Both the position numbers and the translations under genes were made by a program. From assembly GCA_964403155.1 (NCBI GenBank), contig CAYOEG010000003.1:21400-85399 (forward strand): DNA of 64,000 bases, in the 5' to 3' direction. This DNA is from an uncultured Candidatus Saccharibacteria bacterium. GTDB lineage: Bacteria > Patescibacteriota > Dojkabacteria > SC72. How positions within the stretch are numbered: position 1 is the first letter of the stretch; each line of letters starts with the position of its first letter. The notes beneath the pieces were generated by a model. It did not search any database. It saw nothing but the letters and a program-made list of their open reading frames with translations, and was not told the DNA's origin. Positions 1-64,000 of this stretch are shown piece by piece.

Positions 1-2146
1 TGTTGTCGACAGTTACTTTCCAAGCTGAGCTCCAGCCTGACTCATTGCCTGCAAAGTCTACGGCTTTAACTCTCCACCAGAAAGATGCGTCTGCAACGCT
101 AGTAGCAGTTTTACTTGTTGAGGTAAAATTCTCAGTCCATCTTAAATCAGTCAAACCTTGATCTTTGTAACTTTCATATATGAAGTATGCTACATCTGTA
201 CTTACATCTGACCATTCATTAGTTACGGATGCGCCATTTACAAATGCCCCGTCAATAGGGGATACCAATATTGGTGTAGCTGGTGCTTGAGTATCTAATG
301 TAATAGTCCATATTGGGCTCCAATTACTGTAGTTACCTGCTGCATCTAAAGCTCTAACTTGCCAATACCATGTTCCATCAGGTGCCCCAGATGAATGAAT
401 CATATTTGTTGGCAATATTCCAGAGTGCCAAAGGCTTGTTGTTAATACTCCTCCAACCTCAGCTGGATTCATGGATGATTGGAATTCGTATGCTATTGCT
501 GATGCATCTGTAGAAGCATCCCATGTGAAGTCAAAGTTGTTTGTAGTTGTATATGTGCTGTTAGGTAAACCATTGGTTGGTACTGATGGTGCAGTTGAAT
601 CTACTGTGAAATTTACTCTTTGTGCCCATCCAGGGTTCCCTGCATTGTCATATGCCCATGCAGCTATCTGGTATGTTCCGTCTGTAAATGTATAACCGGA
701 GATATCTGCAGTCCAATCTGTACCGCTTAATACTGCCGGTATGGATGTATAAAGCAACGTTGTTGTTAAATCATCATTAATTCTGTATATATGCATTGCA
801 ACATTTTTTATACCGCTATCTGCATCGTTTGCCGTTCCTGTTATTGTTGAAACAGTTTGATACAATCCAATTGGGGAAAGGACATTTACGATTGGCGCTA
901 CATGATCGGTGCGAATTACTAGGTTTGCATCATTACTCTTCAAAGTATTCCCTGCAACGTCAGTTGCTGTTGCATAGAATGGGTATGCTCCATCTGCTAA
1001 TGTGCTTGGTTCATCCCAGTACCATGTTCCATCTGGATTTGTAGTTGCAGTATAGTCTGTTCCTTCGAAGTTAACTTTTACAGTTGAAATTCCAGAAAGA
1101 ATATCTGAATATGTTCCAGTTAGAGTAGGGGTTGTATCATCTATAGTTAATGAGTTTGCAACTACAGAATCCACTGCACTATCAACAATTATGGTATCAG
1201 AATATACACTTGAAAGATTTCCTCCCAAATCCTTGTATACTACTGAAACTGTTCTAACACCATCTGGACCAGAATCGAGAGTTATTGATTTTGTCCCTGC
1301 AAAGGTCTCCCAACCTGCTCCATTTATATTCATGCTTGTCACATCGCTTGATATGGAAAGAGTAAGTGTTACGCCAAGACTTTTAGTGTATACATCACCA
1401 TTGTTAATTGTGATTGATCCAGTGGGAGCACTGGTATCGAGCTTTATAGTATCAGATACAACTGTATTTGTTTCTTTGTATTTCACATATACGGTTTTTA
1501 ACCCGTCACCCGCAGAACCTATACTGTATGGGTATGAGCTTGTGTAGTGAATCCATCCTGAATCACCTGGAAATGAATTAGTTTCTGAAACTCTAAAGTG
1601 ATGAACAACAGAAGAGGGCGCAGTAAGCGTTAAAGTTACATCTCGTGAATTTGTGTAAGCAGCACCTGAATTTATAGTAACACTCTGTACATAATCGAAT
1701 TTGTTGGCGCTAACAGCTACTGTATCATGCTCGCTATTTCCTCCTGCGTTATTATTATCTGAAGCGAATGCGCAGAGATACTTGCCTCGGTTGTTGCTAT
1801 CTACTGTTATTGAGAAATTCTGTCCACTTACATATTGCGGCTGGTAATCAAGCCAATACCAACTCCAGTTGTATATTGAACAATCGGATTGATTAGATAC
1901 AAAAATATATCTAAATGTATTTGGAATAGCATTGTTGTTCCCATCTGTTACAACAATATTTATTACATCTGGAGAAACTGCTGGAGATTCAACACCGTTT
2001 GCAAATGTAATAACCGGTTTGTTATTTGGTGGTGGATTTTGCCCATCGTTATGTGCAAAAGCTGGCATCGAAAGGGAAAATACATACCCAAAAACAAATA
2101 CAGAAGTAAATATCTTCTGTAAAAGAGATAGAGTCTTTCTTCTCAT
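1..2146 (-). CDS. Large secreted surface protein with repeated bacterial Ig-like domains. Partial: N-terminus at 2146, C-terminus beyond the window start.
   Basis: Open frame on the minus strand with no stops from the ATG at 2146 to position 1; this ORF is not in the track because it is incomplete. The N-terminus MRRKTLSLLQKIFTSVFVFGYVFSLSMPAFA is a classic signal peptide. Repeated domain starts of the form D-x-[ST]-A-P (DTSAPTGSITINNG, DHVAPIVNV, DSTAPSVP, DTQAPATPIL) are typical of Big/Ig-like adhesin repeats. The plus-strand ORFs 471-2246 in the track are antisense artefacts. Confidence 0.6.
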   Translation of the reverse strand, partial: MRRKTLSLLQKIFTSVFVFGYVFSLSMPAFAHNDGQNPPPNNKPVITFANGVESPAVSPDVINIVVTDGNNNAIPNTFRYIFVSNQSDCSIYNWSWYWLDYQPQYVSGQNFSITVDSNNRGKYLCAFASDNNNAGGNSEHDTVAVSANKFDYVQSVTINSGAAYTNSRDVTLTLTAPSSVVHHFRVSETNSFPGDSGWIHYTSSYPYSIGSAGDGLKTVYVKYKETNTVVSDTIKLDTSAPTGSITINNGDVYTKSLGVTLTLSISSDVTSMNINGAGWETFAGTKSITLDSGPDGVRTVSVVYKDLGGNLSSVYSDTIIVDSAVDSVVANSLTIDDTTPTLTGTYSDILSGISTVKVNFEGTDYTATTNPDGTWYWDEPSTLADGAYPFYATATDVAGNTLKSNDANLVIRTDHVAPIVNVLSPIGLYQTVSTITGTANDADSGIKNVAMHIYRINDDLTTTLLYTSIPAVLSGTDWTADISGYTFTDGTYQIAAWAYDNAGNPGWAQRVNFTVDSTAPSVPTNGLPNSTYTTTNNFDFTWDASTDASAIAYEFQSSMNPAEVGGVLTTSLWHSGILPTNMIHSSGAPDGTWYWQVRALDAAGNYSNWSPIWTITLDTQAPATPILVSPIDGAFVNGASVTNEWSDVSTDVAYFIYESYKDQGLTDLRWTENFTSTSKTATSVADASFWWRVKAVDFAGNESGWSSAWKVTVDN

Positions 2147-2342
2147 ATATAAATCTAAAAAATTTATATTGAAGAAGTTTTACATTGAAATGATGTCGCC
2201 GCAAAACCTCTCTGTACAGATCGGTTTCGCCATTAGCTCCGCTTGACTTATATAGCGACCAAAAGAAGTCAAACATCTATGCCCCTGTCCCATAATAATA
2301 TATCGTTTGGAAGTAGGAAGTCAATATACCCTCAAAAGTGAA

Positions 2343-4523
2343 CTATTCGTGAATAATAATTAGCCTATGCAATGCTCTAGTCATACCTACATACAGTAAT
2401 CTCCAAGTTAATTCTGTATCAGGATACCTCTCATCATTAACATCCATAATAAGGACAGAATCAAATTCCAAACCCTTCGCTTGCTCAATTGGTAGTATCA
2501 AAACTCCTTGTTTGTAATCACTCTCAGAGTAGTTAACAATGTCTCTACTAATCTCCGATTCATATTCCTTCAACACATTAAACATCTCAACCGCATGCTT
2601 CTTATCTCTGCAAAGAATTGCACAAGTAACAGCACCCTTCTCAAATTGTATTTTTATTTTTTCAATAATAGTTTTAATTGTATTCTTATCGCACTTAGAA
2701 AATTCTTTAGAAAGACTCATCTCTTCTACAGGGTCCCCATGCCTTAAAACTGCCTCAGGTAACTTATACCCAATTGGGAACTTACGCGAGAATATCTTGT
2801 TAGCATAATCAATAACCTCAACTGTAGCTCTGTAACATCTCTGCAATTGATGGAACGAAGTCTGCTTTGCAGTAATACCATCCACCAAATCTAAAACTGT
2901 TTGCCAATTCTTAATGTAGAAAGGAGGAATAATGGATTGTGCCAAATCTCCAGCTATTGTTAAATTGCCATTCTTTGCAACAGAAGCTAATGTAGCTAGC
3001 TGAACATAGCTAATATCTTGTGCCTCATCGACCATGATGTAATCTCTCTCCGATGATTTTCTTCCATATATCTTTTGGTGTAGGTAAACCATAGGGGCAA
3101 GATCTTCAATTCGGTAGAAAGTATTTTTCCCCTTTATGCTCAATGCCTTAATGGAGTGCTCCTTGCACTTTGAGTCCAGCAGATTAGATTTGAAAAGCTT
3201 TTTGTAGAGGTTGTATATATTTACATTCTTACTAAAGTAACTAAGTATTTCCTTTTTCTTCTCGATTTCGTTATTAAAATACGTGTCTATCTGTCCAGTT
3301 CTTGCGCTCTCAAATTGCTTCTGGGCGAATGCATAATCTACTGCTAAATCTAATCTTTCTGGCATATCGATATTTGGGAACTCATCCTTCAGTTCTTTAT
3401 ATCTGCGAATTATTCTTTCTTTGTGGGAGTAGGGGATTTCAGAAAGTAATTTATCCTCAAATTCTTCAAAGTATTTATCTAAGACACCCATGAACTCTAC
3501 AGAGCCTTTGTATTCCTTGACCTCAAGATTTTCTTCTAAAGGTGATACCGTGTAATTATCATTCCATCCAAGAACTTTCTTGCCCCAGAACATATAGGTT
3601 AATGTTTCGACTTTTTCTACTCCAAGATTGGGTAAGACATCTGAGACATAGTCGATGAACATCTGGTTAGGAGCAATGATTAGGGAATTCTCAGATTTAA
3701 TTTGCTCTTTGTATGTATAGAAGAGGTATGCGAGTCTATGTAGGAGTATTGTAGTTTTACCACTACCTGCAACTCCTTGTATTAACACAGGCTTATTTAT
3801 CTCTTCCCTAATAATTTCATTTTGTTGTGCTTGTATTGTAGAAACAATATCTTGAAGCTTTTGACCGAGCCTTTCATTTAATTGAGCTAAGAGGAATTCA
3901 TCCGCTGCAGCATTACCCGATTTAGCATCATATATTCCCTTAATCCTTGCTCTTGATATCTGGAATTGTCTTTTTTGTTTTAAATCGCCAGATCTTTTCC
4001 CAACAGGGGCTACAAAAGAGACATTATTGGTAGGCCCAGAATTTTCGTAGTACAGATTCGCAATTGGAGCTCTCCAGTCTGTAATGATGGGAATATGTGT
4101 TTCTTCATCCATTAGTGCAAACTTCCCTATGTAGAGTATGAGAGGTTTTTTAGTAACACTATCATATGGTGTGAATACTATTTTTCCAAAGTATGGGGAA
4201 TCAACAGCAATTAATTCATTGTTTATACGTGATACCAATATCTTAATTTCTGTTAGTATCTGGTTGTATACCTTTTTAGCATCTCCGATATCATCTTCAC
4301 CAGATTCCATATTTATGATATCTACCTGTTTTTCAAGTTCTTCCTCTAATTTCTCTAATCGAGGTATATATCTATTAATATCTGCGACTTTTCTTTGAGT
4401 AACACTTTTTAGTTGTGGATATTCCTCTTGTTCTAATTGTGATAGGTCTTGAAGATCTGAAAATGAAGCCACTCGGTCTAGATCCTTGTATAAAGGATTT
4501 AGATATTTTTTGAATGTTTGCAT
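2343..4523 (-). CDS. UvrD/Rep-family SF1 DNA helicase, HelD (helicase IV)-like
   Basis: Walker A motif GVAGSGKTT, motif II MVDEAQD and motif VI VGMTRALHRL. The N-terminal region of about 220 aa carries SPYFGKIVF...DWRAPIANLYY, which resembles the HelD/helicase IV N-terminal signature. Confidence 0.65.
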   Translation of the reverse strand: MQTFKKYLNPLYKDLDRVASFSDLQDLSQLEQEEYPQLKSVTQRKVADINRYIPRLEKLEEELEKQVDIINMESGEDDIGDAKKVYNQILTEIKILVSRINNELIAVDSPYFGKIVFTPYDSVTKKPLILYIGKFALMDEETHIPIITDWRAPIANLYYENSGPTNNVSFVAPVGKRSGDLKQKRQFQISRARIKGIYDAKSGNAAADEFLLAQLNERLGQKLQDIVSTIQAQQNEIIREEINKPVLIQGVAGSGKTTILLHRLAYLFYTYKEQIKSENSLIIAPNQMFIDYVSDVLPNLGVEKVETLTYMFWGKKVLGWNDNYTVSPLEENLEVKEYKGSVEFMGVLDKYFEEFEDKLLSEIPYSHKERIIRRYKELKDEFPNIDMPERLDLAVDYAFAQKQFESARTGQIDTYFNNEIEKKKEILSYFSKNVNIYNLYKKLFKSNLLDSKCKEHSIKALSIKGKNTFYRIEDLAPMVYLHQKIYGRKSSERDYIMVDEAQDISYVQLATLASVAKNGNLTIAGDLAQSIIPPFYIKNWQTVLDLVDGITAKQTSFHQLQRCYRATVEVIDYANKIFSRKFPIGYKLPEAVLRHGDPVEEMSLSKEFSKCDKNTIKTIIEKIKIQFEKGAVTCAILCRDKKHAVEMFNVLKEYESEISRDIVNYSESDYKQGVLILPIEQAKGLEFDSVLIMDVNDERYPDTELTWRLLYVGMTRALHRLIIIHE

Positions 4524-4562
4524 TTGGAATTTCAGTGATAGAAATTACAGAATGGAATGATA

Positions 4563-5846
4563 CTAGATATAGAGATTAGAGTCAATTCTCGTTCTTAATA
4601 ATCGGAAAACTTTGTTAATTATTTGGGGTACACGTTGGTACGTTATTTTGTATATTGGGGCAATTTGTTGGTGTTTTTTACCTTCTATGTAGCACATATG
4701 GAAAATCTCCTTATCTCTAGGGGTCAACTTCTTCTCAAGTATAAGTTGATCAATTTTACTAAATATATATTTTAAACTTTCTTCATCATCTTTCAAATCA
4801 TGCATATCATCATCGTTATGTTTGATTATTATCCTTTCACCTATTGTATCTCCATCTGCTTCTGTTTCGTTAATTGATGCATCTAGCTCGATTATTTTTT
4901 GATTTTGAACATTTATGATTGCAAAAACTGTTTCTGTTGTAATTGGGGAGTCTCGATGCCAGTCTACGGATTCGATAATAGATTCCACTTCTTCAATGCC
5001 TAGTTCCTTTAATTGTTTACCTTTAAACATCTCGTTAGCTTTTTTTAAGAACATATTAAATCTAGCTTTTGTACTACGATTTATCCTAATAATATTCTCG
5101 CACCCATCATTTCTTCCAGATTGTATATAGCACATTATTGTTTTTACAGCATATGTGCTAAATTTGAATCCTTTTTTGATATCAAAATTACGAATAGCGT
5201 AAAGGAGGCCGATCATACCAGTTTCGTAATCATCTTCACTTATATAACCAAGCTCACGCATAGCTTTGTATACAAGGGGTCTTTCTGTTCTACAAAGAGC
5301 ATCTTCTATTCTTCCAATGTATTCTTCTATTTTTGTATTTTCATTCTCGTTGAAGCGTAGCATCTGTCTTGTTGTAATCAAATCACCCCGGGTTGTCGAA
5401 TCCAAGAGCAACTTATCCTCAGGATGATTACAGAAAAAAGTTTCAATGTATCTAAGCGATATTTCTGTTGATGCTTTAATGGGAGATGCTACGATATTTG
5501 TTAGTTCGGTTTCGTAAAAGGCTTTTCCTTTGAGTATGGGGTATAACTGTTTGAGTGTCCTGACTTCCATGTTCAGAAGTTGGCAAGCGATTTGTGTATC
5601 AATAAGTTTAGAATTTTGTGATATAGATGATGTAATTTCTGAAATATTTTGTATTTTTTCATAGAATTGCTCAAACTCTTTTTCCGTTGACGGTAGCAGA
5701 TATGGAGCTCCTTCTATTACCTTTTCTGGGAAGAAAGTAATTGTATTGAGCAACTTTCGTGTTTCTTCATAGTTTTTTTCTGGTATTGCGACGACAAAGT
5801 CAATACCATTTTCTAATTGTGACATAGTCTCTAACTCGTATCCCAT
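4563..5846 (-). CDS. Sigma-70 family RNA polymerase sigma factor with an N-terminal extension of about 190 aa
   Basis: Region 2 (IGLLYAIRNFDIKKGFKFSTYAVKTIMCYI) and region 4 HTH (LTPRDKEIF...ITYQRVPQIINKVFRLLR) are recognisable. The first roughly 190 aa show no similarity I can recognise. Confidence 0.65.
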   Translation of the reverse strand: MGYELETMSQLENGIDFVVAIPEKNYEETRKLLNTITFFPEKVIEGAPYLLPSTEKEFEQFYEKIQNISEITSSISQNSKLIDTQIACQLLNMEVRTLKQLYPILKGKAFYETELTNIVASPIKASTEISLRYIETFFCNHPEDKLLLDSTTRGDLITTRQMLRFNENENTKIEEYIGRIEDALCRTERPLVYKAMRELGYISEDDYETGMIGLLYAIRNFDIKKGFKFSTYAVKTIMCYIQSGRNDGCENIIRINRSTKARFNMFLKKANEMFKGKQLKELGIEEVESIIESVDWHRDSPITTETVFAIINVQNQKIIELDASINETEADGDTIGERIIIKHNDDDMHDLKDDEESLKYIFSKIDQLILEKKLTPRDKEIFHMCYIEGKKHQQIAPIYKITYQRVPQIINKVFRLLRTRIDSNLYI

Positions 5847-5921
5847 AGCGCAAGATTATACCACGTTAATTCTGAAATGTACTTAGCTTTTAATTCCTTT
5901 GAAACTACGTTATCATGAAAT

Positions 5922-6476
5922 ATGAGTAATCAATTGAAGCTTTTTCTTTACATTGTCTTTATCATTGGTATTTTTTTACTAATACAGAACAAATTCCAGA
6001 TATTTGATATTGAATTAACTAATGAAGAACAGAAAATTGAAGAGAATAATGACACAGGGGAGGATATCAGTAAAAATTATAACGTTGAGAATTATGTAGA
6101 GATAGTTGTAGATGCGACAAAGATTGTGAAAGTGAATGTGGAACTTGCTAATACCGAAGAAAAAAGGAAACTTGGGCTTTCTTTCAGACAGTATCTTGGT
6201 GATTATGACGGGATGCTTTTTGTATTTGATCAGGATGCCTCTAACCCTTTTTGGATGAAGGATATGAAGATGCCTTTGGATATTATTTTTGTGGATTCAG
6301 ATTATTTTATTGTTGATATAAAGGAGGCGCAAGCACCCTGTACTGTTTCATACTGTCCTTCAATATATTCATCTGCACCATTTAGGTATGTGTTAGAGGT
6401 AAATTCTGGATTTGTTGAGAAGAATGGTATTACTAAAGATGGGAGCCTTGTTTTGCATATTGCAGATTTAAACTGA
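5922..6476 (+). CDS. DUF192 (COG1430) family protein, signal-anchored
   Basis: N-terminal hydrophobic helix. The core LGLSFRQYLGDYDGMLFVF...NPFWMKDMKMPLDIIFVD matches the DUF192 signature. Confidence 0.5.
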   Translation: MSNQLKLFLYIVFIIGIFLLIQNKFQIFDIELTNEEQKIEENNDTGEDISKNYNVENYVEIVVDATKIVKVNVELANTEEKRKLGLSFRQYLGDYDGMLFVFDQDASNPFWMKDMKMPLDIIFVDSDYFIVDIKEAQAPCTVSYCPSIYSSAPFRYVLEVNSGFVEKNGITKDGSLVLHIADLN

Positions 6477-6489
6477 TATTATTATCAAA

Positions 6490-7119
6490 ATGATTAGTAC
6501 ATTTATTGATTGGCTTGTGAATTTAATAACCGCAATCGGGTACCCCGGGGTTATGCTTTCTATGTTTATAGAGAGTTTCTTTGCACCAATCCCTAGCGAG
6601 ATAATATTACCATTCTCAGGGTTTGTAGCTTCATCTGGATCTTTAAATATTTATCTTGTGATCCTTTTTGCGTCTTTGGCAGCATATTTAGGATCTTTGC
6701 CTTTCTATCTAATTGGTAGGTGGGGCAAAGATAAGGTTGATATGTTTTTAAGAAAGTATGGTAAATACTTGTTTATAAAAGAGGAAGATTTAGATAAAGG
6801 TTATGATATTTTTAATAAACACGGGGAGAAGATGGTATTCTTTGGAAGATTAATCCCAATCATTCGAACAGTAATTTCTTTCCCAGCGGGTGTGGCCGAT
6901 ATGAACTTTGGTTTATTTAGTCTTTTTACATTTGCGGGAACATTAATATGGTCGTCTATTCTTGCAGGAGCAGGTTATTTACTTGGTGATAATTGGGATA
7001 CTATTTCCGTCTATGTTTCTAAATACGAAAAAGTAATATTGGTAATACTAATCGTTGTAGTTGTTCTGTTTGTAGCACGAGGTATAAAAAATATATTGGA
7101 CAAAAGAAACGCTAAGTAG
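6490..7119 (+). CDS. DedA/TVP38 family membrane protein
   Basis: GYPGVMLSMFIESFFAPIPSEIILPFSGF is the DedA signature; multiple TM segments. Confidence 0.6.
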   Translation: MISTFIDWLVNLITAIGYPGVMLSMFIESFFAPIPSEIILPFSGFVASSGSLNIYLVILFASLAAYLGSLPFYLIGRWGKDKVDMFLRKYGKYLFIKEEDLDKGYDIFNKHGEKMVFFGRLIPIIRTVISFPAGVADMNFGLFSLFTFAGTLIWSSILAGAGYLLGDNWDTISVYVSKYEKVILVILIVVVVLFVARGIKNILDKRNAK

Positions 7120-8644
7120 TGATTCTAATCAAAGATTGTCCATTCATTTCGCTTGGTTTTGTAATTCCCATAATATCCAATATTGTAGGTGCTACATCCT
7201 TTAGAGAACCATATGGTAAAAATCTGTTAGTAATATTTGTACCTGCTATGATACAAGGTACAGGATTCAATGAGTGTTCTGTATCGGCAGTATTGTTCTG
7301 AAGATTAATCATCTCTTCTACATTCCCATGATCTGCAGTTATTATAACTGCACCCCCTTGGGCGAGGAAGGCGTTTGTAAGCTCATGCACGCAGTAATCT
7401 ACGGTTTGCACGGCCTTTATACCTGCATCTAGGACTCCGGAATGGCCAACCATATCCGCATTTGCGAAATTAACAAGTATAAAATCATAAGCATCAGTGC
7501 TCATTCTTTTTGTTAATACGCTTAGAACATCTAGCGCGCTCATCTCTGGCTTTAGATCATAAGTGGCAACTGCTGGTGAAGGTATGGCGATTTGATCTTC
7601 ATTTGCATAGACAACGGAGGCTCCACCGTTGAAGAAATACGTAACATGCGGGAATTTCTCGGTTTCTGCAATTCTCAATTGTCTTAAACCCACAGAATCT
7701 ATGACTTTACCAAGTGGTAGATTAACATATTGCTTTGGGAATATAACCTTAGAAGGGAAGCTTTTGCTGTATTCTACCATTCCCACAAAATAGAGATTTG
7801 TTATATTATCTTTCTGAAAGTTATTAAATGTTGGGAGATCAAATGCTTGGGAGAGTTGTAATCCTCTATCTGGGCGGAAGTTAAGATTGATAACAACATC
7901 ATTTGTTTTTATAGTGCTGTCGTTTATGACGATAGGCTCCATGAATTCATCAGTGATGTTTTTTTGGTAGAAGTCATCAATAGCCTCACCATATGTTTTA
8001 AAGCGAGTCCCTACATTTCGCGTTAGTAGGTAATATGCTCTCTGTGTTCTATCCCATTGATTGTTTCTGTCCATGGCGAAGTATCTTCCAATGATCGTTC
8101 CAATCTCCCCGATACCTCGTGACATACAATATTTATCAATATCTGTGAGATATTGAAGCGCTGAATTGGGTGGTGTGTCTCTACCATCTGTAAATGCATG
8201 TATGTAAACATTCCCGTCAAAGTTATTTTTTGCAAAGAAATCGATAATTGCTTTAAAATGATTAATATGTGAATGCACAGACCCATCACTTAGAAGTCCC
8301 ATAAGGTGGATGTCGCTCTTGTATTGTTTTGCGTGGATTAATGCTGATTGTAGAACATTGTTGGTCATCATTAAACCTTTTTCTATGGCGCTATTGATAC
8401 GAGGTAGAGTTTGGGCAACAATATTTCCAGCTCCGAGATTTAGATGACCGACTTCACTATTACCTCTAACATTCTTTGGGAGCCCAACAGCTTCTCCAGA
8501 GGCAAGCAAATATGTATGTGGGTATATATTCCAAAGGGTTGAAAGATTTTGAGGATTAGCTAAGACCACGGCATTTCCCTGGTTTTTTGGTGCAGCTCCA
8601 AGTCCATCTAATACTATCAATAATACTTTTTGTTTAGCTTTCAT
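7112..8644 (-). CDS. gpmI: 2,3-bisphosphoglycerate-independent phosphoglycerate mutase
   Basis: N-terminal LLIVLDGLGA and the ADHGN phosphotransfer motif; 510 aa, typical of iPGM. Confidence 0.9.
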   Translation of the reverse strand: MKAKQKVLLIVLDGLGAAPKNQGNAVVLANPQNLSTLWNIYPHTYLLASGEAVGLPKNVRGNSEVGHLNLGAGNIVAQTLPRINSAIEKGLMMTNNVLQSALIHAKQYKSDIHLMGLLSDGSVHSHINHFKAIIDFFAKNNFDGNVYIHAFTDGRDTPPNSALQYLTDIDKYCMSRGIGEIGTIIGRYFAMDRNNQWDRTQRAYYLLTRNVGTRFKTYGEAIDDFYQKNITDEFMEPIVINDSTIKTNDVVINLNFRPDRGLQLSQAFDLPTFNNFQKDNITNLYFVGMVEYSKSFPSKVIFPKQYVNLPLGKVIDSVGLRQLRIAETEKFPHVTYFFNGGASVVYANEDQIAIPSPAVATYDLKPEMSALDVLSVLTKRMSTDAYDFILVNFANADMVGHSGVLDAGIKAVQTVDYCVHELTNAFLAQGGAVIITADHGNVEEMINLQNNTADTEHSLNPVPCIIAGTNITNRFLPYGSLKDVAPTILDIMGITKPSEMNGQSLIRITT

Positions 8645-8723
8645 AGGCAGTTGTATTAATATTCTGGCATATTTTTGAAATTTATTCTATAATTGCACCT
8701 GGTTTAAATATTATTAAAGAAAA

Positions 8724-9173
8724 ATGGATACAAATATATTAAAAAAGATAGAGGTTGGTCAGCTACAAAAGAGGCCTGATGTTAAGGTTGGAGATACTGT
8801 TAAATTGTATATCAAGATTAAAGAAGGTAACAAAGAAAGAGTACAGATGTTCCAAGGCGTAGTTATCGCAATGAGGGGCAAGGGTTCTGAGACCACAATT
8901 ACAGTAAGAAAGATCTCTTATGGTATCGGTGTTGAGAAAGTTATTCCTCTATACTCTCCTGTATTAGATAAAATGGAGATTGTGAAAAGAGGAACTGTTA
9001 GAAAATCGAAGTTATATTTTTTGAGAGGTAGAATAGGGAGAAAAGCATTAAAGATCAGTAATATTAAAGATGTATTTATGACTGATGAGGTCGTAGTACC
9101 AGAGGAAGGTGAAGCTCCTGTTGAGGAAACACCTGCATCTGAGGAAGTAGTTGAAGAAAAGACTGAGGCTTAG
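8724..9173 (+). CDS. rplS: 50S ribosomal protein L19 with an acidic C-terminal tail
   Basis: The L19 core RPDVKVGDTVKLYIKIKEG...RVQMFQGVVIAMRGKGSETTITVRKISYGIGVEKVIPLYSP. Confidence 0.9.
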   Translation: MDTNILKKIEVGQLQKRPDVKVGDTVKLYIKIKEGNKERVQMFQGVVIAMRGKGSETTITVRKISYGIGVEKVIPLYSPVLDKMEIVKRGTVRKSKLYFLRGRIGRKALKISNIKDVFMTDEVVVPEEGEAPVEETPASEEVVEEKTEA

Positions 9174-9194
9174 TATTATTAATTACTACTTTTT

Positions 9195-9271
9195 GCGGGA
9201 GTAGTTCAATTGGTTAGAATGTCTGTTTTCCAAACAGAGGGTTGCGGGTCCGAGCCCCGTCTCCCGCTCCA
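9195..9271 (+). tRNA. tRNA-Gly (anticodon TCC), CCA encoded
   Basis: The cloverleaf reads acceptor GCGGGAG / CTCCCGC, D-stem GTTC/GAAT, anticodon stem TCTGT/ACAGA, loop TTTCCAA, T-stem GCGGG/CCCGT and discriminator U73, followed by CCA. The start GCGGGA and U73 match bacterial tRNA-Gly. An alternative register reading CCA (Trp) was rejected. Confidence 0.8.
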
Positions 9272-9312
9272 TGTACTGTAACTTATCCACATTTTGTAAT
9301 ATAATTCTTGCT

Positions 9313-9876
9313 ATGCAAGATGCAGATGTCCCACTATGGGATAAGGGTGACAATACAGATAACTATGCGAAAGGTGGTGTGAACAGCTTCTCTTTGTTTG
9401 ATTATGATGAAAAAGAATCAAAAAACGAAGAAATAGAGAAGGTATATGAATTAGTTTTAGGTAGGAAACCAACATCAAGGGAGATTGCTTATTATAGATA
9501 TTCCACCGTTAAAAAAGGGGATGTCGTAAACAAACTTCTAAAAAGTGACGAGCATAAGCGGATTATTGAGAAAGGGCATAAATACCCAGATATCGAAAAT
9601 CAAGAAAAATTAGCGCAAAGCAACATCTTAAAGTTAAGACATAGTATAGAGGATCAAAATGGCGAGATGGAGGAGATGAGATCTATGCTTGAACAGAAAA
9701 ATAGGGAGATAGCGGTTCTTCGCGAGGAGAAAAGAATCCCATTTGTTACTCAATCTTTTTTAGAAGGCAAGGGAACAGTTTACTATACTAATACAAAGGA
9801 CAGCACAGAAAGAAAAGAGCTTGTTAATAATACGTGGTTGGATAAGATAGCTGATTTTATTAAAAAATTATCATAA
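9313..9876 (+). CDS. Hypothetical coiled-coil protein with a DUF4214-like segment
   Basis: The track ORF begins inside the tRNA, so the internal ATG at 9313 (MQDADVPLWDK) is used instead. VYELVLGRKPTSREIAYYRYS...LLKSDEH resembles DUF4214. The C-terminal half is charged and coiled-coil. Confidence 0.4.
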   Translation: MQDADVPLWDKGDNTDNYAKGGVNSFSLFDYDEKESKNEEIEKVYELVLGRKPTSREIAYYRYSTVKKGDVVNKLLKSDEHKRIIEKGHKYPDIENQEKLAQSNILKLRHSIEDQNGEMEEMRSMLEQKNREIAVLREEKRIPFVTQSFLEGKGTVYYTNTKDSTERKELVNNTWLDKIADFIKKLS

Positions 9877-10079
9877 TGACACCAAGAGTATGTGCCAAAA
9901 GACTAAAAGAAGTTAGAGAAGCTGTGGGTTATTCTCAGAAACAGCTTGGTTTGAGAGTAGGGTTGTCGGACAAATCAATTAGTATGTATGAGAAAGGCAC
10001 AGTGTATCCACCTGTTTCCAATCTATTAAAAATTGCCAAGGAATTAGAAAAAGACGTTAGCTATTTTATCCAAGATTAA
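9876..10079 (+). CDS. XRE-family helix-turn-helix transcriptional regulator
   Basis: The HTH_3 pattern GYSQKQLGLRVGLSDKSISMYEKG; the start overlaps the upstream stop (TAATG). Confidence 0.7.
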   Translation: MTPRVCAKRLKEVREAVGYSQKQLGLRVGLSDKSISMYEKGTVYPPVSNLLKIAKELEKDVSYFIQD

Positions 10080-10693
10080 CGAGGTGGTGTTAGCCAGCTC
10101 TTAGTTTTCTTAAGGAGTTTTTTCGAAATCTCAATTCCTCCCCATATAGATAATCCTGCAACTGCAAGAATTATTAGTACTTCGATTGCAACCAAGATTA
10201 TGTACTCTATCGTGATTGGTTGGGAAACGAGATGAGAATCTAGTGTGATGGAATTACTTACAGTGTTGGTATAGTTTGTATCATACTGCCAAGCAATGGT
10301 GCTCACATTTATCTTGTAAGTACCACTTGCAGATGGTTTAACAACTGCTTTGTACGTATATTCTCCGCCATCTGTTACATTCACAAATTCGGGATGTTTT
10401 GGAGTAATTTTAATTGTAGATGAACTATCCCAGATAATTTGGACTTTTGAGGAGGTTAAGTGGGGTACGATTGTAAGTGTATATGTAATGTTTTTATTTA
10501 ATGGTGACTGTACGCCTTCCGAGAGTGTTAGATCAAAGTATTTGTTGGTTGCCATGCTTGTATTTTCATCTACATCTGTTTGAAGTGTATATTCGCCTGT
10601 GGATTCTTCAGTGGTAGTTTCTTGGGCATAGGCGTTTGAAACAACCCCGATGGAAAGTAAGATTGAAAAAAGAATAACAAAGAAATTTCTCAT
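10076..10693 (-). CDS. Hypothetical secreted protein with a C-terminal membrane anchor
   Basis: Signal peptide MRNFFVILFSILLSIGVVSNAYA. The C-terminus has the hydrophobic helix ILVAIEVLIILAVAGLSIWGG followed by KKLLKK. Confidence 0.4.
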   Translation of the reverse strand: MRNFFVILFSILLSIGVVSNAYAQETTTEESTGEYTLQTDVDENTSMATNKYFDLTLSEGVQSPLNKNITYTLTIVPHLTSSKVQIIWDSSSTIKITPKHPEFVNVTDGGEYTYKAVVKPSASGTYKINVSTIAWQYDTNYTNTVSNSITLDSHLVSQPITIEYIILVAIEVLIILAVAGLSIWGGIEISKKLLKKTKSWLTPPR

Positions 10694-11106
10694 TTAAGTA
10701 TTCTGTGTATGCTCATATTATATATCTTGTAAGCTTCTTGTGCTTCACTCTCTGTTATATCAAAATCATCATGTACTATTTTATTTCTTATTTTGTGCAC
10801 TTCCCAAAGCCTATCATACTCATTCCTCTTAAATCTATTTTTTATTAGTTTCAAATTATCTCCGCACGGATTACTGTTCGAAAGTCTGTATTGCAGAGCT
10901 TTAGATAGTATGTTGTCTAACTTAATAATAGTGTCTCTTCTTCGTGCAAGGTCATCAGAAGTTGCTCCCGCCCTGAGAGCCTCCAGGCTGTTGAGCATAC
11001 GAGATATTGCCTTTTGTTTTTCTTTCCTTTGATTTTGGCTAGCAAACAAGAATAGAACTGCGACACAGATCAAAATCAAAATTGTTATTATTAGTGCTTT
11101 ATCCAT
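10690..11106 (-). CDS. Membrane-anchored protein with a HepT-like HEPN motif
   Basis: N-terminal TM helix LIITILILICVAVLFLFA. The C-terminal IRNKIVHDDF fits the HEPN Rx4-6H / HepT RNxxxH motif. Confidence 0.4.
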   Translation of the reverse strand: MDKALIITILILICVAVLFLFASQNQRKEKQKAISRMLNSLEALRAGATSDDLARRRDTIIKLDNILSKALQYRLSNSNPCGDNLKLIKNRFKRNEYDRLWEVHKIRNKIVHDDFDITESEAQEAYKIYNMSIHRILK

Positions 11107-12985
11107 GTTTTTGTTTTATCTTTTTAAATCCCCAATATGCTAAGTATACTACACCTGTGAACGAAGCTAACGAGATTGCTTTTACTATGATTGTTATAAA
11201 TACAGGTGTTTGAATATTAAACCCTTCTGAGGTTGTAATTTCTTGATTGTAATCAAAGTTCCCAAATTTTGTGCTTGTTGTTAGCATATCAGGTAAAGAT
11301 AGGTTTAGGATATTGTACTGAATGGTTGCAGATCCATTGGGTAAAATTATTTGGGAATTAATGTTATTAACTGGGTCTATATATTTTTCTAGCATTTCAA
11401 TATTTGAAAGGGTAATCTCATAGTTTCTTATAGCGATATTGCCAGTATTTGTAATATTCATGATAGTCTTAACATATGGGGAAATGATTGTATTGTTTTC
11501 AAAATACATGGAAGTTGTTGTACTGAGAACAGGTGTAAGGCTTTCCTGTGAGTTATATTGTACTTTGAAATCTGTGTCCTGATAAAAAGTAAGCTTTGGT
11601 GCCACGGGATTTTTTCCTCTTCTTAATATTGAAATATGATCAAAGAAAGGACTGTTGTAAAGTGTCTTTTGTGCGAAATCTTCGAGGAATGGATCTAAAA
11701 TGACCCATCTCTCTGAAACAGTGTCATACGCTTCCACCCAATAGTTATAGAATCCATCAGAGGTGTACCCAGAAATATTTGAAACAAAACCAATAACTTG
11801 TCTCGCAGGAATACCGTAATACCTGAGTATTGTTATGAGAAAATCTGAATAGTCTGATGGAGAAACTTCATTTGGGTTCTCTACTAATTGATCAAAACCA
11901 ACTCTACTATCTGTGATTATTCCTTCTGTTAAGTCTGTTTGTGGATTTAATCTCTCAATGGTGTATGCATAGAGATATTTGATAACCAATTCTTTTGATG
12001 TGTCATCGATATTTTTAACATTAGAAAATGTATCATTAACAGCTGAAATGTTCGTTTTTAAATATTCAAGAATTCTAGTAAATTCGTTTTTCTCTGTTGT
12101 ACTCCAATAGCCTGTATTTGTTGTTAAATATGAGGCGACAGCATCTACTTCCTCAGAACCATTATGCATTATGATATATCCTTTGACTGTACAATCTTGA
12201 GAGGATTTAGGTGCTACGATATATTGGAGAATGTAGTTTCCATCTTCATCTTGTTCTGCAAGGTTCGGTGATGGCTCTATAGTTGTCCATAAAATAGTTT
12301 GATGTGTGCTGTCTGAGGGAACAATTATTTCAAATGTTTGATTTTTATCTTCTAAATTATTTGTGAATGTTTTACTTATTTCAAAGCTGTATGAGACATG
12401 TTCGCCAAAAAGTACTGAGAGATTGGGATAGATAGGTTTTTCGATTTGTATTTGATATGTATCACCAATGGCTTTGATGTTTTGTATTGTGTCTGATGAC
12501 CATAAGGGTTCCCCAATTGCTCGTGGGTATATCAATGTGATTTTTGTTGTGTCATAACCTTGGAATTGAGAGACTATGGTATATGAGTTTGTTTGTGTGT
12601 ATGCAGTAGAGTAATTTACAGATATGCTGATAGGGGTTGATGGTTTTACAATTGCGTTATTAAGATCTAACAATATATCTGTAACTCCGGCTCGTTTGTA
12701 GCTTGTGCATTCTACATCTGTACCTTTGCTTTCATTCTTGCATGTAGGTGCTATGCCTTCCTGGGGGATTGTAATCGTAAAGTATGATATGACCTTTGGT
12801 GTATCAGTTGATATTGTTATTATCGCTTGCGTAGCTATTGTGTCGCCTTGGATGGTATGTACAAATTCGGAGGAGAGATTGAAGTTATCTTCTGCAAAAG
12901 TTTGGAGAGGTTTTTGGGTGAAGAGCACCAATGAAAGACTAGAGAGTAATAGAATTTTCCTTAAATAGCCAATCAAATTTCTCAT
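11099..12985 (-). CDS. Secreted transglutaminase-like domain protein with a C-terminal TM anchor
   Basis: Signal peptide. The core YGIPARQVIGFV...YNYWVEAYDTVSERWVILDP matches transglutaminase-like (Cys-His-Asp) architecture, but the Cys position appears to be Ser. C-terminal TM helix. Confidence 0.5.
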   Translation of the reverse strand: MRNLIGYLRKILLLSSLSLVLFTQKPLQTFAEDNFNLSSEFVHTIQGDTIATQAIITISTDTPKVISYFTITIPQEGIAPTCKNESKGTDVECTSYKRAGVTDILLDLNNAIVKPSTPISISVNYSTAYTQTNSYTIVSQFQGYDTTKITLIYPRAIGEPLWSSDTIQNIKAIGDTYQIQIEKPIYPNLSVLFGEHVSYSFEISKTFTNNLEDKNQTFEIIVPSDSTHQTILWTTIEPSPNLAEQDEDGNYILQYIVAPKSSQDCTVKGYIIMHNGSEEVDAVASYLTTNTGYWSTTEKNEFTRILEYLKTNISAVNDTFSNVKNIDDTSKELVIKYLYAYTIERLNPQTDLTEGIITDSRVGFDQLVENPNEVSPSDYSDFLITILRYYGIPARQVIGFVSNISGYTSDGFYNYWVEAYDTVSERWVILDPFLEDFAQKTLYNSPFFDHISILRRGKNPVAPKLTFYQDTDFKVQYNSQESLTPVLSTTTSMYFENNTIISPYVKTIMNITNTGNIAIRNYEITLSNIEMLEKYIDPVNNINSQIILPNGSATIQYNILNLSLPDMLTTSTKFGNFDYNQEITTSEGFNIQTPVFITIIVKAISLASFTGVVYLAYWGFKKIKQKHG

Positions 12986-13673
12986 ATTTTCTTATTATCT
13001 GTTTTATAACAGGAGTTTTTGGTGTTATACCATAATTTAGAATAGCCTTATCCCAATCCAACTTCTCAGGTTCATTAACAATCTTGTAATATGGATTTCG
13101 GACAGTTTCCTGTTTGGCATTCTTTCTAATAACATAATAAGCTAAACCGCTCTTTCCATCAAGCACAACCTTGGGTTTTGCATTTATACTTGTATATTCG
13201 GCATATATAAGATTTGAATTTTGGCGGGTATTGATAATTGTGCAACAGTAGCCTGCTGGTATGATGATTTTTTGTTCTCTTCTTGCAGTAATTTTGAATA
13301 TACGATTATCCCGAGGGGATCTGTATCTTTGTAGTAATATTGTAGCACCACCGTAAACGATATCGATTAATCTCGCATATTTTTTGCATCGTGTTGCACG
13401 AGTTTTTACAAATTCAATGCCTGCAAGGTTAGGTTTAAGTACTACAAAATTAATTTGTAAACCTTTCGATGCATAGATCTGATCCAAGTCCAGTTTCTTG
13501 TATTTTTTGTAAAAGATTTCGGGGCAAGACAGCTCCTTGTTTAGTAATTGTGGGCGTATTTCGTCTATTGTTACAGCGACACTTTCTTTGAAAGAAAGGT
13601 CTTTAACCTGAAGATCCTCCCCATCGTAAAGCATCGGGAAGCCTGAGGTCCTTTTAAGATCTATTTTTGCCAT
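12939..13673 (-). CDS. Cupin-type phosphoglucose isomerase-like protein; metal ligands not conserved
   Basis: VLKPNLAGIEFVKTRATRCKKYARLIDIVYGG...IIPAGYCCTIINT aligns by eye to archaeal cPGI VLYPGKVGNEFFMTKGHYHSK..AEVYFALKG...VPPYWAHRTVNTG. The His residues of the HYH and WAHR motifs are replaced here. Confidence 0.35.
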   Translation of the reverse strand: MAKIDLKRTSGFPMLYDGEDLQVKDLSFKESVAVTIDEIRPQLLNKELSCPEIFYKKYKKLDLDQIYASKGLQINFVVLKPNLAGIEFVKTRATRCKKYARLIDIVYGGATILLQRYRSPRDNRIFKITARREQKIIIPAGYCCTIINTRQNSNLIYAEYTSINAKPKVVLDGKSGLAYYVIRKNAKQETVRNPYYKIVNEPEKLDWDKAILNYGITPKTPVIKQIIRKYEKFDWLFKENSITL

Positions 13674-13697
13674 GGGAATTATTATACCACATGAGAA

Positions 13698-13985
13698 TTA
13701 CTCCCTGTTAAACGATTTGAGTAATTCAGATAGGATAAATGCCGCTATCATAAAGAAAAGTAAGGCAATGATAGGGGTTAGATAAATCTCAAAACGATCT
13801 ATTCTTAATATGCTTGAAGTTATTCCTTCGAATGGTTTTACGAATATATCACTCATTGTTTTTATCCAACTCACAATTGTGTTTTCTGGGTTTGCTTTTA
13901 CAAAATCTATTACTATTCGCCCAAGAATTAATGCCTCAATGAGCATCGTGGCTGTATAAGCTAATCTGATTATGAACTTTAACAT
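13698..13985 (-). CDS. YggT-like small membrane protein
   Basis: 95 aa with two hydrophobic helices flanking a conserved central region; the layout resembles the YggT/Ycf19 family. Confidence 0.4.
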   Translation of the reverse strand: MLKFIIRLAYTATMLIEALILGRIVIDFVKANPENTIVSWIKTMSDIFVKPFEGITSSILRIDRFEIYLTPIIALLFFMIAAFILSELLKSFNRE

Positions 13986-13987
13986 AG

Positions 13988-14734
13988 TTAGTTATTATCA
14001 AGATTATCTACATAGTAGTCAAGTTCACTCATAAAACGAGAGACTCCTCTAGCCCAGGCATGCCCACTTTCTGCACATGGAGGGCAATATGCCGGTTCTA
14101 TCTCTGCAGGGGTTAATGTAACACCGTATCCTTCAGCTAGGCCTCTTGTTATCTCTTTTATACCATCCTCCCATGTCGCAAATACACTCCAGCCTCTTGC
14201 ATTCTTATTTATACCCCTCCACCCCCAAGCATTATTTGAATTCCCACCTGGTACTATATTCCCAAATGCAGATTCTACCCCGGAGATAGAGACGACGAGT
14301 CTCCAATCTAATCCGTAACTATCAGCAGTCTCAACTATATATTTTGAATATGGCGCTAATGGGGAGTGATAGTCACTTAAGAAGCTACTCATCGCTAAGA
14401 CTCTTGGGTCTATGGTTATGAATCTTGAAATACCAGTAGCGTTACTATCTGAGATATCGGAAGAAAGATTATATTCTGCTGTATACGTGTAGATATCGAA
14501 TACCGGTGACAATGTATTTACTTGCATAGTGGAGCTTTTCTGCGCGGTTCGGCTTATACCTGTGATTAATATTTTCTCAAAATGTGGAGATACAAAAAAA
14601 TAATATATGCCGAATATTATTATGAAGGAAACGATTCTAATAATATTGGAGTTAGTTAAAGATTGTATCGGTAGCAGTTTTGTTTTAATACCTTCTAGTT
14701 CTGGCATAATATCCAGTATAACAGAAAGGGGCAA
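13988..14734 (-). CDS. Putative peptidoglycan hydrolase (GH73/FlgJ-like glucosaminidase fold?), membrane-anchored
   Basis: N-terminal TM helix. DWRLVVSISGVESAFGN resembles the catalytic E-S-x-x-G of glucosaminidase/lysozyme-like folds. Weak call. Confidence 0.3.
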   Translation of the reverse strand: MPLSVILDIMPELEGIKTKLLPIQSLTNSNIIRIVSFIIIFGIYYFFVSPHFEKILITGISRTAQKSSTMQVNTLSPVFDIYTYTAEYNLSSDISDSNATGISRFITIDPRVLAMSSFLSDYHSPLAPYSKYIVETADSYGLDWRLVVSISGVESAFGNIVPGGNSNNAWGWRGINKNARGWSVFATWEDGIKEITRGLAEGYGVTLTPAEIEPAYCPPCAESGHAWARGVSRFMSELDYYVDNLDNN

Positions 14735-14742
14735 TCTTTGTT

Positions 14743-17700
14743 ATGTTCACACACCTACATTTACATACAGAGTATTCTTTGTTGGATGCGACTATTAGAA
14801 TTCCAGCACTGATTGAGAAACTTCAAGCCAACGGTATGACTTCTTGCGCCATTACCGATCATGGGAATATGCATGGTGCTTTTAAATTCAAAAATGCCAT
14901 GACCGAGGCTGGGCTTAAACCAATTATTGGCTGTGAAATCTATGTTGCCCCAAGGAAGATGTCAGATAAAGAATTCGGGATTGATAATAACTACTATCAT
15001 TTGATATTACTGGCAAAAAATCTAAATGGGTACAAGAACTTAATGAAAATTGTATCTGTAGCCCATATGGAGGGCTTTTACTATCGTCCTCGTATTGACT
15101 TTGAGACACTTTCAAAATACACCGGTGATTTAGTGGCTACTTCTGCTTGCTTAGCGGGGCCAATTTCACAACCACTTCTGAAAAGTAATGACTACAAAAA
15201 AGCTCTAGATACAGCTAAAAACTATGCCGAGATATTTAAAGACAACTTCTATATTGAAATTCAACGTAATGGTATGGAGGAACAAGAGAAGGTTAATGAA
15301 GGGCTTCTAAAAATTGCGAAAGAATTGAAACTCCCGATAGTAGCCACTTGTGACTCGCATTACCTAGATAAAGAAGATGCGGCTATCCAGGAAATTCTTT
15401 GGTGTATTAGTGACGGCACGGCAATGGATGACCCTAAGAAAAGAACAATGCCAACTAATGAATTCTACGTTAAGACTCCGCAAGAAATGGAAGAACTATT
15501 CAAGGATCTTCCAGAAGCTATTGAAAATACTCAAAAGATTGCATATTCAATTGAGGAGTACGACATGTCATTTGGCCGTATTGAGCCCCATTATCTTGAC
15601 TTACCAGAAGGTTTAACAACTGGCGAATATCTAAAAAAAGTTACCTTCGATGGAGCGAAAGATAAATATGGTGAAATTACAAAGGAATTGGAAGTGAGAC
15701 TGAATTATGAACTAGATGTTATTGGTGGCAAGGGCTACAATGACTACTTCTTGGTTGTCCGTGACTTTGTAATGTTTTGTAGGAATAACGGTATTGTTGT
15801 GAGTATGAGAGGCTCTGGTTGTGGTTCTGCTGTTGCGTATTGTATTGATATTACGAATATCGAGCCTATCGGTTGGGAATTGTACTTTGAGAGGTTTTTG
15901 AATCCTGAGAGAGAATCCCCCCCGGATTTTGACATAGATATTGCGGATAAACGTCGTGGGGAGCTAATTGAATACACCATTAATAAATACGGTATTGATA
16001 ATGTAAAACAGATTGGTACATTCAGTAAGCTTCAGACGAGGCAAGCTATAAAAGATGTTGGGCGTGTACTTGGTATTGATTTAGAAATTACGAACAAATT
16101 GGCGAAAATGGTAGAGGTTGTATTTGGTAAGGCAAAAGACATTGACTATATGATTGAGCATAACCCAGAATTTGCAGAAATAATAAATTCGTCTGATAAG
16201 CTACAAGAATTAAGAAAAATTGTAAAAAAAGTTGCAGGAATTTGCAGAGGAACATCTACTCACGCATGTGGTGTTATTGTTGCCCCTGAACCAGTAGTGA
16301 ATTTCTGCCCAATACAAAGGGATTCTCATGGTGGTGGAATTGGTATGACGCAATATGAAATGGCGGATGCTGAGGCTACCGGGTTAATGAAATTCGATTT
16401 TCTTGGATTGCGCAACCTAAATGTCATAGGTGAAGCAGTTAAAAAAGTTGAGGTGAATACTGGCACGCAATTGAATTTGAGGAAATTGAATAGAGATGAT
16501 AAGGAATCTTTTGAAATTATGCAGCAGGGGCATACCGTAGGTATTTTCCAAATGGAGGGTGAGGGAATGAAACGTACCATTAAAGCCGTTCACCCCGAAT
16601 CTCTAGAGGATGTTTGCTATATTCTCGCTGCGTATCGTCCAGGTCCTATGCAGTTCATATCTGACTATGTTGATGTAAAACGTGGCAAGAAAAAAGCCGA
16701 GTATATTTTCCCAGAACTTGAACCAATTCTCTGTATCACTAATGGCGTTATAACGTATCAGGAACACATTATGAGTATTGTGAAAGAAATAGGCGGATAT
16801 TCAATGGGGAATGCAGCAGCATTAATGAAGCTGATGAGTAAGAAAAAGTTTGATAAGGTTGAGCATGAGAAACCAATATTTATGGAAGGTGCTATGAAGA
16901 AGGGCTTCGACGAGGAGAAGTTGAATTTGCTTTGGGAAAAACTTTTGTTATTCGCAAACTACGGATTCAACAAAGCACATAGTGCTTCGTATGCTACGGT
17001 AGCTTACTGGACGGCATATCTGAAAGCTCACTATCCTCTTGAGTTTATGGCAGCCTTACTTGAGGGTGATCTTGATAATTTTGACAGGGTGATTATTGAT
17101 CTTAATGAATGTGAAAGACTTGGGATTAATGTATTACCACCATCCATAAATGAAAGTGGCTTCTATTTCAAAGTCGAAGGTGATCGCTCTATACGTTTTG
17201 GGCTTGGAGGTATAAAAAATGTTGGCGAGGATGTTGTTAAGACAGTTGTAGAAGAGAGAAAAGAACACGGCGAGTACAAACACTTGGATGATTTCGTGCA
17301 TAGGATGTTTAATGATGTTGGGAAGAGGGCTATGGAATACTTAGTAATGGCAGGTACGATGGATAGCTTTGGTGACAGAAATGCTTTGTTACAAATTCTA
17401 CCAGTGATATATGAAAAGGAAAAAGCGAGAAACAAGAGCCAAGTGTTAGGGCAGATAGATATATTTTCGCTTACATCCAACGGAGAAGAAAAAAAGGATG
17501 AAACAGTGGCGATGACGCCATTGCCAAATATTGAAAAAACGCCAATATCCCAGATACTATCGTGGGAGAAAGAACTTCTTGGGCTATATTTTTCTAGTCA
17601 TCCGTTAGACCCATTTCAAGAGTTTTTTGAAACAAAAAATGTTGTATCTTTAAGGCAAGCCCTTGATGAGAAAAAGAATAATGACCTTGTTATCTTAGGG

Positions 17701-18144
17701 GTTATGGTCAACAAGATTAGAAAGATTACAACTAAGAAGGGTGAAATAATGGCATTTCTCACGATTGAGGACAAGACTGCTACCGCTGATGCTATTGTAT
17801 TTCCTAGAACGTATCAGGAGCTTAAGGATGCACTATGTGAGAATAAACCAATACTAATAGCGGGAAAGATAAATGTAAGAGATGGAGAGAAGAGTATCGT
17901 TGTTGAAAAAGCAAAATATATTGATGAGGAGAAATGTAAATCTAGTTTTGATGGTATTACTTTCAGAATTAGACCTATTCATTCAGAAGAAGAGATTGCT
18001 GAATTAAAAGCCTTTATTGCTAAATCTGATGGTGATATTCCTGTACGTATTATTATCGATGATGGTGAGAAGAAAAAGACAGCTGTACTTGCTAAGAAGA
18101 TTGGTATGAATGAAGAAACAAAGAAATGGTTAAGGAAGTTCTAA
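14743..18144 (+). CDS. dnaE: DNA polymerase III alpha subunit
   Basis: PHP domain (MFTHLHLHTEYSLLD, CAITDHGNMHG), polymerase core and OB-fold; 1133 aa. Confidence 0.95.
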   Translation: MFTHLHLHTEYSLLDATIRIPALIEKLQANGMTSCAITDHGNMHGAFKFKNAMTEAGLKPIIGCEIYVAPRKMSDKEFGIDNNYYHLILLAKNLNGYKNLMKIVSVAHMEGFYYRPRIDFETLSKYTGDLVATSACLAGPISQPLLKSNDYKKALDTAKNYAEIFKDNFYIEIQRNGMEEQEKVNEGLLKIAKELKLPIVATCDSHYLDKEDAAIQEILWCISDGTAMDDPKKRTMPTNEFYVKTPQEMEELFKDLPEAIENTQKIAYSIEEYDMSFGRIEPHYLDLPEGLTTGEYLKKVTFDGAKDKYGEITKELEVRLNYELDVIGGKGYNDYFLVVRDFVMFCRNNGIVVSMRGSGCGSAVAYCIDITNIEPIGWELYFERFLNPERESPPDFDIDIADKRRGELIEYTINKYGIDNVKQIGTFSKLQTRQAIKDVGRVLGIDLEITNKLAKMVEVVFGKAKDIDYMIEHNPEFAEIINSSDKLQELRKIVKKVAGICRGTSTHACGVIVAPEPVVNFCPIQRDSHGGGIGMTQYEMADAEATGLMKFDFLGLRNLNVIGEAVKKVEVNTGTQLNLRKLNRDDKESFEIMQQGHTVGIFQMEGEGMKRTIKAVHPESLEDVCYILAAYRPGPMQFISDYVDVKRGKKKAEYIFPELEPILCITNGVITYQEHIMSIVKEIGGYSMGNAAALMKLMSKKKFDKVEHEKPIFMEGAMKKGFDEEKLNLLWEKLLLFANYGFNKAHSASYATVAYWTAYLKAHYPLEFMAALLEGDLDNFDRVIIDLNECERLGINVLPPSINESGFYFKVEGDRSIRFGLGGIKNVGEDVVKTVVEERKEHGEYKHLDDFVHRMFNDVGKRAMEYLVMAGTMDSFGDRNALLQILPVIYEKEKARNKSQVLGQIDIFSLTSNGEEKKDETVAMTPLPNIEKTPISQILSWEKELLGLYFSSHPLDPFQEFFETKNVVSLRQALDEKKNNDLVILGVMVNKIRKITTKKGEIMAFLTIEDKTATADAIVFPRTYQELKDALCENKPILIAGKINVRDGEKSIVVEKAKYIDEEKCKSSFDGITFRIRPIHSEEEIAELKAFIAKSDGDIPVRIIIDDGEKKKTAVLAKKIGMNEETKKWLRKF

Positions 18145-18158
18145 TGGTATAATTAGTA

Positions 18159-19622
18159 ATGAATTCAACCATTCAAAGAAAATTAGAAACACTTCCACAT
18201 AAACCAGGCGTATACAAGTTTAAAGATATTAATGGTGATTTGCTTTACATCGGCAAAGCCATCAATCTTTACAACCGTGTCAGATCATACTTCAACTCTG
18301 ATCTAGAAGATAGACCAAGAGTAAAACCGATGATTCCCTTCATAGCCGATCTTGAAATTATAGAAACTAACAATGAAATAGAATCATTAGTATTAGAATC
18401 AGCACTAGTAAAAAAATATCAACCGCTATATAATTCAGCTTTAAAAGACGACAAATCATACGCATGGATATACATATCTACAAAGGACAAATTTCCAACA
18501 GTCAAAATTGTTAGAACCTTAAACCAAAAGGAATACAAAAATGGAGAGCTCTTTGGCCCATATCCCAGTGGCTTAACCGTAAGAAGAATATTCACATACC
18601 TTCGTAAGCTCTACCCATTTTGTAACTGTTGCAAAGAAGGATCTAAAGAATCTCTCTACTATTTCTTAGGCCTATGCCCAGGGCCATATCAAGGGCATAT
18701 TTCAGAAAAAGATTACAGAAAAAATATCAATGAAATAATTAAATTTCTTAGAGGGAGAAAGAAAGGGCAAATATCAGAACTAGAATCAGAAATGAAACAG
18801 TATTCAACAAAAAAGAACTATGAAGAAGCCGCAAAGCTTCGAGACAGAATCAACGACCTTAAGTATCTCGGCGAGAAGATTGAATACACATATTTTGATA
18901 CAGAAGAAGATTACAAAACACGAAGAAAAGCAGTATTAAAGAAAAACTTTGAAGAGCTACGAACAGAGTTAGGACTTAACACGTTGAAAAGAATTGAGTG
19001 CTATGACATATCTAACACCCAAGGCAAATTAGCATATGGTTCCATGGTTGTAGCTCAAGATGGAGAGATAGCACGAAATGAATACAGGATTTTCAAGATC
19101 AAGGGGTTGGATACCCCAAATGACCCGAAGATGTTGACAGAGGTTCTAAAAAGAAGATTTGCAAACAAGGAATTTGATATATGGCCAAATATTGTTTTAG
19201 TAGATGGTGGGAAGACCCAGCTATCTGTAGTGCGAGAAAGCATTCCTGAGAGCGTATATATCATTGGGATATCAAAAGGTAAAAGGTTTAAAAGAAAAGG
19301 CGGCAGGCTGTTAGATGAATTTTGGATTTACTCTCACGACGATATTCAGAAGGTAGAGATTGAGAATAGGGGGATATTGATAGAATTGAGAGATGAAGCA
19401 CATAGATTTGCAATTACGCATCATAGAAAAGCAAGATCAAAATCCGGCCAAAGATCTATTTTAGAAAGTATACCTGGAGTAGGGGTTACTACAAGAAAAT
19501 CCCTTATTGAATATTTTGGTAATATCGAGAATATTAAAAAAACAGGCAAAGAAGAAATTCTATCTATCGTAAAGAACAAAAAAACAACTGCTGAAATATG
19601 TAAATATTTTAATATTTCTTAG
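18159..19622 (+). CDS. uvrC: Excinuclease ABC subunit C (short form)
   Basis: GIY-YIG motif (GVYKFKDINGDLLYIGKAINLYNRVRSYF), UvrBC-interaction region and RNase H-like endonuclease domain. Confidence 0.9.
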   Translation: MNSTIQRKLETLPHKPGVYKFKDINGDLLYIGKAINLYNRVRSYFNSDLEDRPRVKPMIPFIADLEIIETNNEIESLVLESALVKKYQPLYNSALKDDKSYAWIYISTKDKFPTVKIVRTLNQKEYKNGELFGPYPSGLTVRRIFTYLRKLYPFCNCCKEGSKESLYYFLGLCPGPYQGHISEKDYRKNINEIIKFLRGRKKGQISELESEMKQYSTKKNYEEAAKLRDRINDLKYLGEKIEYTYFDTEEDYKTRRKAVLKKNFEELRTELGLNTLKRIECYDISNTQGKLAYGSMVVAQDGEIARNEYRIFKIKGLDTPNDPKMLTEVLKRRFANKEFDIWPNIVLVDGGKTQLSVVRESIPESVYIIGISKGKRFKRKGGRLLDEFWIYSHDDIQKVEIENRGILIELRDEAHRFAITHHRKARSKSGQRSILESIPGVGVTTRKSLIEYFGNIENIKKTGKEEILSIVKNKKTTAEICKYFNIS

Positions 19623-20697
19623 TATCGGAGGCCTGTATATTTGTAAGTATATATTCAAAAAACGGATTATTTACCATATTTGAATCGATAACATATACCT
19701 TCCCATTGGAAGAATTTGAAATCACACCAACCTCCCTGTCCTCTGTATTTGAACTAATTATTCCTCTTAAGCCACTTCCGACATTTGTAGAGATTACATA
19801 GGTATTAATAATGCCCCACCTTTCCTCTCCTTGCGCATTAATTTGGGTTATATAATCATTTAAAGCGTAGTCAATAGCTCTTTGTCCTGCAGTATCCATT
19901 GGAACAATATATACTTTTTCATCTTCTCCAATCTTTGAGAAAAGAATCTGTTGCAATTTAGGATCATACGAAGAAGCACTGTAAGAGATGAGGTATTCCT
20001 TTGGGATTTTTAATACCCATGGGAAGTCAGGAAGAAGATCCTGGGCTTCATCATCTGTAAGTAAAAGATTCATCTCTGTTTCTTCTTGTACTCTCTCTGC
20101 AAGAGCTGTATTGGCCTGATCTGTTGTTATTGTCTCATACCATACATCATTGTATTTTGAATATATCCTTAATCCCTTGTTATCCTTTGTCCAATATTGC
20201 CCATATTCTTTGTCTACAACCTCCATTGAAACCATTTGTACGAAACTCCATCCATAACCTGGGAGTGTTTCGGTGTAGAAATTAAAAGCATCTTCTGTAC
20301 TTGAATCCTTTGGTAATCTGTAGGCAGAGCTCCCACTACTGAGGAAGTTCTTTACAGAATCTAAATCTTGGCTATTTTGGAATATAAATGTTGATCCTGG
20401 GTATGCAGGAAGATCTTCTAGACCGGTAACGAATGTTAATTCAACATTCTTTTCGGTATTTCTAAGTGTATTGATATATTTTACTGCCAAAAAGACAACC
20501 GCGATTAGTACTATGCCTAGTAAAAGGAAGATACTGTATCCAGGTAATTTAAAATTTCTTTGCTTTGTTCTAGTAGGTTTTGATTTGAAAATTGATAGTT
20601 TCTTCTTGCGTTGTAGCTTAAAGGTGTTTTGTTTTACGGGCATATATACTTTTCCAGCTTTGTATGATGATTTGCCTACTTTTCTCTTGGGGTTCAT
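19609..20697 (-). CDS. Hypothetical membrane-anchored extracytoplasmic protein
   Basis: Basic N-terminus, then the TM helix IFLLLGIVLIAVVFLAV; no motif I recognise. The 3' end overlaps uvrC by 14 nt (convergent). Confidence 0.4.
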   Translation of the reverse strand: MNPKRKVGKSSYKAGKVYMPVKQNTFKLQRKKKLSIFKSKPTRTKQRNFKLPGYSIFLLLGIVLIAVVFLAVKYINTLRNTEKNVELTFVTGLEDLPAYPGSTFIFQNSQDLDSVKNFLSSGSSAYRLPKDSSTEDAFNFYTETLPGYGWSFVQMVSMEVVDKEYGQYWTKDNKGLRIYSKYNDVWYETITTDQANTALAERVQEETEMNLLLTDDEAQDLLPDFPWVLKIPKEYLISYSASSYDPKLQQILFSKIGEDEKVYIVPMDTAGQRAIDYALNDYITQINAQGEERWGIINTYVISTNVGSGLRGIISSNTEDREVGVISNSSNGKVYVIDSNMVNNPFFEYILTNIQASDTKKY

Positions 20698-20747
20698 AAT
20701 TTACATTATATATATTTTTTGATTTACAAGTATATATATTTTTGTAG

Positions 20748-20753
20748 TATAAT
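20748..20753 (+). promoter_or_regulatory. Candidate -10 hexamer TATAAT for tRNA-Gln
   Basis: TATAAT lies 12 nt upstream of the tRNA 5' end. TTTACA sits 19 nt upstream at 20723-20728 as a possible -35. The same TATAAT-to-tRNA spacing occurs upstream of tRNA-His. Confidence 0.3.
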
Positions 20754-20765
20754 CTCTTGTTTTAA

Positions 20766-20836
20766 TGCGGGATCGTCTAATGGTAGGACACTGGTCTTTG
20801 AAGCCAAGAATCATAGTTCGAATCTATGTCCCGCAA
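20766..20836 (+). tRNA. tRNA-Gln (anticodon TTG), no CCA encoded
   Basis: Acceptor TGCGGGA/TCCCGCA (7 Watson-Crick pairs, with the U1-A72 pair typical of tRNA-Gln), U8, D-stem GTCT/GGAC, anticodon loop CTTTGAA, T-arm CATAG-TTCGAAT-CTATG. The track ORF 20765-21079 is spurious. Confidence 0.8.
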
Positions 20837-20838
20837 GA

Positions 20839-21639
20839 TTATAACTTCCTCAACTGTTCTATTGCTTCTCTAGTAGCTTTCTCACCAATCTCTATCAACT
20901 TTGAAGGATTCTCAGCAAATGCTGTAATAGGTAAATCAGGATCAATAGGTAAATCTAAACCAACATCAGCTTTCTTAACACCCTCTTTAGAAAGATTATA
21001 CAAAGAAGTATCAATCATGGCCTCTATAACCTGCATAAAATTCAATTTATTAACGTCCAAGTGCTTAGGGAACATCTGAGAATACAGATTAACAGCAATA
21101 ACCCTCTGCGCACCCATATCCCTAACCACGTCTACTGGAACAGGATCTGTAGTACCCCCATCAATTAGTATTCTTTCTCCATTTTCAACTGGTTTGAAAA
21201 GAAGAGGTATAGACATACTTGCACGAATAGCGGTTTTCAAGCTTCCTTCTTTCATCACAACACGTTCGCCAGTATTAATATCTGTCGCTATCGCCGCAAA
21301 TGGAATCTTAGTATCTTGGACAAGCACATCATCAGGAATATATCCTCCAAGCATATTTAGAACCTTTTCGCCCTTAAAAATACTCGATTTAAGAGATGGA
21401 TCAAAAAAAGCATCAAACATCTCCCTGTAGCCCTGAGAATAGGCAAGCTCTTCTAAAACCTTGATATTTTTTGTATATGCATAGAATCCTCCAACTATTG
21501 CACCAATACTTGTACCAGCAATATAGTCGATGGCAATATTATTCTTTTCTAACTCCTTTATAACACCAATATGTGCCAAACCTTTTGCGGAGCCAGCTCC
21601 TAAAGCCAGGCCGATCTTCTTTTTAAATAAATGAAACAT
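20839..21639 (-). CDS. Patatin-like phospholipase
   Basis: Glycine-rich GLALGAGSAKG, nucleophile elbow GTSIG and catalytic DGG. Confidence 0.75.
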   Translation of the reverse strand: MFHLFKKKIGLALGAGSAKGLAHIGVIKELEKNNIAIDYIAGTSIGAIVGGFYAYTKNIKVLEELAYSQGYREMFDAFFDPSLKSSIFKGEKVLNMLGGYIPDDVLVQDTKIPFAAIATDINTGERVVMKEGSLKTAIRASMSIPLLFKPVENGERILIDGGTTDPVPVDVVRDMGAQRVIAVNLYSQMFPKHLDVNKLNFMQVIEAMIDTSLYNLSKEGVKKADVGLDLPIDPDLPITAFAENPSKLIEIGEKATREAIEQLRKL

Positions 21640-21649
21640 GCGCAGTATA

Positions 21650-23614
21650 TTATAAATTAGATTGTATCTCTTTAATTTGATCTCTTAACTCTGCAGCTTT
21701 CTCAAATTGCAAACTATCTGCCGCTAGAAGCATCTTGCTCTCAAGTTGTTTAATTAATAATTTCTTTTGTTTCTCATCTAGCTTTTCAATATATTCGTCA
21801 TCTACAGGTATCTCTTCTTTCTTTTCTACCAATGCTCCTCGTATCTCTTTTGTAATTGACTTAGGAGTAATGTTATTCTTTCTGTTGTATTCTAACTGAT
21901 ATTCACGTCTTCTGTTAGTCTCTGAGATGGCAGCTTTCATACTTCCTGTCATATTATCTGCATACATAATAACTCTACCCTCTATGTGCCTTGCAGCTCT
22001 CCCAATGGTCTGTATGAGACTTGTCTGTGAACGTAGAAACCCTTCTTTGTCAGCATCCAGTATAATTATAAGTGATACCTCTGGTAAATCGATACCCTCT
22101 CTCAGAAGATTAATACCAACCAGTACATCATAGTTTCCCAATCTTAAATCACGAAGAATATCTACTCGTTCTACAGTATCAATATCTGAATGTAGATATT
22201 GAACCTTAATACCAGAATCCTTCAAATAGTCTGTAAGATCTTCTGCCATACGTTTAGTAAGTGTTGTAACCAAAACTCTTTGTCCTTTTACTACATTCTT
22301 GGTTATCTCAGTAAGGACATCATCAATTTGCCCTTCTGTCTTTCTGACCTCTATTGTTGGATCTACAAGTCCGGTTGGCCTTGTTAGTAGTTCTACGACA
22401 GTTTTGTTGCTATCCATAATTTCATATTCATTTGGTGTTGCTGAGATATACAGCGTATTTCCTTGTTTTTTTACAAATTCATTAAAATTCAAAGGCCTAT
22501 TATCTCTTGCACTTGGTAATCTAAAACCATATTCGATCAAATTGTCCTTTCTTGCACGATCCCCGTTATACATTCCCCCTACCTGGGGAATTGTGATGTG
22601 TGATTCATCAATGAACATTAAATAGTCTTCAGGGAAGTAATCCAGAAGTGTAAATGGAGGTTCACCAGTTTTCCTACCATCGAAATATATGGAATAGTTT
22701 TCCATACTTTTACAGTATCCAACTTGCTCAAGCATTTCGATATCGTAGTTAGTCTTCTGTTCTAATCTGTATGCTTCAACGTCTTTACCAATATTTCTCA
22801 AAAATGCTAATCGCTCAGTAAGATCTTTTTGAATTCGCTGTATGGCAGTACAGATTACATCTGCAGAATATACTAACGACGTGGCAGGAAATATTAGTAC
22901 TTCTTTCAATTCTTCAATCTTGTGTTTAGAAATTGGGTCTACACGATATATATTCTCAATGGTATTTCCCCACATCTCGATACGAAGTGAAGCTTCATCA
23001 TATGGTGGGAATATCTCGATGATGTCACCGTTAATCCTAAATACTCCAGTATCGAAGTCATATGTATCTCGATCATACCTCATTAATACTAGGTCTCTGG
23101 CCAATTGTGAAATATCTATTTCATGTCCTTTTCTTAATTCTAATGTTTTGTTTTCGTAGTTTCCCGGGTCTCCGATATTGTAAATGCATGATACCGAAGC
23201 TATAACAACAGTATCTCTACGTGTTAATGCAGAATTCATTGCTGCAAACCTTAAATTCTCGATTGCCTTGTTCACCTCGGATTCTTTTTCAATGTAAAGA
23301 TCCTTAGTGGGAATGTATGCTTCAGGTTGATAGTAATCGTAATATGATACAAAGTATCTCACAGCGTTTCCAGGGAAAAACTCTTTAAATTCTTCATACA
23401 GTTGTGCTGCTAATGTTTTGTTGTGAGAAAGTATTAATGTCGGTCTGTTAAGTTGCTGTATAACATTGGCCATAACAAAAGTTTTACCGGAGCCTGTTAC
23501 TCCGAGTAAGGTCTGCCTATCTTTACCATTTTGCATATTTTGCAGTATCTGATCAACTGCTTTTTGTTGGTCTGAAGAAGCTTTGTATGGAGACTGTAGA
23601 TTGAATTTGTCCAT
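21650..23614 (-). CDS. uvrB: Excinuclease ABC subunit B
   Basis: FNLQSPYKASSDQQKAVDQI, Walker A GVTGSGKT, helicase motifs, and the C-terminal UVR domain (LESKMLLAADSLQFEKAAELRDQI). Confidence 0.95.
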   Translation of the reverse strand: MDKFNLQSPYKASSDQQKAVDQILQNMQNGKDRQTLLGVTGSGKTFVMANVIQQLNRPTLILSHNKTLAAQLYEEFKEFFPGNAVRYFVSYYDYYQPEAYIPTKDLYIEKESEVNKAIENLRFAAMNSALTRRDTVVIASVSCIYNIGDPGNYENKTLELRKGHEIDISQLARDLVLMRYDRDTYDFDTGVFRINGDIIEIFPPYDEASLRIEMWGNTIENIYRVDPISKHKIEELKEVLIFPATSLVYSADVICTAIQRIQKDLTERLAFLRNIGKDVEAYRLEQKTNYDIEMLEQVGYCKSMENYSIYFDGRKTGEPPFTLLDYFPEDYLMFIDESHITIPQVGGMYNGDRARKDNLIEYGFRLPSARDNRPLNFNEFVKKQGNTLYISATPNEYEIMDSNKTVVELLTRPTGLVDPTIEVRKTEGQIDDVLTEITKNVVKGQRVLVTTLTKRMAEDLTDYLKDSGIKVQYLHSDIDTVERVDILRDLRLGNYDVLVGINLLREGIDLPEVSLIIILDADKEGFLRSQTSLIQTIGRAARHIEGRVIMYADNMTGSMKAAISETNRRREYQLEYNRKNNITPKSITKEIRGALVEKKEEIPVDDEYIEKLDEKQKKLLIKQLESKMLLAADSLQFEKAAELRDQIKEIQSNL

Positions 23615-23657
23615 CTCAAGATTCTAGCAGATATGGGTTTGTGTTAAAATAGCAGAT

Positions 23658-25478
23658 ATGGATAGACCAAAGTTAAACAAGTTAAGCCAAGAGGTAGTAA
23701 ATCAGATCGCGGCAGGAGAGGTAATTGAAAGACCTGCGTCTGTGCTAAAGGAGCTTTTAGACAACAGTATTGATGCACAGGCTATAAAAATTGTAGTAAA
23801 GATTAGAAATGGCGGTATGGATATGATTGAGGTGAGTGATGATGGTATTGGAATACCGAGTGAAAATTTGTCAGAAATATTCGATGCGCATACTACATCC
23901 AAAATAAAGAGTATAGAGGATTTGAATACATTGATGAGTATGGGATTTAGAGGCGAGGCGTTATCATCCATAACTTCCGTGTCAAAGGTTACTGTTCAAT
24001 CAAAATACAAAGACGAGGATGTTGCTTATGAGCTATCCTACAATGATAATGGTAAATCAGATGTAAAAAAATGTGCGAGAGAAGAGGGTACTTTAGTTAA
24101 AGTTGAAGACCTTTTCTACAATATTCCAGCAAGAAAAAAATATCTTAAATCAGCGCAAACTGAGTACAGGAAGATATATGAGACAATTTCAAAGTACTTA
24201 TTAACATACCCGAATATCCATTTTGTTGTTGAGAAAGATGGTAAAAAAATCTTAGATATGCCAATTGTGAAGGATGCTAAGCCGGGGGATATCGTCAAAG
24301 AGAGAGCACGAGAGGTATTTGCAGATGAAGAAAGTTTGGAGGTTTTCTATGATGGCTCTGGAATAACTATAAAAGGACTCTCTGCGCATCCTTCCTCTCA
24401 TAAAGCGAAATCATCGAAGCAGGTTGTTTTTGTTAACCATCGTGCTATTACTGATCGTGGAATTATTCGTGCAGTGTATGAAGGTTATTCCAGATTCCTA
24501 CCATTTGGAGAAAAGATTTCTTTTGTATTGGGAATTGATATTAAGCCAGAACTTGTAGATGTTAATGTACATCCGAGAAAAGAAGAAGTTAGATTTGAAA
24601 ATGCCTTTAGGGTATATTCCGCAGTTGAGGAAGCTATTAGACATACATTAGAAAAGGCCTTGTCGTTTAACAACACCCACCTCGAGGAATCATCTTCTTC
24701 TGCAGTGAGTAGCTCTTTTGATAGTATCAGACAGAACTTCGCTAACGCAAAGTCGATATCTGTACCTAAGCCATATTCTGAAATCAAGTTTAACAACAAG
24801 GCCTCATCTGTAAGAGACAGTCTGTTGTTCTCGCAGGAGGTGCTTCAAAACACATTTTCAGCTAAGATACCGGAACATATATCCCAGGATGAGGGAAAAG
24901 GGATATCCAGTGTCAGAAATATTTTTCAGATTTTTAATAAATATATTGTTGTAGAGTTTGAAGATGAACATCTCTGGGTTATAGATCAGCATGCCGCTGC
25001 GGAGAGAATTAATTTTGAAAAATTATCCAACAGAGAAACTAAATCAAATGTACAGACATTACTCGTGCCCCAAGAAGTAAAGCTCTCGAAAGAGCAAATC
25101 CTGTTTTTAAAGGAGCAAAAAGAGTTTTTTAAAGGGATGGGTTTTGCTTTTAATATAAAAGATTCGGGTATTGAGATTCTTACAACTCCTGTTGAGTTTA
25201 TGTTTGATATTCAATCCATGTTTAATGAAATCTTTGAACTTTCAGATGACCCCATGATTTTGAAACAGAATTTTGATAAGCTAAAACAAGACATACTTGC
25301 TACCATAGCATGCCATTTGAGTGTACGTTCAGGACAAAAATTAGATAGAAGCGAGATGTTGAGTATGTATAAAGAGCTATCTGAATGTAAAAATGAATAT
25401 AGCTGCCCGCATGGAAGACCCGCTATATGGAAAATGAGTTTGAGTGATATAGATAAAAATTTTGAAAGGACATACTAA
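23658..25478 (+). CDS. mutL: DNA mismatch repair protein MutL
   Basis: GHKL ATPase N-terminus (LSQEVVNQIAAGEVIERPASVLKELLDNSIDA) and the C-terminal dimerisation domain. Confidence 0.9.
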   Translation: MDRPKLNKLSQEVVNQIAAGEVIERPASVLKELLDNSIDAQAIKIVVKIRNGGMDMIEVSDDGIGIPSENLSEIFDAHTTSKIKSIEDLNTLMSMGFRGEALSSITSVSKVTVQSKYKDEDVAYELSYNDNGKSDVKKCAREEGTLVKVEDLFYNIPARKKYLKSAQTEYRKIYETISKYLLTYPNIHFVVEKDGKKILDMPIVKDAKPGDIVKERAREVFADEESLEVFYDGSGITIKGLSAHPSSHKAKSSKQVVFVNHRAITDRGIIRAVYEGYSRFLPFGEKISFVLGIDIKPELVDVNVHPRKEEVRFENAFRVYSAVEEAIRHTLEKALSFNNTHLEESSSSAVSSSFDSIRQNFANAKSISVPKPYSEIKFNNKASSVRDSLLFSQEVLQNTFSAKIPEHISQDEGKGISSVRNIFQIFNKYIVVEFEDEHLWVIDQHAAAERINFEKLSNRETKSNVQTLLVPQEVKLSKEQILFLKEQKEFFKGMGFAFNIKDSGIEILTTPVEFMFDIQSMFNEIFELSDDPMILKQNFDKLKQDILATIACHLSVRSGQKLDRSEMLSMYKELSECKNEYSCPHGRPAIWKMSLSDIDKNFERTY

Positions 25479-26188
25479 TGAAAACAGGAACACTATACCT
25501 AATACCTACCCCTATAGATAATAACGAGCTAAAAGATATCCTTCTGCCCAAAGATTTGCCTTTAGTAAGTAAATTAAAGCATTTCATTGTTGAGACTCCT
25601 AAGAATGCAAGGCGGAATCTTGGTACTTTGACTATGGAGACTGTAATGCAGGAGATTGATATGCAAGAGTTAAGCGAACATACCAAGGATAATCAATTGA
25701 AAGCTTTACTTGAGCCCGCTATGCAGGGTTTTGATATGGGATTGATGGCTGATGCAGGATTACCAAGTATTGCAGATCCAGGATACAGGGTTGTCATCGA
25801 GGCCCAGAAGTTTGATATTAAAGTTGTACCACTTGTTGGGCCATCATCTATAGTTTTAGCTTTAATGGGATCGGGTCTTAATGGGCAGAATTTTGCATTT
25901 AATGGATATATTCCTGTTGATAAGGAAGAATTAAAAACGAAAATCAGGTTGTTAGAGTCTCTTTGTCACAAAATTGGACAGACACAAATCTTTATGGATA
26001 CACCATATCGGAATCAAAAGCTTTATGAATGTATATTAGAAGTTTGTAATCCAAACACCTATCTATGTGTAGCACTAAATGTTGGTAATGATGATGGATA
26101 TATTAAGACTATGAAAATATTCGACTGGAGAAAGAGTAGAGCTGTTTTGCCTAAAACCCCCTGTTTATTTTTAATCAACAAAGCATAA
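25478..26188 (+). CDS. rsmI: 16S rRNA (cytidine1402-2'-O)-methyltransferase
   Basis: GTLYLIPTPIDN start, typical of the RsmI tetrapyrrole-methylase fold. Confidence 0.8.
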   Translation: MKTGTLYLIPTPIDNNELKDILLPKDLPLVSKLKHFIVETPKNARRNLGTLTMETVMQEIDMQELSEHTKDNQLKALLEPAMQGFDMGLMADAGLPSIADPGYRVVIEAQKFDIKVVPLVGPSSIVLALMGSGLNGQNFAFNGYIPVDKEELKTKIRLLESLCHKIGQTQIFMDTPYRNQKLYECILEVCNPNTYLCVALNVGNDDGYIKTMKIFDWRKSRAVLPKTPCLFLINKA

Positions 26189-27390
26189 TGCCATCATTCA
26201 TTGGCTCTATACCAACAATTGATGCTTCCGATATGGAGCTTGCGAAAAATATTTCAAACGGCAAAATAGATACTTGTAGAAGTCGCGAGTACGTCAGTAG
26301 TGGAATGAAAAGGATTTTGGGTAAAGAGGATCTATTCTTTTTCAACAGAGGGAGGGAATCGATCTATGTGGCATTGCAGACATTGGGTGTATCTCAAGAT
26401 GATGAGGTTTTAATTCAAGCTATGACGTGTAGTGCAGTCGTTGCCCCAATATTATGTCTAGGTGCAAATCCCATCTATGTAGATATTTCAAAACAAACTC
26501 TTAATATTGATATAGACGATTTGGAAAGGAAGATAACGCCTAGAGCAAAGGCATTAATAGTTCAGCATACGTTTGGGAAATTTGCGGAGATGGAGAAGAT
26601 AGAGAAAATTTGCAAAGCCAATGGCATTAAGATAATTGAAGATTGTGCACATCTTTTCAGAAGTGATGTACAAGATACAGTTGTTAATAGGTTTAGTGAT
26701 ATCTCAATCTTTAGTTTCGCTCAGGACAAGGCAATAAGTAGTGTAACAGGAGGGTTATTGGTGGTTAATAACTCCGATTATGTTGAAAAAGTTAACACTT
26801 TGTACAAAGTGTGCCGTAATCATACCATGCAAGAAACAAAATACCCGCTTTCATACCTAAAACTTTGGGATTTTGCTAAGCGATACTATTTCACTCCATT
26901 GGTGCCTTTTCAAAAACGAATAACGATAGGGAAGGTGGCGATAATGACTAGTAGGTGGCTTGGGATAACTAAACAGCAGGCAACTGAGGTGCTGGATAGA
27001 GAAATAGTTCCAACCAAAATTAGTGATATACAATATGCGCTTTTGGGAAATCAACTTAAGAAATTAGAGAAATTAAATAGTCATAGACGTGATATTTTGA
27101 AAATATACGATGAAAAATCAGGCGAATTGTTGATTCGATACCCTGTGTTAGTTGAAAATCCGGAATTAGTTTTAAATATATTGAGTCAAAATAGATATCT
27201 TTGTGGTAGATGGTATAACAGTATTGTATTCCCGATGAAAGACCTGAGGACTACTGGATATATTCAAGGAAGTTGTCCTGATGCAGAGTATGTTGTAAAG
27301 CATATCATTAATCTTCCATTAGACATGGATATTTCAGAATCAGATGCCATGAATATCAAGGGAATTGTTTCTAAATTTTTGATACACTAG
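26188..27390 (+). CDS. DegT/DnrJ/EryC1/StrS-family PLP-dependent sugar aminotransferase
   Basis: Fold-type I pattern: IEDCAHL, and FSFAQDKAISSVTGGLLVV with the PLP-binding Lys. Confidence 0.65.
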   Translation: MPSFIGSIPTIDASDMELAKNISNGKIDTCRSREYVSSGMKRILGKEDLFFFNRGRESIYVALQTLGVSQDDEVLIQAMTCSAVVAPILCLGANPIYVDISKQTLNIDIDDLERKITPRAKALIVQHTFGKFAEMEKIEKICKANGIKIIEDCAHLFRSDVQDTVVNRFSDISIFSFAQDKAISSVTGGLLVVNNSDYVEKVNTLYKVCRNHTMQETKYPLSYLKLWDFAKRYYFTPLVPFQKRITIGKVAIMTSRWLGITKQQATEVLDREIVPTKISDIQYALLGNQLKKLEKLNSHRRDILKIYDEKSGELLIRYPVLVENPELVLNILSQNRYLCGRWYNSIVFPMKDLRTTGYIQGSCPDAEYVVKHIINLPLDMDISESDAMNIKGIVSKFLIH

Positions 27391-27394
27391 TCCT

Positions 27395-28456
27395 ATGTCA
27401 GTTATTGAATTCAAGGAAGCTACAAATGATCAAGAATGGGATGAGAAGGTTTTATCACTTCCTAACTATTCATTTTTAAACTCTAGTGCGAGGTATCAGT
27501 ATTTGAAAAATTCAGGAAGCAATACTTTTAGATATTATATTTACCAAGATAACAATTTTGTTGGCATAGTTGCTGGTAATATTGGTCATTCAAAAATATT
27601 CGGGAGATTTTTAGAGTGTAAGCACTCTCCATTGCTAAAAAGTAGCTCAAAAGAGCTATGGGCTGAAATAATGGGCTTCTGTAAGACTTTAGGACGCAAG
27701 AATAGATGCTTCATGGTACGATTAGTCCCTCTTGTTAGAGAGGATTTGAACCTTTCGGGAGCGTATACATCAGAGGGAGCTATTATTGCACCAATCCATA
27801 ATGTCGATGCATTAATCTCTCAATATTTTGATATGAATAAGTCCGAAGATGAACTTAGACATGACATGACAGATTCGACAAGGAATAATATTAATAAATT
27901 ATCCAAGAATCCTGATATTTCAATTAAGATTTTTGATGATAATTCTCAGTTTGATGTTTTCAGGAATTTCCATGAACAGACAAAGAAGATAAAGGGGTAT
28001 GTTGATAGACCAGCAAAATTACTGTTAAGCGAGCTCCAGGTACAGATTGATAATCACATGTGCTATATGATCGTCGGCTACTTTAAAGATCGACCAATCA
28101 GTATCTGGCAATGTACGATATTTGGGAAATATATGCATATATACCAAGCAGGAAGCGATACCGAGTTCAGAGAAAAAAATATTCGTGTTACATACCTTCT
28201 TTTTTGGGAGGCGGTTAAACTTGCTAAGCAGCTAGGGTGTGCAGTATTAGATCTTTTTGGTGGTATGACACCCCCTTCGTATACAGGCAGCAAACATCCA
28301 TGGAGAGGAGTGAGTTCATTTAAAGAAAGTCTAGGAGGAGAAAAGATAGTATATTTACATAGTAGAGATTTACCTTTAAATACACCAAAGTATTGGTTGT
28401 ACTACATCTATTCCTATATCAGGACTTCGCTCAAGGGATATACAATTAAGTGGTAA
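27395..28456 (+). CDS. FemAB-family (aminoacyl-tRNA-dependent peptidoglycan peptide-bridge transferase)-like protein
   Basis: The C-terminal YQAGSDTEFREKNIRVTYLLFWEAVKLAKQLGCAVLDLFGG resembles FemABX Y...YLLQWEAIKWAK..G....DFGG. Confidence 0.45.
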   Translation: MSVIEFKEATNDQEWDEKVLSLPNYSFLNSSARYQYLKNSGSNTFRYYIYQDNNFVGIVAGNIGHSKIFGRFLECKHSPLLKSSSKELWAEIMGFCKTLGRKNRCFMVRLVPLVREDLNLSGAYTSEGAIIAPIHNVDALISQYFDMNKSEDELRHDMTDSTRNNINKLSKNPDISIKIFDDNSQFDVFRNFHEQTKKIKGYVDRPAKLLLSELQVQIDNHMCYMIVGYFKDRPISIWQCTIFGKYMHIYQAGSDTEFREKNIRVTYLLFWEAVKLAKQLGCAVLDLFGGMTPPSYTGSKHPWRGVSSFKESLGGEKIVYLHSRDLPLNTPKYWLYYIYSYIRTSLKGYTIKW

Positions 28457-28458
28457 TT

Positions 28459-30174
28459 CTACCAACTTCCTCCACCACCGCCACCAAATCCACCGCCACT
28501 TGATCCTCCGCTAAATCCGCTTCCGCCAAAGCTTCCATGTGATGAAGAGTAACCTCTTGAGCTATTTGTAGCAACAGCCCTAGTAGCTATTTGTTGGTTC
28601 ATATGAGTTAGAGAATTGGCTAGAATATATGAATTAAAGAAATTATTATTCCCGTCATACCACTCAGGAGGTGTTGTATATAAATCTTCAAATTCTTTAG
28701 CCCATTTCTTCTCTAAACCAAATATGATGGCATAAGGGAGTAACTTCTCAAAAACCCCAAGATATTTCTTAGGGTTATCATGGAATTCAATTCTATGCTT
28801 CTCAGCAGTATTAATATACATTTTAAGCCCTTCCAGTTCATAAAAAAGCTCATTACCTTTTGCATCACGTTTATCTATTTGCGTAGCAAATATTATTATC
28901 ACAACAAACGAGATAAGCAGCCCAAAGAACCAACTCATTGCTGCATGGTCAGAGAAAAATCCTGCAGATGCGAAGATCAAGAAAAGGCCAACAACTCCAA
29001 GTGCTAAGTATCCACCGGATATATTACTTTGCTTTTTTGAGAAATATCCATCTTCATACATTCGTTTATCCAACGATCCTCTCAAAGTATTTATTGTATT
29101 GAAGAATTTTGTGCTAAGTTTCTTTATACTTATGGTATCGCCACTATCAAACAAACCGTCGTATAATTTACGCTCATCATTGTCATCGGGAGCTGTCTTC
29201 TCGGTTTTGATAAGCTCATAATCCTTCTCGGAGATTTGTTTTATTTTTATATATTTGTTTATCGCTTGGTATATTATCTCTGCAGATATGGCGTTATTTG
29301 GTAGATTCTTCTTGTATACATATGCTGCGATTAAAGGATTGATACCCTTTGGAGCATCGTAGTGTGGGATCACAGTAAGTTTTTTGTTCTTTTTGTATAT
29401 TTTTGACAAAAAAATAACGAGAATAATAACTGGAATTGGTAAAAGAACTCCTAAGTTCGCTAATATTGTCTGAATCCGCTGTTGCGATGTTGTATCTGCG
29501 ACTGTTCCCTTTGGCATTGCTACAACAACTGTAAGCCCCTCATACACATCAAGCAGGCCCGCTTTTACAGTTAAGCTATTATATTCAGTGCTTTTCTTTG
29601 CTATGCAGTTGGTATATGTCTCTTCGTAATACCCAGTATAGCAACGATAGTCTGTGATTGTACCTGGAAGATTTATTGTGGTTTCAACATTTTGAATAGG
29701 CACTTCCCAGCCGTTCCCAGTTATGTTCAAATATAGTTCATCATGATCATCAAAGTAATTAACTGCATATGTAAGTTTGTAATCTATAACGTAGGTATAA
29801 TTGCCAATAATGGTTTCTTCTGCATCGCCAATTTTGAATATTGTGTAACCATTCGAAGAATCTTTCTCATATGAATCATACTTATCGCTGGGATTAGAAG
29901 TTTTGAAGTAGTAGAGATCCTTTAATTTGAGAAGTGTAGGCCTCGTGAATGAGCCCTGGGTTTTGTAATTTGTTGGAATCTCTCTATATATACCATGACG
30001 ATAGCTAGTAAAAACGTAATCTATCGTCTCATTGATGTCGATAGATGCATCTTGATTGAAAGTGACGTTACTGTTGAAATTCTTTATGTAATCGGAATCT
30101 GTTTGTGCGGATACCTTGCATGGTAATACAAAAGCAATTAGGCCTAAAAGGACTACAAAAAAGAATTTCTTCAT
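28459..30174 (-). CDS. DUF2207-domain membrane protein with a C-terminal Gly-rich tail
   Basis: Signal peptide, extracytoplasmic N-domain, central TM block, and the tail GSFGGSGFSGGSSGGGFGGGGGGSW. It lies downstream of LemA, as in the common LemA-DUF2207 pairing. Confidence 0.55.
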   Translation of the reverse strand: MKKFFFVVLLGLIAFVLPCKVSAQTDSDYIKNFNSNVTFNQDASIDINETIDYVFTSYRHGIYREIPTNYKTQGSFTRPTLLKLKDLYYFKTSNPSDKYDSYEKDSSNGYTIFKIGDAEETIIGNYTYVIDYKLTYAVNYFDDHDELYLNITGNGWEVPIQNVETTINLPGTITDYRCYTGYYEETYTNCIAKKSTEYNSLTVKAGLLDVYEGLTVVVAMPKGTVADTTSQQRIQTILANLGVLLPIPVIILVIFLSKIYKKNKKLTVIPHYDAPKGINPLIAAYVYKKNLPNNAISAEIIYQAINKYIKIKQISEKDYELIKTEKTAPDDNDERKLYDGLFDSGDTISIKKLSTKFFNTINTLRGSLDKRMYEDGYFSKKQSNISGGYLALGVVGLFLIFASAGFFSDHAAMSWFFGLLISFVVIIIFATQIDKRDAKGNELFYELEGLKMYINTAEKHRIEFHDNPKKYLGVFEKLLPYAIIFGLEKKWAKEFEDLYTTPPEWYDGNNNFFNSYILANSLTHMNQQIATRAVATNSSRGYSSSHGSFGGSGFSGGSSGGGFGGGGGGSW

Positions 30175-30178
30175 AAGT

Positions 30179-30730
30179 TTAGAACTTTATCTCAATATTT
30201 TTCTTTTCTTCCTCGGATGCCTCAAAGAAAGGCTCTGCTTTGAACCCAAGGATATTTGCAATTATATTGTTTGGGAAGACGACAATCATAGTATTAAAGT
30301 CTCTAACAGTTCCATTGTAGAATCTTCTTGATTTCTGAAGTGTATCTTCTAATTCCTTAAGGCTTGTTTGAAGCTCTAGGAAGTTTGTATTAGCCTTTAA
30401 TTCAGGATAATTTTCTGCGAGTGCGAATATCTTAGAGAGTCCCTTTGATAACTGATCTTCTAACTTCGCTTTTTCCTCAAAAGAACCAGCAGTCATAGCT
30501 TGTGTTCTTAATTCTGTAACTGCAGAGAATGTCTCTTTCTCATGCTTCGCGTAGCCCTTTACTATTTCTACCAAATTGGGAATCATATCGTATCTTTGTT
30601 TCAAGATTGTCTCAATATCTGCAGAGGCTTCACCTATGACAACTTTCTGCCTGGATAGCTTGTTGAATAGACCTATTACAACAAGTGCGACTAGAAGGAC
30701 AACACCCAATATTATATATAGAGCGGTCAT
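30179..30730 (-). CDS. LemA family protein
   Basis: N-terminal TM helix plus KQRYDMIPNLVEIVKGYAKHEKETFSAVTELRTQA, the LemA signature. Confidence 0.7.
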   Translation of the reverse strand: MTALYIILGVVLLVALVVIGLFNKLSRQKVVIGEASADIETILKQRYDMIPNLVEIVKGYAKHEKETFSAVTELRTQAMTAGSFEEKAKLEDQLSKGLSKIFALAENYPELKANTNFLELQTSLKELEDTLQKSRRFYNGTVRDFNTMIVVFPNNIIANILGFKAEPFFEASEEEKKNIEIKF

Positions 30731-30790
30731 GTTTTTATTTTCTTAATTTATCTTTTTATATTTTAGATATTATTATGTCCTAATGCAATA

Positions 30791-30820
30791 TATAAAAGAA
30801 ACCCCTCATTACGAGGGGTC
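30791..30820 (-). terminator. Rho-independent terminator of the lysine-rich protein gene
   Basis: On the minus strand, GACCCCTCGTAATGAGGGGT (a 6-bp GC stem) is followed by TTCTTTTATA, 28 nt after the stop. Confidence 0.6.
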
Positions 30821-30847
30821 CTACTAGCTATGAATTAAAGAAAATGG

Positions 30848-31033
30848 TTATTTCTTTTTCTTCTTTGCTACTTTCTTTGTAGCTTTCTTTTTTACCACCT
30901 TCTTTACAGTCTTCTTAGCAACTTTCTTCTTTGCTACCTTTTTGACTGCTGGCTTCTTAGTAACTTTTTTCTTTGTTACTTTCTTAGCCACTTTCTTTTT
31001 AACAACTTTTTTTGTTGTTTTACCTTTGGGCAT
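30848..31033 (-). CDS. Lysine-rich histone H1-like small basic protein (61 aa)
   Basis: MPKGKTTKKVVKKKVAKKVTKKKVTKKPAVKKVAKKKVAKK... is built from KK(V/A)xKK repeats. It is followed by its own terminator. Confidence 0.55.
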   Translation of the reverse strand: MPKGKTTKKVVKKKVAKKVTKKKVTKKPAVKKVAKKKVAKKTVKKVVKKKATKKVAKKKKK

Positions 31034-31096
31034 TTTATTTAAGGTAATAAGATTATTACTTTAATTTAACATGTAGGAGATATATGTCAATACTTC

Positions 31097-32098
31097 CTAC
31101 TTAAGTGACATGTGTATTGTAAATACTGTGTAACAGAGGTACGTAAAAATCATAATGAAGCCGGAGAGTCGACTTAAGGTTTTCATTCTCCCAAGCAATT
31201 TCATTTCGGCAAGGATAAGAATTACAACAATTGCTCCATAGATATTTACAAAGACAGTATCATTGATGACCCCATCACTAACGGGGATTTGTCTCATGAC
31301 GGATAATATTCCAATTCCTAACCCAAGGTTAAGTACATTACCACCGAAAACATTTCCCACGATAAGATCATTGTTGTTTGTTTTCGCTGCAACAATGCTA
31401 GCTACAATAGTCGGGATTGATGTACCTATACCTACAAGTGTAAGACCTAATAGATAGCTACTAATACCCGTGACCTCAGAAAATATTGGGGTCAACATTG
31501 TGATTCCAAGGGATGTGGCGAGAAGCAGAAAAACAAGAAGCCCAATACTTAGCAATTCTTTTCCAACAGATTTTGCATTTGTTTTGTGATCCTTTAGTCC
31601 TATTACATTTTTGAAATCTTCCTCGACTTCTTTATTCTTGTGAAGAAAACCATATTGAATAATTATTACCCCAGCAGAAACTAGAAATATGATTAAAATA
31701 ATACCATCTGTAAGTGTTAACTGTCTGTCGATTATTAATGCTGTAAAGAGAGCTGTAATGGCAAAATAAAGAGGGATTTCCTTCTCAAAAACCTCTTGCT
31801 TCACCATAATAGTAGTCATGAATGCGGGGATGCCTAAAGCAAGCCCAAGATTAACATAGTTTGTACCGATAAGATTACCCAGTGCAATGTCAGGTTGATT
31901 GTTCACAAATGCCATAATACTAACAAGAAGAGTTGGCGCTCCGGTAACAAAAGCCGTCAATGTTGTTCCTATGATTACATCACTGACGCCAATATTTTTG
32001 GCAAGTTTTATAGATATATTAACCAGTGCTTTGCCACAAAATGTTAACACAACAAAACATAGGATGAGACCTAGTGTAGAAAGTAGTAATGGTGACAT
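31097..32098 (-). CDS. Ca2+/Na+ antiporter (CaCA family, YrbG-like)
   Basis: Two alpha-repeats (GTTLTAFVTGAPTLLVSI...GNLIGTNYVNLGLALG and GTSIPTIVASIV...GNVFGGNVLNLGLGIG). The start was moved to the ATG at 32098 because the track start overlaps tRNA-Pro. Confidence 0.7.
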   Translation of the reverse strand: MSPLLLSTLGLILCFVVLTFCGKALVNISIKLAKNIGVSDVIIGTTLTAFVTGAPTLLVSIMAFVNNQPDIALGNLIGTNYVNLGLALGIPAFMTTIMVKQEVFEKEIPLYFAITALFTALIIDRQLTLTDGIILIIFLVSAGVIIIQYGFLHKNKEVEEDFKNVIGLKDHKTNAKSVGKELLSIGLLVFLLLATSLGITMLTPIFSEVTGISSYLLGLTLVGIGTSIPTIVASIVAAKTNNNDLIVGNVFGGNVLNLGLGIGILSVMRQIPVSDGVINDTVFVNIYGAIVVILILAEMKLLGRMKTLSRLSGFIMIFTYLCYTVFTIHMSLK

Positions 32099-32125
32099 AT
32101 TTAGCAAGCAGTTATATATAGAGAA

Positions 32126-32199
32126 TCGGGGTGACATGACTTGAACATGCGACCTCTGCGTCCCAAACGCAGCGTTCTAGCCAACTGAACTACACCCCG
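32126..32199 (-). tRNA. tRNA-Pro (anticodon TGG), no CCA encoded
   Basis: The reverse complement reads CGGGGTG-TA-GTTC-AGTTGGCTA-GAAC-G-CTGCG-TTTGGGA-CGCAG-AGGTC-GCATG-TTCAAGT-CATGT-CACCCCG-A. The C1-G72 pair and A73 are typical of tRNA-Pro. Confidence 0.85.
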
Positions 32200-32230
32200 A
32201 TGACTAGGAGGATTTTAACACATCATTAAA

Positions 32231-32259
32231 AAAGAAAAAAGGGAGGTGTATGCCTCCCT
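32231..32259 (-). terminator. Rho-independent terminator of the DUF4870 gene (hairpin flanked by T-runs on both strands)
   Basis: GGGAGG-cataca-CCTCCC followed by TTTTTTCTTT on the minus strand, 22 nt past the stop. On the plus strand it is also followed by TTTTCAAAA. Confidence 0.6.
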
Positions 32260-32281
32260 TTTCAAAATCACAATAAAAGCA

Positions 32282-32617
32282 TTAGATTGCAGACAGCAAC
32301 TTTAGTGCCAATCCAGAAACAACAGGAACATCAAATCTCTCTCCTTTGTATGCCTTTACCATTCCAACAATGATAAGAACCAATGTTAATGGGGCTAATA
32401 ACCAACCGATAACAGGAACCCATGCGAATAATTGTAGGACACCAACTAGTGCAAACTGTGCACCCATGTATCTTACGAACTCATCCTCTTTTTCAACTAA
32501 CATAAGAATTAGGCCAACTATTGGGATACATGCCAATACAGCCATCCACTGATTCTTTGAGTTGTACTTAATTCCGTCTAATGTATAGACTTTTTTAGCT
32601 TTTTTCTCTTCTGCCAT
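32282..32617 (-). CDS. DUF4870-like small membrane protein
   Basis: The pattern W..VLACIPIVGLILMLVEKEDEFVRYMGAQFALVG...VPVIGWLLAPL matches DUF4870. The start was placed at MAEEKK (32617); the track ORF extends to 32659. Confidence 0.45.
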   Translation of the reverse strand: MAEEKKAKKVYTLDGIKYNSKNQWMAVLACIPIVGLILMLVEKEDEFVRYMGAQFALVGVLQLFAWVPVIGWLLAPLTLVLIIVGMVKAYKGERFDVPVVSGLALKLLSAI

Positions 32618-32675
32618 AGTAACAAGATATAAATTAATATCTTTAGGATACAAGTACATTTCTGATTTTGCAAGG

Positions 32676-32748
32676 GGTATACTACAGGTACTTGCATGGG
32701 TATACTGTACTGGTATACTTAGGTATACATAAATTATTAGTGGTATAC
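32676..32748. promoter_or_regulatory. Cluster of five GGTATAC heptamers (core palindrome GTATAC) in the lexA promoter region; candidate operator array
   Basis: GGTATAC occurs at 32676, 32699, 32712, 32722 and 32742. The last copy is the 8-bp palindrome GGTATACC, 2 nt before the lexA ATG. The region is divergent from the DUF4870 gene. Confidence 0.4.
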
Positions 32749-32750
32749 CT

Positions 32751-33407
32751 ATGGGAGATATATTGACTGAAAAACAGGAATTGGTTTTGAAAGCAATCAG
32801 AGATTTCTTTCTTGAGAATTCCTATGCACCTTCTTTAACGGAATTACAAAGGATCTTAGGTATTACAACGAAGAGGGGTGTAGTAATACACTTGATGGCT
32901 TTAGAGAGAAAGGGGTATATCATTAGAACTAATGAGCCTAGAGGTATTAGATTGATAGATGATACTGAAGAAACAATATCTTTCGAATATATGGTCGGTA
33001 TACCTATTCTAGGGTATGTAAATGCAGGGACACCACTAGTAAACGCGAATGAGGAAAATCTAGGTATATTAAAAGTTGCCAAAGATATTATTGGGAAGGG
33101 TAAAAAGAATCTCTTCTCAGTAGTTGTTAAAGGAGATTCTATGAACGAAGCAGTGGTTGGTAACACTAAAGTATCTGATGGCAATTATTTGATTGTTGAT
33201 AAGGATGCAGATGTGTCAGATGGTGATATTGTAGTAGCAATAATAGAGAACTCAGCTACAGTTAAAAGAATCAAAAGGCTGGAGGATATGATTGTGTTGT
33301 ATCCGCAATCAAGCAATCCGATACACCAGCCTATTTTCTTAAACTTAGACTTCAATGGGTTAATCAATGGTAAGGTTGTAAGAGTATTGGAGAATCCAGC
33401 TATCTGA
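32751..33407 (+). CDS. lexA: LexA repressor (S24 peptidase)
   Basis: N-terminal winged-helix domain; the cleavage-site region; Ser in VKGDSMNEA and Lys in TVKRIKRL of the S24 catalytic dyad. Confidence 0.85.
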   Translation: MGDILTEKQELVLKAIRDFFLENSYAPSLTELQRILGITTKRGVVIHLMALERKGYIIRTNEPRGIRLIDDTEETISFEYMVGIPILGYVNAGTPLVNANEENLGILKVAKDIIGKGKKNLFSVVVKGDSMNEAVVGNTKVSDGNYLIVDKDADVSDGDIVVAIIENSATVKRIKRLEDMIVLYPQSSNPIHQPIFLNLDFNGLINGKVVRVLENPAI

Positions 33408-34101
33408 TCTCAACACTCTTAACATAGGGTTTTACATTACTTCGTAGTTTTCTTAACTCTTTTTCTGTAAATGAGTTTTGAGTCGAAAGTGATGTATTTA
33501 TAGTTTTCCCTGGGCGAAAATTTTGTATGAAATACAAATTCGCACCATTTATAAGTTCACCAATGCCTACAGACGAGTTAGTATCGTGTATCCCTTTTAC
33601 ATAAGTGGTCCTAAATTCATACTTTATTCCCGAATTCATAATTATCTTTATCGATTCTTTAACTTTTTTAAGGGTATCTGCACCCGTATAGAGTATATAT
33701 CCTTCATCTGAGTATTTTACATCCATGGATATGCAATCAAGCAAACCACTTTTTACAAGGCGCTGTAATCGATCAGGAAGTAAACCATTGGTATCAAGCT
33801 TAACTAGATACCCTAATTTTTTGATCTTTTTTATGAATGAGAGGAGCTCTTTGTAATAGAGCAGAGGTTCGCCACCAGTAATTACCACAGCATCTAACTT
33901 CCCAGATCTGCTCTCGAGATACTTAAGAATTTTCTCTTCGTCGAGTAATCGATCTTTCTTTAGAGGTTCAACGACTAGCTCGGGGTTGTGGCAATATTCA
34001 CAATGCAGATTACAGCCATATGTAAAGACAACTGCCGACAATTTCCCAGGGTAATCAATAAGCGATATTTTTTCAAAACCAACAATATTTAACATCCACA
34101 A
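33400..34101 (-). CDS. nrdG: Anaerobic ribonucleoside-triphosphate reductase activating protein (radical SAM)
   Basis: LIDYPGKLSAVVFTYGCNLHCEYCHNPEL carries the CxxxCxxC cluster motif; ITGGEPLL. TTG or ATG start at 34101/34095. Confidence 0.8.
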   Translation of the reverse strand: MWMLNIVGFEKISLIDYPGKLSAVVFTYGCNLHCEYCHNPELVVEPLKKDRLLDEEKILKYLESRSGKLDAVVITGGEPLLYYKELLSFIKKIKKLGYLVKLDTNGLLPDRLQRLVKSGLLDCISMDVKYSDEGYILYTGADTLKKVKESIKIIMNSGIKYEFRTTYVKGIHDTNSSVGIGELINGANLYFIQNFRPGKTINTSLSTQNSFTEKELRKLRSNVKPYVKSVEIR

Positions 34102-34229
34102 GAATTCATTTTAAAGAATTTTCTATCACCCCATTCCGCTTGTTTTCCAACATTCCATTGACTTATTGGTCTGATATATCCAACTACTCTGGAATAGACT
34201 TCACACCTTTGTCTTGTAACTTTTTTCAT
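34089..34229 (-). CDS. 46-aa ORF encoding the glycyl-radical C-terminal segment of class III RNR (split from nrdD, or a frameshift)
   Basis: The translation MKKVTRQRCEVYSRVVGYIRPISQWNVGKQAEWGDRKFFKMNSCGC matches the NrdD C-terminal consensus R-V-x-G-Y...N-x-G-K-Q-x-E...R (E. coli RRVCGYLG..FNAGKQEEVKRRVKH). It is too short for the ORF track, and its stop overlaps the nrdG start. Confidence 0.5.
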   Translation of the reverse strand: MKKVTRQRCEVYSRVVGYIRPISQWNVGKQAEWGDRKFFKMNSCGC

Positions 34230-34254
34230 AACTAGGACAGTAATAATTTATATA

Positions 34255-36318
34255 TTAAAATTTCTCATTGAATGGCATCCCATCTTGATAGCCAAGCTCC
34301 GCATCACACTTAGGACAATATTTATGCTCCCCAGCGATATACCCATGCTTAGGACACACACTAAAGGTAGGTGTCAGAGAAAAATATGGCAATTTATAGT
34401 TCTCTGCAACCTTCTTCACAAGGTTTTTTACACTCTCAGCGGAGGATATCTTTTCCCCAACATACAAATGCATCACAGTTCCACCTGTATATCTACATTG
34501 GAATTCATCTTGTAAGTCTAGAGCCTCAAAAATATCTTCAGTGTAATTAACAGGTATTTGGCTACTGTTGGTGTAGTAGGGAACAGAACCTGGTCTCTCT
34601 GCAATATCAGCAGCGGTTATTATATCCGGGAACTTCTTCTTATCTGCCTTTGCAAATTTGTATGTAGCTCCCTCCCCGGGGGAAGCTTCTAAGTTGAATA
34701 ATTGGTTTGTTTCTGATTGATAACTCTTCAACTTTTCTCTCATATGATCCATTATCTCTAGTGCAAATTCTCTTCCCTCCTTGGAAGTTATACCTTTTCC
34801 CTTATCTTTAAAGAAATTCATCATAGATTCATTCATTCCTAGAATACCAATAGTATTAAAATGGTTCTTGTAATATTCTCCAAAACGTTTTTTGATATTA
34901 CCTAAATAGAATTTTGAGTATGGATATAGCCCTTTATCAGTGTATTTCTCAATAAATGCTCGTTTGATCATCAGGCTTTCCTTCGCTAAGTCCATTATAT
35001 GATCCAAACGTTTCAAATAATCATGCTTGTTTGTACTAAGATACCCGATTTTTGGCAGATTAATTGTTACTACTCCGAGGCTTCCTGTTAATGGATTTGC
35101 TCCAAAAAGGCCACCGCCTCGCTTTCTTAGCTCTCGATTATCAAGTCTTAATCTGCAACACATACTTCTAGCATCGTCTGGGTTCATATCAGAATTAACG
35201 AAATTCGAGAAGTATGGAATACCGTATTTCCCTGTCATATTCCATACGGGTTTGTAATCCGAATTATCCCAATCAAAGTTCTTTGTAATGTTGTAAGTCG
35301 GGATTGGGAATGAAAAAAGTCTTCCTTGCGAATCTCCTTCCATCATTACCTCGCAGAATGCTTTGTTAAACATTGCCATTTCTTTTGTGAACTCTTTGTA
35401 TTTTTCTTTCTGTACCTTTCCTCCAATAATGATATTCTGTTCTGCAAGTTCTCCTGAAGGAATTAAATCCATGGTTATATTTGTAAAAGGTGTTTGACAT
35501 CCAACTCTTGTCGGTACATTCATGTTGTACAAGAATTCTTGCATTTTTTGTTTAACTTGCTTGTATGACAAATTGTCATATCTAATGAATGGGGCTAAAT
35601 ATGTATCAAAGCTTGAGAATGCTTGTGCTCCTGCAGCTTCATGTTGAAGAGTATAGAAGAAGTTAACACATTGGCCTAAAGCAGCCCCCAAATGTTTCGC
35701 GGGCGCAGAAGATATTTTCCCTGGGACCCCCGTAAAACCTTTCAAAAGCAAATCCTCTAAACTCCAGCCACAACAATATACCGCCAACATACCTAAATCA
35801 TGAATATGGAAATCTTTATCTATATTCGCATTAGAAATCTCTTTGGGATATATACTGTGTAACCAGTAATTTGATTGAACAGTAGTGGAGATATAGTTGT
35901 TTAATCCTTGCCATGAGTATGCCATATTACTGTTCTCATTTACCTGCCAATCAAGTTGATCAATATAACCTCTAACAAGTGTATCTGCATCTATTAAAGA
36001 TTTTATATTCATCACCTGATTCTTCAAATCAACAAACATTCCAAATGCAATGGATGTTTTCCCATGTCCCTCATCAATCAATACCTGTTTTACTACATCT
36101 GCGATTTCTTCTGTCTTAACATACTTTCGTTTGGAGTATTTTTGCACAAGCATATCTACTACTATTGTAGCCATTTCTTTAGCTCTTTTTCTATCACTTC
36201 CACCAACACTCTGGGCAGCTTTGAATATGCCGGTTGCTATTCTTTCTTTTTCAAATTTAACAATTCTTCCATCTCTCTTTCTGACCTGGAACGGGACTAG
36301 CTTTTTCTGGGCAGCCAT
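34255..36318 (-). CDS. nrdD: Anaerobic ribonucleoside-triphosphate reductase (class III), lacking the terminal glycyl-radical loop
   Basis: N-terminal ATP-cone (VRKRDGRIVKFEKERI), catalytic core (CCRLRLD...GGGLFGANPLTGSLGVVTINLPKIGY) and a C-terminal Zn-ribbon (CPKHGY...CPKCD). It ends 25 nt before the small ORF. Confidence 0.9.
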   Translation of the reverse strand: MAAQKKLVPFQVRKRDGRIVKFEKERIATGIFKAAQSVGGSDRKRAKEMATIVVDMLVQKYSKRKYVKTEEIADVVKQVLIDEGHGKTSIAFGMFVDLKNQVMNIKSLIDADTLVRGYIDQLDWQVNENSNMAYSWQGLNNYISTTVQSNYWLHSIYPKEISNANIDKDFHIHDLGMLAVYCCGWSLEDLLLKGFTGVPGKISSAPAKHLGAALGQCVNFFYTLQHEAAGAQAFSSFDTYLAPFIRYDNLSYKQVKQKMQEFLYNMNVPTRVGCQTPFTNITMDLIPSGELAEQNIIIGGKVQKEKYKEFTKEMAMFNKAFCEVMMEGDSQGRLFSFPIPTYNITKNFDWDNSDYKPVWNMTGKYGIPYFSNFVNSDMNPDDARSMCCRLRLDNRELRKRGGGLFGANPLTGSLGVVTINLPKIGYLSTNKHDYLKRLDHIMDLAKESLMIKRAFIEKYTDKGLYPYSKFYLGNIKKRFGEYYKNHFNTIGILGMNESMMNFFKDKGKGITSKEGREFALEIMDHMREKLKSYQSETNQLFNLEASPGEGATYKFAKADKKKFPDIITAADIAERPGSVPYYTNSSQIPVNYTEDIFEALDLQDEFQCRYTGGTVMHLYVGEKISSAESVKNLVKKVAENYKLPYFSLTPTFSVCPKHGYIAGEHKYCPKCDAELGYQDGMPFNEKF

Positions 36319-36341
36319 TATTTGTAGTAGTAAAAATTAAA

Positions 36342-36788
36342 TTATTTTTCTAAATTATCAATTTCCTCTCTAATATCATTCAGATCTTTAAACTCTTTAT
36401 ATACAGAAGCAAAGCGAATGTATGCCAAAGGGTCCTTGGTCTTTAACCAAGCAAGAATCATTTTACCAATCTCTTTTGATGTAACTGGTTCTTCGCTATT
36501 ATTAACATATCTTTCTACACCTTCAGCAAAATCTTCAACCTCTTGAAGGCTAATAGTGTTTTCATTAATTGCCTTCTTTATTCCTTTAACTATCTTGCTC
36601 ACATCGAATGTTTCTAAAGAGCCATCTTTTTTTAATATTGAAATATCCATCTTTTCAATTCTCTCGTATGTAGTAAATCTCTTACCACATCTAAGGCACT
36701 GTCTTCTGCGTCTTGTAGAACTATCTTCGCGGTTGTCTCTTTTGTCTACAACCTTTGTTGTATCGCAAGCACAGAATGGACATCTCAT
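36342..36788 (-). CDS. nrdR: Transcriptional repressor NrdR
   Basis: MRCPFCACDTTKVVDKRDNREDSSTRRRRQCLRCGKRFTTYE is a Zn-ribbon, followed by an ATP-cone. The start was placed at MRCPFC; the track ORF runs 66 nt further upstream. Confidence 0.85.
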   Translation of the reverse strand: MRCPFCACDTTKVVDKRDNREDSSTRRRRQCLRCGKRFTTYERIEKMDISILKKDGSLETFDVSKIVKGIKKAINENTISLQEVEDFAEGVERYVNNSEEPVTSKEIGKMILAWLKTKDPLAYIRFASVYKEFKDLNDIREEIDNLEK

Positions 36789-36796
36789 ATATTTTA

Positions 36797-36828
36797 CACA
36801 CAACATATTGTATGTATGTCCAACATAC
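36797..36828 (-). promoter_or_regulatory. Two adjacent palindromes upstream of nrdR; candidate NrdR boxes
   Basis: ACAAcATaTTGT at 36799-36810 is a near-perfect palindrome. GTATGT-cca-ACATAC at 36814-36828 is a perfect 6-3-6 inverted repeat. Both lie 10-40 nt upstream of the nrdR start, and both resemble the NrdR box acaCwAtATaTwGtgt. Confidence 0.35.
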
Positions 36829-36979
36829 CCCCAATCAGTAGTATGGTCAAGCAACCGATAGTGTGAAAGTCTATAGTATGTTGTTAGAAAAAGAGAAGTG
36901 ATTGTAAAAGAATATTACAGGATTTGACTATGAACTATCCCTTGTGTACCATATGTAATTAAGTTGAGTTCCACAACAG

Positions 36980-37474
36980 ATGATTATTGACCTCAAAGAT
37001 TTCCCTCAAATTAGAAAGCTGACTATCAAAGATAAAAGTTTGGTCTGTACATCGGGTTGGTACGATCCTATACACCCCGGACACATATCATATCTAAGAG
37101 AAGCTAGTAAACTAGCAGATTTTCATATAGCAGTAGTAAATGGAGATATGCAGGCAGTTACCAAAAAAGGGAAGCCTTTTATGCCTGCAGAAGAGAGGGC
37201 ATATATTGTGAATTCCCTTGATTTCGTAGACTTTGTAGTGGTATACGAGCATCCAACAAAATATGACTGTTGTGAAGCCCTGGATATTATTAAACCTGAT
37301 ATTTTTGCCAAAGGAGGTGACCGAGACGTAAAGGCAAAAGTGCCAGAGGCTGAGATAGTAGAAAAGAATGGAGGGACGGTAAGATACAATATTGGAAATC
37401 CAAAGCTGTGGTCAAGCTCAAACTACTTAGAAGAGTGGGTACAGTTTAAAAATTCACAAGCAGTTAACTCTTAA
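36980..37474 (+). CDS. Cytidylyltransferase-like nucleotidyltransferase (TagD/RfaE domain II-like)
   Basis: CTSGWYDPIHPGHISYL contains the HxGH motif. RAYIVNSLDFVDFVV and the KGGD segment are also present. Confidence 0.55.
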   Translation: MIIDLKDFPQIRKLTIKDKSLVCTSGWYDPIHPGHISYLREASKLADFHIAVVNGDMQAVTKKGKPFMPAEERAYIVNSLDFVDFVVVYEHPTKYDCCEALDIIKPDIFAKGGDRDVKAKVPEAEIVEKNGGTVRYNIGNPKLWSSSNYLEEWVQFKNSQAVNS

Positions 37475-38387
37475 CACCACTCAAATATTTAAATATAGCA
37501 TTAGCAGCGATAGCACCCTCACTAACTGCGGATACAACCTGCCTAAAACCATTAGATCCTGTTGTACAGTCTCCAGCAGCCCAAATGCCCTCAATATTAG
37601 TCGCCTGAGACTGATCAACCTTTATATATTTCTTCTCGTCTGTATCTATATTCAGAATATCAGGTAACAGTGAGTTTGGCTCAGACCCTATCTCTATAAA
37701 TATACCATCTAGAGCTAGTGTCTCTTGTTCATTGTAAGGCTTAGATAACCTTACTCTCTCCAATTTTGGTTCGCCCTCAAAACCGGTTGGCAATGTTTCA
37801 AAAAGAACTTCAATATTTGATCTAGAATTCAATTGATCAATCCATATAGGTTCACCACTAAATTCCTTGCCACGATAGATAACATAGACCTTCTTAGCTA
37901 TATCACTTAGCATACATGCAGACATTACTGCGGCATTTTTACCACCAACAACAGCTACTACCTTGTCTTTGTAAAACATAGCATCACATGTTGCACAGTA
38001 TGAGAGACCCTTTCCTAAATATTTCTCTTCATCAGGAAGCATAAGTTTGTTTCTTTCCGTACCTGTAGCTAAGATGATTGTCTTTGCAAAATATTCATTT
38101 TTCCCGTCAGTAAACAGATGGAAAAGAGGATCTTCTTTCTTTACATCAACTACACTTTCATATTTTACTTCTGCACCTTGATCTTTGGCTTGTTTCTCAA
38201 ATTTCATACCTAATTCCATACCAGAGATATCTGGTAAACCAGGGTAATTACAAACCTTATGCGCATCAGAGATTGTTCCCCCTATTATTTTTCCAATAAT
38301 GATATTTGACAGTTTGTATCTACTCGCATATATGCTTGCAGAGTATGCGGCTGGTCCGCTTCCTATTATTGCAATGTCGTATGTCAT
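37464..38387 (-). CDS. trxB: Thioredoxin reductase
   Basis: FAD motif IGSGPAAYSASIYASR, the redox-active CATC, and NADPH motif VVGGKNAA. Confidence 0.85.
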   Translation of the reverse strand: MTYDIAIIGSGPAAYSASIYASRYKLSNIIIGKIIGGTISDAHKVCNYPGLPDISGMELGMKFEKQAKDQGAEVKYESVVDVKKEDPLFHLFTDGKNEYFAKTIILATGTERNKLMLPDEEKYLGKGLSYCATCDAMFYKDKVVAVVGGKNAAVMSACMLSDIAKKVYVIYRGKEFSGEPIWIDQLNSRSNIEVLFETLPTGFEGEPKLERVRLSKPYNEQETLALDGIFIEIGSEPNSLLPDILNIDTDEKKYIKVDQSQATNIEGIWAAGDCTTGSNGFRQVVSAVSEGAIAANAIFKYLSGVKS

Positions 38388-38663
38388 GTATGTTAGTAAT
38401 TACAAGTTAATATATATATTCATTTTAGCATATGTGCAAAGATGGGGATATGTAATATCTATAATTGATACCCTTAGTACTTAAAGAAAGCCTTTAGAAG
38501 TGTAATAGGGTATATATAGTGAATTTTGATAGATATATTTATGAATATGTAATATATTCATAATTTCCGATATAGATCGGAGAGGGGTTTCGAGAGAGGT
38601 ATCCAGTGGAGAAATGTTAATGCTATAAATAGCAATTATCATGTCTGGATACCTCCTCATAAC

Positions 38664-38861
38664 CTATTTCCATTGATCTTGGCAATACCAAGACTCTAAT
38701 GCTGGTGAGCCCCCTTTGGGGTTCAAGTCCTTAAACTCGCGACAACCATCACTGGTACAAAAACGTGGTCCTTCGCAAAGAGGAAGGGTTGTGGGAGTGC
38801 AAGCACTCATGATGAAAACAACCATCAATAAAGCAATTACTACCAACATTAATTTTTTCAT
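38664..38861 (-). CDS. Small Cys-rich putative lipoprotein (65 aa)
   Basis: Signal peptide with a lipobox-like IMSAC. The mature part has 5 Cys (CEGPRFCTSDGC...YCQDQWK). A strong SD, GGAGAGGAG, sits 7 nt upstream. Confidence 0.45.
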   Translation of the reverse strand: MKKLMLVVIALLMVVFIMSACTPTTLPLCEGPRFCTSDGCREFKDLNPKGGSPALESWYCQDQWK

Positions 38862-39029
38862 TTTTTTCTCCTCTCCCGATTAGGGATACAAAATTTTCTA
38901 GTTTAGTGTAGTCGTACACGAACTTAGAACTTTCAAAGCATTAAAAGCTTTAAGTTCGCGTCCAACAAGAAGAAATATTTGGGAATAGGTATTTTAAAGA
39001 GCAGTATAGATTTATTCAACCTATAGTAT

Positions 39030-39038
39030 ATTATACCA
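39030..39038 (-). promoter_or_regulatory. Extended -10 (TGGTATAAT) candidate promoter giving a leader of about 160 nt for the lipoprotein gene
   Basis: The minus strand reads aaattgTGGTATAATatac. The leader contains the inverted repeat CGAACTTA...TAAGTTCG (38919-38958). Confidence 0.3.
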
Positions 39039-39051
39039 CAATTTCTTATCT

Positions 39052-39819
39052 TTAAACAACTACACCCCAATCTCTGGTATCGGTTAGTATCTCTGGGTGT
39101 TCTTTTCTAACAATAACCATATATTCAAACATCACGCTATTACCACCATTTTCGGTATGAACTGACCAACCATCCTCCTTGTCTGTAACAGCCTTCCCGT
39201 TATCATCTACAATCTGGCATTCAACACATATGACCATACCATCTACAAGTAAGTCACCAGTTTTTTGCTTTCCGAATGCAGGTACATCAGGATACTCATG
39301 CAAAGATCTTCCAATACCATGCCCACAATATTGTTTTAAAACATTAAAACCATTATCTTTTGCACACTTTTCCATCTCATAGCCCAAATCACCAGTATAA
39401 TTACCCGCAATCGCTTTCTCTACAGCATTCTCAACTGAGGCCCTACCAGCCTCTAGAAGCTTTGAATTATCCTTTGGAGGTGTGCCAACACTCCATGTCC
39501 AACAGTGATCTGTAAAATATCCCTTGTAAATTATTCCAAAGTCAATAGAAACGAGATCACCATTTTTTAGAGGTGTATTTTTAGGAATACCATGAATAGC
39601 TACATCATTAACAGAGATACAAGTATTGTATTGGTAGTCATCGACAGTTTCAAAAGAAGGTTTAACACCATACATAGTACATAGCTCTCCAGCTAAGTCA
39701 TCAATTTCTAAAGGTGTAACACCTTCTTCAATGCTCTCTCCAAGCTGTTTAAGTATATTTACAGATATCTCTGTTGCTTCACGAAGCATTAATTCATCTT
39801 TTGGATTTTTAATAATCAT
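39052..39819 (-). CDS. map: Methionine aminopeptidase type I
   Basis: The metal ligands are present in DFGIIYKGYFTDHCWTW, QYCGHGIGRSLHEYP and ECQIVDD. The start is the internal ATG 20 nt after the upstream stop; the track start overlaps the previous gene. Confidence 0.85.
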   Translation of the reverse strand: MIIKNPKDELMLREATEISVNILKQLGESIEEGVTPLEIDDLAGELCTMYGVKPSFETVDDYQYNTCISVNDVAIHGIPKNTPLKNGDLVSIDFGIIYKGYFTDHCWTWSVGTPPKDNSKLLEAGRASVENAVEKAIAGNYTGDLGYEMEKCAKDNGFNVLKQYCGHGIGRSLHEYPDVPAFGKQKTGDLLVDGMVICVECQIVDDNGKAVTDKEDGWSVHTENGGNSVMFEYMVIVRKEHPEILTDTRDWGVVV

Positions 39820-39838
39820 AACAGTATTATACCTCTTA

Positions 39839-40999
39839 CTACCCAATAATATATAGCTCCTCCTCTGCTCGGGTAACCGCTGTATAAAGCCATCTTCTCC
39901 AATTATCATCAGTCATTTGAGGGAAACGTTCCTCAAAAAGAATAACCTTTTTTGCTTGACTACCCTGTGCCTTATGCACTGTTAAAGCATAACCAAAATC
40001 AAACAAATTCATATTCTCAGAAAGATACTGCGTCAATGTTTCAGATTTCCCAAATTGATCAACACTAATAGGACCGGAGAAGATATCATCTTCACCATCC
40101 AAAGCAATCTCAGTATCATAAAAATTACCAACATCATTTTTAGATATAGAAAGTATTGTACCAGTCATACCATTAAATATTGCCATACTAGGATTGTTCT
40201 TTAAGCAAATCACACGGTCACCATATTGAGGAGTAGGTGCATCGAACTCTAATAATTGTCTAATGCCTTTATTCAAATCTACACGTGTACGATTGTATCC
40301 AACAAGGACCATTGTTTGATCATTAAAAGATTCCATTTTGCTCGATATAAATTCCTGAGTATCCTCTTCCTTTTTCGAGATTTTTCTAACTGTATCAGAA
40401 AAATCCATAAAAGGAATCTGACCATAACGTCTCGCAATCTCAGATACTTTAATAATCGGATTATCACGCTCCTGCCTAAATATTTCTTCCAATCGTAGAG
40501 TAGGGTTTGACATAAGATTGAAAGATTCTTCAATAGGGGGTAATTGCCCATGGTCGCCAGTTGCAAGCACAGGCACATCATAGCTCAAAAGATCCTCCCA
40601 TATTGTAGAAGTAACCATTGAAGCCTCATCAACAATAATTAAATCATAATCGAATTCCTCAGCTGATTTCCTTTCCCAGCCTATGATATTGTCTTTGTCA
40701 TCACAAATAGCTTTGTATATAAGGCCATGTATAGTACCTATGTAATCAGAAGTACTAATTGATCCTGCATCTTTTAATTTTCGCTGAAGCACTCTAGCAG
40801 CTTTACCAGTAAAGCTACAATATGCAATCTTAATTTTCTTTTTCTCCTTATGAATATATTGCCCTAGAATACCAAGTAATGTCGTTTTCCCAGTGCCTGC
40901 ATAACCACCAAATGTAATATATTGAGTAGGATGTTCTTTGTACCACTGTAAAATACTCTCTAATATGTTGTTTTGCTTCTCTGAAAGTTCAAATTTCAC
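39839..40999 (-). CDS. Compact SF1B RecD/Dda-like DNA helicase
   Basis: Walker A GYAGTGKTT, Walker B IIVDEASM, LATGDHGQLPP, and ALTVHKAQGSQAKKVIL (motif V/VI); 386 aa. Confidence 0.65.
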   Translation of the reverse strand: MKFELSEKQNNILESILQWYKEHPTQYITFGGYAGTGKTTLLGILGQYIHKEKKKIKIAYCSFTGKAARVLQRKLKDAGSISTSDYIGTIHGLIYKAICDDKDNIIGWERKSAEEFDYDLIIVDEASMVTSTIWEDLLSYDVPVLATGDHGQLPPIEESFNLMSNPTLRLEEIFRQERDNPIIKVSEIARRYGQIPFMDFSDTVRKISKKEEDTQEFISSKMESFNDQTMVLVGYNRTRVDLNKGIRQLLEFDAPTPQYGDRVICLKNNPSMAIFNGMTGTILSISKNDVGNFYDTEIALDGEDDIFSGPISVDQFGKSETLTQYLSENMNLFDFGYALTVHKAQGSQAKKVILFEERFPQMTDDNWRRWLYTAVTRAEEELYIIG

Positions 41000-41035
41000 T
41001 TGTGTTAATTAACCATAATTGATAAATTAAAAGGT

Positions 41036-42463
41036 ATGTCTAATGTATATAGTATTATGAAAAAGAGCAAGTTTGCCCATATAGTGCTTACAGTGGCGCT
41101 GTTTCTTTCTACGCTTAGCGTAGTACAAGCTTCAGATGTTAAAACATTCACATATTTTACCGGCATAGGGTGTCCTCATTGTGCAAATGTATCACCAGAA
41201 TTACATGAGAAAGTAAATACTACTGATGGGCTGGTTATGGTAGAATACGAGCTTTACAAACAATCATCAAATGCAAAAGTTCTAGCAGATTACAGCGATC
41301 GATTTGGATTTAATCTCGCGATTCCATTAGTAATATATGAGCCCAATGTATATGATCTGGGTGATACACCAATATTAGAGAACCTAGGCCAAAGACTTTC
41401 AGATATCAAAACAAATACTGTTGAACAAGAAGATGAGACTGTCACATGGACAAACTTTGATCTAAATGATTTCAAGGGCTATCCAAAAATCTTTGGAAAA
41501 GACAGGGTAGCAATGAAAACTGATACTGGAACAATCACAGGAGATCAGAATACAGAAATAAAGGGGTTCCTTTCTACAAGCGGATTAGACGAATGTGTAT
41601 CAAATCTGACAGGAGAATCAGTAAGTGACCTGACTGTTGAGTATCCTGGAGGCTTTGAAACTTACACATACGGTATTAAAATAGGTTCTTGGACTCTATT
41701 ATGGAGAGGAAACACTTGCGCGCAAGTAGGGGATACAACTGCTGATGAAAGTAATACAGAAAATAACTCGGATATATCATTATTAAAAATTGGGACACTT
41801 GCGATTACAGATTCTATAAACCCGTGTGCTTTATCTGTTTTACTCATGATGTTAGTTGCTATCACCACATATCATCCAAAGGACAAAAAACAGGTGTTGC
41901 GGTCAGGGCTAGCTTTTGTAGGAGCAGTTTTTATCACATATTTCATATATGGTATTCTCATAATCAAAGCATTTACATTAATCCAAGGCCTAAGCAGTAT
42001 CAAAACATATCTTTATACTGGATTGGGAATAGGAGCCATACTATTAGGACTTTTAGAGCTTAAGGATTTCTTTTTTTACAAACCTGGTGGTATTGGTACA
42101 GAGATGCCTTTGTTCCTAAGACCAAAGGTCCAGAAGATTATAGCTAGAATAACATCTCCACTAGGTGCTTTTGCTTTGGGTATGTTTGTAACATTATTCT
42201 TGCTTCCATGTACCATTGGTCCATATGTCATATTAGGAGGCATGTTATCTTTTAGTGAGTTTTTAAATACCTTGCCGTATCTTTCCTTCTACAATCTTAT
42301 TTTTATCTTGCCAATGATCATTATAATTTTACTTGTATTTTTTGGTACAAAGAATATTAAACAGATTAATGAATGGAAAGAAAAAAATGTTAAAATCATG
42401 CATTTAATTATTGGCGTTATATTCTTACTTTTGGGCTGTACTATGGTATTGGGATGGTTTTAG
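41036..42463 (+). CDS. Fusion of an exported thioredoxin-fold CPHC domain to a CcdA/DsbD-like membrane domain
   Basis: Signal peptide, then TYFTGIGCPHCAN (a DsbA-like CPHC active site). The TM domain has the two CcdA Cys motifs, INPCALSVLL and LLPCTIGPYV. Confidence 0.6.
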   Translation: MSNVYSIMKKSKFAHIVLTVALFLSTLSVVQASDVKTFTYFTGIGCPHCANVSPELHEKVNTTDGLVMVEYELYKQSSNAKVLADYSDRFGFNLAIPLVIYEPNVYDLGDTPILENLGQRLSDIKTNTVEQEDETVTWTNFDLNDFKGYPKIFGKDRVAMKTDTGTITGDQNTEIKGFLSTSGLDECVSNLTGESVSDLTVEYPGGFETYTYGIKIGSWTLLWRGNTCAQVGDTTADESNTENNSDISLLKIGTLAITDSINPCALSVLLMMLVAITTYHPKDKKQVLRSGLAFVGAVFITYFIYGILIIKAFTLIQGLSSIKTYLYTGLGIGAILLGLLELKDFFFYKPGGIGTEMPLFLRPKVQKIIARITSPLGAFALGMFVTLFLLPCTIGPYVILGGMLSFSEFLNTLPYLSFYNLIFILPMIIIILLVFFGTKNIKQINEWKEKNVKIMHLIIGVIFLLLGCTMVLGWF

Positions 42464-42503
42464 AGTATATTATATATTGTTTATATAATCTGCCTAATTA
42501 ATA

Positions 42504-45323
42504 ATGATAAGCTCCAATAGCAGAAGAATAATTATGACTTGTGCTATCGTAGTTGCCTCAATTTTAAGCTATGTCGCCATTTGGAGTAACAGCAGAGGAA
42601 ATGTGTTTGCAGGAAGAAATGTAAGCTGTGCCTGTAGAGGTGTAGAAGATTGTTATTGTATAGAAGGGGAGATCTTTGAAGGTACTTGCCCAGATACACA
42701 AAATTATATGCATTGCACTAGAAGAGTTTGCAATGTTTGTAAAATTGGATCTCCCCCAGACTGCGAGCCTACGTTGGCATGTAATTCTCCATGTACCGGA
42801 GGTGGTGATTGGACTTATTTTAATGGCTCATACCATACATGTGATACTCCAATCAGTTGTACTTCCGGCGAAGGTTGCGACGATTGTACTCCACCAGCTT
42901 GTCCAACAGGATATACAGACGTTAATCCAAATAACTATTGCTCTACCATCAGAAGTGATACATCTTGTAGCAATGGTGACGATGATTGCGGAGATTCCTG
43001 CGGTAGTAACACCAGGAAGTGCTACCTTAAGGAAACCAACACCTCCTTCGTCCAAGCCAATCTTTCTACAGATGGTCCATCTAGTATAAGTATGATTGTA
43101 GATGGTAGAACATACTCCCTCTCTACTGATCCCAACAATCCTACACCTATCGAACTACCTGCCCCTGGATCCTCTGATGTACAGTTATCAGTACCTACAT
43201 TCACTGCACCAACAACCTCAAGAGGTGCTAACTATTACTTCCAAGCAAACAACTATGGCGTTGATAATGAATGGAAAACATGGACTAATTGTAGTGGTGT
43301 AGCAGGAGAAGACTTCTGTACCGAAATGCCAAATTCTAACAACACCCAAGCATTTGACCCTACATCACTAACTGTAAACCAAGTACTAAAGGAAGGTGCA
43401 GTAGGTCAAATATCTGCTCAATATGCCACTCTTAATAAATGCGACAATGAATTACAATATTCTAGCGCAAGGGTGGGTTACTATAAAGTTGATTACATAC
43501 CGGATCCTCCACCAGATGATCCAGAAATAATCTTCCCCGATATTACAATGGACAGGACACCAAGAGGATGCTCAAGCCTTACATACACTGGGCAAGATAT
43601 TAACAACCCTCTGCATGTTGTATTCAAAACTTCTGACGAAGACGGGAGTTATGATATACAAGCTGCTACCATATGGCTTAGCAAAGATAATACTGTACCT
43701 ACCACTGGTACAATCACAGGTACTTACTCAGGTTCTTCCAATCAAGACTTAGGAATAATGATTAAGAAACATGGAACTGATTGGTCTAACCCATATATAT
43801 ATGTAACTAATACATCTCCTTTCACTTTTGCAAGAATCACAAATGAATATGTAACTGTAAATGGGAGTAACATAGCAAGGATATATGATGTATCTGTGAC
43901 AGAGGATTCCGCAACAGCTGTAACATTTGATTACAAGATTGAATTCCTAGCGTCATCTGAAAATCTCTCGGGTATGTACAATGTATATGGTGGAGCATTA
44001 GATACACTCATGATAGATGGTAACACACTAGATCAAAATTACTTCATCTCACTAACAGACTGGGGAATAGATCTTGTAAACCCAGTGGCTAATGACATAA
44101 CCCAAGAGATATATGATGCAACTAGAACAAACATCACATGGTCTGTATCAGACACAATCAGTGGGATAGATAGAACAGTAATTAACGCATACAGAACAGG
44201 AGGATTAGTCACAGACAATGTCACCCTTTACTTACCTACCGCATACACTACAAGTAAAGGAACTGTTCTGCTAAGTAGTGGCAGCCCTGTCCCAGATTTA
44301 GACGATATTGGCTTGTATGAAGATACAAATGCATGGATATTTACAACTTCAACAGGAGAAAAAGACAGACTCAGCATTGGGAACAATGAAAATGGTAATA
44401 TTTTGCTTTACACAACACCGTATGACAAAGCTTGTAATGTTGCATCCACAAGTGAAAACCTTGATCTAAATCCATGGATTGCGACAAGAGGAGGATCAAT
44501 ATATTCTCTGAACAGCATCTCTTCTCCTGCAAAAGATGTTACGTCAAGTACAAACCTAGATGGAGTATTTGATACCCGTACATCTATGACAAAAGAAAAA
44601 CTTGACCTAGGAACAGAACTATTGGCAACAAGAAACGTTAATATAACGAGCCTAATACATTCCTCGGCAGGAGCTGTGAGAGCATTGCATGTAGTAGATG
44701 AAAATAGAGTAAAAAGCTATTGGTATTCTCAACTTTATAAGAAATTCGAGGAAAAAAGAGATGGTCTTACATCTTTCACAAAAGGAAGTAGTGATGACGC
44801 AACAACGGATAGCTGTACAGGAAATAAATGCTACATGTTTGCGACAGGGGATATACATATTCCATCAAGCTACTCTTGCGATGTTCCAACTCTCTTTATT
44901 TCTGAACAAAATATATATATTGAACCAGATCTAGAAAGCAATGGTGGACTTTCAGGGTGTATCTTCCTAGCAAAAAATAATATATACATCGGTGGTGGAA
45001 GTTACGCGTCTAATACAAAAATTCAATATGATTATATTGAGGGATTTTTCATCGCTGATAATCAAATAATTTTTTCATTAGCAGACCAGGCGAAATCTCT
45101 TAGAGATGGTATCGAGATATATGGTGGATTGATTGCTCTTGGCTCAAACATCTCAGATGGGAATAATGCGGTATTAATAAATAGAAATCTAAGGCTATAT
45201 AATCAAACTAACCCAACACTCGTTATAACATATGATAATAGATACGCCAATTTATCATACATATTCTTCGGAACTTCAACTCAGCTTTACAAACAAGAAG
45301 TCGGATTCAAAACAGGTGATTAA
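42504..45323 (+). CDS. Giant Cys-rich secreted/anchored surface protein, paralog A (939 aa)
   Basis: N-terminal hydrophobic anchor or signal. A roughly 140-aa region with about 35 Cys. One R domain of about 150 aa (ETNTSFVQANLSTDGPSSISMIVDGRTYSLSTDPNNPT...TAPTTSRGANYYFQANNYGVD...AGEDFCT). A conserved C-terminal body of about 600 aa shared with paralog B. Confidence 0.5.
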   Translation: MISSNSRRIIMTCAIVVASILSYVAIWSNSRGNVFAGRNVSCACRGVEDCYCIEGEIFEGTCPDTQNYMHCTRRVCNVCKIGSPPDCEPTLACNSPCTGGGDWTYFNGSYHTCDTPISCTSGEGCDDCTPPACPTGYTDVNPNNYCSTIRSDTSCSNGDDDCGDSCGSNTRKCYLKETNTSFVQANLSTDGPSSISMIVDGRTYSLSTDPNNPTPIELPAPGSSDVQLSVPTFTAPTTSRGANYYFQANNYGVDNEWKTWTNCSGVAGEDFCTEMPNSNNTQAFDPTSLTVNQVLKEGAVGQISAQYATLNKCDNELQYSSARVGYYKVDYIPDPPPDDPEIIFPDITMDRTPRGCSSLTYTGQDINNPLHVVFKTSDEDGSYDIQAATIWLSKDNTVPTTGTITGTYSGSSNQDLGIMIKKHGTDWSNPYIYVTNTSPFTFARITNEYVTVNGSNIARIYDVSVTEDSATAVTFDYKIEFLASSENLSGMYNVYGGALDTLMIDGNTLDQNYFISLTDWGIDLVNPVANDITQEIYDATRTNITWSVSDTISGIDRTVINAYRTGGLVTDNVTLYLPTAYTTSKGTVLLSSGSPVPDLDDIGLYEDTNAWIFTTSTGEKDRLSIGNNENGNILLYTTPYDKACNVASTSENLDLNPWIATRGGSIYSLNSISSPAKDVTSSTNLDGVFDTRTSMTKEKLDLGTELLATRNVNITSLIHSSAGAVRALHVVDENRVKSYWYSQLYKKFEEKRDGLTSFTKGSSDDATTDSCTGNKCYMFATGDIHIPSSYSCDVPTLFISEQNIYIEPDLESNGGLSGCIFLAKNNIYIGGGSYASNTKIQYDYIEGFFIADNQIIFSLADQAKSLRDGIEIYGGLIALGSNISDGNNAVLINRNLRLYNQTNPTLVITYDNRYANLSYIFFGTSTQLYKQEVGFKTGD
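44052..44245 (+). repeat. About 194-bp near-identical tract shared with 49252-49445 inside diverged paralogs (gene-conversion tract)
   Basis: I see only 2 mismatches over roughly 194 bp, while the flanking sequence is about 75% identical. The tract encodes the identical peptide TDWGIDLVNPVANDITQEIYDATRTNITWSVSDTISGIDRTVINAYRTGGLVTDNVTLYLPTAYTTSKG. Confidence 0.6.
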
Positions 45324-45366
45324 AGCTTTGTGATATACTTACTAATATATTTAATCTGCTCACAAC

Positions 45367-46122
45367 ATGCCTAAGCCATTCCTCTATTTCGATACTGAAA
45401 CAACAGATTCAACTGTTAAAGACCTCATACAACTAGCCTTTGTTACTGATGGAGACGTCAAATTAAATATGTATTTCAAACCTAAGCAGCAAATCTCTTT
45501 TGGCGCAATGGCAGTACACCACATTACGCCAGAATTTCTTGAGGATAAACCATATATAGAAGATACACCCCTCCCTCTAGAAAACCTTGACCCCGATTTC
45601 ATAGGAGACTCCCTTGAAGACTATCTCAAATTCTTAGCTAACAAATATATCTGGGTCGCTCATAATGTTGATTTTGATTTAGAAGTACTAAACCGGAAGG
45701 GAATAAAAATACCCGAATATATATGTACATTAAAAATTGCAAGAAATATGTTAAGTGAAGGGGAGCATGACTTAGAAAGCTATTCTCTTCAGTATTTACG
45801 TTACTACTTAGGTCTATATAAAGAGGAAAATCAAGATCACAACACTGCGCATGATGCCCTTAGCGATGTGCATTTTCTTAAAAATCTATTTCATTACCTA
45901 CAATCACACAGTACACTATCAGCTGAAAATATGATCTTAATAACAAAAGAACCTCAATTCATGAGACAGATATCTTTTGGTAAATATGCAGGGAAAACAC
46001 TAGAAGATATTGCTAGACTAGATAAAGGATACTTAGAATGGATAGTAGAAACGATGGAAGACAAACCTGATTTACAGTGGAATGCAAAGAGGGTATTGAG
46101 TAATGATTTAACTTTATTCTAA
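45367..46122 (+). CDS. DEDDh 3'-5' exonuclease (DnaQ/ExoX-like) with a DUF3820-like C-terminal domain
   Basis: Exo I FDTETT, Exo II VAHNVDFDLEVL, Exo III HTAHDALSD. The C-terminal FGKYAGKTLEDIARLDKGYLEWIV matches the DUF3820 / ExoX C-terminal signature. Confidence 0.7.
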   Translation: MPKPFLYFDTETTDSTVKDLIQLAFVTDGDVKLNMYFKPKQQISFGAMAVHHITPEFLEDKPYIEDTPLPLENLDPDFIGDSLEDYLKFLANKYIWVAHNVDFDLEVLNRKGIKIPEYICTLKIARNMLSEGEHDLESYSLQYLRYYLGLYKEENQDHNTAHDALSDVHFLKNLFHYLQSHSTLSAENMILITKEPQFMRQISFGKYAGKTLEDIARLDKGYLEWIVETMEDKPDLQWNAKRVLSNDLTLF

Positions 46123-46127
46123 TACAA

Positions 46128-47312
46128 ATGAAGAAAAAAATAGTATTACTATCAATATTACTACCCATTTTCATGCTTCTTCTTTGCGGTGGATTATACT
46201 TTCTTTTTAAAGATAAAATACCAGTTTTAAATACGGTAAAAATAGAAAAATATACAGAGATCTTAGATTGGTGCGAATCATCTAAGTCTGAGGAAGGACT
46301 AGTTATCAACTGTCCAGCACTACTAGTAGACATAAGGGTAGGTGAGGAAAACACAAGCTGCTTCGATATTCAAATACTTACAAAAAACAATACTATTGAA
46401 GATCTTTCTCTTTGCGAGCGAACAGATAAGATAAGTTATGCAAATGAAATCCTACAATTTAAAAGATTACTACCTATAGATGTAGAATTCTCTTACTCTC
46501 GCCCAAATCTCTTGAGTAGCTATGTGTTTAATACATTTGATATGACCCTAATGTCTGATGATCAGATTAAAGCATTTGTAAATGATGATATTGCAGAACT
46601 TGTTAATATGGATATAACTACTACAAAAATAAAGAATAGTGTGGATTTCTGTCCAGCACCAGATAAATTGCCGGAATATATAACAGAGACGAATAAAACC
46701 AGCTATACAGGATTTTATGAAGCAAACAAGCTTGAAGCTTCAGAATACGAAAATACATACAATTATAACCTTGATGATACCGTAATCCGTTTTCTTTTCA
46801 GTTGTGATTCAAAGAAAATAGTAAATAATCTGTCTGGGTGTACACAAACCAGTTATCAATTGTCAGAAGATGCATATACAGAACTAAGAAAAACACCTAA
46901 CTCAATTGATTTTGATATGGCTCTTAATGATAATGACCGATACAATATAAAGATAGCATCTTTTTTGATCGATAATCCAGATGGAATCAAAATTAGTAGT
47001 AGTGTATCTGCATTAATCACTCTTCTCAAAGAACTCAATGGTACACCTGATGTAAATGAATATTTATACTGCTCAGCTTACAAGGTAATTTCCAAAATAG
47101 AAGATAGCTTAGCACAAGAATATTCAAATGTAATGTTAGATAATATTGAACAAAGCATCCACAAAACCACTTCCGCTATATGTGCGGGTATGGTTTCTTC
47201 TGATGATGTTGATAATATTGGTTTGTATCTTAGGATAATAAATTCTACAAAAGGTGATGATTTCCAGATATTAAATAAATGTAATATTTTAAATCTAATA
47301 TCACAGAAGTAA
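46128..47312 (+). CDS. Hypothetical signal-anchored extracytoplasmic protein
   Basis: MKKKIVLLSILLPIFMLLLCGGLYFLF forms a TM helix; the remainder has several Cys and no motif I recognise. Confidence 0.4.
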   Translation: MKKKIVLLSILLPIFMLLLCGGLYFLFKDKIPVLNTVKIEKYTEILDWCESSKSEEGLVINCPALLVDIRVGEENTSCFDIQILTKNNTIEDLSLCERTDKISYANEILQFKRLLPIDVEFSYSRPNLLSSYVFNTFDMTLMSDDQIKAFVNDDIAELVNMDITTTKIKNSVDFCPAPDKLPEYITETNKTSYTGFYEANKLEASEYENTYNYNLDDTVIRFLFSCDSKKIVNNLSGCTQTSYQLSEDAYTELRKTPNSIDFDMALNDNDRYNIKIASFLIDNPDGIKISSSVSALITLLKELNGTPDVNEYLYCSAYKVISKIEDSLAQEYSNVMLDNIEQSIHKTTSAICAGMVSSDDVDNIGLYLRIINSTKGDDFQILNKCNILNLISQK

Positions 47313-47316
47313 TATT

Positions 47317-50300
47317 ATGTCTGTATTTCGCTTAAAAGTATTCGCTGCATTAGGAGGATTTCTTTTTCTATTACTTTCTTCTACAGAGATTTTAGGATAT
47401 GTATGCAGCAGTCTTCGCACATGCAATGGAGGACCAACATGTACTATCAGTTCAACAAGGGCATATTGCTCGAAAGAAGCATCGGATAGCCCTATTTGTA
47501 ATTGCCCTGATACTACACAATACATACATTGCTTAGAAGGTGCATATAGCTTTAGCAATTGTTGTCCATATAACAATCTATACATTGATAATATGGGCAG
47601 TGGTTATTGTACAAGATCAATAGATGCAACATATCCTAACGGTGGAACTTGTGAGTGTTGTACTCAAATCAACTGTGATTGTACACCCAAATGCCCAACG
47701 GGTTCGTATTTTACAAACACAGGGGCATACTGCTACGCAGGCAAATCAAGTTGCTCAGAATCTAACGAATGTTCAGAATGTACAGACTATGGTGCAGCGT
47801 GTTACTATCCAGAAACAAACACATCTTTCGTCCAATCAAATGGTTCTACAGCTGGTCCAACTAGCATAACTATGACAGTAGATGGTACTGCATATACTCT
47901 TTCTACCGATCCTAATAACCCTACTGTTATCAAACTACCTCAATGTTCTTCTCCGACTGTCCAATTATCTGTCCCTGCATTTACAGCACCAACAACCTCA
48001 AGAGGAGCTAATTACTATTTCCAAGCAGATAACTATGGTGTAGATGGTCAGTGGCAAGGATGGGTATCATGCGCTGGTACTGCAGGAGAAGATTTTTGTA
48101 CTGGGATGCCAAATTCAAATAGAACCCAAACCCTTGTTCCATACTCTTTAACAATAAATCAAGTATTCAAAGAGGGGGCAGAAGGTAAAATCTCTGCACA
48201 ATATGCTACAACTAATAAATGTGACGATAACTTTAAATATTCTGTTGCAAGAGTTGGTTACTATATAGTCGAGACAGTAAAACCAACTGTTAATCCAACA
48301 TCCGTAAATATAACTGTCGATGGAAAGACATACAGTCTCTCCTCTTCTGCGTCTACGCCTACAACTATAAAACTTCCATCTTTAGGATCTTCTGATGTAC
48401 AAGTATCTGTACCAACCTTTACAGCTTCTACAAGTTCTACAGGCGCCAACTATTATTTTAAAACTGATAATTATGGCTTAAATGGAGAATGGACGGGTGG
48501 AACTGCATGTCAAGGTATCGCAGGAGAAGATTTTTGTCTTGGACCTAACGCGAACAATACACAAACCTTTGATCCATACACCAAAACAGTAGCTCAAGTA
48601 CTTAAAGAAGGCGCAAAAGGTAAAATAACCGTTCAATATGCAGCTACAAACAAATGTACCACATCTTGGGAATACTCAAGCGCATTTACAGGATACTATC
48701 TTGTAAACAAAAAACCCGTACCAAACACAAACATCTTTCCAGATATAGCAACAGACATAACTCCCAAAGGATGTGCAAGCCTTACATACACAGGATTAGA
48801 TATTAACAACCCTCTGCATGTAGTAATAAATGCTACTGATGCCGATGGGAATGGTGATATACAAGCTTCTACCATATGGTTTACCAAAGATGATACGATA
48901 CCTACTACTGGTACAATCACAGGTACTTATTCTGGTTCTTCAAATCAAGACCTAGGGATAATGATTAAAAAGAATGGTACTACTTGGTCCAATCCATATA
49001 TATATGTAACCAATACATCTCCTTTTACATTCGCAATAATCACAAATGGATATGTAACTGTAAACGGAAGCAACATAGCAAGAATATATGATGTATCTGT
49101 AATACAGGACTCTACAGACGTTACATTTGATTACAAAATAGAGTTCTTACAAAGTGCTCAAAATCTCTCTGGTATGTACAATGTATATGGAGGAGCATTA
49201 GACTCATTCATGATCAACGGTAATAGTTTAGATCAGAGTTACTTTACATCTCTAACAGACTGGGGGATAGATCTTGTAAACCCAGTGGCTAATGACATAA
49301 CCCAAGAGATATATGATGCAACTAGAACAAACATCACATGGTCTGTATCAGACACAATCAGTGGGATAGATAGAACAGTAATTAACGCATACAGAACAGG
49401 AGGATTAGTCACAGACAATGTCACCCTTTACTTACCCACCGCATATACAACAAGCAAGGGAATTGTGACCTCTCAATCGTTACCACCAGCAAGTGATATT
49501 GGTAAATACGCAGGAACAAACGCCTGGGTATTTACAACTTCAACAGGAGAAAAAGATAGATTAAGCATTGGAAACAATGAAAGTGGAAGCATTGCAATCT
49601 ACGCCACAACATATGATAAAGCATGTAACACTGCATCTACAAACGAAGAACTTGATCTAAATCCATGGTTTGCAACAAGAGGAGGAAATGTCTATTCGCA
49701 AGGCAATATATCCACCGATGCTAAAGATGTCTCCTCTGTAACATCTCTAGATAATGTGTTTAGTTCAAAAGCAGGGATGACTAAAGAAAAACTAGATCTA
49801 GGGACAGAATTGCTTTCTACTGGAGATTTGAACATATCGAACTTAATACATTCAACCGCAGGGGCTATAAGAGCACTGATCACATATGATATGAATAATA
49901 GTAAGAATTATTGGTTTGGAGCTCTATCTAGCGAATTTGAGAAATACAAGCTAAACTCAACTGCCTTTGTTCCAACAACAACCTCTGTCTCTGCTGATTG
50001 CATGGGAACAGGGAGCTGCTATTATATTTCACTCTCAGCAGAAGCAGATATTAATATACCATCGGGATATATCTGTGATAGACCAACCCTTATAATTTCA
50101 AACAGGGATATATACCTAGAACCAAATGTAACAAATGGCGCAGGGCTATCAGGCTGTATCTTCCTCGCCAAAAACAATATATATATCGATGATGCCAGCT
50201 ATCTTTCAGCTACACAAATAAAATATGATTACCTTGAAGGCTTCTTTATAGCTGATAACCAGATAGTATTTCCTTTAGTTGACCCGGCAAGAACAAGAAG

Positions 50301-50517
50301 AGATGGAGTAGAAATATTTGGTGGATTAGTTGCATTCGGATCAAACATATCAGACAATAGCAAGGCAATATCAATAAACAGAAATTTAAGATTATACAAT
50401 CAGACAAACCCAACACTTGTTGTAACATATGATAATAGATATTCAAACATATCTAAGATTTTCTTTGGACAACAAGCTTCAATATACAAACAAGAGTTAG
50501 GATTCAAATCTTACTAA
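47317..50517 (+). CDS. Giant Cys-rich secreted/anchored surface protein, paralog B (1066 aa, two R domains)
   Basis: Same architecture as paralog A (42504-45323), with two tandem R domains of about 150 aa (SVPAFTAPTTSRGANYYFQADNYGVD... and SVPTFTASTSSTGANYYFKTDNYGLN...). The C-terminal body is about 75-100% identical to A. Confidence 0.5.
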   Translation: MSVFRLKVFAALGGFLFLLLSSTEILGYVCSSLRTCNGGPTCTISSTRAYCSKEASDSPICNCPDTTQYIHCLEGAYSFSNCCPYNNLYIDNMGSGYCTRSIDATYPNGGTCECCTQINCDCTPKCPTGSYFTNTGAYCYAGKSSCSESNECSECTDYGAACYYPETNTSFVQSNGSTAGPTSITMTVDGTAYTLSTDPNNPTVIKLPQCSSPTVQLSVPAFTAPTTSRGANYYFQADNYGVDGQWQGWVSCAGTAGEDFCTGMPNSNRTQTLVPYSLTINQVFKEGAEGKISAQYATTNKCDDNFKYSVARVGYYIVETVKPTVNPTSVNITVDGKTYSLSSSASTPTTIKLPSLGSSDVQVSVPTFTASTSSTGANYYFKTDNYGLNGEWTGGTACQGIAGEDFCLGPNANNTQTFDPYTKTVAQVLKEGAKGKITVQYAATNKCTTSWEYSSAFTGYYLVNKKPVPNTNIFPDIATDITPKGCASLTYTGLDINNPLHVVINATDADGNGDIQASTIWFTKDDTIPTTGTITGTYSGSSNQDLGIMIKKNGTTWSNPYIYVTNTSPFTFAIITNGYVTVNGSNIARIYDVSVIQDSTDVTFDYKIEFLQSAQNLSGMYNVYGGALDSFMINGNSLDQSYFTSLTDWGIDLVNPVANDITQEIYDATRTNITWSVSDTISGIDRTVINAYRTGGLVTDNVTLYLPTAYTTSKGIVTSQSLPPASDIGKYAGTNAWVFTTSTGEKDRLSIGNNESGSIAIYATTYDKACNTASTNEELDLNPWFATRGGNVYSQGNISTDAKDVSSVTSLDNVFSSKAGMTKEKLDLGTELLSTGDLNISNLIHSTAGAIRALITYDMNNSKNYWFGALSSEFEKYKLNSTAFVPTTTSVSADCMGTGSCYYISLSAEADINIPSGYICDRPTLIISNRDIYLEPNVTNGAGLSGCIFLAKNNIYIDDASYLSATQIKYDYLEGFFIADNQIVFPLVDPARTRRDGVEIFGGLVAFGSNISDNSKAISINRNLRLYNQTNPTLVVTYDNRYSNISKIFFGQQASIYKQELGFKSY
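49252..49445 (+). repeat. Second copy of the near-identical tract (partner of 44052-44245)
   Basis: See the first-copy entry; the two copies are offset by exactly 5200 bp. Confidence 0.6.
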
Positions 50518-50537
50518 ATTTATATATAATATTAAGT

Positions 50538-51500
50538 ATGTTAAAGAAAAAATACTCTGCACAAGCTTTGGCTATTGCGATGGTAGTTTTGGTAGTTTCA
50601 TCTATTCTTGCTATTTCCATCTATTCTCGTATATCAAAAGATAAGACTCTCTCACTAGATGAAAGAGCTTCCGCAGAGGCTCTCGAAGTCTCTGACCTGA
50701 TTCTTAACTACCTCACAGATGCTTCAATTAACGATGTGATCGAGGCAGCCGAAGAAGCGTCTGAGACACAAACTATAGAAACAGGCATCAGCCTAACAGA
50801 AAATGCTGCTTCATCACAAATATCTTCCTTGTTGGAGGCAATTGGTATTAATGCTGGACTAGAATCATTAGATATATGTCCACTGTCTGTAGCTGGTAAT
50901 TCGTATGTACTTTCGTTGACAGAGGGAGATTTAGATACATATTTTGAGATAAGACCTGGACAGATGATGGCATTGCCACTTAAAGGAATGGCATTGGGTG
51001 ATGATTGCAGCACAGTCCTGAGGGCTGCAATTAGGGGAGACAGTACAACGGGATTCACACTTACAAAAGTATATGGTTCGGGATATGTAAATGATTTGGC
51101 AACATCATACAAACCATACGATGAATCAGACGTCGCCCATTATTGTTTCTCTTCTGGAACAGGTTGCAATAACTCAAATTTCCTAGATAGTAGCAGTGAT
51201 GGTGTAAACTGGATCTATTTTTCAGATGATGGAACCGAACAAATAGACTTAGATCTAAAAGCTACATCTGGAGGATATCAATTGGATGAGGTAAAAATAA
51301 CAGCAATTGGAGGCACAGTTGGTATTGCTTATCAAATTAACAACCCAGAAAGCTGTACACAAGACCTCCAGATGATAAATGTACAAGCTGCTGCAAACTG
51401 TAGCGGCTCATATAGAGGGAAATCTGTTCTCATACCAAAAAAGCAATGGGAAAGCCCGATATTCAACTATACAATTTTTAACGGAGAGGGTTCACTCTAA
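50538..51500 (+). CDS. Hypothetical signal-anchored protein downstream of paralog B
   Basis: MLKKKYSAQALAIAMVVLVVSSILAISIYSRISKD is a basic N-terminus followed by a long hydrophobic helix. The remainder is Ser/Thr/Gly-rich and extracytoplasmic. Confidence 0.4.
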   Translation: MLKKKYSAQALAIAMVVLVVSSILAISIYSRISKDKTLSLDERASAEALEVSDLILNYLTDASINDVIEAAEEASETQTIETGISLTENAASSQISSLLEAIGINAGLESLDICPLSVAGNSYVLSLTEGDLDTYFEIRPGQMMALPLKGMALGDDCSTVLRAAIRGDSTTGFTLTKVYGSGYVNDLATSYKPYDESDVAHYCFSSGTGCNNSNFLDSSSDGVNWIYFSDDGTEQIDLDLKATSGGYQLDEVKITAIGGTVGIAYQINNPESCTQDLQMINVQAAANCSGSYRGKSVLIPKKQWESPIFNYTIFNGEGSL

Positions 51501-51510
51501 AAACAGCTAA

Positions 51511-53208
51511 ATGAGTAATAGATATTCCATAAAACTAGGGGGAGAGTCCGGACAAGGTATTAACACCCTCGGTTTACTTCTGAGTAAATCCCTTAAATCA
51601 GTCGGATACAACATATTTGCATATAGAGAATATCCCTCTTTAATTAAAGGAGGTGTAGCATCATATCAAATAGATATCTCAAATGAAGCTATCAACTCAT
51701 CTTCCAAAATCTGTAATCTGCTTGCCATCTTGGACCCAGACTCCATAACAGAATATTTGGAATCTTTGAATTTGAATGGGATATTAATTTACGATGACGA
51801 AATTGAATTTACCGAAGAACAAAAATCCATTATTCAGAATAAAAAAATCTCAACAATATATTTAGATACACAAACTATAGCTGTAAGTAACGGTGGAAAT
51901 CCCATTATGGCAAATACTGTCATGATAAGCTTCATATGGAAAATCCTAGGTCTATCGCAGCAATCACTTGAAGCTATCGTTAAAGAGATTTTCATAGAAA
52001 AAGGAGAAGAAATTGTTGAAAAAAATTTAAAATGTATAGCTGCAGGCTTTAATTCAGAAATATATAAAGAAGAATACAACCAAGGTAGCTATATACCAAT
52101 TCCAGATGACAAAAACAAAGATAATAAAATACTAACAGGAAATGATGCCATAACATTGGGGGCTATTGCCTGTGGAGTACGTGCATACTATGGTTACCCC
52201 ATGACTCCAGCAACCTCCATTTTTAAATATCTTGGGAATACATACAAAGAAACTGGTATCTTAATTAAACAGGCAGAAAGTGAAATCACAGCAGTACAAA
52301 TGGTAATAGGTAGCATGGCAATGGGAACAAGAGCATTTACTGCAACATCAGGCGGGGGATTCGATTTAATGCAAGAAACAATCTCTTGTGCGGGAATATC
52401 GGAAGTACCACTAGTAATAGTGCTCGCACAAAGAATAGGGGCAGGAACAGGTGTTCCTACATGGACAGGATCAAGTGATATACAAACCGCAGTAAAGGCT
52501 GGGCATGGGGAATTTCCAAAGGCAGTACTTTCTGTAAGTGATATTACTTCTGGATTCACATTGATTCAAAAAGCATTCAATATAGCAGAAAAATATCAAA
52601 TACCTGTAATAGTCCTTACAGAGAAACAAATTGCAGAATCACTATTCTGTGTATCATCACTGCCAAAATCTTTAGATATAGAAAGAGGAGTTGAAAAAAA
52701 AGCAAAGAGGTATGAGATAACGGATGATGGGATATCTTCAAGATGGATACCGGAAGAATCCAAAAAACCATATTTAAACACTAGTGATGAACATGATGAG
52801 GAAGGAACTAGTACAGAAAATGCATCCATGATCTTACAAATGTCCACAAAACGCATGAAGAAATTAGAATCATTAAAACAAGAAATCCCAGAACCAATAC
52901 TGTATGGGAACATCTCCTCTAATACCATATTAGTTGGGAGTGGAAGTACAAAGAATGCAATATTAGACGCGATATCCTCAGGAAAAGATATCGCATATCT
53001 TCACTATGAATACATCTATCCATTGAAAACAGACCTTCTTATGAATTTCGCCTCTCAAAACAAACGCATTCTACTAATTGAGAACAATCAAACAGGAGAA
53101 CTGGGCAAAATAATTACTGAAACTTGTGGTTACCAGTTTAAAGAAAAAATATTAAAAGCAGATGGAAGACCATTCTTCTTAGAAGATATATTAAATATAG
53201 AAATATAA
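51511..53208 (+). CDS. korA: 2-oxoacid:ferredoxin oxidoreductase alpha subunit with an N-terminal gamma domain
   Basis: The gamma-like N-terminus IKLGGESGQGINTLG...EYPSLIKGGVASYQIDIS is followed by the alpha domain ILTGNDAITLGAIACGVRAYYGYPMTPATSI. Confidence 0.75.
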   Translation: MSNRYSIKLGGESGQGINTLGLLLSKSLKSVGYNIFAYREYPSLIKGGVASYQIDISNEAINSSSKICNLLAILDPDSITEYLESLNLNGILIYDDEIEFTEEQKSIIQNKKISTIYLDTQTIAVSNGGNPIMANTVMISFIWKILGLSQQSLEAIVKEIFIEKGEEIVEKNLKCIAAGFNSEIYKEEYNQGSYIPIPDDKNKDNKILTGNDAITLGAIACGVRAYYGYPMTPATSIFKYLGNTYKETGILIKQAESEITAVQMVIGSMAMGTRAFTATSGGGFDLMQETISCAGISEVPLVIVLAQRIGAGTGVPTWTGSSDIQTAVKAGHGEFPKAVLSVSDITSGFTLIQKAFNIAEKYQIPVIVLTEKQIAESLFCVSSLPKSLDIERGVEKKAKRYEITDDGISSRWIPEESKKPYLNTSDEHDEEGTSTENASMILQMSTKRMKKLESLKQEIPEPILYGNISSNTILVGSGSTKNAILDAISSGKDIAYLHYEYIYPLKTDLLMNFASQNKRILLIENNQTGELGKIITETCGYQFKEKILKADGRPFFLEDILNIEI

Positions 53209-54062
53209 TGATAGACATAAAAGAGTACAACAAAAATATAAAACCAACATGGTGCCCAGGCTGTGGTAATTTTGCAATACATATGGCCTTAAAAAATGCA
53301 CTCAGCCAATTGGATATTAAACCTTCACAAACATACATCACCTTTGATATTGGATGCAATGGGAATGGGGCAGACAAAATTAACACGTATGCCTTCAAAG
53401 GACTTCATGGAAGATCAATTCCACTTGCGGCAGGAGTTCACCTAGCAAATAGAAAATTTACTGTGATTTCGGATATGGGAGATGGCGCATGCTTCCATGA
53501 GGGGTTAGATCATCTTATACATGCAATAAAATCAAACTACGACATCACAATCTTGATTCATAACAATCAGAATTTCGCGTTAACTACTGGACAAGCAACA
53601 ATTACAACTAATGAAGATAAACCCATGTATGGTCTCCCGGATAGTAAACCGGAGCGAAGTTTAACTGCTTCAGAAATAATATTAAGTGCAGACCCATCAT
53701 TCTATGCAAGAGGTTACTCTGGTGACTTACCACAATTAGTAGAAATCATTAAGGCAGGTATACAAAACCATGGTTGTAGTGTAATAGAAATATTCCAAGT
53801 ATGCCCGACATACAATGAAGAATGCACACCTGAATGGTACTCACAAAGAATTAAGAAATTAGAAACTCCTGCAACTAATCTCGAGAATGCACACCAGATT
53901 AGTCAAATTACTGATCAGATAGTAAATACTGGTATAATATATCGTAACACAACGCTTAAGATATTCTATGAACTCTTAGAGAATAGAAAAGACATTTCTA
54001 CAGAATTGGTTGAAGAAGTAAAACCATATGACGTAGAGAAACTATTTAATCAATTTAAATAA
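53208..54062 (+). CDS. korB: 2-oxoacid:ferredoxin oxidoreductase beta subunit (TPP-binding)
   Basis: TWCPGCGNFAI and the GDGA TPP motif (SDMGDGACFHEG). Confidence 0.8.
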   Translation: MIDIKEYNKNIKPTWCPGCGNFAIHMALKNALSQLDIKPSQTYITFDIGCNGNGADKINTYAFKGLHGRSIPLAAGVHLANRKFTVISDMGDGACFHEGLDHLIHAIKSNYDITILIHNNQNFALTTGQATITTNEDKPMYGLPDSKPERSLTASEIILSADPSFYARGYSGDLPQLVEIIKAGIQNHGCSVIEIFQVCPTYNEECTPEWYSQRIKKLETPATNLENAHQISQITDQIVNTGIIYRNTTLKIFYELLENRKDISTELVEEVKPYDVEKLFNQFK

Positions 54063-56170
54063 TGATAGACAAAATATTTTCTCCGAAATCAATCGCTATC
54101 GTCGGAGCCTCTCAGGATTCGGAAAAGATAGCTTCTGTAATATTAAAAAATGTGACCGAAGGAGGATTCAATGGTAAAGTATATCCAATCAATCCCAAGT
54201 ATGAGGAAATACAAGGAAGGCAAGCATATGCTGACATTTTGCAAATTAAAGATCACGTCGACATGGTTTGTATTGCAATACCATACCAATTCGTAGAATC
54301 TGTTGTCGATCAGTGTGTAACAAAAAAAGTACAATCTGTTGTCATAATTACTGCTGGCTTTAAAGAAACTGGAGAGGAAGGAAAGATAATAGAAGAAAGA
54401 ATTTCTCAGAAACTTAAAAATGCAAACATTCGACTTCTTGGACCTAACTGTTTAGGATTCATAAATAATAAAGCAAAAATAAATCTGTCATTTGCAAGAC
54501 AGAACCCAGGAGAGGGTAATATCGCATTTGTCTCCCAATCCGGAGCTTTCTGTACTGCTATCCTTGATATGGCTTGTGAAAACGGAATCGGTTTCTCACA
54601 TGTGATATCTTTAGGAAACAAAGCTGATATCCATGAGAACGAATTAATGCAAACCCTGCTTTTTGACAATAATGTTAAAGCACTAGCACTATACTTAGAA
54701 GAATTTGCAGATGGAAAAGAATTTGTAACACTAGCACAAAAAGCTAAAAAACCCGTACTACTCATTGCACCTGGAAGTTCGGAACAAGCAAAAATCGCAA
54801 TTTCTTCCCACACAGGAGCACTTGCATCTTCATATGACACAATTATAGCTGCAGTGAAGAAAGGAAATGTTATCCTTGCTGAAAATTCCGAAGATCTCTT
54901 TAAACTAATTACACTTATAGCTCAGAATGCAATTCCAAAAGGAAAGAAAATCGCGATCATAACAAATGCTGGAGGTCCTGGGATCATAGCAACTGATTCT
55001 GTAGAAAAAGAAGGGCTTGAGCTAACTGAAATAGGAGAGAAAACAAAACAAAAGCTTCTAAAGGTACTCCCTAGAGAATCAAACATCAAGAATCCTATCG
55101 ATATATTAGGAGACGCAAAAAGTGATAGATACGAACTCGCAATACAAGCAGTTTTAGAAGAAAAAGATGTGGATTCTATCTTCACTATCCTCACACCCCA
55201 ACTCATAACTGATATAGAAGGCACTGCACAAAAAATTATTGAAATGAGTAAAACTACAGCAAAACCAATATACTCCTGTTTCTTGGGGGGAAAAGATGTT
55301 AGATCTGGATTCAGGATTTTAGACAAAGAAAACAGACCCTCCTTCAATGATATTCAAGAAGGAATACATTTGATTGCAAAATTAGCGAGATTTGAAGAGA
55401 ACAAGGAAAGAACCAAGATAACAGATTGTAATGATTACAAAACCAGAGCTAAACATAAAAAGGAGGTACTCTCATGCTGTGATGCAGAAACTATCAGAGT
55501 ATTACCTGAACAACTTGCAATCTCCCTTCTTCAGGAATTTAAAATTGATATCCCCAATGAACTTGTTACAGGAAGTCTTGGAAATGCAATTGATTTTGCA
55601 GCATTGAATTTTCCTGTTGCAATAAAAGCTACAGCAAAGGATTTAGCACATAAAACTGATTTTAAGGGAATATATCTTGATATTCGAACTATCTCTGAAT
55701 TCGAAGAAAAATTTATAGAGCTTAAAGAAAATATTTCAAAAATTACAGGGAATCCATCTCCAGAGATTCTAGTCCAACAGATGATAGATGGAAAAGTGGA
55801 ATTCTTCATTGGTGCTAATAGAGAAGGTGATTCAATGATATATGAAAAAGAGGGTAGAGGATTCGGTCATCTTTTAGCAATAGGGCAGGGAGGAATATAT
55901 ACAGAGGTCTTTAAAGACATCAAGCACATATTAGTACCCGAGTATGATCAAAAGATAATGGATATATTAGATGAAACCAAAGTATCGATGATTATAAATG
56001 GGTATAGAGGCAAACCAGCGTTAGCAAAGGAGAAATTAATAGAATTAATAGTTAAGCTAGAAAAACTGTTGATCAATTATCCAGAGATCATCTCAATGGA
56101 TATAAATCCAGTGATAATTACTGAGAAAAAGGCTATTGTTGTAGATGTTAAATTCTACGTAGCAAAGTAA
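54062..56170 (+). CDS. Acetyl-CoA synthetase (ADP-forming), fused alpha-beta
   Basis: N-terminal CoA-binding domain KSIAIVGASQDSEKIASVILKNV, succinyl-CoA-synthetase-like ligase domains, and a C-terminal ATP-grasp domain; 702 aa. Confidence 0.75.
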   Translation: MIDKIFSPKSIAIVGASQDSEKIASVILKNVTEGGFNGKVYPINPKYEEIQGRQAYADILQIKDHVDMVCIAIPYQFVESVVDQCVTKKVQSVVIITAGFKETGEEGKIIEERISQKLKNANIRLLGPNCLGFINNKAKINLSFARQNPGEGNIAFVSQSGAFCTAILDMACENGIGFSHVISLGNKADIHENELMQTLLFDNNVKALALYLEEFADGKEFVTLAQKAKKPVLLIAPGSSEQAKIAISSHTGALASSYDTIIAAVKKGNVILAENSEDLFKLITLIAQNAIPKGKKIAIITNAGGPGIIATDSVEKEGLELTEIGEKTKQKLLKVLPRESNIKNPIDILGDAKSDRYELAIQAVLEEKDVDSIFTILTPQLITDIEGTAQKIIEMSKTTAKPIYSCFLGGKDVRSGFRILDKENRPSFNDIQEGIHLIAKLARFEENKERTKITDCNDYKTRAKHKKEVLSCCDAETIRVLPEQLAISLLQEFKIDIPNELVTGSLGNAIDFAALNFPVAIKATAKDLAHKTDFKGIYLDIRTISEFEEKFIELKENISKITGNPSPEILVQQMIDGKVEFFIGANREGDSMIYEKEGRGFGHLLAIGQGGIYTEVFKDIKHILVPEYDQKIMDILDETKVSMIINGYRGKPALAKEKLIELIVKLEKLLINYPEIISMDINPVIITEKKAIVVDVKFYVAK

Positions 56171-56219
56171 TTCTATTCTTATCCCTTGAAATTACATCAC
56201 AAATGTCAAGAATGGAAAG

Positions 56220-56657
56220 TTAATATCCAGTATGAGAATTTTCCCCGTATTCGTTGTACAACTTCTTGCAGGCATCTTTCTCTATCTGAATCTCCATATA
56301 TCCATCTACATTCCCCGTCTCTTCCATGAAGCCAATTTCCTGTGCATCTGAATAGTCACATCCATAATATACCTTTGATATCTTAGCCCACATTATTGCA
56401 TGGCGGCACATTGGGCATGGTTTACCAGTTACGTATAACTCACAACCAGACAAATCAAAAGCCTTGAGTTTTTTTGAAGCCTGTTGTATTGCTCTAATTT
56501 CAGCATGATTTGTAGCATCTTTTCTTCTTACAACCTCATTATGTGCCTTCGATATAATTTTTCCATCTTTAATAATCACACATCCAAATGGACCACCATG
56601 ACCCTTCCTCACACCATATTGCGCCTCATCCAAAGCTATCTTCATATACTCATTCAT
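56220..56657 (-). CDS. CDA-fold nucleotide/base deaminase (GuaD/TadA-like)
   Basis: Zn ligands HAE and PCPMC. GGPFGCVIIKDGKII resembles B. subtilis GuaD GGPFGAVIVKDG. The start overlaps the upstream stop by 1 nt. Confidence 0.7.
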   Translation of the reverse strand: MNEYMKIALDEAQYGVRKGHGGPFGCVIIKDGKIISKAHNEVVRRKDATNHAEIRAIQQASKKLKAFDLSGCELYVTGKPCPMCRHAIMWAKISKVYYGCDYSDAQEIGFMEETGNVDGYMEIQIEKDACKKLYNEYGENSHTGY

Positions 56658-57523
56658 TAGTACTGCTTCTTAAAATTAATGTCGTCTACAAGCATTTTTC
56701 TACCTGTCCTTCCAAGATCTTTCTCATATTGCCTAGCATACTCTCTGTAGTCAACAACCTTCTTTGTTCTCTCTTTTATACTTCTCTCTCCAATCATACC
56801 GGGACCATTTATGCATCCGCCATCACAGGTAAGAATATCTAAAAATCTGTAATTCTTGTACATTCCGTCTTTAAATTCAGACAATACCCTCAAGATATTC
56901 TCGACACCCTCCATTACTAAGATCTCTTTTTCTTTTAGTATGTTTTTGTAATGGAGTGTAGAAGATAGACCACCAGAAATTGGATAGATTTTGGTATAGT
57001 CATTATAAAATCTCTCAAAAGTAATACAATATTTTGAGTCTGTAACCTTTTCGGGGATATTTTTCTCTACAAAGAGAGATTGCAATTCCTTAAATGTTAA
57101 AGCTTCATCAACACTACCTAATTCTTGTGCTTCCATCTTTTTTGTAATACAAGGACCAACAAATACAATTTTGTATTCAGGATAGTATTTCTTGCAAATG
57201 AGAGCCATCGCCCCCATAGGAGAAAGCACAGGAACCAGATTTGATATTAGATTAGGGAATTTCGTACGGATCATGTTAACAAGAGTAGGGCATGGTGATG
57301 ATATCCAGGTTTTCTTTTCTCCCTTTTCGATACTTTCTTTCAGAATTTCATAATACGCCAGATTCACCATCTTCGCACCAAACGTAAGCTCAACAATTTC
57401 GTCAAAGCCTAACATTCGAAGACGATATATAATTTCGGGATAGTCAAATTCCGCAACAAAAGAAGGTGCTAACATACATAGATATTTTTCTTCATCTTTG
57501 AATTCCATATTAAAAATATACAT
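56657..57523 (-). CDS. Minimal [FeFe]-hydrogenase H-cluster-domain-like protein (288 aa) with a non-canonical L1 motif
   Basis: L1-like WISSPCPTLV (against canonical TSCCPxW), L2 VGPCITKKMEA (against MPCxxKxxE) and L3 LDILTCDGGCINGPG (against ExMACxGGCxxGGGQP). There are no N-terminal ferredoxin-like cluster domains. Confidence 0.55.
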   Translation of the reverse strand: MYIFNMEFKDEEKYLCMLAPSFVAEFDYPEIIYRLRMLGFDEIVELTFGAKMVNLAYYEILKESIEKGEKKTWISSPCPTLVNMIRTKFPNLISNLVPVLSPMGAMALICKKYYPEYKIVFVGPCITKKMEAQELGSVDEALTFKELQSLFVEKNIPEKVTDSKYCITFERFYNDYTKIYPISGGLSSTLHYKNILKEKEILVMEGVENILRVLSEFKDGMYKNYRFLDILTCDGGCINGPGMIGERSIKERTKKVVDYREYARQYEKDLGRTGRKMLVDDINFKKQY

Positions 57524-57622
57524 GACGCTTAGCGTCTACGCAAATCATTAGTACAACAATAACTATATGGGAATTTTACTGTTTTTTAGAAACTATATGC
57601 CCAAATGTGATACAATTTCCTC

Positions 57623-58141
57623 ATGGTACTGCTCAGCATTGATACTATTAAGAAACTTTTGTTAGATAAAAAACTTCAACTTATTGGGGTATATTCGTTG
57701 GCATTTTTAGTTCCATTTATATTCCGACAGCCACAGCTATTGATAGGGAGTATTGTGAACTTCATCCTGATATTTTCTATCTCACGGTTTGAAACTAAGA
57801 AAATTATACCTCTAATATTTATACCCTCTATCGCATCACTCTTAAGTGGGACACTTTTTGGTACTTTTACCCCTTATCTCCTATATATTATCCCTTTTAT
57901 AGCTACCGCAAATTTGATATTCATTCTTTCATTTAAATATATAAAGATTAAATACCTGAGAGTTATATTTTCTGCGTTAATTAAGGCTTCTTTTCTCTTC
58001 TCTTGTGCATATATACTCGTAAATACGCTCCATATTCCTCAAATATTTCTAACAACAATGGGAGAAATACAATTCTTAACAGCAATAATAGGGGCTTTGC
58101 TGTTTGAAGTAATGTTTTCAAAATCTGTTACGGTAAAGTAA
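57623..58141 (+). CDS. Hypothetical polytopic membrane protein (possibly a small-transporter S-component type)
   Basis: Five to six hydrophobic helices in 172 aa. An extended -10, TGATACAAT, sits 8 nt upstream of the ATG, so the mRNA is possibly leaderless. Confidence 0.3.
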   Translation: MVLLSIDTIKKLLLDKKLQLIGVYSLAFLVPFIFRQPQLLIGSIVNFILIFSISRFETKKIIPLIFIPSIASLLSGTLFGTFTPYLLYIIPFIATANLIFILSFKYIKIKYLRVIFSALIKASFLFSCAYILVNTLHIPQIFLTTMGEIQFLTAIIGALLFEVMFSKSVTVK

Positions 58142-58180
58142 TATGATATAAGATATTAAATAATTTATACTGTCTAACCA

Positions 58181-58822
58181 ATGGTAGAGACAAAAAATAC
58201 TGAAGAACAACCAAAGAAGAAAGGGCATGGTTGTTTAATTGCATTTCTGCTTTTTCTTTTCCTAATAGCTGCAGTTGTAGGTGGTGGATATTGGGGATAC
58301 AAGAAACTAACATCTAGTCTTTCAAAGCAAATAGATTTGAATGTTACGTATTCTCAAGAAGATATGGACTTATTAATGAGTAATTTAGGCGCAGATGCAA
58401 ACCCTACATCTTCTTATCCTCATGTAGTAGAGTTAACAATAACAAGCCAACAAGCAACTGCCTTTGTGAATGTATCCACTGAAAGTATGAAGAAAGTATC
58501 TATTAAAGACACGCAGATTAAGTTTAGTGAAGAGAAGGCAGAGATTTCTACTATACTTACATACAAGAGAGAGAGATTTCCCATATATGCCACAGGGAAT
58601 GTATCAAAAGCTACAGATCATACAATATCTGTCAATTTGTATGATGTAAAAATCGGGGATATTAGTATTCCCAAAGCTCTTCAGGATTATGTAGAAACTG
58701 CACTAGAGAGTATGGCAAATTCCAAACTATCTGAATTAGGTGATACTTTAAGAATCGATAATTTTAAATTTACTGATAATGGTCTGCGTGTAGTTGGTTT
58801 AATTCCAAGTGAGGAAAAATAA
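58181..58822 (+). CDS. Hypothetical signal-anchored protein
   Basis: KKGHGCLIAFLLFLFLIAAVVGGGYWGY forms a TM helix; no motif I recognise. Confidence 0.35.
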   Translation: MVETKNTEEQPKKKGHGCLIAFLLFLFLIAAVVGGGYWGYKKLTSSLSKQIDLNVTYSQEDMDLLMSNLGADANPTSSYPHVVELTITSQQATAFVNVSTESMKKVSIKDTQIKFSEEKAEISTILTYKRERFPIYATGNVSKATDHTISVNLYDVKIGDISIPKALQDYVETALESMANSKLSELGDTLRIDNFKFTDNGLRVVGLIPSEEK

Positions 58823-58823
58823 T

Positions 58824-59384
58824 ATGAAGAATACTGCCATAATTTTTGTTTTTCTAGGATTGATCTTTATCGTGATCGTTATCTTTGCATTTATATATCT
58901 TCCTAAGATGGCAGATGCTAATGGTATTGATAACCAGGGAATTGTTTTAGAGATGCCGATAGATGTTACTTTGATGAGGTATTCGAAGGATGGTGTTATT
59001 CCTTTTTGCGTAAATAATAGCAAGGGTATTGATATTCAGGTGAGGGAGAACGCCCCTATACTTTCTCCTCTTTCTGGTGTTCTTTCTGATTACAACACTG
59101 ATTCTGATAGTGTAGTTATACAAGCTTCTTCTAAGGTATTGGCTCGTATTACTAGTGTCAAGGATTTGAATTATGCTGTTGGTGATTATGTTATGGTTGG
59201 TGATATTATTGGTTACGCGGATGGAGAGGATATTCTTTTAGTGCTAGAGAATTTGAAGAATGAGAGATATGAGTGTCCTTTTTTGTATATGGATGACAAT
59301 GGGAAAAAGGTACTTGCAGAGGGTCTTAAGGTTTCTACATATTCAGCAGAGAATATTTGTGATTGTTCCAGTATTGATTTTTAA
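58824..59384 (+). CDS. Hypothetical signal-anchored protein with a weak LytM/M23-like beta-barrel resemblance
   Basis: The start was placed at MKNTAII (58824), preceded by a GAGGA SD. There is a TM helix. SPLSGVL...AVGDYVMVGDIIGYADGE loosely resembles an M23/LytM fold. Confidence 0.3.
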   Translation: MKNTAIIFVFLGLIFIVIVIFAFIYLPKMADANGIDNQGIVLEMPIDVTLMRYSKDGVIPFCVNNSKGIDIQVRENAPILSPLSGVLSDYNTDSDSVVIQASSKVLARITSVKDLNYAVGDYVMVGDIIGYADGEDILLVLENLKNERYECPFLYMDDNGKKVLAEGLKVSTYSAENICDCSSIDF

Positions 59385-59443
59385 GGGGTAGTTTTCAATA
59401 TATATATGATTTATACACGATAGTTAAATAGAAGGGGATAATG

Positions 59444-59449
59444 TATAAT
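59444..59449 (+). promoter_or_regulatory. Candidate -10 hexamer TATAAT for tRNA-His
   Basis: TATAAT lies 12 nt upstream of the G-1 of tRNA-His, the same spacing as at tRNA-Gln. Confidence 0.3.
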
Positions 59450-59461
59450 ACGAAACGATAT

Positions 59462-59539
59462 GGTGGATGTAGCTCAATTGGTTAGAGCACTGGTTTGTGG
59501 CACCAGGGGTTGTGGGTTCAAGTCCCATCTTCCACCCCA
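59462..59539 (+). tRNA. tRNA-His (anticodon GTG) with encoded G-1 and CCA
   Basis: An extra 5' G pairs with discriminator C73, the hallmark of tRNA-His. Anticodon stem CTGGT/ACCAG with loop TTGTGGC; T-arm GTGGG-TTCAAGT-CCCAT; 3' CCA present. Confidence 0.85.
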
Positions 59540-59601
59540 TATTTGACATTTACACCTCCAGTTATTACTATGAATACTAGTAATTTAAATCCTTCTTTAC
59601 T

Positions 59602-60429
59602 ATGAAGCTCTGGCAAAAAATGTTTACGAGTTGCATCATATTATCCCTCCTAACAATAGTAATAGCATACTTAAATCCTATCCTAGACTTTGATGTATCG
59701 AAAATACTCTCCTCTAGTACCACGCTATTCTCCATACTAGTAGGTTTCTTCATTGCATCAGCAATGTCAAACTTCTTACGATTAAAAACCCTCGTAGCCT
59801 CTGAAATGGGAGGACTATACAGTGTATACAAATTCGCATCACTAATAGATGAAAAACTAGGAGAAGAAGTAAAACAAGCAATCGATAAATATGTAACAAC
59901 AGGGTTCCATTGGGAATTAAATAACTATGTAGAAAATACACACAAAGAATTTGATGAAATATTTGATATATTAAAAAAGAGAAAAACCAATCCAGATAAT
60001 AATAAGGAGGAAGTTGCATTAGACTTCTTAATGACAGATCTTGGTTCACTCCCTGCAATAAGAAATGAAATATCATTAGTTGCAAAAACAACACTAAACA
60101 AACTTTACTGGATACTCCTAATCGCATTAGGAGTACTAACCATTTTTGCGCTACTAATGGGTACACAATTCAATTTTACTAGTATCTCTCTTGCCATATG
60201 TGTATCCTCTGCAGTCATATTTTCTTTGCTACTTCTAGACGAGGTCGATAAGAATAAGCTAAATGAATATGACATCGCTTTCAATAACTACAACCAGCTT
60301 CTGATATCTCTTGGAAAACGACCCTATTATTTAGATATAGATATTAAAAGTAAAAGAGTAAAAATTGATAAAACAAAACCATATAGACTTTACAATTCTA
60401 ATACTCATGAAGTAGTAGAGATGAAATAA
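59602..60429 (+). CDS. Hypothetical membrane protein
   Basis: Three to four TM helices (N-terminal and central); no motif I recognise. Confidence 0.35.
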   Translation: MKLWQKMFTSCIILSLLTIVIAYLNPILDFDVSKILSSSTTLFSILVGFFIASAMSNFLRLKTLVASEMGGLYSVYKFASLIDEKLGEEVKQAIDKYVTTGFHWELNNYVENTHKEFDEIFDILKKRKTNPDNNKEEVALDFLMTDLGSLPAIRNEISLVAKTTLNKLYWILLIALGVLTIFALLMGTQFNFTSISLAICVSSAVIFSLLLLDEVDKNKLNEYDIAFNNYNQLLISLGKRPYYLDIDIKSKRVKIDKTKPYRLYNSNTHEVVEMK

Positions 60430-60477
60430 TTCTCTTGCGCCAACTCCTCTCCATCAATATAATGAAAATATATTCAG

Positions 60478-61578
60478 ATGGAAACTACCCTTCCTAATAA
60501 CAATATTGTTCGTAAAATAAAGAAATACAAATTAAACTCCCAGTTACGCAATATCCTTCTCCTAGTCTTTCTTGTACTCTTACTCCTTTCATCAATAGTA
60601 TTTACCTACTATTACACTACACAACAAACTACACAAGACGAAAACAGTCAAACTATTACATATGTAGAAGAAAAGAATGACGATGAGGAAACCGTCACAA
60701 ATAGATATATCCAAGAAGAAAAAGATATAACACCTGAAACCCCATCAACATCAGAAACAGATACAAATGCAAACACAACAACAAAACAAAATACAACAAA
60801 TCAGACAACACAAACTAATGCACCAACAGAAGATCAAACAACTCCAACTAATACACCAACAGATCCCACCCCAGAACCAGAAGTTCCAGAGACACCTAGT
60901 GCCTATGTCGTTTTCTACTCTGATACACAGTCAGATACTACAGAAGAAGACCAAAATCATCAAAGAGTAGTAAACTACATATTAGCAACTGGAGCAAACC
61001 CCGTTTTCCATGCAGGTGATATCATGGAAGATGGAACCCAAGACAGTTTAAATAGATTTAATACTGTAACGACCACACTAAGATCTACAAGAATCTTTTA
61101 CGCTGCACTGGGAAATAACGATAGAGTCGTTGGTGATTCAACTACACCATCACAACTATTCTTAGACAATTTTACATTCCCTAACAACGAAAAATGGTAT
61201 TCGGTAAACTATGGAAATCTCCATATGGTAATACTAGACAGTGCATTCTCCTCTGCCAGTCAAACACAAATAAACTGGCTAATAGCTGATCTACAAAGTT
61301 CAAACTCACAAAACAGAATAACAGGAGTAATGTTCCATCACCCAACATTTAGCAACACAATATCACAATACCTCATAAACTATGGTGTAGATTTTGTAAT
61401 ATCAGGACATACCCATGGATACACACATACTGTATCAAATGGTATAAACTACTTTGTATTAAGTGGACAACCATCGATAGGGTATATGAAGGCAATGGTG
61501 TATGAAAGTAGGGTAGAGATAACGACATACAATACAAATAATGTGGTTATAGAAACAGGAGAATTTTATAAGAGATAG
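60478..61578 (+). CDS. Membrane-anchored calcineurin-like metallophosphoesterase with a Thr/Pro-rich linker
   Basis: TM helix, then a low-complexity T/N/Q/P linker, then the MPP motifs DTQSD, GDIMEDG, GNND, HHP and GHTHGYTH. Confidence 0.65.
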   Translation: METTLPNNNIVRKIKKYKLNSQLRNILLLVFLVLLLLSSIVFTYYYTTQQTTQDENSQTITYVEEKNDDEETVTNRYIQEEKDITPETPSTSETDTNANTTTKQNTTNQTTQTNAPTEDQTTPTNTPTDPTPEPEVPETPSAYVVFYSDTQSDTTEEDQNHQRVVNYILATGANPVFHAGDIMEDGTQDSLNRFNTVTTTLRSTRIFYAALGNNDRVVGDSTTPSQLFLDNFTFPNNEKWYSVNYGNLHMVILDSAFSSASQTQINWLIADLQSSNSQNRITGVMFHHPTFSNTISQYLINYGVDFVISGHTHGYTHTVSNGINYFVLSGQPSIGYMKAMVYESRVEITTYNTNNVVIETGEFYKR

Positions 61579-61588
61579 AAATACAATC

Positions 61589-62104
61589 TTATCCCACTTT
61601 CTCAAGTAGTAATTCACATTGACATCCAAACTTCATTTCTTCATTCATTTTTTGTCCTACTTCTGATTCCGACCATTTATCCCAATCTCGAATATCAATT
61701 TTCAACAATTCTTTCCATGCTTTCTCCTCTAGACCTACCCCTATAAGTACACTAGCATTAAAAACTTCTGGAAAATGTGTTGTTAAAGCTCCTCTTTCAT
61801 AATCTCCAACGCCTGATCCGACACCATGGTATGCATCCTCCTCTTCCGTCTTATGTAATCTATACACAAGAGGTCTGGTATTGCGAGCTAAGGGTGGTAC
61901 TGTGAAAAGAAACAGTTTCTCTTCTCGCATAATTCCGATTATTGCACAAGGAAGCCATTCAGCACCTCTATCAATACCAATAACTCTTCCATCATTTAAA
62001 ACACATATTTCTCCAGGCGTAGGTTCATTATTTCCCATTTCAAGACGCGCAGTTATCCTATAATGAGTTCCGTTTTTTAATTTTTCTATTGAAGGTATTA
62101 GCAT
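61589..62104 (-). CDS. Hypothetical protein
   Basis: 171 aa, soluble, with a GVGSGVGDYERG segment; no family I recognise. Confidence 0.3.
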   Translation of the reverse strand: MLIPSIEKLKNGTHYRITARLEMGNNEPTPGEICVLNDGRVIGIDRGAEWLPCAIIGIMREEKLFLFTVPPLARNTRPLVYRLHKTEEEDAYHGVGSGVGDYERGALTTHFPEVFNASVLIGVGLEEKAWKELLKIDIRDWDKWSESEVGQKMNEEMKFGCQCELLLEKVG

Positions 62105-62213
62105 AAGTTTTAATTTTTAACTTATTTATTATAAACATAAATTATATTATATAAGTTATAAAATCAAGAGCTACATATTCCTTATATTTATTAAACCATG
62201 TATAAATGTATAT

Positions 62214-63338
62214 ATGAAATATATCCTACCCATATTTATAGCTATAATCTTAGCAAGTATATTTCCTACATATCTCCTACAGAATGAGTCAGTTGAAGCA
62301 TCCATAAGCAAAGCACCTCCAACAGTAGAAGAAAAGATATTAAAATATATGACACCTGAGTATAAAGTAGGTCAGCTATTTTTATTTGGAATAAATGGAA
62401 CAGATCTAACATCGGAGACACAAGAATTTCTAACCAAGAATCATATTGGAGGAGTATTACTCTATGGTAAAAATGTTGTCTCTGAAACACAGATTGAACA
62501 ATTCACATCACAGATACAAACTACTAATAAGATACCGCTTTTCGTAGCAATAGACCAAGAGGGCGGAATAGTATCAAGGTTGCAATGGAACAATACACTT
62601 ACAGAAGCACAATCAGAGATGAATACTCCAGAAGATGCATATACTGTTGCAAAAGAGAGAGGTAAATTGCTCAATAGAATGGGTATCAATATGAATCTAG
62701 CACCAGTCGTAGAATATATAACAGATCCGGAATCTTTCATGTATCTTAGAGCTTTTAGAGGTATAAAAGAAATTGTAATACAGAAAGGTGTAGCATCAGT
62801 AAACGGATACAGAGACTCAAACGTAATAGCAGTGCTTAAACACTATCCAGGACATAGCAACGCTTCTCCTGATTCACACTTTGCATTACCCGTGGTTAAT
62901 ATCTCTCCAGAACAATGGGATGAATACATCTCTCCATTTAGCGAAATAATTGGACAAACAACTGTAAGTGGAATCATGGTAGGACATATACAATATCCAC
63001 AGATAGATACATCACCTTCAAGTATTTCAAAAGAGATTCTCTCCACTAGATTAATAAATAATTTGAACTACAAAGGATTAGTCATAACAGATGATATGGA
63101 GATGGGAGCACTAAAAGATATCGATACATATACGAATCTTGCTAAGCAAGCAATTTTAGCAGGCAATGATATCCTAATTTACAGTACTGCAAGTGACACC
63201 GAGACATCTATACAACAAGAAATATACGACTTCATATTACAAGAAGTCATTACAGGGGATTTGAATATTGATAACAAAGTATTAAAAATAATAGAAACTA
63301 AGGTTCAATACGGCATTTACAATCCAATACTTAATTAG
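62214..63338 (+). CDS. Secreted glycoside hydrolase family 3 N-terminal domain protein (beta-N-acetylhexosaminidase NagZ-like)
   Basis: Signal peptide. GH3 motifs are present in AIDQEGGIVSRL, KHYPGHS and ITDDMEMGA. Confidence 0.7.
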   Translation: MKYILPIFIAIILASIFPTYLLQNESVEASISKAPPTVEEKILKYMTPEYKVGQLFLFGINGTDLTSETQEFLTKNHIGGVLLYGKNVVSETQIEQFTSQIQTTNKIPLFVAIDQEGGIVSRLQWNNTLTEAQSEMNTPEDAYTVAKERGKLLNRMGINMNLAPVVEYITDPESFMYLRAFRGIKEIVIQKGVASVNGYRDSNVIAVLKHYPGHSNASPDSHFALPVVNISPEQWDEYISPFSEIIGQTTVSGIMVGHIQYPQIDTSPSSISKEILSTRLINNLNYKGLVITDDMEMGALKDIDTYTNLAKQAILAGNDILIYSTASDTETSIQQEIYDFILQEVITGDLNIDNKVLKIIETKVQYGIYNPILN

Positions 63339-63724
63339 ATTGTATGTTCTTCTCCCTCTGCAGCCATAGCTTCTTCCTTTGTCGCATGTATCGTACCATC
63401 AGGATGATTTGCAGGTGCATAAATGGTATAGAGCTTGAGGTCTTCAGTTTCAGAAGTATTGATAATATTATGCTCTGTACCAGCAGGTATTATTACAACC
63501 ATATCTTCCTTTACTAATGTTTCTTCGCCATTCATTATGACCTTTCCTTCTCCATCTTCAAATCTAAAGAATTGATCAACAGTATCATGTACTTCCATAC
63601 CTATATCTTCAAGTGGTTTAAGAGACATTGCTACTAATTGCATATGTGAACCAGTATAAAGAACCTTTCTAAAATTTGTATTCTCACTAACAACATCTTC
63701 AATATTACTTACATATCCTGTCAT
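63335..63724 (-). CDS. Cupin domain protein
   Basis: A two-motif cupin core: G(S)HMQLVAMSL...HD...E and IPAGTEHNIINTSE. Confidence 0.5.
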   Translation of the reverse strand: MTGYVSNIEDVVSENTNFRKVLYTGSHMQLVAMSLKPLEDIGMEVHDTVDQFFRFEDGEGKVIMNGEETLVKEDMVVIIPAGTEHNIINTSETEDLKLYTIYAPANHPDGTIHATKEEAMAAEGEEHTI

Positions 63725-63816
63725 TATTTAAAAAATAATAATTTAGATATTTATATATTAACATCCAAATGAAGTGAATTGAAGAATGCAAGAACCCATA
63801 GTATAATATCTGTCTT

Positions 63817-64000
63817 ATGAGCACAGAACAATTATTAGACCAATCAACAAATATAACGGAAGAAACTATTAGGCGGCTACCAAGTCTTTCATATTCTCAA
63901 TCAACAACACGCACACAAATAGACCAACAAGAAATTCAAGTTTACGGTATCCTAAATCCAATTGAAGAAGTAGCAAAATACAGAACAATAATTCCTGACA
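63817..64000 (+). CDS. Hypothetical protein, partial (runs off the window end)
   Basis: Open frame from the ATG at 63817 to the window end (MSTEQLLDQSTNITEETIRRLPS...). TATAAT at 63802-63807 lies 10 nt upstream, so the transcript may be near-leaderless. Confidence 0.25.
   Translation, partial: MSTEQLLDQSTNITEETIRRLPSLSYSQSTTRTQIDQQEIQVYGILNPIEEVAKYRTIIPD

What the first reader, a model, noticed from the sequence alone, without database searches (positions are those of the whole stretch)
32674..32750. Array of five GGTATAC palindromic heptamers immediately upstream of lexA (candidate SOS operator of an undefined type)
- Within 75 bp before the lexA ATG the heptamer GGTATAC (core palindrome GTATAC) occurs five times, at 32676, 32699, 32712, 32722 and 32742.
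- The last copy, the 8-bp perfect palindrome GGTATACC, ends 2 nt before the start codon.
- Two copies are spaced 10 bp apart, one helical turn.
- None of the known LexA box types is present, neither CTGT-N8-ACAG nor CGAAC-N4-GTTCG.
- The region also serves the divergent DUF4870 membrane-protein gene.
- This looks like an autoregulatory operator array for this LexA, or a site for another regulator.
Basis: seen in the sequence. Interest (0 to 1): 0.55.

Follow-up and report, generated by a model that had tools for sequence, protein, structure and literature searches.

The report
LexA self-repression operator array, GTATAC type
The five GGTATAC repeats in front of lexA are real and conserved, and are most likely the sites where this candidate-phylum bacterium's DNA-damage repressor LexA shuts off its own gene; that is an expected kind of switch, built here from an unusual sequence in an unusually extended array.

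Summary
GGTATAC occurs five times in 32676-32749, and the whole 64-kb window holds only 20 GTATAC. The gene is a canonical lexA of a Candidatus Dojkabacteria (WS6, Patescibacteria) genome.

All 33 related Dojkabacteria lexA loci (LexA 49-80% identical) carry 1-5 exact GTATAC hexamers just upstream. The consensus is RGTATACY. The hexamers sit at fixed promoter positions: beside the -35, in the spacer, over the -10 TATACT, at the predicted start site and next to the ATG. Spacers between them drift freely.

No other hexamer cluster exists in about 330 kb of Dojkabacteria DNA. The exception is inside lexA itself, where hexamers are about 5-fold enriched over synonymous-codon shuffles.

The 16-bp dyad GTATAC-N4-GTATAC (window 32713-32728) also sits on lexA promoters of distant lineages whose LexA shares an 'RGV' recognition helix. 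It has the geometry of the Gram-positive LexA box.

Best reading (0.8): a LexA autoregulatory operator array that probably also controls the divergent small membrane-protein gene. A wider SOS regulon is not shown: uvrB, uvrC and a uvrD-like gene in the window lack sites, and recA was unreachable. This is a new variant of a known kind. A 2017 Patescibacteria SOS paper could not be read, so priority is uncertain.

The parts
32751..33407 (+). lexA (218 aa). It has a winged-HTH with helix-3 T40-K-R-G-V-V-I-H-L48, the cleavage site A92-G93, and the catalytic residues S130 and K172.
   Evidence: Pfam LexA_DNA_bind and Peptidase_S24. Alignment to E. coli and T. maritima LexA structures. Residues checked.
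32676..32683 (+). Hexamer A (GGTATACT, core 32677-32682). It lies between the two divergent -35 boxes and is followed by the conserved block TACAGGTAC.
   Evidence: GGGGTATACTAYARGTA is invariant in the 7 closest sequences. It is present at about -72 in most Dojkabacteria loci.
32692..32697 (+). Predicted lexA -35 (TTGCAT)
   Evidence: Read from the sequence. A TTGnnn hexamer lies 16-17 nt before TATACT in all relatives. It scores too low for the consensus scanner.
32699..32706 (+). Hexamer B (GGTATACT), in the promoter spacer next to the -35
   Evidence: The hexamer is conserved, while the 7-8 nt between B and C are variable.
32712..32719 (+). Hexamer C (GGTATACT). It overlaps the predicted extended -10 (TGG-TATACT; -10 at 32714-32719).
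   Evidence: An exact GTATAC is present at -33 to -40 in 28 of 33 promoters; in L010, L093 and L094 it lies at -12, and the N3-dyad clade differs. Invariant.
32713..32728 (.). Core dyad GTATAC-TTAG-GTATAC (hexamers C and C'). This is the proposed primary LexA box, covering the -10 and the predicted transcription start.
   Evidence: It is the only zero-mismatch N4 dyad in the window. The same 16-bp architecture sits on lexA promoters of L015, L086, L281, L282, L017, L025, L072, L112, L121, L283 and L284.
32722..32729 (+). Hexamer C' (GGTATACA), at the predicted transcription start
   Evidence: It is exact in the 89-90% relatives and degenerate (GTATAT) in the 78-80% relatives.
32742..32749 (.). 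Hexamer D (GGTATACC, a perfect 8-bp palindrome), one base before the ATG
   Evidence: Relatives carry a hexamer either at -8 to -14 or at +7 (codons 3-4), not both.
32997..33004 (.). Intragenic hexamer (GGTATACC at +247, codons G83-I84-P85)
   Evidence: GGT-ATA-CCN is used in 15 of about 20 G-I-P cases, against 12% for G-I-C elsewhere. Intragenic GTATAC: 52 observed against 10.8 +/- 3.0 in synonymous shuffles.
32645..32673 (-). Predicted promoter of the divergent gene: -35 TTGCAA (32668-32673), a 17-nt spacer and -10 TATCCT (32645-32650). The -10 overlaps a one-mismatch hexamer GGATAC (32646-32651).
   Evidence: Read from the sequence. GGATAC, AGTATA or GTATAC is conserved at this place in relatives. 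The inverted repeat 32645-32658 / 32706-32719 mirrors the lexA -10 region.
32282..32617 (-). Divergent gene for a 111-aa small membrane protein (weak DUF4870 / MamF_MmsF-like hit). It is probably co-regulated with lexA.
   Evidence: tblastn finds it divergent from lexA in 28 Dojkabacteria loci. It is called as 111 aa in L281 and L282. Pfam gives 23 bits, below the cut-off.

Best explanation
The GGTATAC repeats are the operator through which this Dojkabacteria LexA represses its own promoter.

The recognised unit is the hexamer GTATAC, in the wider context RGTATACY. The core site is the 16-bp dyad GTATAC-TTAG-GTATAC (32713-32728). One LexA dimer would bind it in the same geometry as the Gram-positive LexA box (hexamer-N4-hexamer, AC-N4-GT core). 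That would cover the -10 TATACT and the transcription start and so exclude RNA polymerase.

Four further hexamers would recruit more LexA:
- A (32677) lies between the two divergent -35 boxes.
- B (32700) lies in the spacer.
- D (32743) lies at the ATG.
- One more lies inside the gene at +247.

These would tighten repression, possibly cooperatively or by looping. Through A and the degenerate hexamer on the divergent -10, they would extend control to the divergent small membrane-protein gene.

After DNA damage, RecA-stimulated self-cleavage at A92-G93 (S130 and K172 present) would free both promoters.

Shown: the hexamers, their conservation, their positions relative to promoter-like elements, and their link to LexA proteins with an RGV recognition helix. 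Inferred: LexA binding itself, the promoter and start-site assignment, the stoichiometry, and co-regulation of the divergent gene.
For: 1. The cluster is far beyond chance.

2. It lies directly upstream of a bona fide lexA with cleavage and catalytic residues.

3. All 33 Dojkabacteria-clade lexA loci have exact GTATAC in -130 to +20. There are 105 sites, with R at -1 in 90% and Y at +6 in 88%. In close relatives the hexamers are invariant and the spacers variable.

4. Of 110 GTATAC in 35.6 kb of non-coding DNA from these loci, about 100 are in the lexA intergenic region. No other pair lies within 40 bp anywhere in 263 kb plus the window, except inside lexA.

5. The array stays with lexA when the upstream neighbour differs (L015, L016, L096, L097).

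6. In 126 non-Dojkabacteria lexA loci, GTATAC-N3/4-GTATAC with at most 1 mismatch occurs 7 times. Every case is on the lexA promoter between a TTGACA -35 and the -10, and two more Patescibacteria loci show the same. Their LexA helix-3 carries RGV (SGV in L112), as in Dojkabacteria. LexAs with the STNGVNDHL, STSSVFSHL or KNAV helix types lack the dyad.

7. A Doudnabacteria lexA promoter has GTGAAC-GAGC-GTTTAC in the same frame. This links the dyad to the Gram-positive box geometry.

8. Intragenic hexamers are 5-fold enriched over synonymous shuffles and show either/or positional compensation.
Against: - There is no binding or expression data of any kind.
- Hexamer spacing is heterogeneous. Centre-to-centre modes are 9-10, 13-14, 21-23 and 31-32 bp, and N2-N4 between C and C' in close relatives. 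One rigid dimer geometry does not explain all copies.
- GGTATAC is 6 of 7 identical to the genome's usual extended -10 (TGGTATAAT), and TATACT is not a rare -10-like word. Part of hexamer C's conservation may therefore be promoter constraint.
- The classical SOS genes in the window (uvrB, uvrC, uvrD-like), and also mutL and dnaE, have no site. A regulon beyond lexA is unshown.
- recA upstream regions could not be obtained.
Confidence: 0.8

Rival explanations
1. The hexamers are bound by a different, unidentified regulator that controls lexA and/or the divergent membrane-protein gene. An example would be a small dimer reading each 8-bp palindrome on its own, as ribbon-helix-helix repressors do.
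For: Each unit is a short palindrome (RGTATACY), and the spacings are variable. This suits independent small dimers better than one LexA geometry. No other SOS-type gene in the window carries the motif.
Against: The motif follows lexA, not the neighbour gene. It recurs on lexA promoters of unrelated lineages (Anaerolineae, Armatimonadota, other Patescibacteria), and only where LexA has the RGV helix. No candidate regulator gene is conserved next to the locus.
Confidence: 0.08
2. The repeats act in the RNA. Self-complementary GGUAUAC(C) segments pair with each other, for example 32720-32728 with 32743-32751, to hide the start codon or to set mRNA stability. The intragenic copies would be further pairing partners.
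For: A perfect 9-bp stem ends at the A of the AUG. Hexamers near the ATG (-8 to -14, or +7) and inside the CDS are conserved at synonymous sites.
Against: The fold is no better than shuffles (z = -0.79; 42 of 200 shuffles fold as well). Hexamers A and B lie upstream of the predicted -35 and -10, so they are probably not transcribed. Any DNA palindrome array gives such pairings for free. The distant lineages have only the promoter dyad.
Confidence: 0.05
3. The repeats are reiterated -10-like promoter elements (GGTATACT resembles the extended -10 TGGTATAAT), giving several overlapping promoters or sigma-factor binding sites rather than a repressor site.
For: Other promoters in the window read TGGTATAAT 5-9 nt before the ATG. 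Hexamer C does coincide with the best -10.
Against: The G at position 1 and the C at position 6 are invariant in all 105 sites. Many copies read GGTATACC, which lacks the essential final T of a -10. Only one copy has a TTGnnn at 16-17 nt. The intragenic and ATG-proximal copies make no sense as promoters.
Confidence: 0.04
4. GTATAC is a target of a DNA methyltransferase or restriction-modification system. The sequence is the site of enzymes such as Bst1107I/BstZ17I (own knowledge). On this view the cluster is an epigenetic switch.
For: It is a 6-bp palindrome of the type II restriction-site kind.
Against: The hexamer is not depleted in the window (20 observed against 13.9 expected). Its conservation is specific to lexA promoters across lineages that would not share one restriction-modification system.
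Confidence: 0.03

Closest known systems
Gram-positive (Cheo/DinR) LexA box GAAC-N4-GTTC, autoregulating lexA (own knowledge; listed as a motif class in PMC8565304)
   Same: Two half-sites are separated by 4 bp, with the AC-N4-GT core kept (GTAT[AC]-TTAG-[GT]ATAC). The site sits on the lexA promoter. A Doudnabacteria lexA promoter shows the intermediate GTGAAC-GAGC-GTTTAC in the same frame.
   Different: The inner bases differ: 3 of 8 mismatches in the best window match. The half-site is itself a palindrome. Four extra hexamers lie at non-canonical spacings, and there are conserved intragenic copies.
Cyanobacterial LexA box RGTACNNNDGTWCB (own knowledge)
   Same: It shares the TAC-N4-GTA core. 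It is the nearest published motif by sequence, with 2 of 11 mismatches at 32706.
   Different: GTATAC carries an extra TA in each half. The core dyad has 4 mismatches to the cyanobacterial pattern.
Multi-box SOS promoters of E. coli: lexA with two boxes, recN with three (own knowledge), and uvrB with four LexA sites (abstract of PMC6015884)
   Same: Several LexA sites on one promoter give tight, probably cooperative repression, including of lexA itself.
   Different: Here there are five upstream units plus units inside the coding region. The sequence is different, and the spacing varies between relatives.
SOS network of the Patescibacteria (Sanchez-Osuna, Barbe, Erill 2017, Environ Microbiol 19:3465; cited in PMC8565304 and PMC7739468)
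   Same: It concerns the same superphylum and the same question. PMC7739468 cites it as a case of LexA recognising a direct-repeat motif.
   Different: The paper is not held in the library. Whether it describes a GTATAC motif or covers Dojkabacteria could not be checked. This is the main uncertainty about novelty.
lexA divergent from a small membrane-protein SOS effector: yneA in Bacillus subtilis, sosA in Staphylococcus aureus (own knowledge)
   Same: lexA shares a short divergent control region with a gene for a small membrane protein. The pair is conserved in 28 Dojkabacteria loci.
   Different: There is no sequence relation: the hit here is weak DUF4870 / MamF_MmsF-like. The function is entirely untested.
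MetJ met-box arrays (own knowledge; analogy only)
   Same: Operators are built from 2-5 copies of an 8-bp palindromic unit.
   Different: Met boxes are strictly contiguous and are read by a ribbon-helix-helix protein. Here the units are spaced irregularly and the candidate reader is a winged-HTH LexA.

Membership tests
LexA operator (SOS box) autoregulating lexA | Lies in the lexA promoter, overlapping the -35, -10 or start site | tested here: met
   The hexamers flank and overlap the predicted TTGCAT-16 nt-TATACT promoter. This architecture is conserved in relatives. The promoter itself is predicted, not mapped.
LexA operator (SOS box) autoregulating lexA | Dyad (or direct-repeat) site of about 12-16 bp, fit for a LexA dimer | tested here: met
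   GTATAC-TTAG-GTATAC at 32713-32728 is the only perfect N4 dyad in the window. The other hexamers do not pair at this spacing.
LexA operator (SOS box) autoregulating lexA | Conserved in orthologous lexA promoters | tested here: met
   33 of 33 Dojkabacteria loci, with footprint-like conservation.
LexA operator (SOS box) autoregulating lexA | The motif tracks the LexA recognition helix across lineages | tested here: met
   Dyads occur with helices carrying RGV (SGV in L112). They are absent with the STNGV, STSSV and KNAV helix types.
LexA operator (SOS box) autoregulating lexA | The cognate LexA is cleavable (Ala-Gly site, Ser/Lys dyad) | tested here: met
   A92-G93, S130 and K172 align with E. 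coli A84-G85, S119 and K156.
LexA operator (SOS box) autoregulating lexA | LexA binds the site, and DNA damage derepresses it | not testable with these tools
   Needs EMSA or footprinting and expression data.
SOS regulon operator (the same motif upstream of other DNA-damage genes) | Motif upstream of recA, uvrA/B, dinB and similar genes | tested here: not met
   There are no sites upstream of uvrB, uvrC, the uvrD-like gene, mutL, dnaE or the exonuclease gene in the window. No other cluster exists in 263 kb of related loci. recA is absent from all reachable DNA, so the test is incomplete.
E. coli-type SOS box CTGT-N8-ACAG | CTGT and ACAG tetramers 8 bp apart | tested here: not met
   The best match is 2 of 8 mismatches, at 32705.
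Gram-positive LexA box (C)GAAC-N4-GTTC(G) | GAAC and GTTC tetramers 4 bp apart | tested here: not met
   The best match is 3 of 8 mismatches. Only the N4 spacing and the AC-N4-GT core are shared, at 32713-32728.
Cyanobacterial LexA box RGTACNNNDGTWCB | 14-bp consensus | tested here: not met
   The best match is 2 of 11 mismatches, at 32706.
Patescibacteria LexA-binding motif (Sanchez-Osuna et al. 2017) | The motif as published | not testable with these tools
   The paper is not held, and no paper in the library quotes the motif.

The most novel reading that the evidence does not exclude
In Dojkabacteria, LexA treats the 8-bp palindrome RGTATACY as a modular unit. A longer interdomain linker (8 extra residues compared with E. 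coli) would let dimers bridge units at several spacings. Arrays running from -74 to about +250, including selected sites inside the lexA coding region, would then form a looped or higher-order repression complex.

The regulon would be essentially a two-gene module: lexA plus the divergent DUF4870-like membrane protein. That protein would act as the damage-induced effector, for example a division inhibitor analogous to YneA or SosA.
Probability: 0.2. Interest if true: 0.65.

Novelty: new variant of a known kind. Interest (0 to 1): 0.5.

Why it matters
LexA is the textbook case of a regulator whose binding motif changes across phyla. About 17 motifs have been reported (PMC8565304).

A GTATAC-based box would add a motif class that appears to span several poorly studied lineages: Dojkabacteria, other Patescibacteria, Anaerolineae, and relatives in Armatimonadota. 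It ties that class to a specific recognition-helix signature (RGV). It also shows a plausible path from the Gram-positive box, from GTGAAC-N4-GTTTAC to GTATAC-N4-GTATAC.

The motif gives a direct handle for predicting the DNA-damage regulon of uncultured, reduced-genome bacteria. The evidence so far suggests that this regulon may be very small.

The synonymous-site conservation of operator units inside lexA is an unusual feature, and a testable one.

Tried and rejected
1. Literature. The 2017 Patescibacteria SOS paper is not held. Six full-text searches found no statement of its motif and no LexA work on Dojkabacteria or other candidate phyla.

2. Regulon.
- Cluster and dyad scans of the window and of all loci found nothing outside lexA.
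- The nrdR-nrdD-nrdG operon next to lexA has NrdR-box-like palindromes but no GTATAC.

3. A scan of viral contigs for GGTATAC-N2-9-GGTATAC gave 120+ scattered hits that look like chance. It was not pursued.

4. The RNA hairpin idea: the stem exists, but the fold is not better than shuffles.

5. The idea that TATACT is simply this clade's -10. Outside the lexA region, TATAAT (25) outnumbers TATACT (16) in upstream regions. The word is therefore common enough to weaken, but not explain, the conservation of hexamer C.

6. A conserved 14-mer TGTACTGGTATACT, mirrored at the divergent promoter. The GTAC part is not conserved in relatives, so it was dropped as a motif.

7. The simple promoter scanner did not call the lexA promoter, because its -35 matches only 3 of 6 positions.

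Full report
**Observation.** The sequence shows GGTATAC at 32676, 32699, 32712, 32722 and 32742 on the + strand. The last copy is the palindrome GGTATACC (32742-32749), with one base before the ATG at 32751. The whole window contains only 20 GTATAC hexamers (13.9 expected) and 12 GGTATAC (5.3 expected). Five hexamers in 72 bp has a Poisson probability of about 1e-11 per window, or about 7e-7 after correction for position. It never arose in 200,000 random placements.

**Context.** The downstream ORF (32751-33407) is a canonical LexA. It has Pfam LexA_DNA_bind plus Peptidase_S24. It aligns end to end with the E. coli and Thermotoga LexA structures. The cleavage site A92-G93 and the catalytic S130 and K172 are present. 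Its closest homologues are named Candidatus Dojkabacteria / candidate division WS6. NCBI places that clade under 'Bacteria candidate phyla'; assigning it to the Patescibacteria/CPR is my own knowledge.

The divergent ORF encodes a small membrane protein with a sub-threshold DUF4870 (MamF_MmsF-like) hit. Its real start is most likely the ATG at 32617 (111 aa). That start is conserved, and it is the one called in relatives. The shared control region is therefore 32618-32750.

**Comparative evidence within the clade.** Scans of genome and metagenome collections with a LexA alignment returned 33 distinct Dojkabacteria-clade lexA loci (LexA 49-80% identical), plus two at 89-90%.
- Every locus has exact GTATAC in the 130 bp before lexA or within its first codons. 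There are 105 sites in total.
- A purine precedes the hexamer in 90% of sites and a pyrimidine follows in 88%, so the unit is RGTATACY.
- In the seven closest sequences the hexamers are invariant, while the 7-8 nt between them differ freely. This is a classical phylogenetic footprint.
- In 35.6 kb of non-coding DNA from all these loci there are 110 GTATAC, and about 100 of them lie in the lexA intergenic region.
- No other pair of hexamers lies within 40 bp anywhere in 263 kb of related DNA or in the window, except inside lexA itself.
- The array is kept in loci where the upstream neighbour is not the membrane-protein gene (L015, L016, L096, L097). It therefore belongs to lexA.

**Anatomy.** A promoter-like pair, TTGCAT (32692-32697) and TATACT (32714-32719) 16 nt apart and preceded by TG, is conserved as TTGnnn-16/17-TATACT in all relatives. 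This is read from the sequence, and the start site is inferred. Relative to it:
- Hexamer A abuts the upstream edge of the -35 and lies between the two divergent -35 boxes.
- Hexamer B fills the spacer next to the -35.
- Hexamer C is the -10.
- Hexamer C' covers the predicted start.
- Hexamer D touches the start codon.

In relatives the last site is either at -8 to -14 or at +7 (codons 3-4), not both. The divergent gene's predicted -10 (TATCCT on the minus strand, 32645-32650) overlaps a one-mismatch hexamer. In several relatives that position holds an exact GTATAC.

Centre-to-centre spacings across the clade cluster at 9-10, 13-14, 21-23 and 31-32 bp.

**Hexamers inside lexA.** GTATAC recurs at +193 (G65-I66) and at +247 (G83-I84-P85; window 32997-33004). 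Where +247 is absent, it recurs at +225 (V-Y) instead. G-I followed by a C-initial codon is written GGTATAC in 17 of 32 and 15 of about 20 lexA cases, against 12 of 101 in other genes of the same loci. Shuffling synonymous codons within each lexA gene gives 10.8 +/- 3.0 hexamers (maximum 21 in 500 shuffles), against 52 observed. The sequences are phylogenetically related, so the p-value is not literal. Still, the effect is large, is seen in several clades, and shows either/or compensation. These copies look selected at the nucleic-acid level.

Among 126 non-Dojkabacteria lexA loci (GC 43-64% among those carrying a dyad), GTATAC-N3/4-GTATAC with at most one mismatch occurs seven times. Each time it is on the lexA promoter, between a TTGACA -35 and the -10. 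The loci are L017 (Anaerolineae), L025, L072, L112, and L040, L119, L121 (the last three with GTCTAC as the second half).

Homologues of the L025 LexA are named 'Patescibacteria group bacterium'. Two further loci of that group, at 64-65% GC, show TTGACA-N4-GTATAC-ATAT-GT[AC]TAC. All these LexAs carry RGV in recognition helix 3 (SGV in L112): PRGVQRHL, PRGVTRHL, LRGVTVHL and LRGVTGHL, plus RSGVQVHL in L112. Dojkabacteria have the invariant TKRGVVxHL.

LexAs with the STNGVNDHL, STSSVFSHL and other non-RGV helix types show no such dyad. A Doudnabacteria LexA with a KNAV helix has GTGAAC-GAGC-GTTTAC at the same promoter position. That is a Gram-positive-type box differing from GTATAC-N4-GTATAC only at the inner hexamer bases.

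In E. coli LexA the aligned helix reads S39-P-N-A-A-E-E-H46. That N41, A42, E44 and E45 are the base-contacting residues is my own knowledge. Here the helix reads T-K-R-G-V-V-I-H, which fits a changed specificity.

The only factor common to these lineages and promoters is lexA itself. This is why I assign the motif to LexA with about 0.8 confidence.

**Mechanism proposed.** One dimer would sit on the core dyad 32713-32728 in Gram-positive-box geometry and occlude the -10 and the start site. Additional LexA on A, B, D and the intragenic unit(s) would strengthen repression. Through A and the degenerate unit on the other -10, it would also repress the divergent gene.

The heterogeneous spacings are the weak point. 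The 8-residue longer acidic linker between the domains might allow dimers to bridge units at more than one spacing, but that is speculation. RecA-stimulated self-cleavage would relieve repression.

**Regulon.** The window encodes uvrB, uvrC, a uvrD-like helicase, mutL, dnaE, a RecD/PIF1-like helicase and an ExoX-like exonuclease. None has a hexamer upstream. recA is not in any reachable Dojkabacteria DNA. So self-regulation is well supported and a broad SOS regulon is not. The regulon may be small.

**Rivals.**
- Another regulator (0.08). It is hard to reconcile with the cross-lineage link to lexA and to the LexA helix.
- RNA pairing of the self-complementary units (0.05). A 9-bp stem reaches the AUG, but it is no better than shuffles, and A and B are probably untranscribed.
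- Reiterated -10 elements (0.04). GGTATAC resembles the local extended -10 TGGTATAAT. However, the invariant terminal G and C, and the frequent GGTATACC form, argue against sigma recognition.
- Methylation or restriction sites (0.03). The hexamer shows no depletion.

**Relation to what is known.** The array works like any autoregulatory SOS box, and multi-box SOS promoters are known. It is not a member of the E. coli, Gram-positive, cyanobacterial or other listed motif classes by sequence. It shares spacing and the AC-N4-GT core with the Gram-positive and cyanobacterial boxes.

The closest prior work is the 2017 comparative study of the Patescibacteria SOS network. The library does not hold it. 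It is cited only as an example of a direct-repeat LexA motif (PMC7739468). I could not establish whether it already describes GTATAC.

I therefore rate this a new variant of a known kind, with the stated risk that the motif itself is published. The extended array and the selected intragenic units are the least expected elements.

Noticed in passing
window 23625-23636 and 23650-23661 (also 5694-5705): A perfect 12-bp direct repeat, TAGCAGATATGG, occurs twice in the 43-bp uvrB/mutL divergent intergenic region. The second copy contains the mutL ATG. The first opens a 4-codon mini-ORF. The repeat is partly conserved in L282 and less so in L281. A third copy lies inside the sigma-70 gene.
   Followed up: partly
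window 32997-33004; related loci at +7, +193, +225 and +247 of lexA: GTATAC units inside the lexA coding region are kept by codon choice: 52 observed against 10.8 expected under synonymous shuffling. They show either/or positional compensation.
   Followed up: yes
window 32282-32659: The mechanical ORF call (125 aa, start 32659) over-extends the divergent gene. The conserved start is the ATG at 32617 (111 aa). The gene is the divergent partner of lexA in 28 Dojkabacteria loci. This arrangement recalls lexA-yneA and lexA-sosA in Firmicutes.
   Followed up: partly
L017, L025, L072, L112, L283, L284 (lexA promoters): GTATAC-N4-GTATAC dyads lie between TTGACA and the -10 of lexA in GC-rich Anaerolineae and non-Dojkabacteria Patescibacteria. 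In L025, L072, L283 and L284 the dyad lies 95-140 nt before the ATG. The leader there contains repeated GCGCTCCC(T) words, possibly a structured leader.
   Followed up: partly
L029-L031, L035-L037, L040, L075, L119, L121, L138 (lexA promoters): Armatimonadota-type LexAs (helix LRGVTVHL) have GTAGAC and GTCTAC elements flanking the -10. Some occur as GTATAC-N3/4-GTCTAC or GTAGAC-N4-GTCTAC. This suggests a related, apparently undescribed motif family, GTAnAC.
   Followed up: no
L285 9960-10000 and 11556-12827: The Doudnabacteria lexA promoter carries a Gram-positive-like box, GTGAAC-GAGC-GTTTAC. A dinB (IMS family) gene lies about 1 kb downstream, with no obvious box in the 160 bp before it.
   Followed up: partly
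window about 5850-5870 and 18135-18158: The promoters of the sigma-70 gene and of uvrC read TGGTATAAT only 5-9 nt before the ATG. This suggests leaderless or very short-leader mRNAs and little use of Shine-Dalgarno sequences in this genome.
   Followed up: no
window 36800-36900 (minus strand, upstream of nrdR): NrdR-box-like palindromes (for example ACATACAATATGTTGTGT) precede the nrdR-nrdD-nrdG operon. That operon converges on lexA and overlaps its 3' end by 8 bp (33400-33407).
   Followed up: no
window 30848-31033 (minus strand): A 61-aa ORF made almost entirely of KKV/KKA repeats, resembling a histone H1-like or basic nucleoid protein. It is also called as a gene in L281 and L282.
   Followed up: no
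L016 5610-5615: A single TGGGTATACTT lies 19 nt upstream of a ruvX-yceG operon in a complete Dojkabacteria-clade chromosome. A lone hexamer cannot be judged.
   Followed up: no

What the first reader, a model, noticed from the sequence alone, without database searches (positions are those of the whole stretch)
34089..34257. Class III RNR split: the glycyl-radical loop of NrdD sits in a separate 46-aa ORF between nrdD and nrdG
What the sequence shows:
- The 687-aa nrdD ORF stops at 34255, right after a Zn-ribbon (CPKH..CPKC).
- 25 nt downstream, in a different frame, a 46-aa ORF (34229->34089) reads MKKVTRQRCEVYSRVVGYIRPISQWNVGKQAEWGDRKFFKMNSCGC.
- That sequence carries the R-V-x-G-Y glycyl-radical motif and the N-x-G-K-Q-x-E...R tail.
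- Its stop overlaps the nrdG start (ATGTTAA), which suggests translational coupling.

Established knowledge: in E. coli and T4 NrdD the radical loop and tail are the last ~45 residues of the same chain (RRVCGYLG..NAGKQEEVKRRVKH). The large subunit here lacks the radical Gly.

Two readings:
- A genuinely split enzyme, with the radical carried on a small trans-acting peptide. This would be reminiscent of the GrcA 'spare part' for pyruvate formate-lyase, but as the primary arrangement.
- A frameshift, either real (pseudogenisation) or a sequencing artefact.
Basis: partly seen in the sequence, partly recalled or inferred. Interest (0 to 1): 0.7.

Follow-up and report, generated by a model that had tools for sequence, protein, structure and literature searches.

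The report
Two-piece anaerobic ribonucleotide reductase
In this bacterium and many related tiny microbes, the enzyme that makes DNA building blocks without oxygen is encoded in two genes, and the short loop that carries its catalytic radical is made as a separate 46-residue protein, an arrangement I did not find described for this enzyme.

Summary
The 687-aa nrdD (36318..34255, minus strand) matches the NrdD profile up to the zinc ribbon. The 46-aa ORF (34229..34089) matches the last ~35 profile positions, with the radical Gly at residue 17. nrdG starts inside its stop (ATGTTAA).

No single indel could fuse the frames. About 82 nt of extra DNA lie between the homologous parts, with a stop codon in each of the two frames concerned.

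Evidence that the split is real:
- In 80 species-representative genomes with 57-87% identical NrdD (CPR/Patescibacteria and DPANN archaea), 79 have the same split.
- The small ORF always starts with ATG. The gap ranges from -20 to +201 nt, and the relative frame is 28/28/24.
- A canonical Shine-Dalgarno sequence precedes the ATG in lineages that use one.
- dN/dS is about 0.08.
- nrdG follows in 79 of 80 loci.
- At least 128 stand-alone 39-74-aa homologues exist in public data.
- In two distant contigs the pieces lie 1.2 and 2.4 kb apart.

Most likely mechanism (inferred, not shown): the peptide docks into the GRD-less barrel, is activated by NrdG, and serves as an obligate, replaceable radical subunit.

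I found no description of this in the searchable literature. I class it as a new variant of a known kind.

The parts
36342..36854 (-). nrdR (transcriptional repressor of RNR genes). This is the longest ORF; the likely true start is the ATG at 36788 (MRCPFCACDTTKVV).
   Evidence: Pfam Zn_ribbon_NrdR (E = 4.6e-16) plus ATP-cone (E = 1.6e-15). Start checked.
34255..36318 (-). nrdD large subunit, 687 aa: ATP-cone, alpha/beta barrel and zinc ribbon, but no glycyl-radical loop.
   Evidence: NF006126 positions 4-650 of 684, E = 6e-301. The AF2 model matches only class III RNR structures at the top: ranks 1-35 are all NrdD, the best at E ~1e-23. pN 0.079 against pS 0.77 versus L001.
36064..36288 (-). 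ATP-cone of the large subunit (residues 11-85).
   Evidence: Pfam PF03477, E = 1.3e-14.
35155..35160 (-). Cys387-Cys388 in RSMCCRLR, assigned here by sequence resemblance to the two-cysteine finger-loop type that includes Thermotoga maritima NrdD. This is where the thiyl radical is expected to form.
   Evidence: C387 and C388 invariant in 39 homologues. T. maritima NrdD carries a CCRL in the same part of the alignment, although the two motifs are not in register there. The two-Cys finger-loop type is described in PMC9669993. That the motif lies on the finger loop is inferred, not tested.
34306..34356 (-). Zinc ribbon CPKH...CPKC (C655, H658, C668, C671). It stays on the large chain.
   Evidence: all four residues invariant. 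Aligns with the CPVCG region of T. maritima NrdD.
34258..34305 (-). 16-aa C-terminal tail DAELGYQDGMPFNEKF, with no counterpart in fused NrdD. Its start, D-x-E-x-G-Y, is conserved in split forms. I propose it is a docking element for the small subunit (inferred).
   Evidence: after CxxC, D in 98%, E in 96%, G in 88% and Y/F in 88% of 80 split loci. D672, G676, Y677, G680 and F683 invariant in the window's clade. Fused relatives have only 4-6 residues at this position.
34230..34254 (-). 25-nt AT-rich spacer between the large-subunit stop and the small-ORF ATG. It contains a TAA in the small ORF's frame.
   Evidence: No stable RNA fold (z = +1.07). No Rfam match. No terminator-like site; promoter-like matches at chance level.
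34089..34229 (-). Small subunit, 46 aa: the glycyl-radical loop (SRVVG17Y) and the C-terminal WN-GK-E-R segment of NrdD, with its own ATG.
   Evidence: 128 stand-alone homologues. A separate ORF in 79 of 80 loci. dN/dS ~0.08. SD sites in SD-using relatives.
34179..34181 (-). Codon of Gly17, the predicted radical glycine.
   Evidence: Invariant in 43 of 43 and 80 of 80 sequences. Aligns with the RIVGY glycine of T. maritima NrdD.
34203..34205 (-). Codon of Cys9, invariant in all split small subunits. Role unknown.
   Evidence: (80 of 80). Also present in about a third of fused relatives, so it is not specific to the split.
33400..34095 (-). nrdG, the radical-SAM activase. Its ATG overlaps the small ORF stop by 7 nt (ATGTTAA).
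   Evidence: TIGR02495 NrdG2, E = 3e-56. Start checked. The same 7-nt overlap occurs in L001-L004, L006 and L072. nrdG lies downstream of the small ORF in 79 of 80 loci.

Best explanation
This is a genuine two-gene class III ribonucleotide reductase. The operon is nrdR - nrdD(large) - nrdD(small) - nrdG.

The large chain carries the ATP-cone, the catalytic barrel with its Cys-Cys motif (RSMCCRLR), and the zinc ribbon. The 46-aa chain is translated from its own ATG. It supplies the piece that every characterised NrdD has at its own C-terminus: the loop with the radical glycine (Gly17) and the following WN-GK-E-R segment.

Proposed mechanism:
1. The peptide inserts into the barrel of the large chain, so that Gly17 faces the finger-loop cysteine.
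2. The conserved junction-flanking segments help hold it there. These are D-x-E-x-G-Y on the large tail and R-Q-x-C on the peptide.
3. NrdG abstracts a hydrogen from Gly17.
4. The radical then shuttles to the cysteine and the substrate, as in fused NrdD.

The radical-bearing part is therefore an obligate, separately made and in principle replaceable subunit.

Shown here: the two ORFs are real, separately initiated, co-located with nrdG, ancient and under purifying selection. Inferred: docking, activation by NrdG on the free or bound peptide, and enzymatic activity.
For: Division of the profile:
- The large ORF covers NF006126 positions 4-650. The small ORF covers 648-683.

The split is not an artefact:
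- 79 of 80 GTDB species-representative loci (57-87% identity; Dojkabacteria, Falkowbacteria, Parcubacteria, Woesearchaeota, Nanoarchaeota) have the loop in a separate ORF.
- More than 100 close homologues of the large chain are 686-699 aa long.
- 128 stand-alone small proteins were found. One exact 46-aa sequence was seen on 85 contigs.

The small ORF is translated separately rather than by recoding:
- ATG is present in 80 of 80 loci.
- The gap ranges from -20 to +201 nt, and the relative frame is 28/28/24.
- GGAGG lies 6-9 nt upstream of the ATG in SD-using lineages.
- The window's genome has few SD-like sites before any gene (5 of 48), so the absence of one here is uninformative.
- No RNA structure or Rfam family was found at the junction.

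Selection acts on both pieces:
- Small ORF: pN 0.11 against pS 0.68, dN/dS ~0.08.
- Large ORF: pN 0.079 against pS 0.77.

The small piece can be encoded away from the large one:
- It is 1.2 kb downstream, behind three other genes, in L081.
- It is 2.4 kb upstream in the phage-like contig L085.

Linkage to the activase:
- nrdG lies downstream of the small ORF in 79 of 80 loci. The start and stop overlap in the window's clade.

Precedent that a detached glycyl-radical module can work:
- YfiD/GrcA and T4 Y06I are activated by PFL-AE and complement cleaved PFL (PMC8683613).
- The NrdD glycyl radical domain is a mobile unit that leaves the barrel (PMC11226230).
Against: - There is no protein-level, transcript-level or biochemical evidence. 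Activity, stoichiometry and the site of activation are inferred.
- The model of the large chain alone is mediocre (pLDDT 72.5), with residues 383-413, which include the Cys-Cys motif, below 50. The alignment was shallow, so this says little either way.
- A free peptide carrying an exposed glycyl radical would be unstable (remark in PMC11226230). Activation may therefore need a ternary complex.
- I could not check whether these genomes also carry another RNR.
Confidence: 0.82

Rival explanations
1. The split is a sequencing or assembly frameshift, or a recent pseudogene. The real gene would be one uninterrupted nrdD.
For: A stop followed by a frame change at the end of a gene is the usual signature of an indel error. 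The small ORF was not called as a gene in the source record.
Against: - No single indel can fuse the frames: there is a stop in both frames, and ~82 nt of extra DNA.
- The same architecture occurs in 79 of 80 independent species genomes and in hundreds of metagenome contigs.
- dN/dS is ~0.08 on the small ORF, with synonymous sites near saturation.
Confidence: 0.01
2. One chain is made by recoding: a programmed frameshift, stop-codon read-through, or ribosomal bypass of the 25-nt gap, as in T4 gene 60.
For: The gap is short (25 nt) and the two ORFs are in the same orientation. Bypass elements are known in phage genes (bioRxiv 10.1101/2022.08.31.505936, listed).
Against: - Across relatives the gap varies from -20 to +201 nt, and the relative frame is evenly 0/1/2.
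- An ATG is always present, and SD sites precede it where SD is used.
- The pieces are kilobases apart, or in reversed order, in L081 and L085.
- There is no stable fold at the junction (z = +1.07).
- The large-subunit stops are TAA in 59 loci, TAG in 17 and TGA in only 4, so an alternative genetic code does not explain them.
Confidence: 0.03
3. The small protein is only an accessory: a GrcA-like spare part or a regulator. The large chain would work without it, or would have lost RNR function.
For: - Stand-alone glycyl-radical proteins known so far are spare parts.
- ANMV-1 virus encodes a stand-alone 144-aa zinc-ribbon-plus-loop protein. No large subunit was detected in that 38-kb record at E <= 1e-20.
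Against: - The large chain has no glycyl-radical loop at all. The profile stops at position 650 of 684.
- Its tail is no more similar to the loop HMM than shuffled tails are.
- The catalytic-type residues and the large chain are under strong constraint.
- nrdG, whose only known substrate is that glycine, is retained next to the small ORF in 79 of 80 loci.
Confidence: 0.06
4. The two chains are joined after translation, by a split intein or another form of protein ligation.
For: Relatives of this nrdD are heavily loaded with inteins: many representatives match in 2-4 separate stretches and reach 1879 aa, and intein Pfam domains are on record for several relatives.
Against: The junction tails are only 16 aa and about 8 aa. 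A split intein needs roughly 100 aa plus 35 aa. No intein or Hint domain was found on either piece in the window.
Confidence: 0.01

Closest known systems
Canonical single-chain NrdD with NrdG (class III RNR; T4, E. coli, T. maritima 4COI/4U3E, P. copri 8P23)
   Same: - Same family by sequence and predicted fold.
- ATP-cone, CCRL cysteine motif and zinc ribbon are present.
- The radical motif SRVVGY and the WN-GK-E-R tail are the same.
- An adjacent NrdG2-type activase is present.
   Different: - In every solved or characterised NrdD, the glycine loop is on the same chain. In T. maritima it begins 2-3 residues after the zinc ribbon.
- Here the chain is cut between the ribbon and the loop.
- There are new tails on both sides of the cut, and a new start codon.
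GrcA/YfiD of E. coli and Y06I of phage T4 (autonomous glycyl radical cofactors for pyruvate formate-lyase)
   Same: A small stand-alone protein that carries the radical glycine loop. It is activated by the cognate radical-SAM activase and completes a catalytic body that lacks a functional loop (PMC8683613).
   Different: - GrcA is a repair part for oxygen-cleaved PFL, which has its own loop. Here the catalytic chain never has one, so the small protein is the primary and only radical carrier.
- The families differ. The peptide matches PF13597 NRDD, not the PFL-type glycine radical domain.
- A 2026 review states that formate lyases are the only GRE class with such small proteins (PMC13450708).
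Split class II RNR NrdJa/NrdJb (Pseudomonas aeruginosa; Thermus phage phiYS40)
   Same: An RNR catalytic chain encoded by two consecutive ORFs. The C-terminal functional module is on the second piece (PMC9669993; PMC4520616, listed; PMC3653736).
   Different: It is a different class (B12-dependent). The second piece is large and carries an IscU-like domain, a zinc finger and a redox cysteine pair, not the radical site.
Aeromonas phage Aeh1 NrdA-a/NrdA-b, split by the homing endonuclease gene mobE
   Same: An RNR gene in pieces that remains functional without splicing. New tails at the break are needed for assembly (PMC3045599). This parallels the conserved D-x-E-x-G-Y and R-Q-x-C junction segments here. 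In L081, a PDDEXK-family gene sits between the pieces.
   Different: It is class I, is known from one phage, and the split is within the barrel. Here the split is at the radical loop and is conserved across whole phylum-level lineages. There is no endonuclease gene in the window.

Membership tests
Class III RNR catalytic subunit NrdD (PF13597 / NF006126 / TIGR02487) | NrdD alpha/beta barrel domain recognised by the family profiles. | tested here: met
   Large ORF: PF13597 E = 5e-180; NF006126 999.6 bits against a cut-off of 548. The predicted fold matches NrdD structures.
Class III RNR catalytic subunit NrdD (PF13597 / NF006126 / TIGR02487) | Conserved cysteine on the finger loop that receives the radical. 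| tested here: inconclusive
   C387-C388 in RSMCCRLR are invariant in 39 homologues. T. maritima NrdD has a CCRL motif in the same part of the alignment, but not in register. The structural position is not verified: the model has pLDDT <50 over 383-413.
Class III RNR catalytic subunit NrdD (PF13597 / NF006126 / TIGR02487) | C-terminal zinc ribbon. | tested here: met
   CPKH...CPKC at residues 655-671, all four residues invariant. Metal binding itself was not tested.
Class III RNR catalytic subunit NrdD (PF13597 / NF006126 / TIGR02487) | Glycyl-radical motif (R-V-x-G-Y) at the C-terminus of the same polypeptide. | tested here: not met
   The large ORF ends at profile position 650 of 684. Its tail does not resemble the loop. 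The motif is on the separate 46-aa ORF.
Class III RNR catalytic subunit NrdD (PF13597 / NF006126 / TIGR02487) | Dedicated radical-SAM activase NrdG encoded nearby. | tested here: met
   TIGR02495 NrdG2, E = 3e-56, overlapping the small ORF stop. Present downstream in 79 of 80 loci.
Class III RNR catalytic subunit NrdD (PF13597 / NF006126 / TIGR02487) | Glycyl radical formation and NTP reduction. | not testable with these tools
   Needs anaerobic reconstitution, EPR and an activity assay.
[quoted passage not shown] | Sequence membership in the PFL-type glycine radical domain family. | tested here: not met
   The only Pfam match of the small ORF is PF13597 NRDD. The NCBIfam matches are all NrdD models.
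[quoted passage not shown] | A stand-alone small protein carrying the radical glycine loop. | tested here: met
   46-aa ORF with its own ATG. 128 stand-alone homologues.
[quoted passage not shown] | Acts as a spare part for a partner enzyme that has its own loop, damaged by oxygen. | tested here: not met
   The partner large chain has no loop of its own.
Programmed recoding / ribosomal bypass (T4 gene 60 type) | Fixed gap and frame relation, with an RNA structure at the take-off site. | tested here: not met
   Gap from -20 to +201 nt; frames 28/28/24. z-score +1.07.

The most novel reading that the evidence does not exclude
The small chain may be an exchangeable, consumable radical subunit. 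NrdG would charge it, it would dock into the large chain, and after oxygen cleavage at the glycine only the 46-aa piece would be replaced. That would be a built-in spare-part design for class III RNR, functionally parallel to the separate radical-storing subunit of class I RNR.

Viruses may exploit this by bringing their own radical piece for a host enzyme. ANMV-1 virus encodes a stand-alone zinc-ribbon-plus-loop protein, and the phage-like contig L085 carries the small gene apart from the large one.
Probability: 0.3. Interest if true: 0.85.

Novelty: new variant of a known kind. Interest (0 to 1): 0.72.

Why it matters
**A new architecture for a well-studied enzyme.** All characterised glycyl radical enzymes, including every solved class III RNR, carry the radical glycine on the catalytic chain. 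The only known detached radical modules are repair parts for pyruvate formate-lyase. A 2021 paper explicitly left open whether other glycyl radical enzymes have such proteins. A 2026 review says none are known.

**It is widespread.** A natural, obligately two-piece NrdD occurs in nearly all sampled close relatives: 79 of 80 CPR/DPANN loci. It also occurs in many more distant lineages.

**An experimental handle on activation.** In fused enzymes the loop must leave the barrel to reach the activase. Here the loop can be added, labelled or swapped as a separate peptide.

**A possible economy for small-genome organisms.** It suggests a cheap way to restore an oxygen-damaged essential enzyme in organisms with minimal biosynthetic capacity.

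**An annotation problem.**
- The small gene is missing from this genome's gene calls and is labelled "hypothetical" in others.
- Surveys that require a full-length NrdD could misjudge RNR content in CPR and DPANN genomes.

Tried and rejected
1. **Single-indel artefact.** Rejected from the sequence itself: there are stops in both frames and ~82 nt of extra DNA.
2. **Programmed frameshift or bypass.** Rejected: the gaps and frames vary, the ATG is invariant, SD sites are present in SD-using lineages, and there is no RNA structure.
3. **Intron or other known RNA element at the junction.** The Rfam scan of 30000-40000 found only a tRNA at 32126-32199.
4. **Split intein.** The tails are far too short, and no Hint or intein domain was found.
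5. **The large-chain tail (…ELGY…PFNEK) as a degenerate copy of the glycine loop left by a duplication.** The tails score no better against the loop HMM than shuffled tails do: median -1.35 against -1.40.
6. **Invariant Cys9 of the peptide as a split-specific zinc tether.**
   - The same Cys is present in about a third of fused relatives.
   - The large chain already has an invariant C/H/C/C set.
   - The role of Cys9 is left open.
7. **Modelling the complex.** The model of the large chain alone was only moderately confident.
8. **Exact look-ups of both window proteins in the look-up of encoding contigs.** Nothing was returned. The large protein is, however, in the protein collection as P0001.
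9. **Literature searches.** Searches for a split or two-subunit NrdD, CPR, Patescibacteria or Dojkabacteria with RNR found no description. Dwivedi et al. 2013 list fragmented phage nrdD genes, which they attribute to introns, inteins or unexplained breaks. They do not describe this architecture.
10. **Number of fission events.** A rough neighbour-joining tree gave 13 parsimony changes. I do not trust that number: internal branches are short, some sequences are fragments, and there is no support measure.
Full report
**1. What is in the window**

Four genes lie head to tail on the minus strand.

| Gene | Coordinates | Notes |
|---|---|---|
| nrdR | ORF 36854..36342 | Likely start at 36788 |
| nrdD (large) | 36318..34255 | 687 aa, stop TAA |
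| small ORF | 34229..34089 | 46 aa, MKKVTRQRCEVYSRVVGYIRPISQWNVGKQAEWGDRKFFKMNSCGC |
| nrdG | ATG at 34095, to 33400 | ATG overlaps the small ORF stop (ATGTTAA) |

- A 25-nt spacer (34254..34230) separates the large ORF from the small one.
- Pfam and NCBIfam divide one NrdD profile cleanly between the two ORFs.
  - PF13597 positions 1-528 fall on the large ORF and 531-562 on the small ORF (E = 8e-9).
  - NF006126 positions 4-650 fall on the large ORF and 648-683 on the small ORF.
- nrdG is an NrdG2-type activase (TIGR02495, E = 3e-56).
- The large chain has an ATP-cone, the motif RSMCCRLR, and the zinc ribbon CPKH…CPKC followed by a 16-aa tail.
- The peptide has the radical motif SRVVG17Y.

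**2. Not an indel**

- The homologous parts are separated by about 82 nt, not by one base.
- The large frame ends in TAA.
- The small ORF's frame has its own TAA 18 nt upstream of the ATG, inside the spacer.
- No single insertion or deletion can join them.
- In T. maritima NrdD only 2-3 residues separate the zinc ribbon (CPVCG, 609) from the loop segment (K612-VDEYMRIVGY). The window has 16 + 7 extra residues, a stop and a start at that position.

**3. The split is conserved and old**

*Close homologues.* The 120 best homologues of the large chain are at 74-100% identity. They are 679-699 aa long, or about 1000-1090 aa with inteins. One is a 657-aa entry covering 96% of the query.

*Species-representative genomes.* A scan gave 80 loci at 57-87% identity. 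They are labelled Dojkabacteria, Falkowbacteria, Parcubacteria, Microgenomates, Woesearchaeota and Nanoarchaeota; some carry evidently wrong MAG labels. An HMM of the small proteins finds the loop in all 80 loci. In 79 of them it lies in a separate stop-to-stop segment of 38-95 aa. Only L078 is fused.

Across the 79 split loci plus the window (n = 80):
- The small ORF always begins with ATG.
- Its median length is 46 aa.
- The gap to the large-subunit stop runs from -20 to +201 nt.
- The relative frame is 0, 1 or 2 in 28, 24 and 28 cases.
- Large-subunit stops are TAA in 59, TAG in 17 and TGA in 4.
- nrdG follows the small ORF in 79 of 80. The same 7-nt start/stop overlap occurs in the window's clade.

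*Stand-alone small proteins.* 128 stand-alone proteins of 39-74 aa match the peptide. Sources name them "hypothetical protein" or "anaerobic ribonucleoside-triphosphate reductase". One exact sequence occurs on 85 contigs.

**4. It is translated and selected**

- Lineages that use Shine-Dalgarno sites have GGAGG 6-9 nt before the small ORF's ATG. In L068, L072 and L074 this site lies inside the 3' end of the large gene.
- The window's own genome has few SD-like sites before any gene (5 of 48 ORFs). The missing SD here therefore means nothing.
- In the window's clade, the 30-codon core of the peptide has pS 0.68 and pN 0.11, giving dN/dS of about 0.08.
- The large gene against L001 has pS 0.77 and pN 0.079.
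- No promoter-like excess, terminator-like site, stable fold or Rfam family marks the junction.

**5. The two pieces are separable genes**

- *L081.* An intein-laden 1582-aa nrdD without the loop is followed by three unrelated genes: DUF3782, a PDDEXK_10 nuclease-family gene and one unknown. Only then comes a 60-aa loop ORF.
- *L085.* On this phage-like contig, a 50-aa loop ORF lies 2.4 kb upstream of a 1318-aa loop-less nrdD.
- *More distant relatives.*
  - I examined the 150 best 50%-identity cluster representatives (41-64% identity).
  - 67 carry the loop and 83 show no loop match. About ten of the 83 are plain fragments.
  - A rough neighbour-joining tree puts the window's clade, other CPR and DPANN in one mostly split group. 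Other split lineages sit among fused ones. That tree has no support measure and its counts are not robust.

**6. Anatomy of the break**

- The cut falls inside what structural papers call the glycyl radical domain. It lies between the zinc site, which stays on the large chain, and the buried glycine loop plus C-terminal tail, which form the small chain. This definition of the domain comes from PMC11226230.
- Both sides of the cut carry conserved residues that fused enzymes lack or do not need.
  - Large chain, after CxxC: D (98%), x, E (96%), x, G (88%), Y/F (88%).
  - Peptide: R (98%), Q/T, x, then an invariant Cys, five residues before SRVVGY.
- The remainder of both tails is variable.
- By analogy with the Aeh1 NrdA-a/NrdA-b tails (PMC3045599), I propose that these segments hold the pieces together. 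This is an inference.

**7. Mechanism**

The best-supported reading is an obligate heteromeric NrdD:
1. The peptide docks in the barrel.
2. NrdG makes the Gly17 radical.
3. Chemistry then proceeds as in fused NrdD.

Two precedents support the idea that a detached module can work:
- YfiD and Y06I are activated by the PFL activase and complement cleaved PFL (PMC8683613).
- The NrdD glycyl radical domain is a mobile unit that leaves the barrel.

Still unknown:
- Whether activation happens on the free or the bound peptide.
- Whether the peptide exchanges.
- Whether the design serves repair after oxygen damage.

**8. Rivals**

- Artefact or pseudogene: excluded (sections 2-4).
- Recoding or bypass: excluded by the variable gap and frame, the ATG and SD sites, and the unlinked cases.
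- Split intein: excluded by the tail lengths.
- "Accessory only": unlikely. The large chain has no loop of its own, its tail does not resemble one, and nrdG is retained.

**9. Novelty**

- Searches of the open-access library found no description of a two-chain class III RNR.
- Dwivedi et al. 2013 list fragmented nrdD genes in six phages, attributed to introns, inteins or unexplained breaks.
- Databases already hold the small proteins, some with an RNR name. The sequences are therefore known, but the architecture does not appear to have been recognised.
- The search covers open-access papers only, so an earlier description elsewhere cannot be ruled out.
- I class it as a new variant of a known kind.

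Noticed in passing
window 34089..34229: The 46-aa ORF is not on record as a called gene with this exact sequence. The large protein is in the collection as a 100% match, P0001, on an NCBI contig of 114,829 nt. The small gene therefore seems to be unannotated in the source genome.
   Followed up: partly
L027:5264-5325, L029:4940-5000, L033:5221-5278, L034:5277-5335, L038:5257-5320, L054:5286-5350, L062:5290-5352, L066:5266-5323: In Parcubacteria-like relatives, a conserved ~45-nt GC-rich hairpin (…GCGCGGGGAAAGCCGUUG…AUCCCGGC…) sits between the small ORF stop and the nrdG ATG. It has 14 predicted pairs, 6 with compensatory changes. There was no Rfam match at gathering score in the four of these loci that were scanned (L029, L034, L062; L023 does not carry it). 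It is absent from the window. It may be a regulatory or processing element for nrdG.
   Followed up: partly
L081:5997-7144: Three genes lie between a 1582-aa loop-less, intein-bearing nrdD and its 60-aa loop ORF: DUF3782, a PDDEXK_10 nuclease-family gene and one unknown. This may be a trace of a mobile element at the break point, which hints at how such splits arise.
   Followed up: partly
L085:3399-3551 and 6001-9957: On a phage-like contig where almost no ORF has a Pfam match, a 50-aa loop ORF lies 2.4 kb upstream of a 1318-aa loop-less nrdD. No nrdG was identified in the 16 kb read.
   Followed up: partly
L086:3186-3620 (ANMV-1 virus, KP703175.1): This archaeal virus encodes a stand-alone 144-aa protein with a zinc-ribbon-like CxxC…CxxC followed by an NrdD-type glycine loop (CEMYSRIVGYLRPVNQWNKGK). 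The 38-kb record did not match the large subunit at E <= 1e-20. It may be a viral radical module for a host NrdD.
   Followed up: partly
relatives P0241-P0390: The intein load in this NrdD lineage looks very heavy. Many representatives match the query in 2-4 separate stretches and reach 1879 aa. Intein and LAGLIDADG Pfam domains are on record for several relatives. In some loop-less forms the second zinc knuckle reads CPYPH, CPFEH or CPLDH instead of CPxC, and is followed by a ~40-aa tail (…EEELEKFG…LPKEAY…).
   Followed up: no
window 34089..34103 and tails of L016, L019, L032, L034, L054, L062, L070, L080: Cysteine pairs are common at the very ends of the pieces. 43 of 80 small ORFs have a Cys in the last 8 residues (CGC, CxxC or CC); the window has NSCGC. 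10 of 80 large-chain tails contain a Cys, for example CSDC, CETC and CC. This is reminiscent of the redox-shuttle cysteine pairs at class I/II RNR C-termini. Their function here is unknown.
   Followed up: partly
window 37464..38387 (-) and 35155..35160 (-): A thioredoxin-reductase-like flavoprotein gene (Pyr_redox_2, E = 1e-42) lies three genes upstream of nrdD, beyond nrdR and a cytidylyltransferase-like gene. NrdD has the two-cysteine CCRL motif, as in T. maritima NrdD. Together these may point to a thiol-dependent rather than a formate-dependent reductant. This was not tested.
   Followed up: no
window, whole: The genome has 35.9% G+C and few Shine-Dalgarno-like sites: 5 of 48 ORFs of at least 150 aa have even a 4-mer SD-like match upstream. 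Neighbours of the operon are a LexA-like repressor (32751..33407, +), a tRNA (32126..32199, -), a Na/Ca exchanger family protein (31097..32137, -) and a cytidylyltransferase-like protein (36980..37474, +).
   Followed up: partly

What the first reader, a model, noticed from the sequence alone, without database searches (positions are those of the whole stretch)
42504..51500. Locus of two giant paralogous Cys-rich surface proteins with a modular N-terminus, separated by a DEDDh exonuclease and a membrane protein
- Two ORFs of 939 and 1066 aa share the same architecture: an N-terminal anchor or signal, a region of about 140 aa with roughly 35 cysteines, then one (A) or two (B) copies of a roughly 150-aa domain, then a C-terminal body of about 600 aa.
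- The 150-aa domain is marked by VDGxTYSLS...GSSDVQxSVPxFTA(P/S)T(T/S)SxGANYYF(Q/K)xxNYG...AGEDFC.
- The C-terminal body is highly similar between the two, with segments like GCIFLAKNNIYI.
- Between them lie a DnaQ-like exonuclease with a DUF3820 tail and a signal-anchored protein.
- Another signal-anchored protein follows paralog B.
- I recognise none of these domains from characterised families. Domain number varies between the paralogs, and the Cys-rich cap is variable.
- Together this suggests a diversifying adhesin or host-interaction system typical of episymbiotic small-genome bacteria.
Basis: partly seen in the sequence, partly recalled or inferred. Interest (0 to 1): 0.6.

Follow-up and report, generated by a model that had tools for sequence, protein, structure and literature searches.

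The report
Candidate type IV pilus tip adhesins
The two giant cysteine-rich proteins are real paralogs of a Patescibacteria-only family that always travels with a small membrane-anchored partner and a pilin-like protein, and in related bacteria sits inside the type IV pilus operon, so they are most likely interchangeable adhesive tips for pili that these tiny bacteria use to grab other cells.

Summary
A (42504-45323, 939 aa) and B (47317-50517, 1066 aa) are true paralogs, 68% identical over 749 aa. Each has a signal peptide, a Cys-rich cap, one (A) or two (B) R domains and a roughly 600-aa C-terminal body. The cap holds 21 Cys, not about 35.

No part matches a curated family or a specific solved fold. 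The AF2 model is a rod of Ig/FN3-like beta-sandwiches.

The new result is context. In about 45 related loci, nearly every giant (G) is translationally coupled to an upstream signal-anchored protein (M; here 46128-47312). Most arrays also carry a ~320-aa protein (T; here 50538-51500) within 32 nt after a giant.

T is predicted to have a 56-residue N-terminal helix plus a beta head. It lacks Glu5 and gives sub-threshold PilX_N hits. In three sister-clade loci, T directly follows three canonical minor pilins, with the M-G pairs between it and pilMNO. Three more loci place a giant next to pilM(NO).

I read M-G-T as a pilus tip module: T is PilX/GspK-like, and G is a non-propeller functional analogue of PilY1/MshQ. 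This is inferred, not shown.

The ExoX exonuclease looks like a syntenic bystander. The upstream CPHC/DsbD-like protein probably handles disulfides.

This is a new variant of a known kind. Confidence is about 0.55.

The parts
41036..42463 (+). Signal peptide + thioredoxin-like domain with CPHC + polytopic DsbD_2/SfLAP-like membrane domain (475 aa). Probable extracytoplasmic thiol-disulfide oxidoreductase serving the Cys-rich proteins.
   Evidence: Pfam SfLAP 35.5 bits (cut-off 35) and DsbD_2 20 bits (below its cut-off). The CPHC motif is visible in the sequence. There are about 6 hydrophobic segments. It lies directly upstream of the first M/G gene in 9 related loci. The function is inferred.
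42504..45323 (+). Giant paralog A (939 aa). Signal peptide aa 1-~36; Cys-rich cap aa ~30-184 (21 Cys); R domain aa 185-335; Pro-rich linker; body aa 340-925; conserved tail aa 926-939. It is the only giant surveyed that has no M gene upstream.
43056..43508 (+). R domain of A, a beta-sandwich with pLDDT about 90. It is the best conserved module among close homologs.
44067..44236 (+). Exact 170-nt tract identical to 49267-49436 in B; a gene-conversion tract between the paralogs.
   Evidence: the next longest exact match is 28 nt. The same region is shared as a 332-nt exact tract between two paralogs in L001.
45279..45320 (+). Extreme C-terminal peptide of A (..LYKQEVGFKTGD). It is the most conserved stretch of the family but is disordered in the monomer model. 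Proposed docking strand.
   Evidence: E932, G934, F935 and K936 are invariant in 46 sequences. E/G/K are at least 90% conserved in 40 sequences at 22% mean identity. pLDDT is below 50 for aa 926-939. The docking role is inferred.
45367..46122 (+). Cytoplasmic DEDDh 3'-5' exonuclease with an ExoX-like C-terminal motif (251 aa). Probably a syntenic bystander.
   Evidence: Pfam RNase_T and ExoX-like_C above cut-off. NCBIfam ExoX scores 117 bits, below its 202-bit cut-off. No hydrophobic segment. Its position in the locus varies, and it is absent from the pilus-embedded loci.
46128..47312 (+). M1 (394 aa): signal-anchored partner protein with an extracytoplasmic domain and conserved Cys49/Cys62. 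It ends 4 nt before B.
   Evidence: No Pfam or PDB match.
47317..50517 (+). Giant paralog B (1066 aa): signal peptide, Cys-rich cap (21 Cys), R1 (47836-48279), R2 (48295-48723), body (48733-50511), and tail ..IYKQELGFKSY.
49267..49436 (+). Copy in B of the exact 170-nt gene-conversion tract.
50538..51500 (+). T (320 aa): pilin-like protein. N-terminus MLKKKYSA|QALAIAMVVLVV (no Glu5), a predicted 56-residue alpha-helix plus a beta-sandwich head, and a conserved disordered C-terminal tail IFNYTIFNGEGSL. Proposed PilX/GspK-type minor pilin.
   Evidence: AF2 pLDDT 85, helix 5-60. Homolog in L005 (E 1e-24, full length) follows the N_methyl minor pilins in a T4P operon. The same holds in L040 and L041. 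PilX_N hits are sub-threshold.

Best explanation
The locus encodes a three-part module, M-G-T, that builds the adhesive tip of type IV pili in Dojkabacteria-type Patescibacteria.

- **T (50538-51500)** is a PilX/GspK-class minor pilin. It is the Glu5-less fourth member of the core minor-pilin set that primes pilus assembly and ends up at the tip.
- **The giants A and B** are exported by Sec and their signal peptides are cleaved. They are not pilins.
- **Docking:** their conserved C-terminal body, and above all the invariant extreme C-terminal peptide (YKQE[VL]GFK), docks onto T and the minor-pilin complex. This probably works by beta-strand complementation, as shown for PilC/PilY1 with PilK and predicted for MshQ with MshP.
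- **Display:** docking places the rod of Ig/FN3-like domains, the R domain(s) and the disulfide-knotted variable cap at the distal end, where they contact the host or substrate surface.
- **M** is a fast-evolving membrane-anchored protein, one per giant and translationally coupled to it. It holds or chaperones the secreted giant at the membrane until it is loaded. These bacteria have no outer membrane to retain it.
- **The upstream CPHC/DsbD-like protein** manages disulfides for the 21-Cys caps.
- **Several giants share one T**, so a cell can make pili with alternative tips. Gene conversion keeps the docking body compatible while the caps diverge.

Shown: paralogy, architecture, gene coupling, synteny with pilus genes in a sister clade, and the pilin-like predicted architecture of T.

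Inferred: tip location, docking by the tail, the chaperone role of M, adhesion, and the redox role.
For: 1. **M-G coupling.** In 40 giant genes surveyed, nearly every complete one has an abutting or overlapping upstream signal-anchored ORF (spacing -41 to +7 nt in most).
2. **G-T adjacency.** T follows a giant within 32 nt in most arrays. More triads are seen.
3. **Sister-clade operons.** L005, L040 and L041 read: minor pilin genes with Pfam N_methyl, then T, a response regulator, M-G, M-G, then pilM-pilN-pilO. L005 and L041 also hold the upstream machinery genes (pilB in L005 only, then pilT, pilC, a pilin and pilD) before three minor pilins; L040 begins within the minor-pilin genes. L038 and L039 show G followed by pilMNO, and L032 shows G about 1 kb upstream of pilM. 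That makes 6 loci in all.
4. **Homology across clades.** win_T vs L005 T gives E 1e-24 over the full length. A vs the L005 giants gives E 2e-49 and 8e-30. M1 vs L005 M gives E 3e-4 by BLAST, and jackhmmer includes it at 9e-35.
5. **T architecture.** AF2 predicts a helix at residues 5-60 plus a beta head, pLDDT 85. The N-terminus is K-Y-x-[G/A]|QA[LI]AI.MV with Gly at -1 in several homologs and no Glu5. PilX_N is the top Pfam hit for the pilus-embedded T proteins, in register with the start of the profile, though below threshold. One source names a homolog 'pseudopilin PulG'.
6. **G matches PilY1-type logic.** It has a Sec-type signal peptide, one N-terminal hydrophobic segment and no LPXTG. 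The C-terminal body always ends the protein, while N-termini vary from 200 to 1300 aa and carry different modules. There are several paralogs per genome.
7. **Tail conservation.** The extreme C-terminal peptide is the most conserved segment yet is disordered in the monomer model.
8. **Literature.** PilY1 has a conserved C-terminus and a variable N-terminus, with paralogs in minor-pilin clusters (PMC13190605). A ~10-aa C-terminal peptide of PilC/PilY1 strand-complements PilK, and the unrelated ~1200-aa MshQ is predicted to do the same (PMC12918778). In Saccharibacteria TM7x, the large PilX1/PilX2 proteins lack a predicted PilD signal, and PilX2 is needed for host binding (PMC11623550).
Against: - The window holds no pilus machinery gene.
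- In the window's own clade, about 35 loci place the module among housekeeping genes or scatter it as separate triads. The pilus link therefore rests on one sister clade (6 loci) plus the predicted architecture of T.
- The window's T has Ala, not Gly, at the presumed -1 position. It gives no Pfam N_methyl or PilX_N hit itself. Relatives reach only 11-17 bits against a 25.5-bit cut-off.
- Foldseek found no pilin among PDB matches to the T model (best E 4e-3, a fimbrial lectin).
- G has no PilY1 beta-propeller and no PilY1 calcium motif.
- A lacks its own M gene.
- There are no expression or localisation data.
Confidence: 0.55

Rival explanations
1. Pilus-independent surface spike. G is secreted and held on the cell surface by the membrane-anchored proteins T and/or M, forming a fixed adhesive fibril or envelope appendage. 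The long helix of T would be a stalk or anchor rather than a pilin spine. Placement next to pilus genes in one clade would reflect co-regulation of attachment functions, not physical assembly.
For: - The module lies away from pilus genes in the window and in about 35 loci of its clade.
- T gives no significant pilin hit by Pfam or Foldseek.
- M and T each have a single N-terminal membrane segment that could simply anchor them.
- The G model is a rod of Ig/FN3-like domains, like many non-pilus adhesins. PDB hits include large adhesion-protein repeats and the S-layer protein SbsB.
Against: - In L005, L040 and L041, T occupies exactly the slot of the Glu5-less fourth minor pilin after three N_methyl pilins, and the giants sit between it and pilMNO.
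- The -1 Gly and QAxAI N-terminus is pilin-like.
- One T serves 2-3 giants, which fits an adaptor better than a dedicated anchor.
- Invariant but disordered C-terminal peptides fit the strand-complementation mechanism documented for pilus tips.
Confidence: 0.25
2. DNA-uptake (competence) pilus receptor. The module, together with the ExoX-type exonuclease and the adjacent RecD/PIF1-like helicase, forms a DNA capture and processing locus. G or T would bind extracellular DNA at the pilus tip, as ComZ does in Thermus.
For: - The exonuclease lies inside the array in the window and stays within the locus in the whole clade, next to a helicase.
- Patescibacteria depend on scavenged nucleotides, and their pili have been proposed to take up DNA (discussion in PMC11623550).
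Against: - The exonuclease has no signal peptide or membrane segment.
- Its position relative to the M-G pairs shifts: before, between or after.
- It is absent from all six pilus-embedded loci.
- It pairs with the helicase as part of a housekeeping backbone (NrdD...helicase...POR).
- G has no detectable DNA-binding domain and is strongly acidic: net charge -49 for A and -29 for B.
- G lacks the pilin N-terminus that defines ComZ.
Confidence: 0.07
3. Artefact or decaying duplication. One copy is an assembly duplicate or a pseudogene remnant with no separate function.
For: An exact 170-nt repeat is shared by A and B. A lacks the M partner that every other giant has.
Against: - Both ORFs are intact at 939 and 1066 aa.
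- They differ at about 30% of nucleotides, with abundant synonymous change.
- They have different domain counts.
- Each has closer orthologs in other assemblies: P0002 is 70% identical to B, and L001 proteins are 66% identical to A.
- Arrays of 2-3 paralogs recur in independent MAGs.
Confidence: 0.03

Closest known systems
PilY1 / PilC tip adhesins of type IVa pili (Pfam PF05567 beta-propeller family)
   Same: - Large non-pilin protein, about 900-1100 aa, with a Sec signal peptide.
- Conserved C-terminal part and variable N-terminal part that carries the binding modules.
- Several paralogs per genome with different N-termini.
- Encoded beside a PilX/PilK-type minor pilin. In the sister clade it sits inside the minor-pilin cluster.
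- Invariant extreme C-terminal peptide.
- An accessory gene can sit in the cluster (tfcP in Myxococcus cluster 1, PMC13190605).
   Different: - No sequence or predicted-fold similarity: no PF05567 hit and no beta-propeller.
- The body is a chain of beta-sandwich domains followed by a small beta-rich C-terminal domain.
- No PilY1 calcium motif and no vWA domain.
- A dedicated membrane-anchored partner M accompanies each copy.
- The N-terminal cap is disulfide-rich.
- In the window's clade the genes are detached from the pilus operon.
MshQ of the Vibrio MSHA pilus
   Same: A ~1200-aa protein that is not a PilY1 homolog. It is encoded immediately after the pilIJK-type minor pilins and is predicted to insert its extreme C-terminus into the PilK homolog (PMC12918778). 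This is the same logic proposed here for G and T. Some G-family members carry a DUF2341 module. From memory, that module also occurs in MshQ-type proteins, but I did not test this.
   Different: No detectable homology of A or B to any curated family. Whether MshQ and G share any domain was not tested. MshQ works in a diderm with a periplasm and has no M-type partner that I know of.
PilX1 / PilX2 of Saccharibacteria (Nanosynbacter lyticus TM7x)
   Same: These are Patescibacteria pilus proteins with large accessory domains and no predicted PilD signal peptide. They are proposed tip adhesins, and PilX2 is needed for efficient host binding (PMC11623550). The predicted T protein (helix plus jelly-roll-like beta head, no canonical prepilin motif) resembles the description of PilX1.
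   Different: In TM7x the adhesive domain is fused to the pilin-like protein itself. Here the pilin-like protein (T, 320 aa) and the giant adhesin (G) are separate polypeptides, and there is a third component, M. Sequence homology between T and TM7x PilX1 was not tested.
GspK / PilX (PilK) class of core minor pilins
   Same: T is the fourth gene after three Glu5-containing minor pilins. It lacks Glu5 and has a long N-terminal helix and an enlarged globular head. It gives recurrent PilX_N matches in register with the start of the profile.
   Different: The matches are below the Pfam threshold: 11-17 bits against 25.5, and none for the window's own T. The window's T has Ala at -1. The head domain has no significant PDB match.
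ComZ of Thermus thermophilus (pilin with an inserted beta-solenoid, DNA receptor)
   Same: A large accessory protein of a pilus tip encoded among minor pilins. The last ~150 aa of G contain short repetitive beta strands (GCIFLAKNNIYI, EGFFIADNQIIF, YGGLIALGSNIS) that could form a solenoid-like domain. That reading comes from the sequence and the secondary structure and is unconfirmed.
   Different: ComZ is itself a pilin with the N-terminal helix. G has an ordinary cleavable signal peptide. No ComZ match appeared in the PDB searches.

Membership tests
PilY1/PilC tip adhesin (PF05567) | C-terminal seven-bladed beta-propeller domain (PF05567) | tested here: not met
   No Pfam hit for A or B at E <= 0.1. 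The AF2 model (pLDDT 79.6) is made of beta-sandwich arrays. The top 50 Foldseek PDB matches are generic Ig/FN3 tandem arrays with no PilY1/PilC among them.
PilY1/PilC tip adhesin (PF05567) | EF-hand-like calcium motif Dx(D/N)xDGxxD | tested here: not met
   A regex search finds none. Only a relaxed DxDGxxD is present, at A378 and B508.
PilY1/PilC tip adhesin (PF05567) | Encoded in or next to the core minor-pilin cluster | tested here: inconclusive
   Met in sister-clade loci L005, L040 and L041, with G next to pilM(NO) in L032, L038 and L039. Not met in the window or its clade, apart from adjacency to the pilin-like T.
PilY1/PilC tip adhesin (PF05567) | Extreme C-terminal peptide that strand-complements the PilK/PilX minor pilin | not testable with these tools
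   The tail YKQE[VL]GFK is invariant and disordered in the monomer model, which is consistent. No multimer prediction was available.
Type IV (pseudo)pilin, PilX/GspK class (for T) | Class III signal peptide: short basic leader, Gly at -1, hydrophobic alpha1-N; Pfam N_methyl or PilX_N | tested here: inconclusive
   The window's T reads KKYSA|QALAIAMVV, with Ala at -1. Homologs have Gly (L005, L021, L040, L041). There is no N_methyl hit. PilX_N gives E 0.0055-0.43 in pilus-embedded homologs and matches 4 of 32 clade members at E >= 0.049, all below the 25.5-bit cut-off. The window's T itself gives no hit.
Type IV (pseudo)pilin, PilX/GspK class (for T) | Lollipop architecture: ~50-residue N-terminal helix packed on a globular beta-rich head | tested here: met
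   AF2 model with pLDDT 85: helix 5-60, then an alpha/beta head. This is a prediction only. The head has no significant PDB match.
Type IV (pseudo)pilin, PilX/GspK class (for T) | Absence of Glu5, and gene position as the fourth core minor pilin after three Glu5-bearing ones | tested here: met
   Position +5 is Ile in T and its homologs. In L005 and L041 it follows three ORFs with GFxLxE-type motifs and Pfam N_methyl hits; in L040 it follows two, because the locus is cut off upstream. This was shown for homologs, not for the window's own genome.
ComZ-type modular pilin | The adhesive or solenoid module is inserted in a protein that itself has the pilin N-terminal helix | tested here: not met
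   A, B and their orthologs start with ordinary Sec signal peptides that have AxA-type sites (e.g. KVSA|E, TVFA|Y, ALA|Y). The hydrophobic segment is about 20 residues long.
DEDDh exonuclease, ExoX type (for 45367-46122) | RNase_T/DnaQ-like DEDDh domain plus ExoX-like C-terminal motif | tested here: met
   Pfam RNase_T 50.3 bits (cut-off 24) and ExoX-like_C 41.1 bits (cut-off 26.5). The NCBIfam ExoX equivalog scores 117 bits against a 202-bit cut-off, so this is the same family type but not an equivalog.
DsbD/CcdA-type thiol-disulfide transporter (for 41036-42463) | DsbD_2 transmembrane domain plus an extracytoplasmic thioredoxin-fold CxxC | tested here: inconclusive
   DsbD_2 scores 20 bits, below its 24.9-bit cut-off. 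SfLAP scores 35.5 bits against a cut-off of 35. CPHC lies at aa 46-49, after a signal peptide. The thioredoxin-fold hits are not significant.

The most novel reading that the evidence does not exclude
M-G-T is a previously undescribed three-component solution for arming type IV pili in bacteria that have no periplasm.

- A Sec-secreted, non-propeller giant adhesin is held by a cognate membrane tether (M).
- It is then licensed onto a PilK-like minor pilin (T) through its invariant C-terminal peptide.
- Arrays of interchangeable giants share one T.
- Gene conversion keeps the docking body uniform while the disulfide-knotted caps diversify.

Together this would act as a cassette system setting the host range of Dojkabacteria episymbionts.
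Probability: 0.3. Interest if true: 0.72.

Novelty: new variant of a known kind. Interest (0 to 1): 0.58.

Why it matters
How ultrasmall Patescibacteria recognise and hold on to host cells is largely unknown. Experimental data exist only for Saccharibacteria, where a pilin-fused domain (PilX2) contributes to host binding.

This locus points to a different, modular arrangement in Dojkabacteria/WS6: a separate giant adhesin, a pilin-like adaptor and a per-adhesin membrane partner.

It yields concrete, testable candidates for host-specificity determinants, namely the variable cap and the R domains.

It also offers a further case, outside PilY1 and MshQ, for the recently proposed rule that pilus tips are licensed by a C-terminal strand inserted into a PilK-type pilin.

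If correct, it gives a way to annotate several hundred 'hypothetical' giant proteins: 257 clusters at 50% identity.

Tried and rejected
**Family and sequence searches**
- Pfam, NCBIfam and PHROGs scans of A, B, M1 and T gave nothing significant.
- tblastn of the body against phage genomes gave no match.
- Profile searches of the G, T and M alignments against PDB sequences gave only insignificant FN3-type hits (Tie2, FLT3).
- Profile-profile comparison of M with T showed no relationship.
- The homolog search for M1 returned only 4 hits, because the family evolves too fast for the word index. I rebuilt the family from ORFs upstream of giants instead.

**Structure searches**
- Foldseek of the A model against PDB and BFVD gave only generic tandem Ig/FN3 arrays at TM about 0.1.
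- Foldseek of the T model against PDB gave no hit at E <= 0.001.

**Locus scans**
- Scans with the most divergent alignments failed for lack of a conserved stretch. Narrower alignments worked.

**Other checks**
- Promoter and terminator scans showed no enrichment.
- The window was checked for pilus machinery and none was found.
- A literature search for DUF2341/MshQ was swamped by an unrelated acronym, so that link stays untested.

**Readings considered and rejected**
- Prophage tail fibre: no PHROG or phage hit, and the context is housekeeping.
- Polymorphic toxin: the variable part is N-terminal and there is no immunity-like small gene.
- S-layer protein: there are multiple paralogs with partner genes.
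- Sortase substrate: no LPXTG.
- Zinc-finger-like cap: only 2 CxxC motifs and 1-2 His among 21 Cys.

Full report
**1. What is in the sequence**

Between 41036 and 51500 all genes lie on the + strand, with gaps of 4-43 nt.
- 41036-42463 encodes a 475-aa protein. It has a signal peptide, a CPHC motif and a polytopic DsbD_2/SfLAP-like membrane domain.
- A is 42504-45323 (939 aa).
- 45367-46122 encodes a cytoplasmic DEDDh exonuclease with RNase_T and ExoX-like_C domains.
- M1 is 46128-47312 (394 aa, one N-terminal membrane segment).
- B is 47317-50517 (1066 aa).
- T is 50538-51500 (320 aa, one N-terminal hydrophobic segment).
- Pyruvate:ferredoxin oxidoreductase genes follow.

A and B are 68% identical over 749 aa, and B has a second R domain. 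The quoted motifs are present.

Each cap contains 21 Cys in about 150 aa, not about 35. With only two CxxC motifs and 1-2 His, the cap looks like a disulfide knot rather than a metal site.

A, B, M1 and T each have exactly one hydrophobic segment, at the N-terminus, and none has LPXTG. Orthologs of the giants begin with textbook signal peptides such as ...KVSA|E...TVFA|Y and ...ALA|Y. I therefore read the giants as secreted rather than anchored. This is read from the sequence; no predictor was available.

**2. Not an artefact**

Away from one tract, A and B differ at 15-45% of nucleotides, with many synonymous changes. Independent MAGs carry two or three paralogs in the same order.

The exception is an exact 170-nt match (44067-44236 = 49267-49436). 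The next longest exact match is 28 nt. In the nearest relative (L001), two paralogs share exact tracts of 332 and 239 nt, the longer at the same position. This pattern indicates recurrent gene conversion in the body.

**3. What the giants look like**

No curated family matches: Pfam, NCBIfam, PHROGs and PDB sequence profiles all fail.

The AF2 model of A (46-sequence alignment, pLDDT 79.6) shows these parts:
- a poorly defined cap (aa 30-180);
- a confident beta-sandwich R domain (185-335);
- a Pro-rich linker;
- two or three beta-sandwich domains (365-660);
- a low-confidence stretch (670-740);
- a helix, then a beta-rich C-terminal domain (771-925);
- a disordered tail (926-939).

**4. The family**

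An exhaustive HMMER search with the 600-aa body found 257 cluster representatives. In nearly all full-length hits the body runs to the C-terminal end, behind N-terminal regions of 200-1300 aa.

Named sources are WS6/Dojkabacteria or Patescibacteria. Some members replace the cap and R domain with Gly_rich_2, DUF2341 or GH130-like modules.

Among 45 close homologs, mean identity to A varies by region:

| Region | Mean identity to A |
|---|---|
| cap-N (aa 30-114) | 24% |
| cap-C | 44% |
| R domain | 62% |
| body regions | 44-56% |

The last 14 residues are the most conserved stretch of all. E932, G934, F935 and K936 are invariant. E, G and K are also at least 90% conserved in 40 sequences that share only 22% mean identity. 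AF2 nevertheless leaves this tail disordered.

**5. The partners are part of the system**

I ran tblastn and ORF surveys over loci from genome and metagenome collections, plus extra look-ups. Three findings came out.

(a) Nearly every complete giant gene has an upstream ORF of 190-600 aa that overlaps or abuts it, typically by -17 to +7 nt.
- This ORF has a short basic N-terminus, one membrane segment and an extracytoplasmic domain.
- 23 of 33 such ORFs form one jackhmmer family with M1.
- Most of the remaining ten share the topology, and some share a Cys motif.
- Two do not fit: L018's upstream ORF is itself Cys-rich and secreted-looking, and L021's has no N-terminal anchor.
- The window's A is the only giant whose upstream neighbour is the DsbD-like gene instead.

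(b) A T homolog follows a giant within 32 nt in most arrays. One T may serve one, two or three giants, and it can sit after the array or between pairs (L047).

(c) The exonuclease moves around relative to the pairs: before them in L003, between them in the window and L001, after them in L002.
- It stays with the RecD/PIF1-like helicase.
- It is absent from the loci described in section 6.
- I therefore treat it as part of the housekeeping backbone (NrdD...helicase...POR) into which the module is inserted.

**6. The link to type IV pili**

The most distant homolog from the first search (P0048, 26-27% identical to the body) lies in locus L005. The gene order there is:

pilB, pilT, pilC, pilin, pilD, three N_methyl minor pilins, a 317-aa protein, a response regulator, M-like, giant, M-like, giant, pilM, pilN, pilO.

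- The 317-aa protein is a full-length homolog of the window's T (E 1e-24).
- Both L005 giants match A (E 2e-49 and 8e-30).
- The first M-like protein matches M1 weakly (E 3e-4 by BLAST; included by jackhmmer at 9e-35).

A metagenome scan with this subfamily recovered four more loci.
- L041 repeats the arrangement from pilT to pilO.
- L040 repeats it from the second minor pilin onward.
- L038 and L039 show the giant immediately before pilMNO.

A Dojkabacteria-labelled MAG (L032) has a giant about 1 kb before pilM.

In L041 the three ORFs before T carry Pfam N_methyl and Glu5. T does not. Its N-terminus is KRYQG|QAIAIVMV in that clade and KKYSA|QALAIAMVV in the window.

Being the one core minor pilin without Glu5, and the last in gene order, is the established signature of the GspK/PilX (PilK) class. 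That rests on established knowledge; gene synteny is also described in PMC12918778.

The AF2 model of T (pLDDT 85) has a helix from residue 5 to 60 followed by a beta-rich head, which is the pilin lollipop plan.

PilX_N is the top Pfam hit for the L005 and L041 T proteins and for 4 of 32 clade members. The matches start at profile position 1, at the predicted cleavage site. They reach only 11-17 bits against a 25.5-bit cut-off, and the window's T gives none.

Foldseek found no significant PDB match for the head.

**7. Mechanism proposed**

The arrangement parallels PilY1/PilC in several ways (PMC13190605):
- a large Sec-exported non-pilin protein;
- a conserved C-terminal part and a variable N-terminal part;
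- several paralogs with different N-termini;
- genes placed beside pilX.

Ellison et al. (PMC12918778) show that about 10 C-terminal residues of PilC/PilY1 strand-complement PilK and license assembly. They also predict the same for MshQ, a ~1200-aa protein that is not a PilY1 homolog and is encoded after the pilIJK homologs.

The invariant, monomer-disordered tail of G, encoded just upstream of a PilK-like T, fits that rule.

I therefore propose the following.
- T and three other minor pilins encoded elsewhere prime the pilus.
- G docks through its tail and C-terminal domain.
- The Ig-like rod presents the R domain(s) and cap at the distal end.
- M keeps the secreted G at the membrane until loading. 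These organisms lack an outer membrane (general knowledge from cryo-EM of ultrasmall bacteria, not tested here).
- The CPHC/DsbD-like protein supports disulfide formation or isomerisation for the caps.

T also has an invariant, disordered C-terminal tail (IFNYTIFNGEGSL; W304, F309, Y311 and F314 are invariant). It is conserved across both clades. It may play the role of the self-provided strand of GspK, or it may contact a neighbour. This is open.

Every step from docking onward is inference.

**8. Membership**

G is not a PilY1/PilC family member. The defining beta-propeller and the calcium motif were tested and are absent.

G is not ComZ-like, because it has no pilin N-terminus.

T meets the architectural and positional criteria of a PilX/GspK-class pilin, but not the sequence thresholds.

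I therefore class the system as working like a PilY1/MshQ-PilK tip complex, built from unrelated proteins plus an extra component.

**9. Rivals**

- A pilus-independent surface spike anchored by T or M remains possible (about 0.25). In the window's clade the module is never next to pilus genes, and T lacks a significant pilin match.
- A DNA-uptake role tied to the exonuclease is unlikely (about 0.07).
- An artefact is essentially excluded.

**10. Verdict**

Its adhesin reading is plausible but incomplete. The conserved unit is M-G-T, the 'membrane proteins' are the key to it, and the best-supported identity is a type IV pilus tip module.

Novelty: a new variant of a known kind.

Interest is moderate to fairly high (0.58). 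The locus supplies specific candidates for host recognition in an uncultured Patescibacteria class, and a further test case for the strand-complementation rule. The central claim still needs multimer modelling and experimental localisation.

Noticed in passing
window 44067-44236 and 49267-49436; L001 paralogs at 10001-12799 and 14791-17517: A and B share an exact 170-nt tract inside otherwise 55-85% identical genes. In the closest related genome, two paralogs share exact tracts of 332 and 239 nt, the longer at the same position (about 410 aa from the C-terminus). This suggests a recurrent gene-conversion hotspot in the body. It is also a possible crossover point for assemblers.
   Followed up: partly
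window 41036-42463: This ORF encodes a signal peptide, a thioredoxin-like CPHC domain and a DsbD_2/SfLAP-like polytopic domain. It lies directly upstream of the first Cys-rich giant or M gene here and in 9 related loci. It is a likely dedicated disulfide-handling partner, in an organism that otherwise looks strictly anaerobic (PFOR, NrdD, Fe-hydrogenase nearby).
   Followed up: partly
window 42504 (start of A): A is the only giant among about 40 surveyed that lacks an upstream M-type partner gene. The DsbD-like gene ends 40 nt before it. The public annotation also calls A 10 codons shorter (929 aa, P0003).
   Followed up: partly
window A aa 378-384 (DEDGSYD) and B aa 508-514 (DADGNGD); family consensus DxDGxxDI: A nearly invariant acidic loop lies at the start of the first body domain. 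It is conserved even in the pilus-embedded clade (DxNGANDIE). It may be a calcium site, but it does not match the PilY1 motif.
   Followed up: no
window 50538-51500, aa 300-320; L040 1006-2001 and L041 5589-6548 C-termini: T carries an invariant C-terminal tail, (I/L)F(N/D)YTI(F/Y)N.. (W304, F309, Y311, F314), that AF2 leaves disordered (pLDDT < 50). It is conserved across both clades. It may be a second docking strand, analogous to the terminal strand of GspK.
   Followed up: no
L005 8599-8985; L040 2020-2403; L041 6562-6951: In the pilus-embedded clade, a single-domain response regulator (76-79% identical between loci) sits between T and the first M-G pair. No equivalent is present in the window's locus.
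   Followed up: no
window 39839-40999 (-) and 45367-46122 (+): A RecD/PIF1-like SF1 helicase and the ExoX-like exonuclease stay close together across this clade, sometimes adjacent (L019, L028), while the M-G-T genes are inserted around them. They may form a DNA-repair pair unrelated to the adhesin module.
   Followed up: partly
window 11099-12985 (-) and 28459-30730 (-): Other envelope-related genes lie elsewhere in the window: a 628-aa transglutaminase-core protein, and a DUF2207 membrane protein next to LemA. Neither was examined further.
   Followed up: no
L048 16212-20936: In one related genome, a serine recombinase, a ResIII helicase and an N6/N4 methyltransferase (a restriction-modification-like island) lie a few kb downstream of the syntenic POR/CoA-ligase block.
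   Followed up: no
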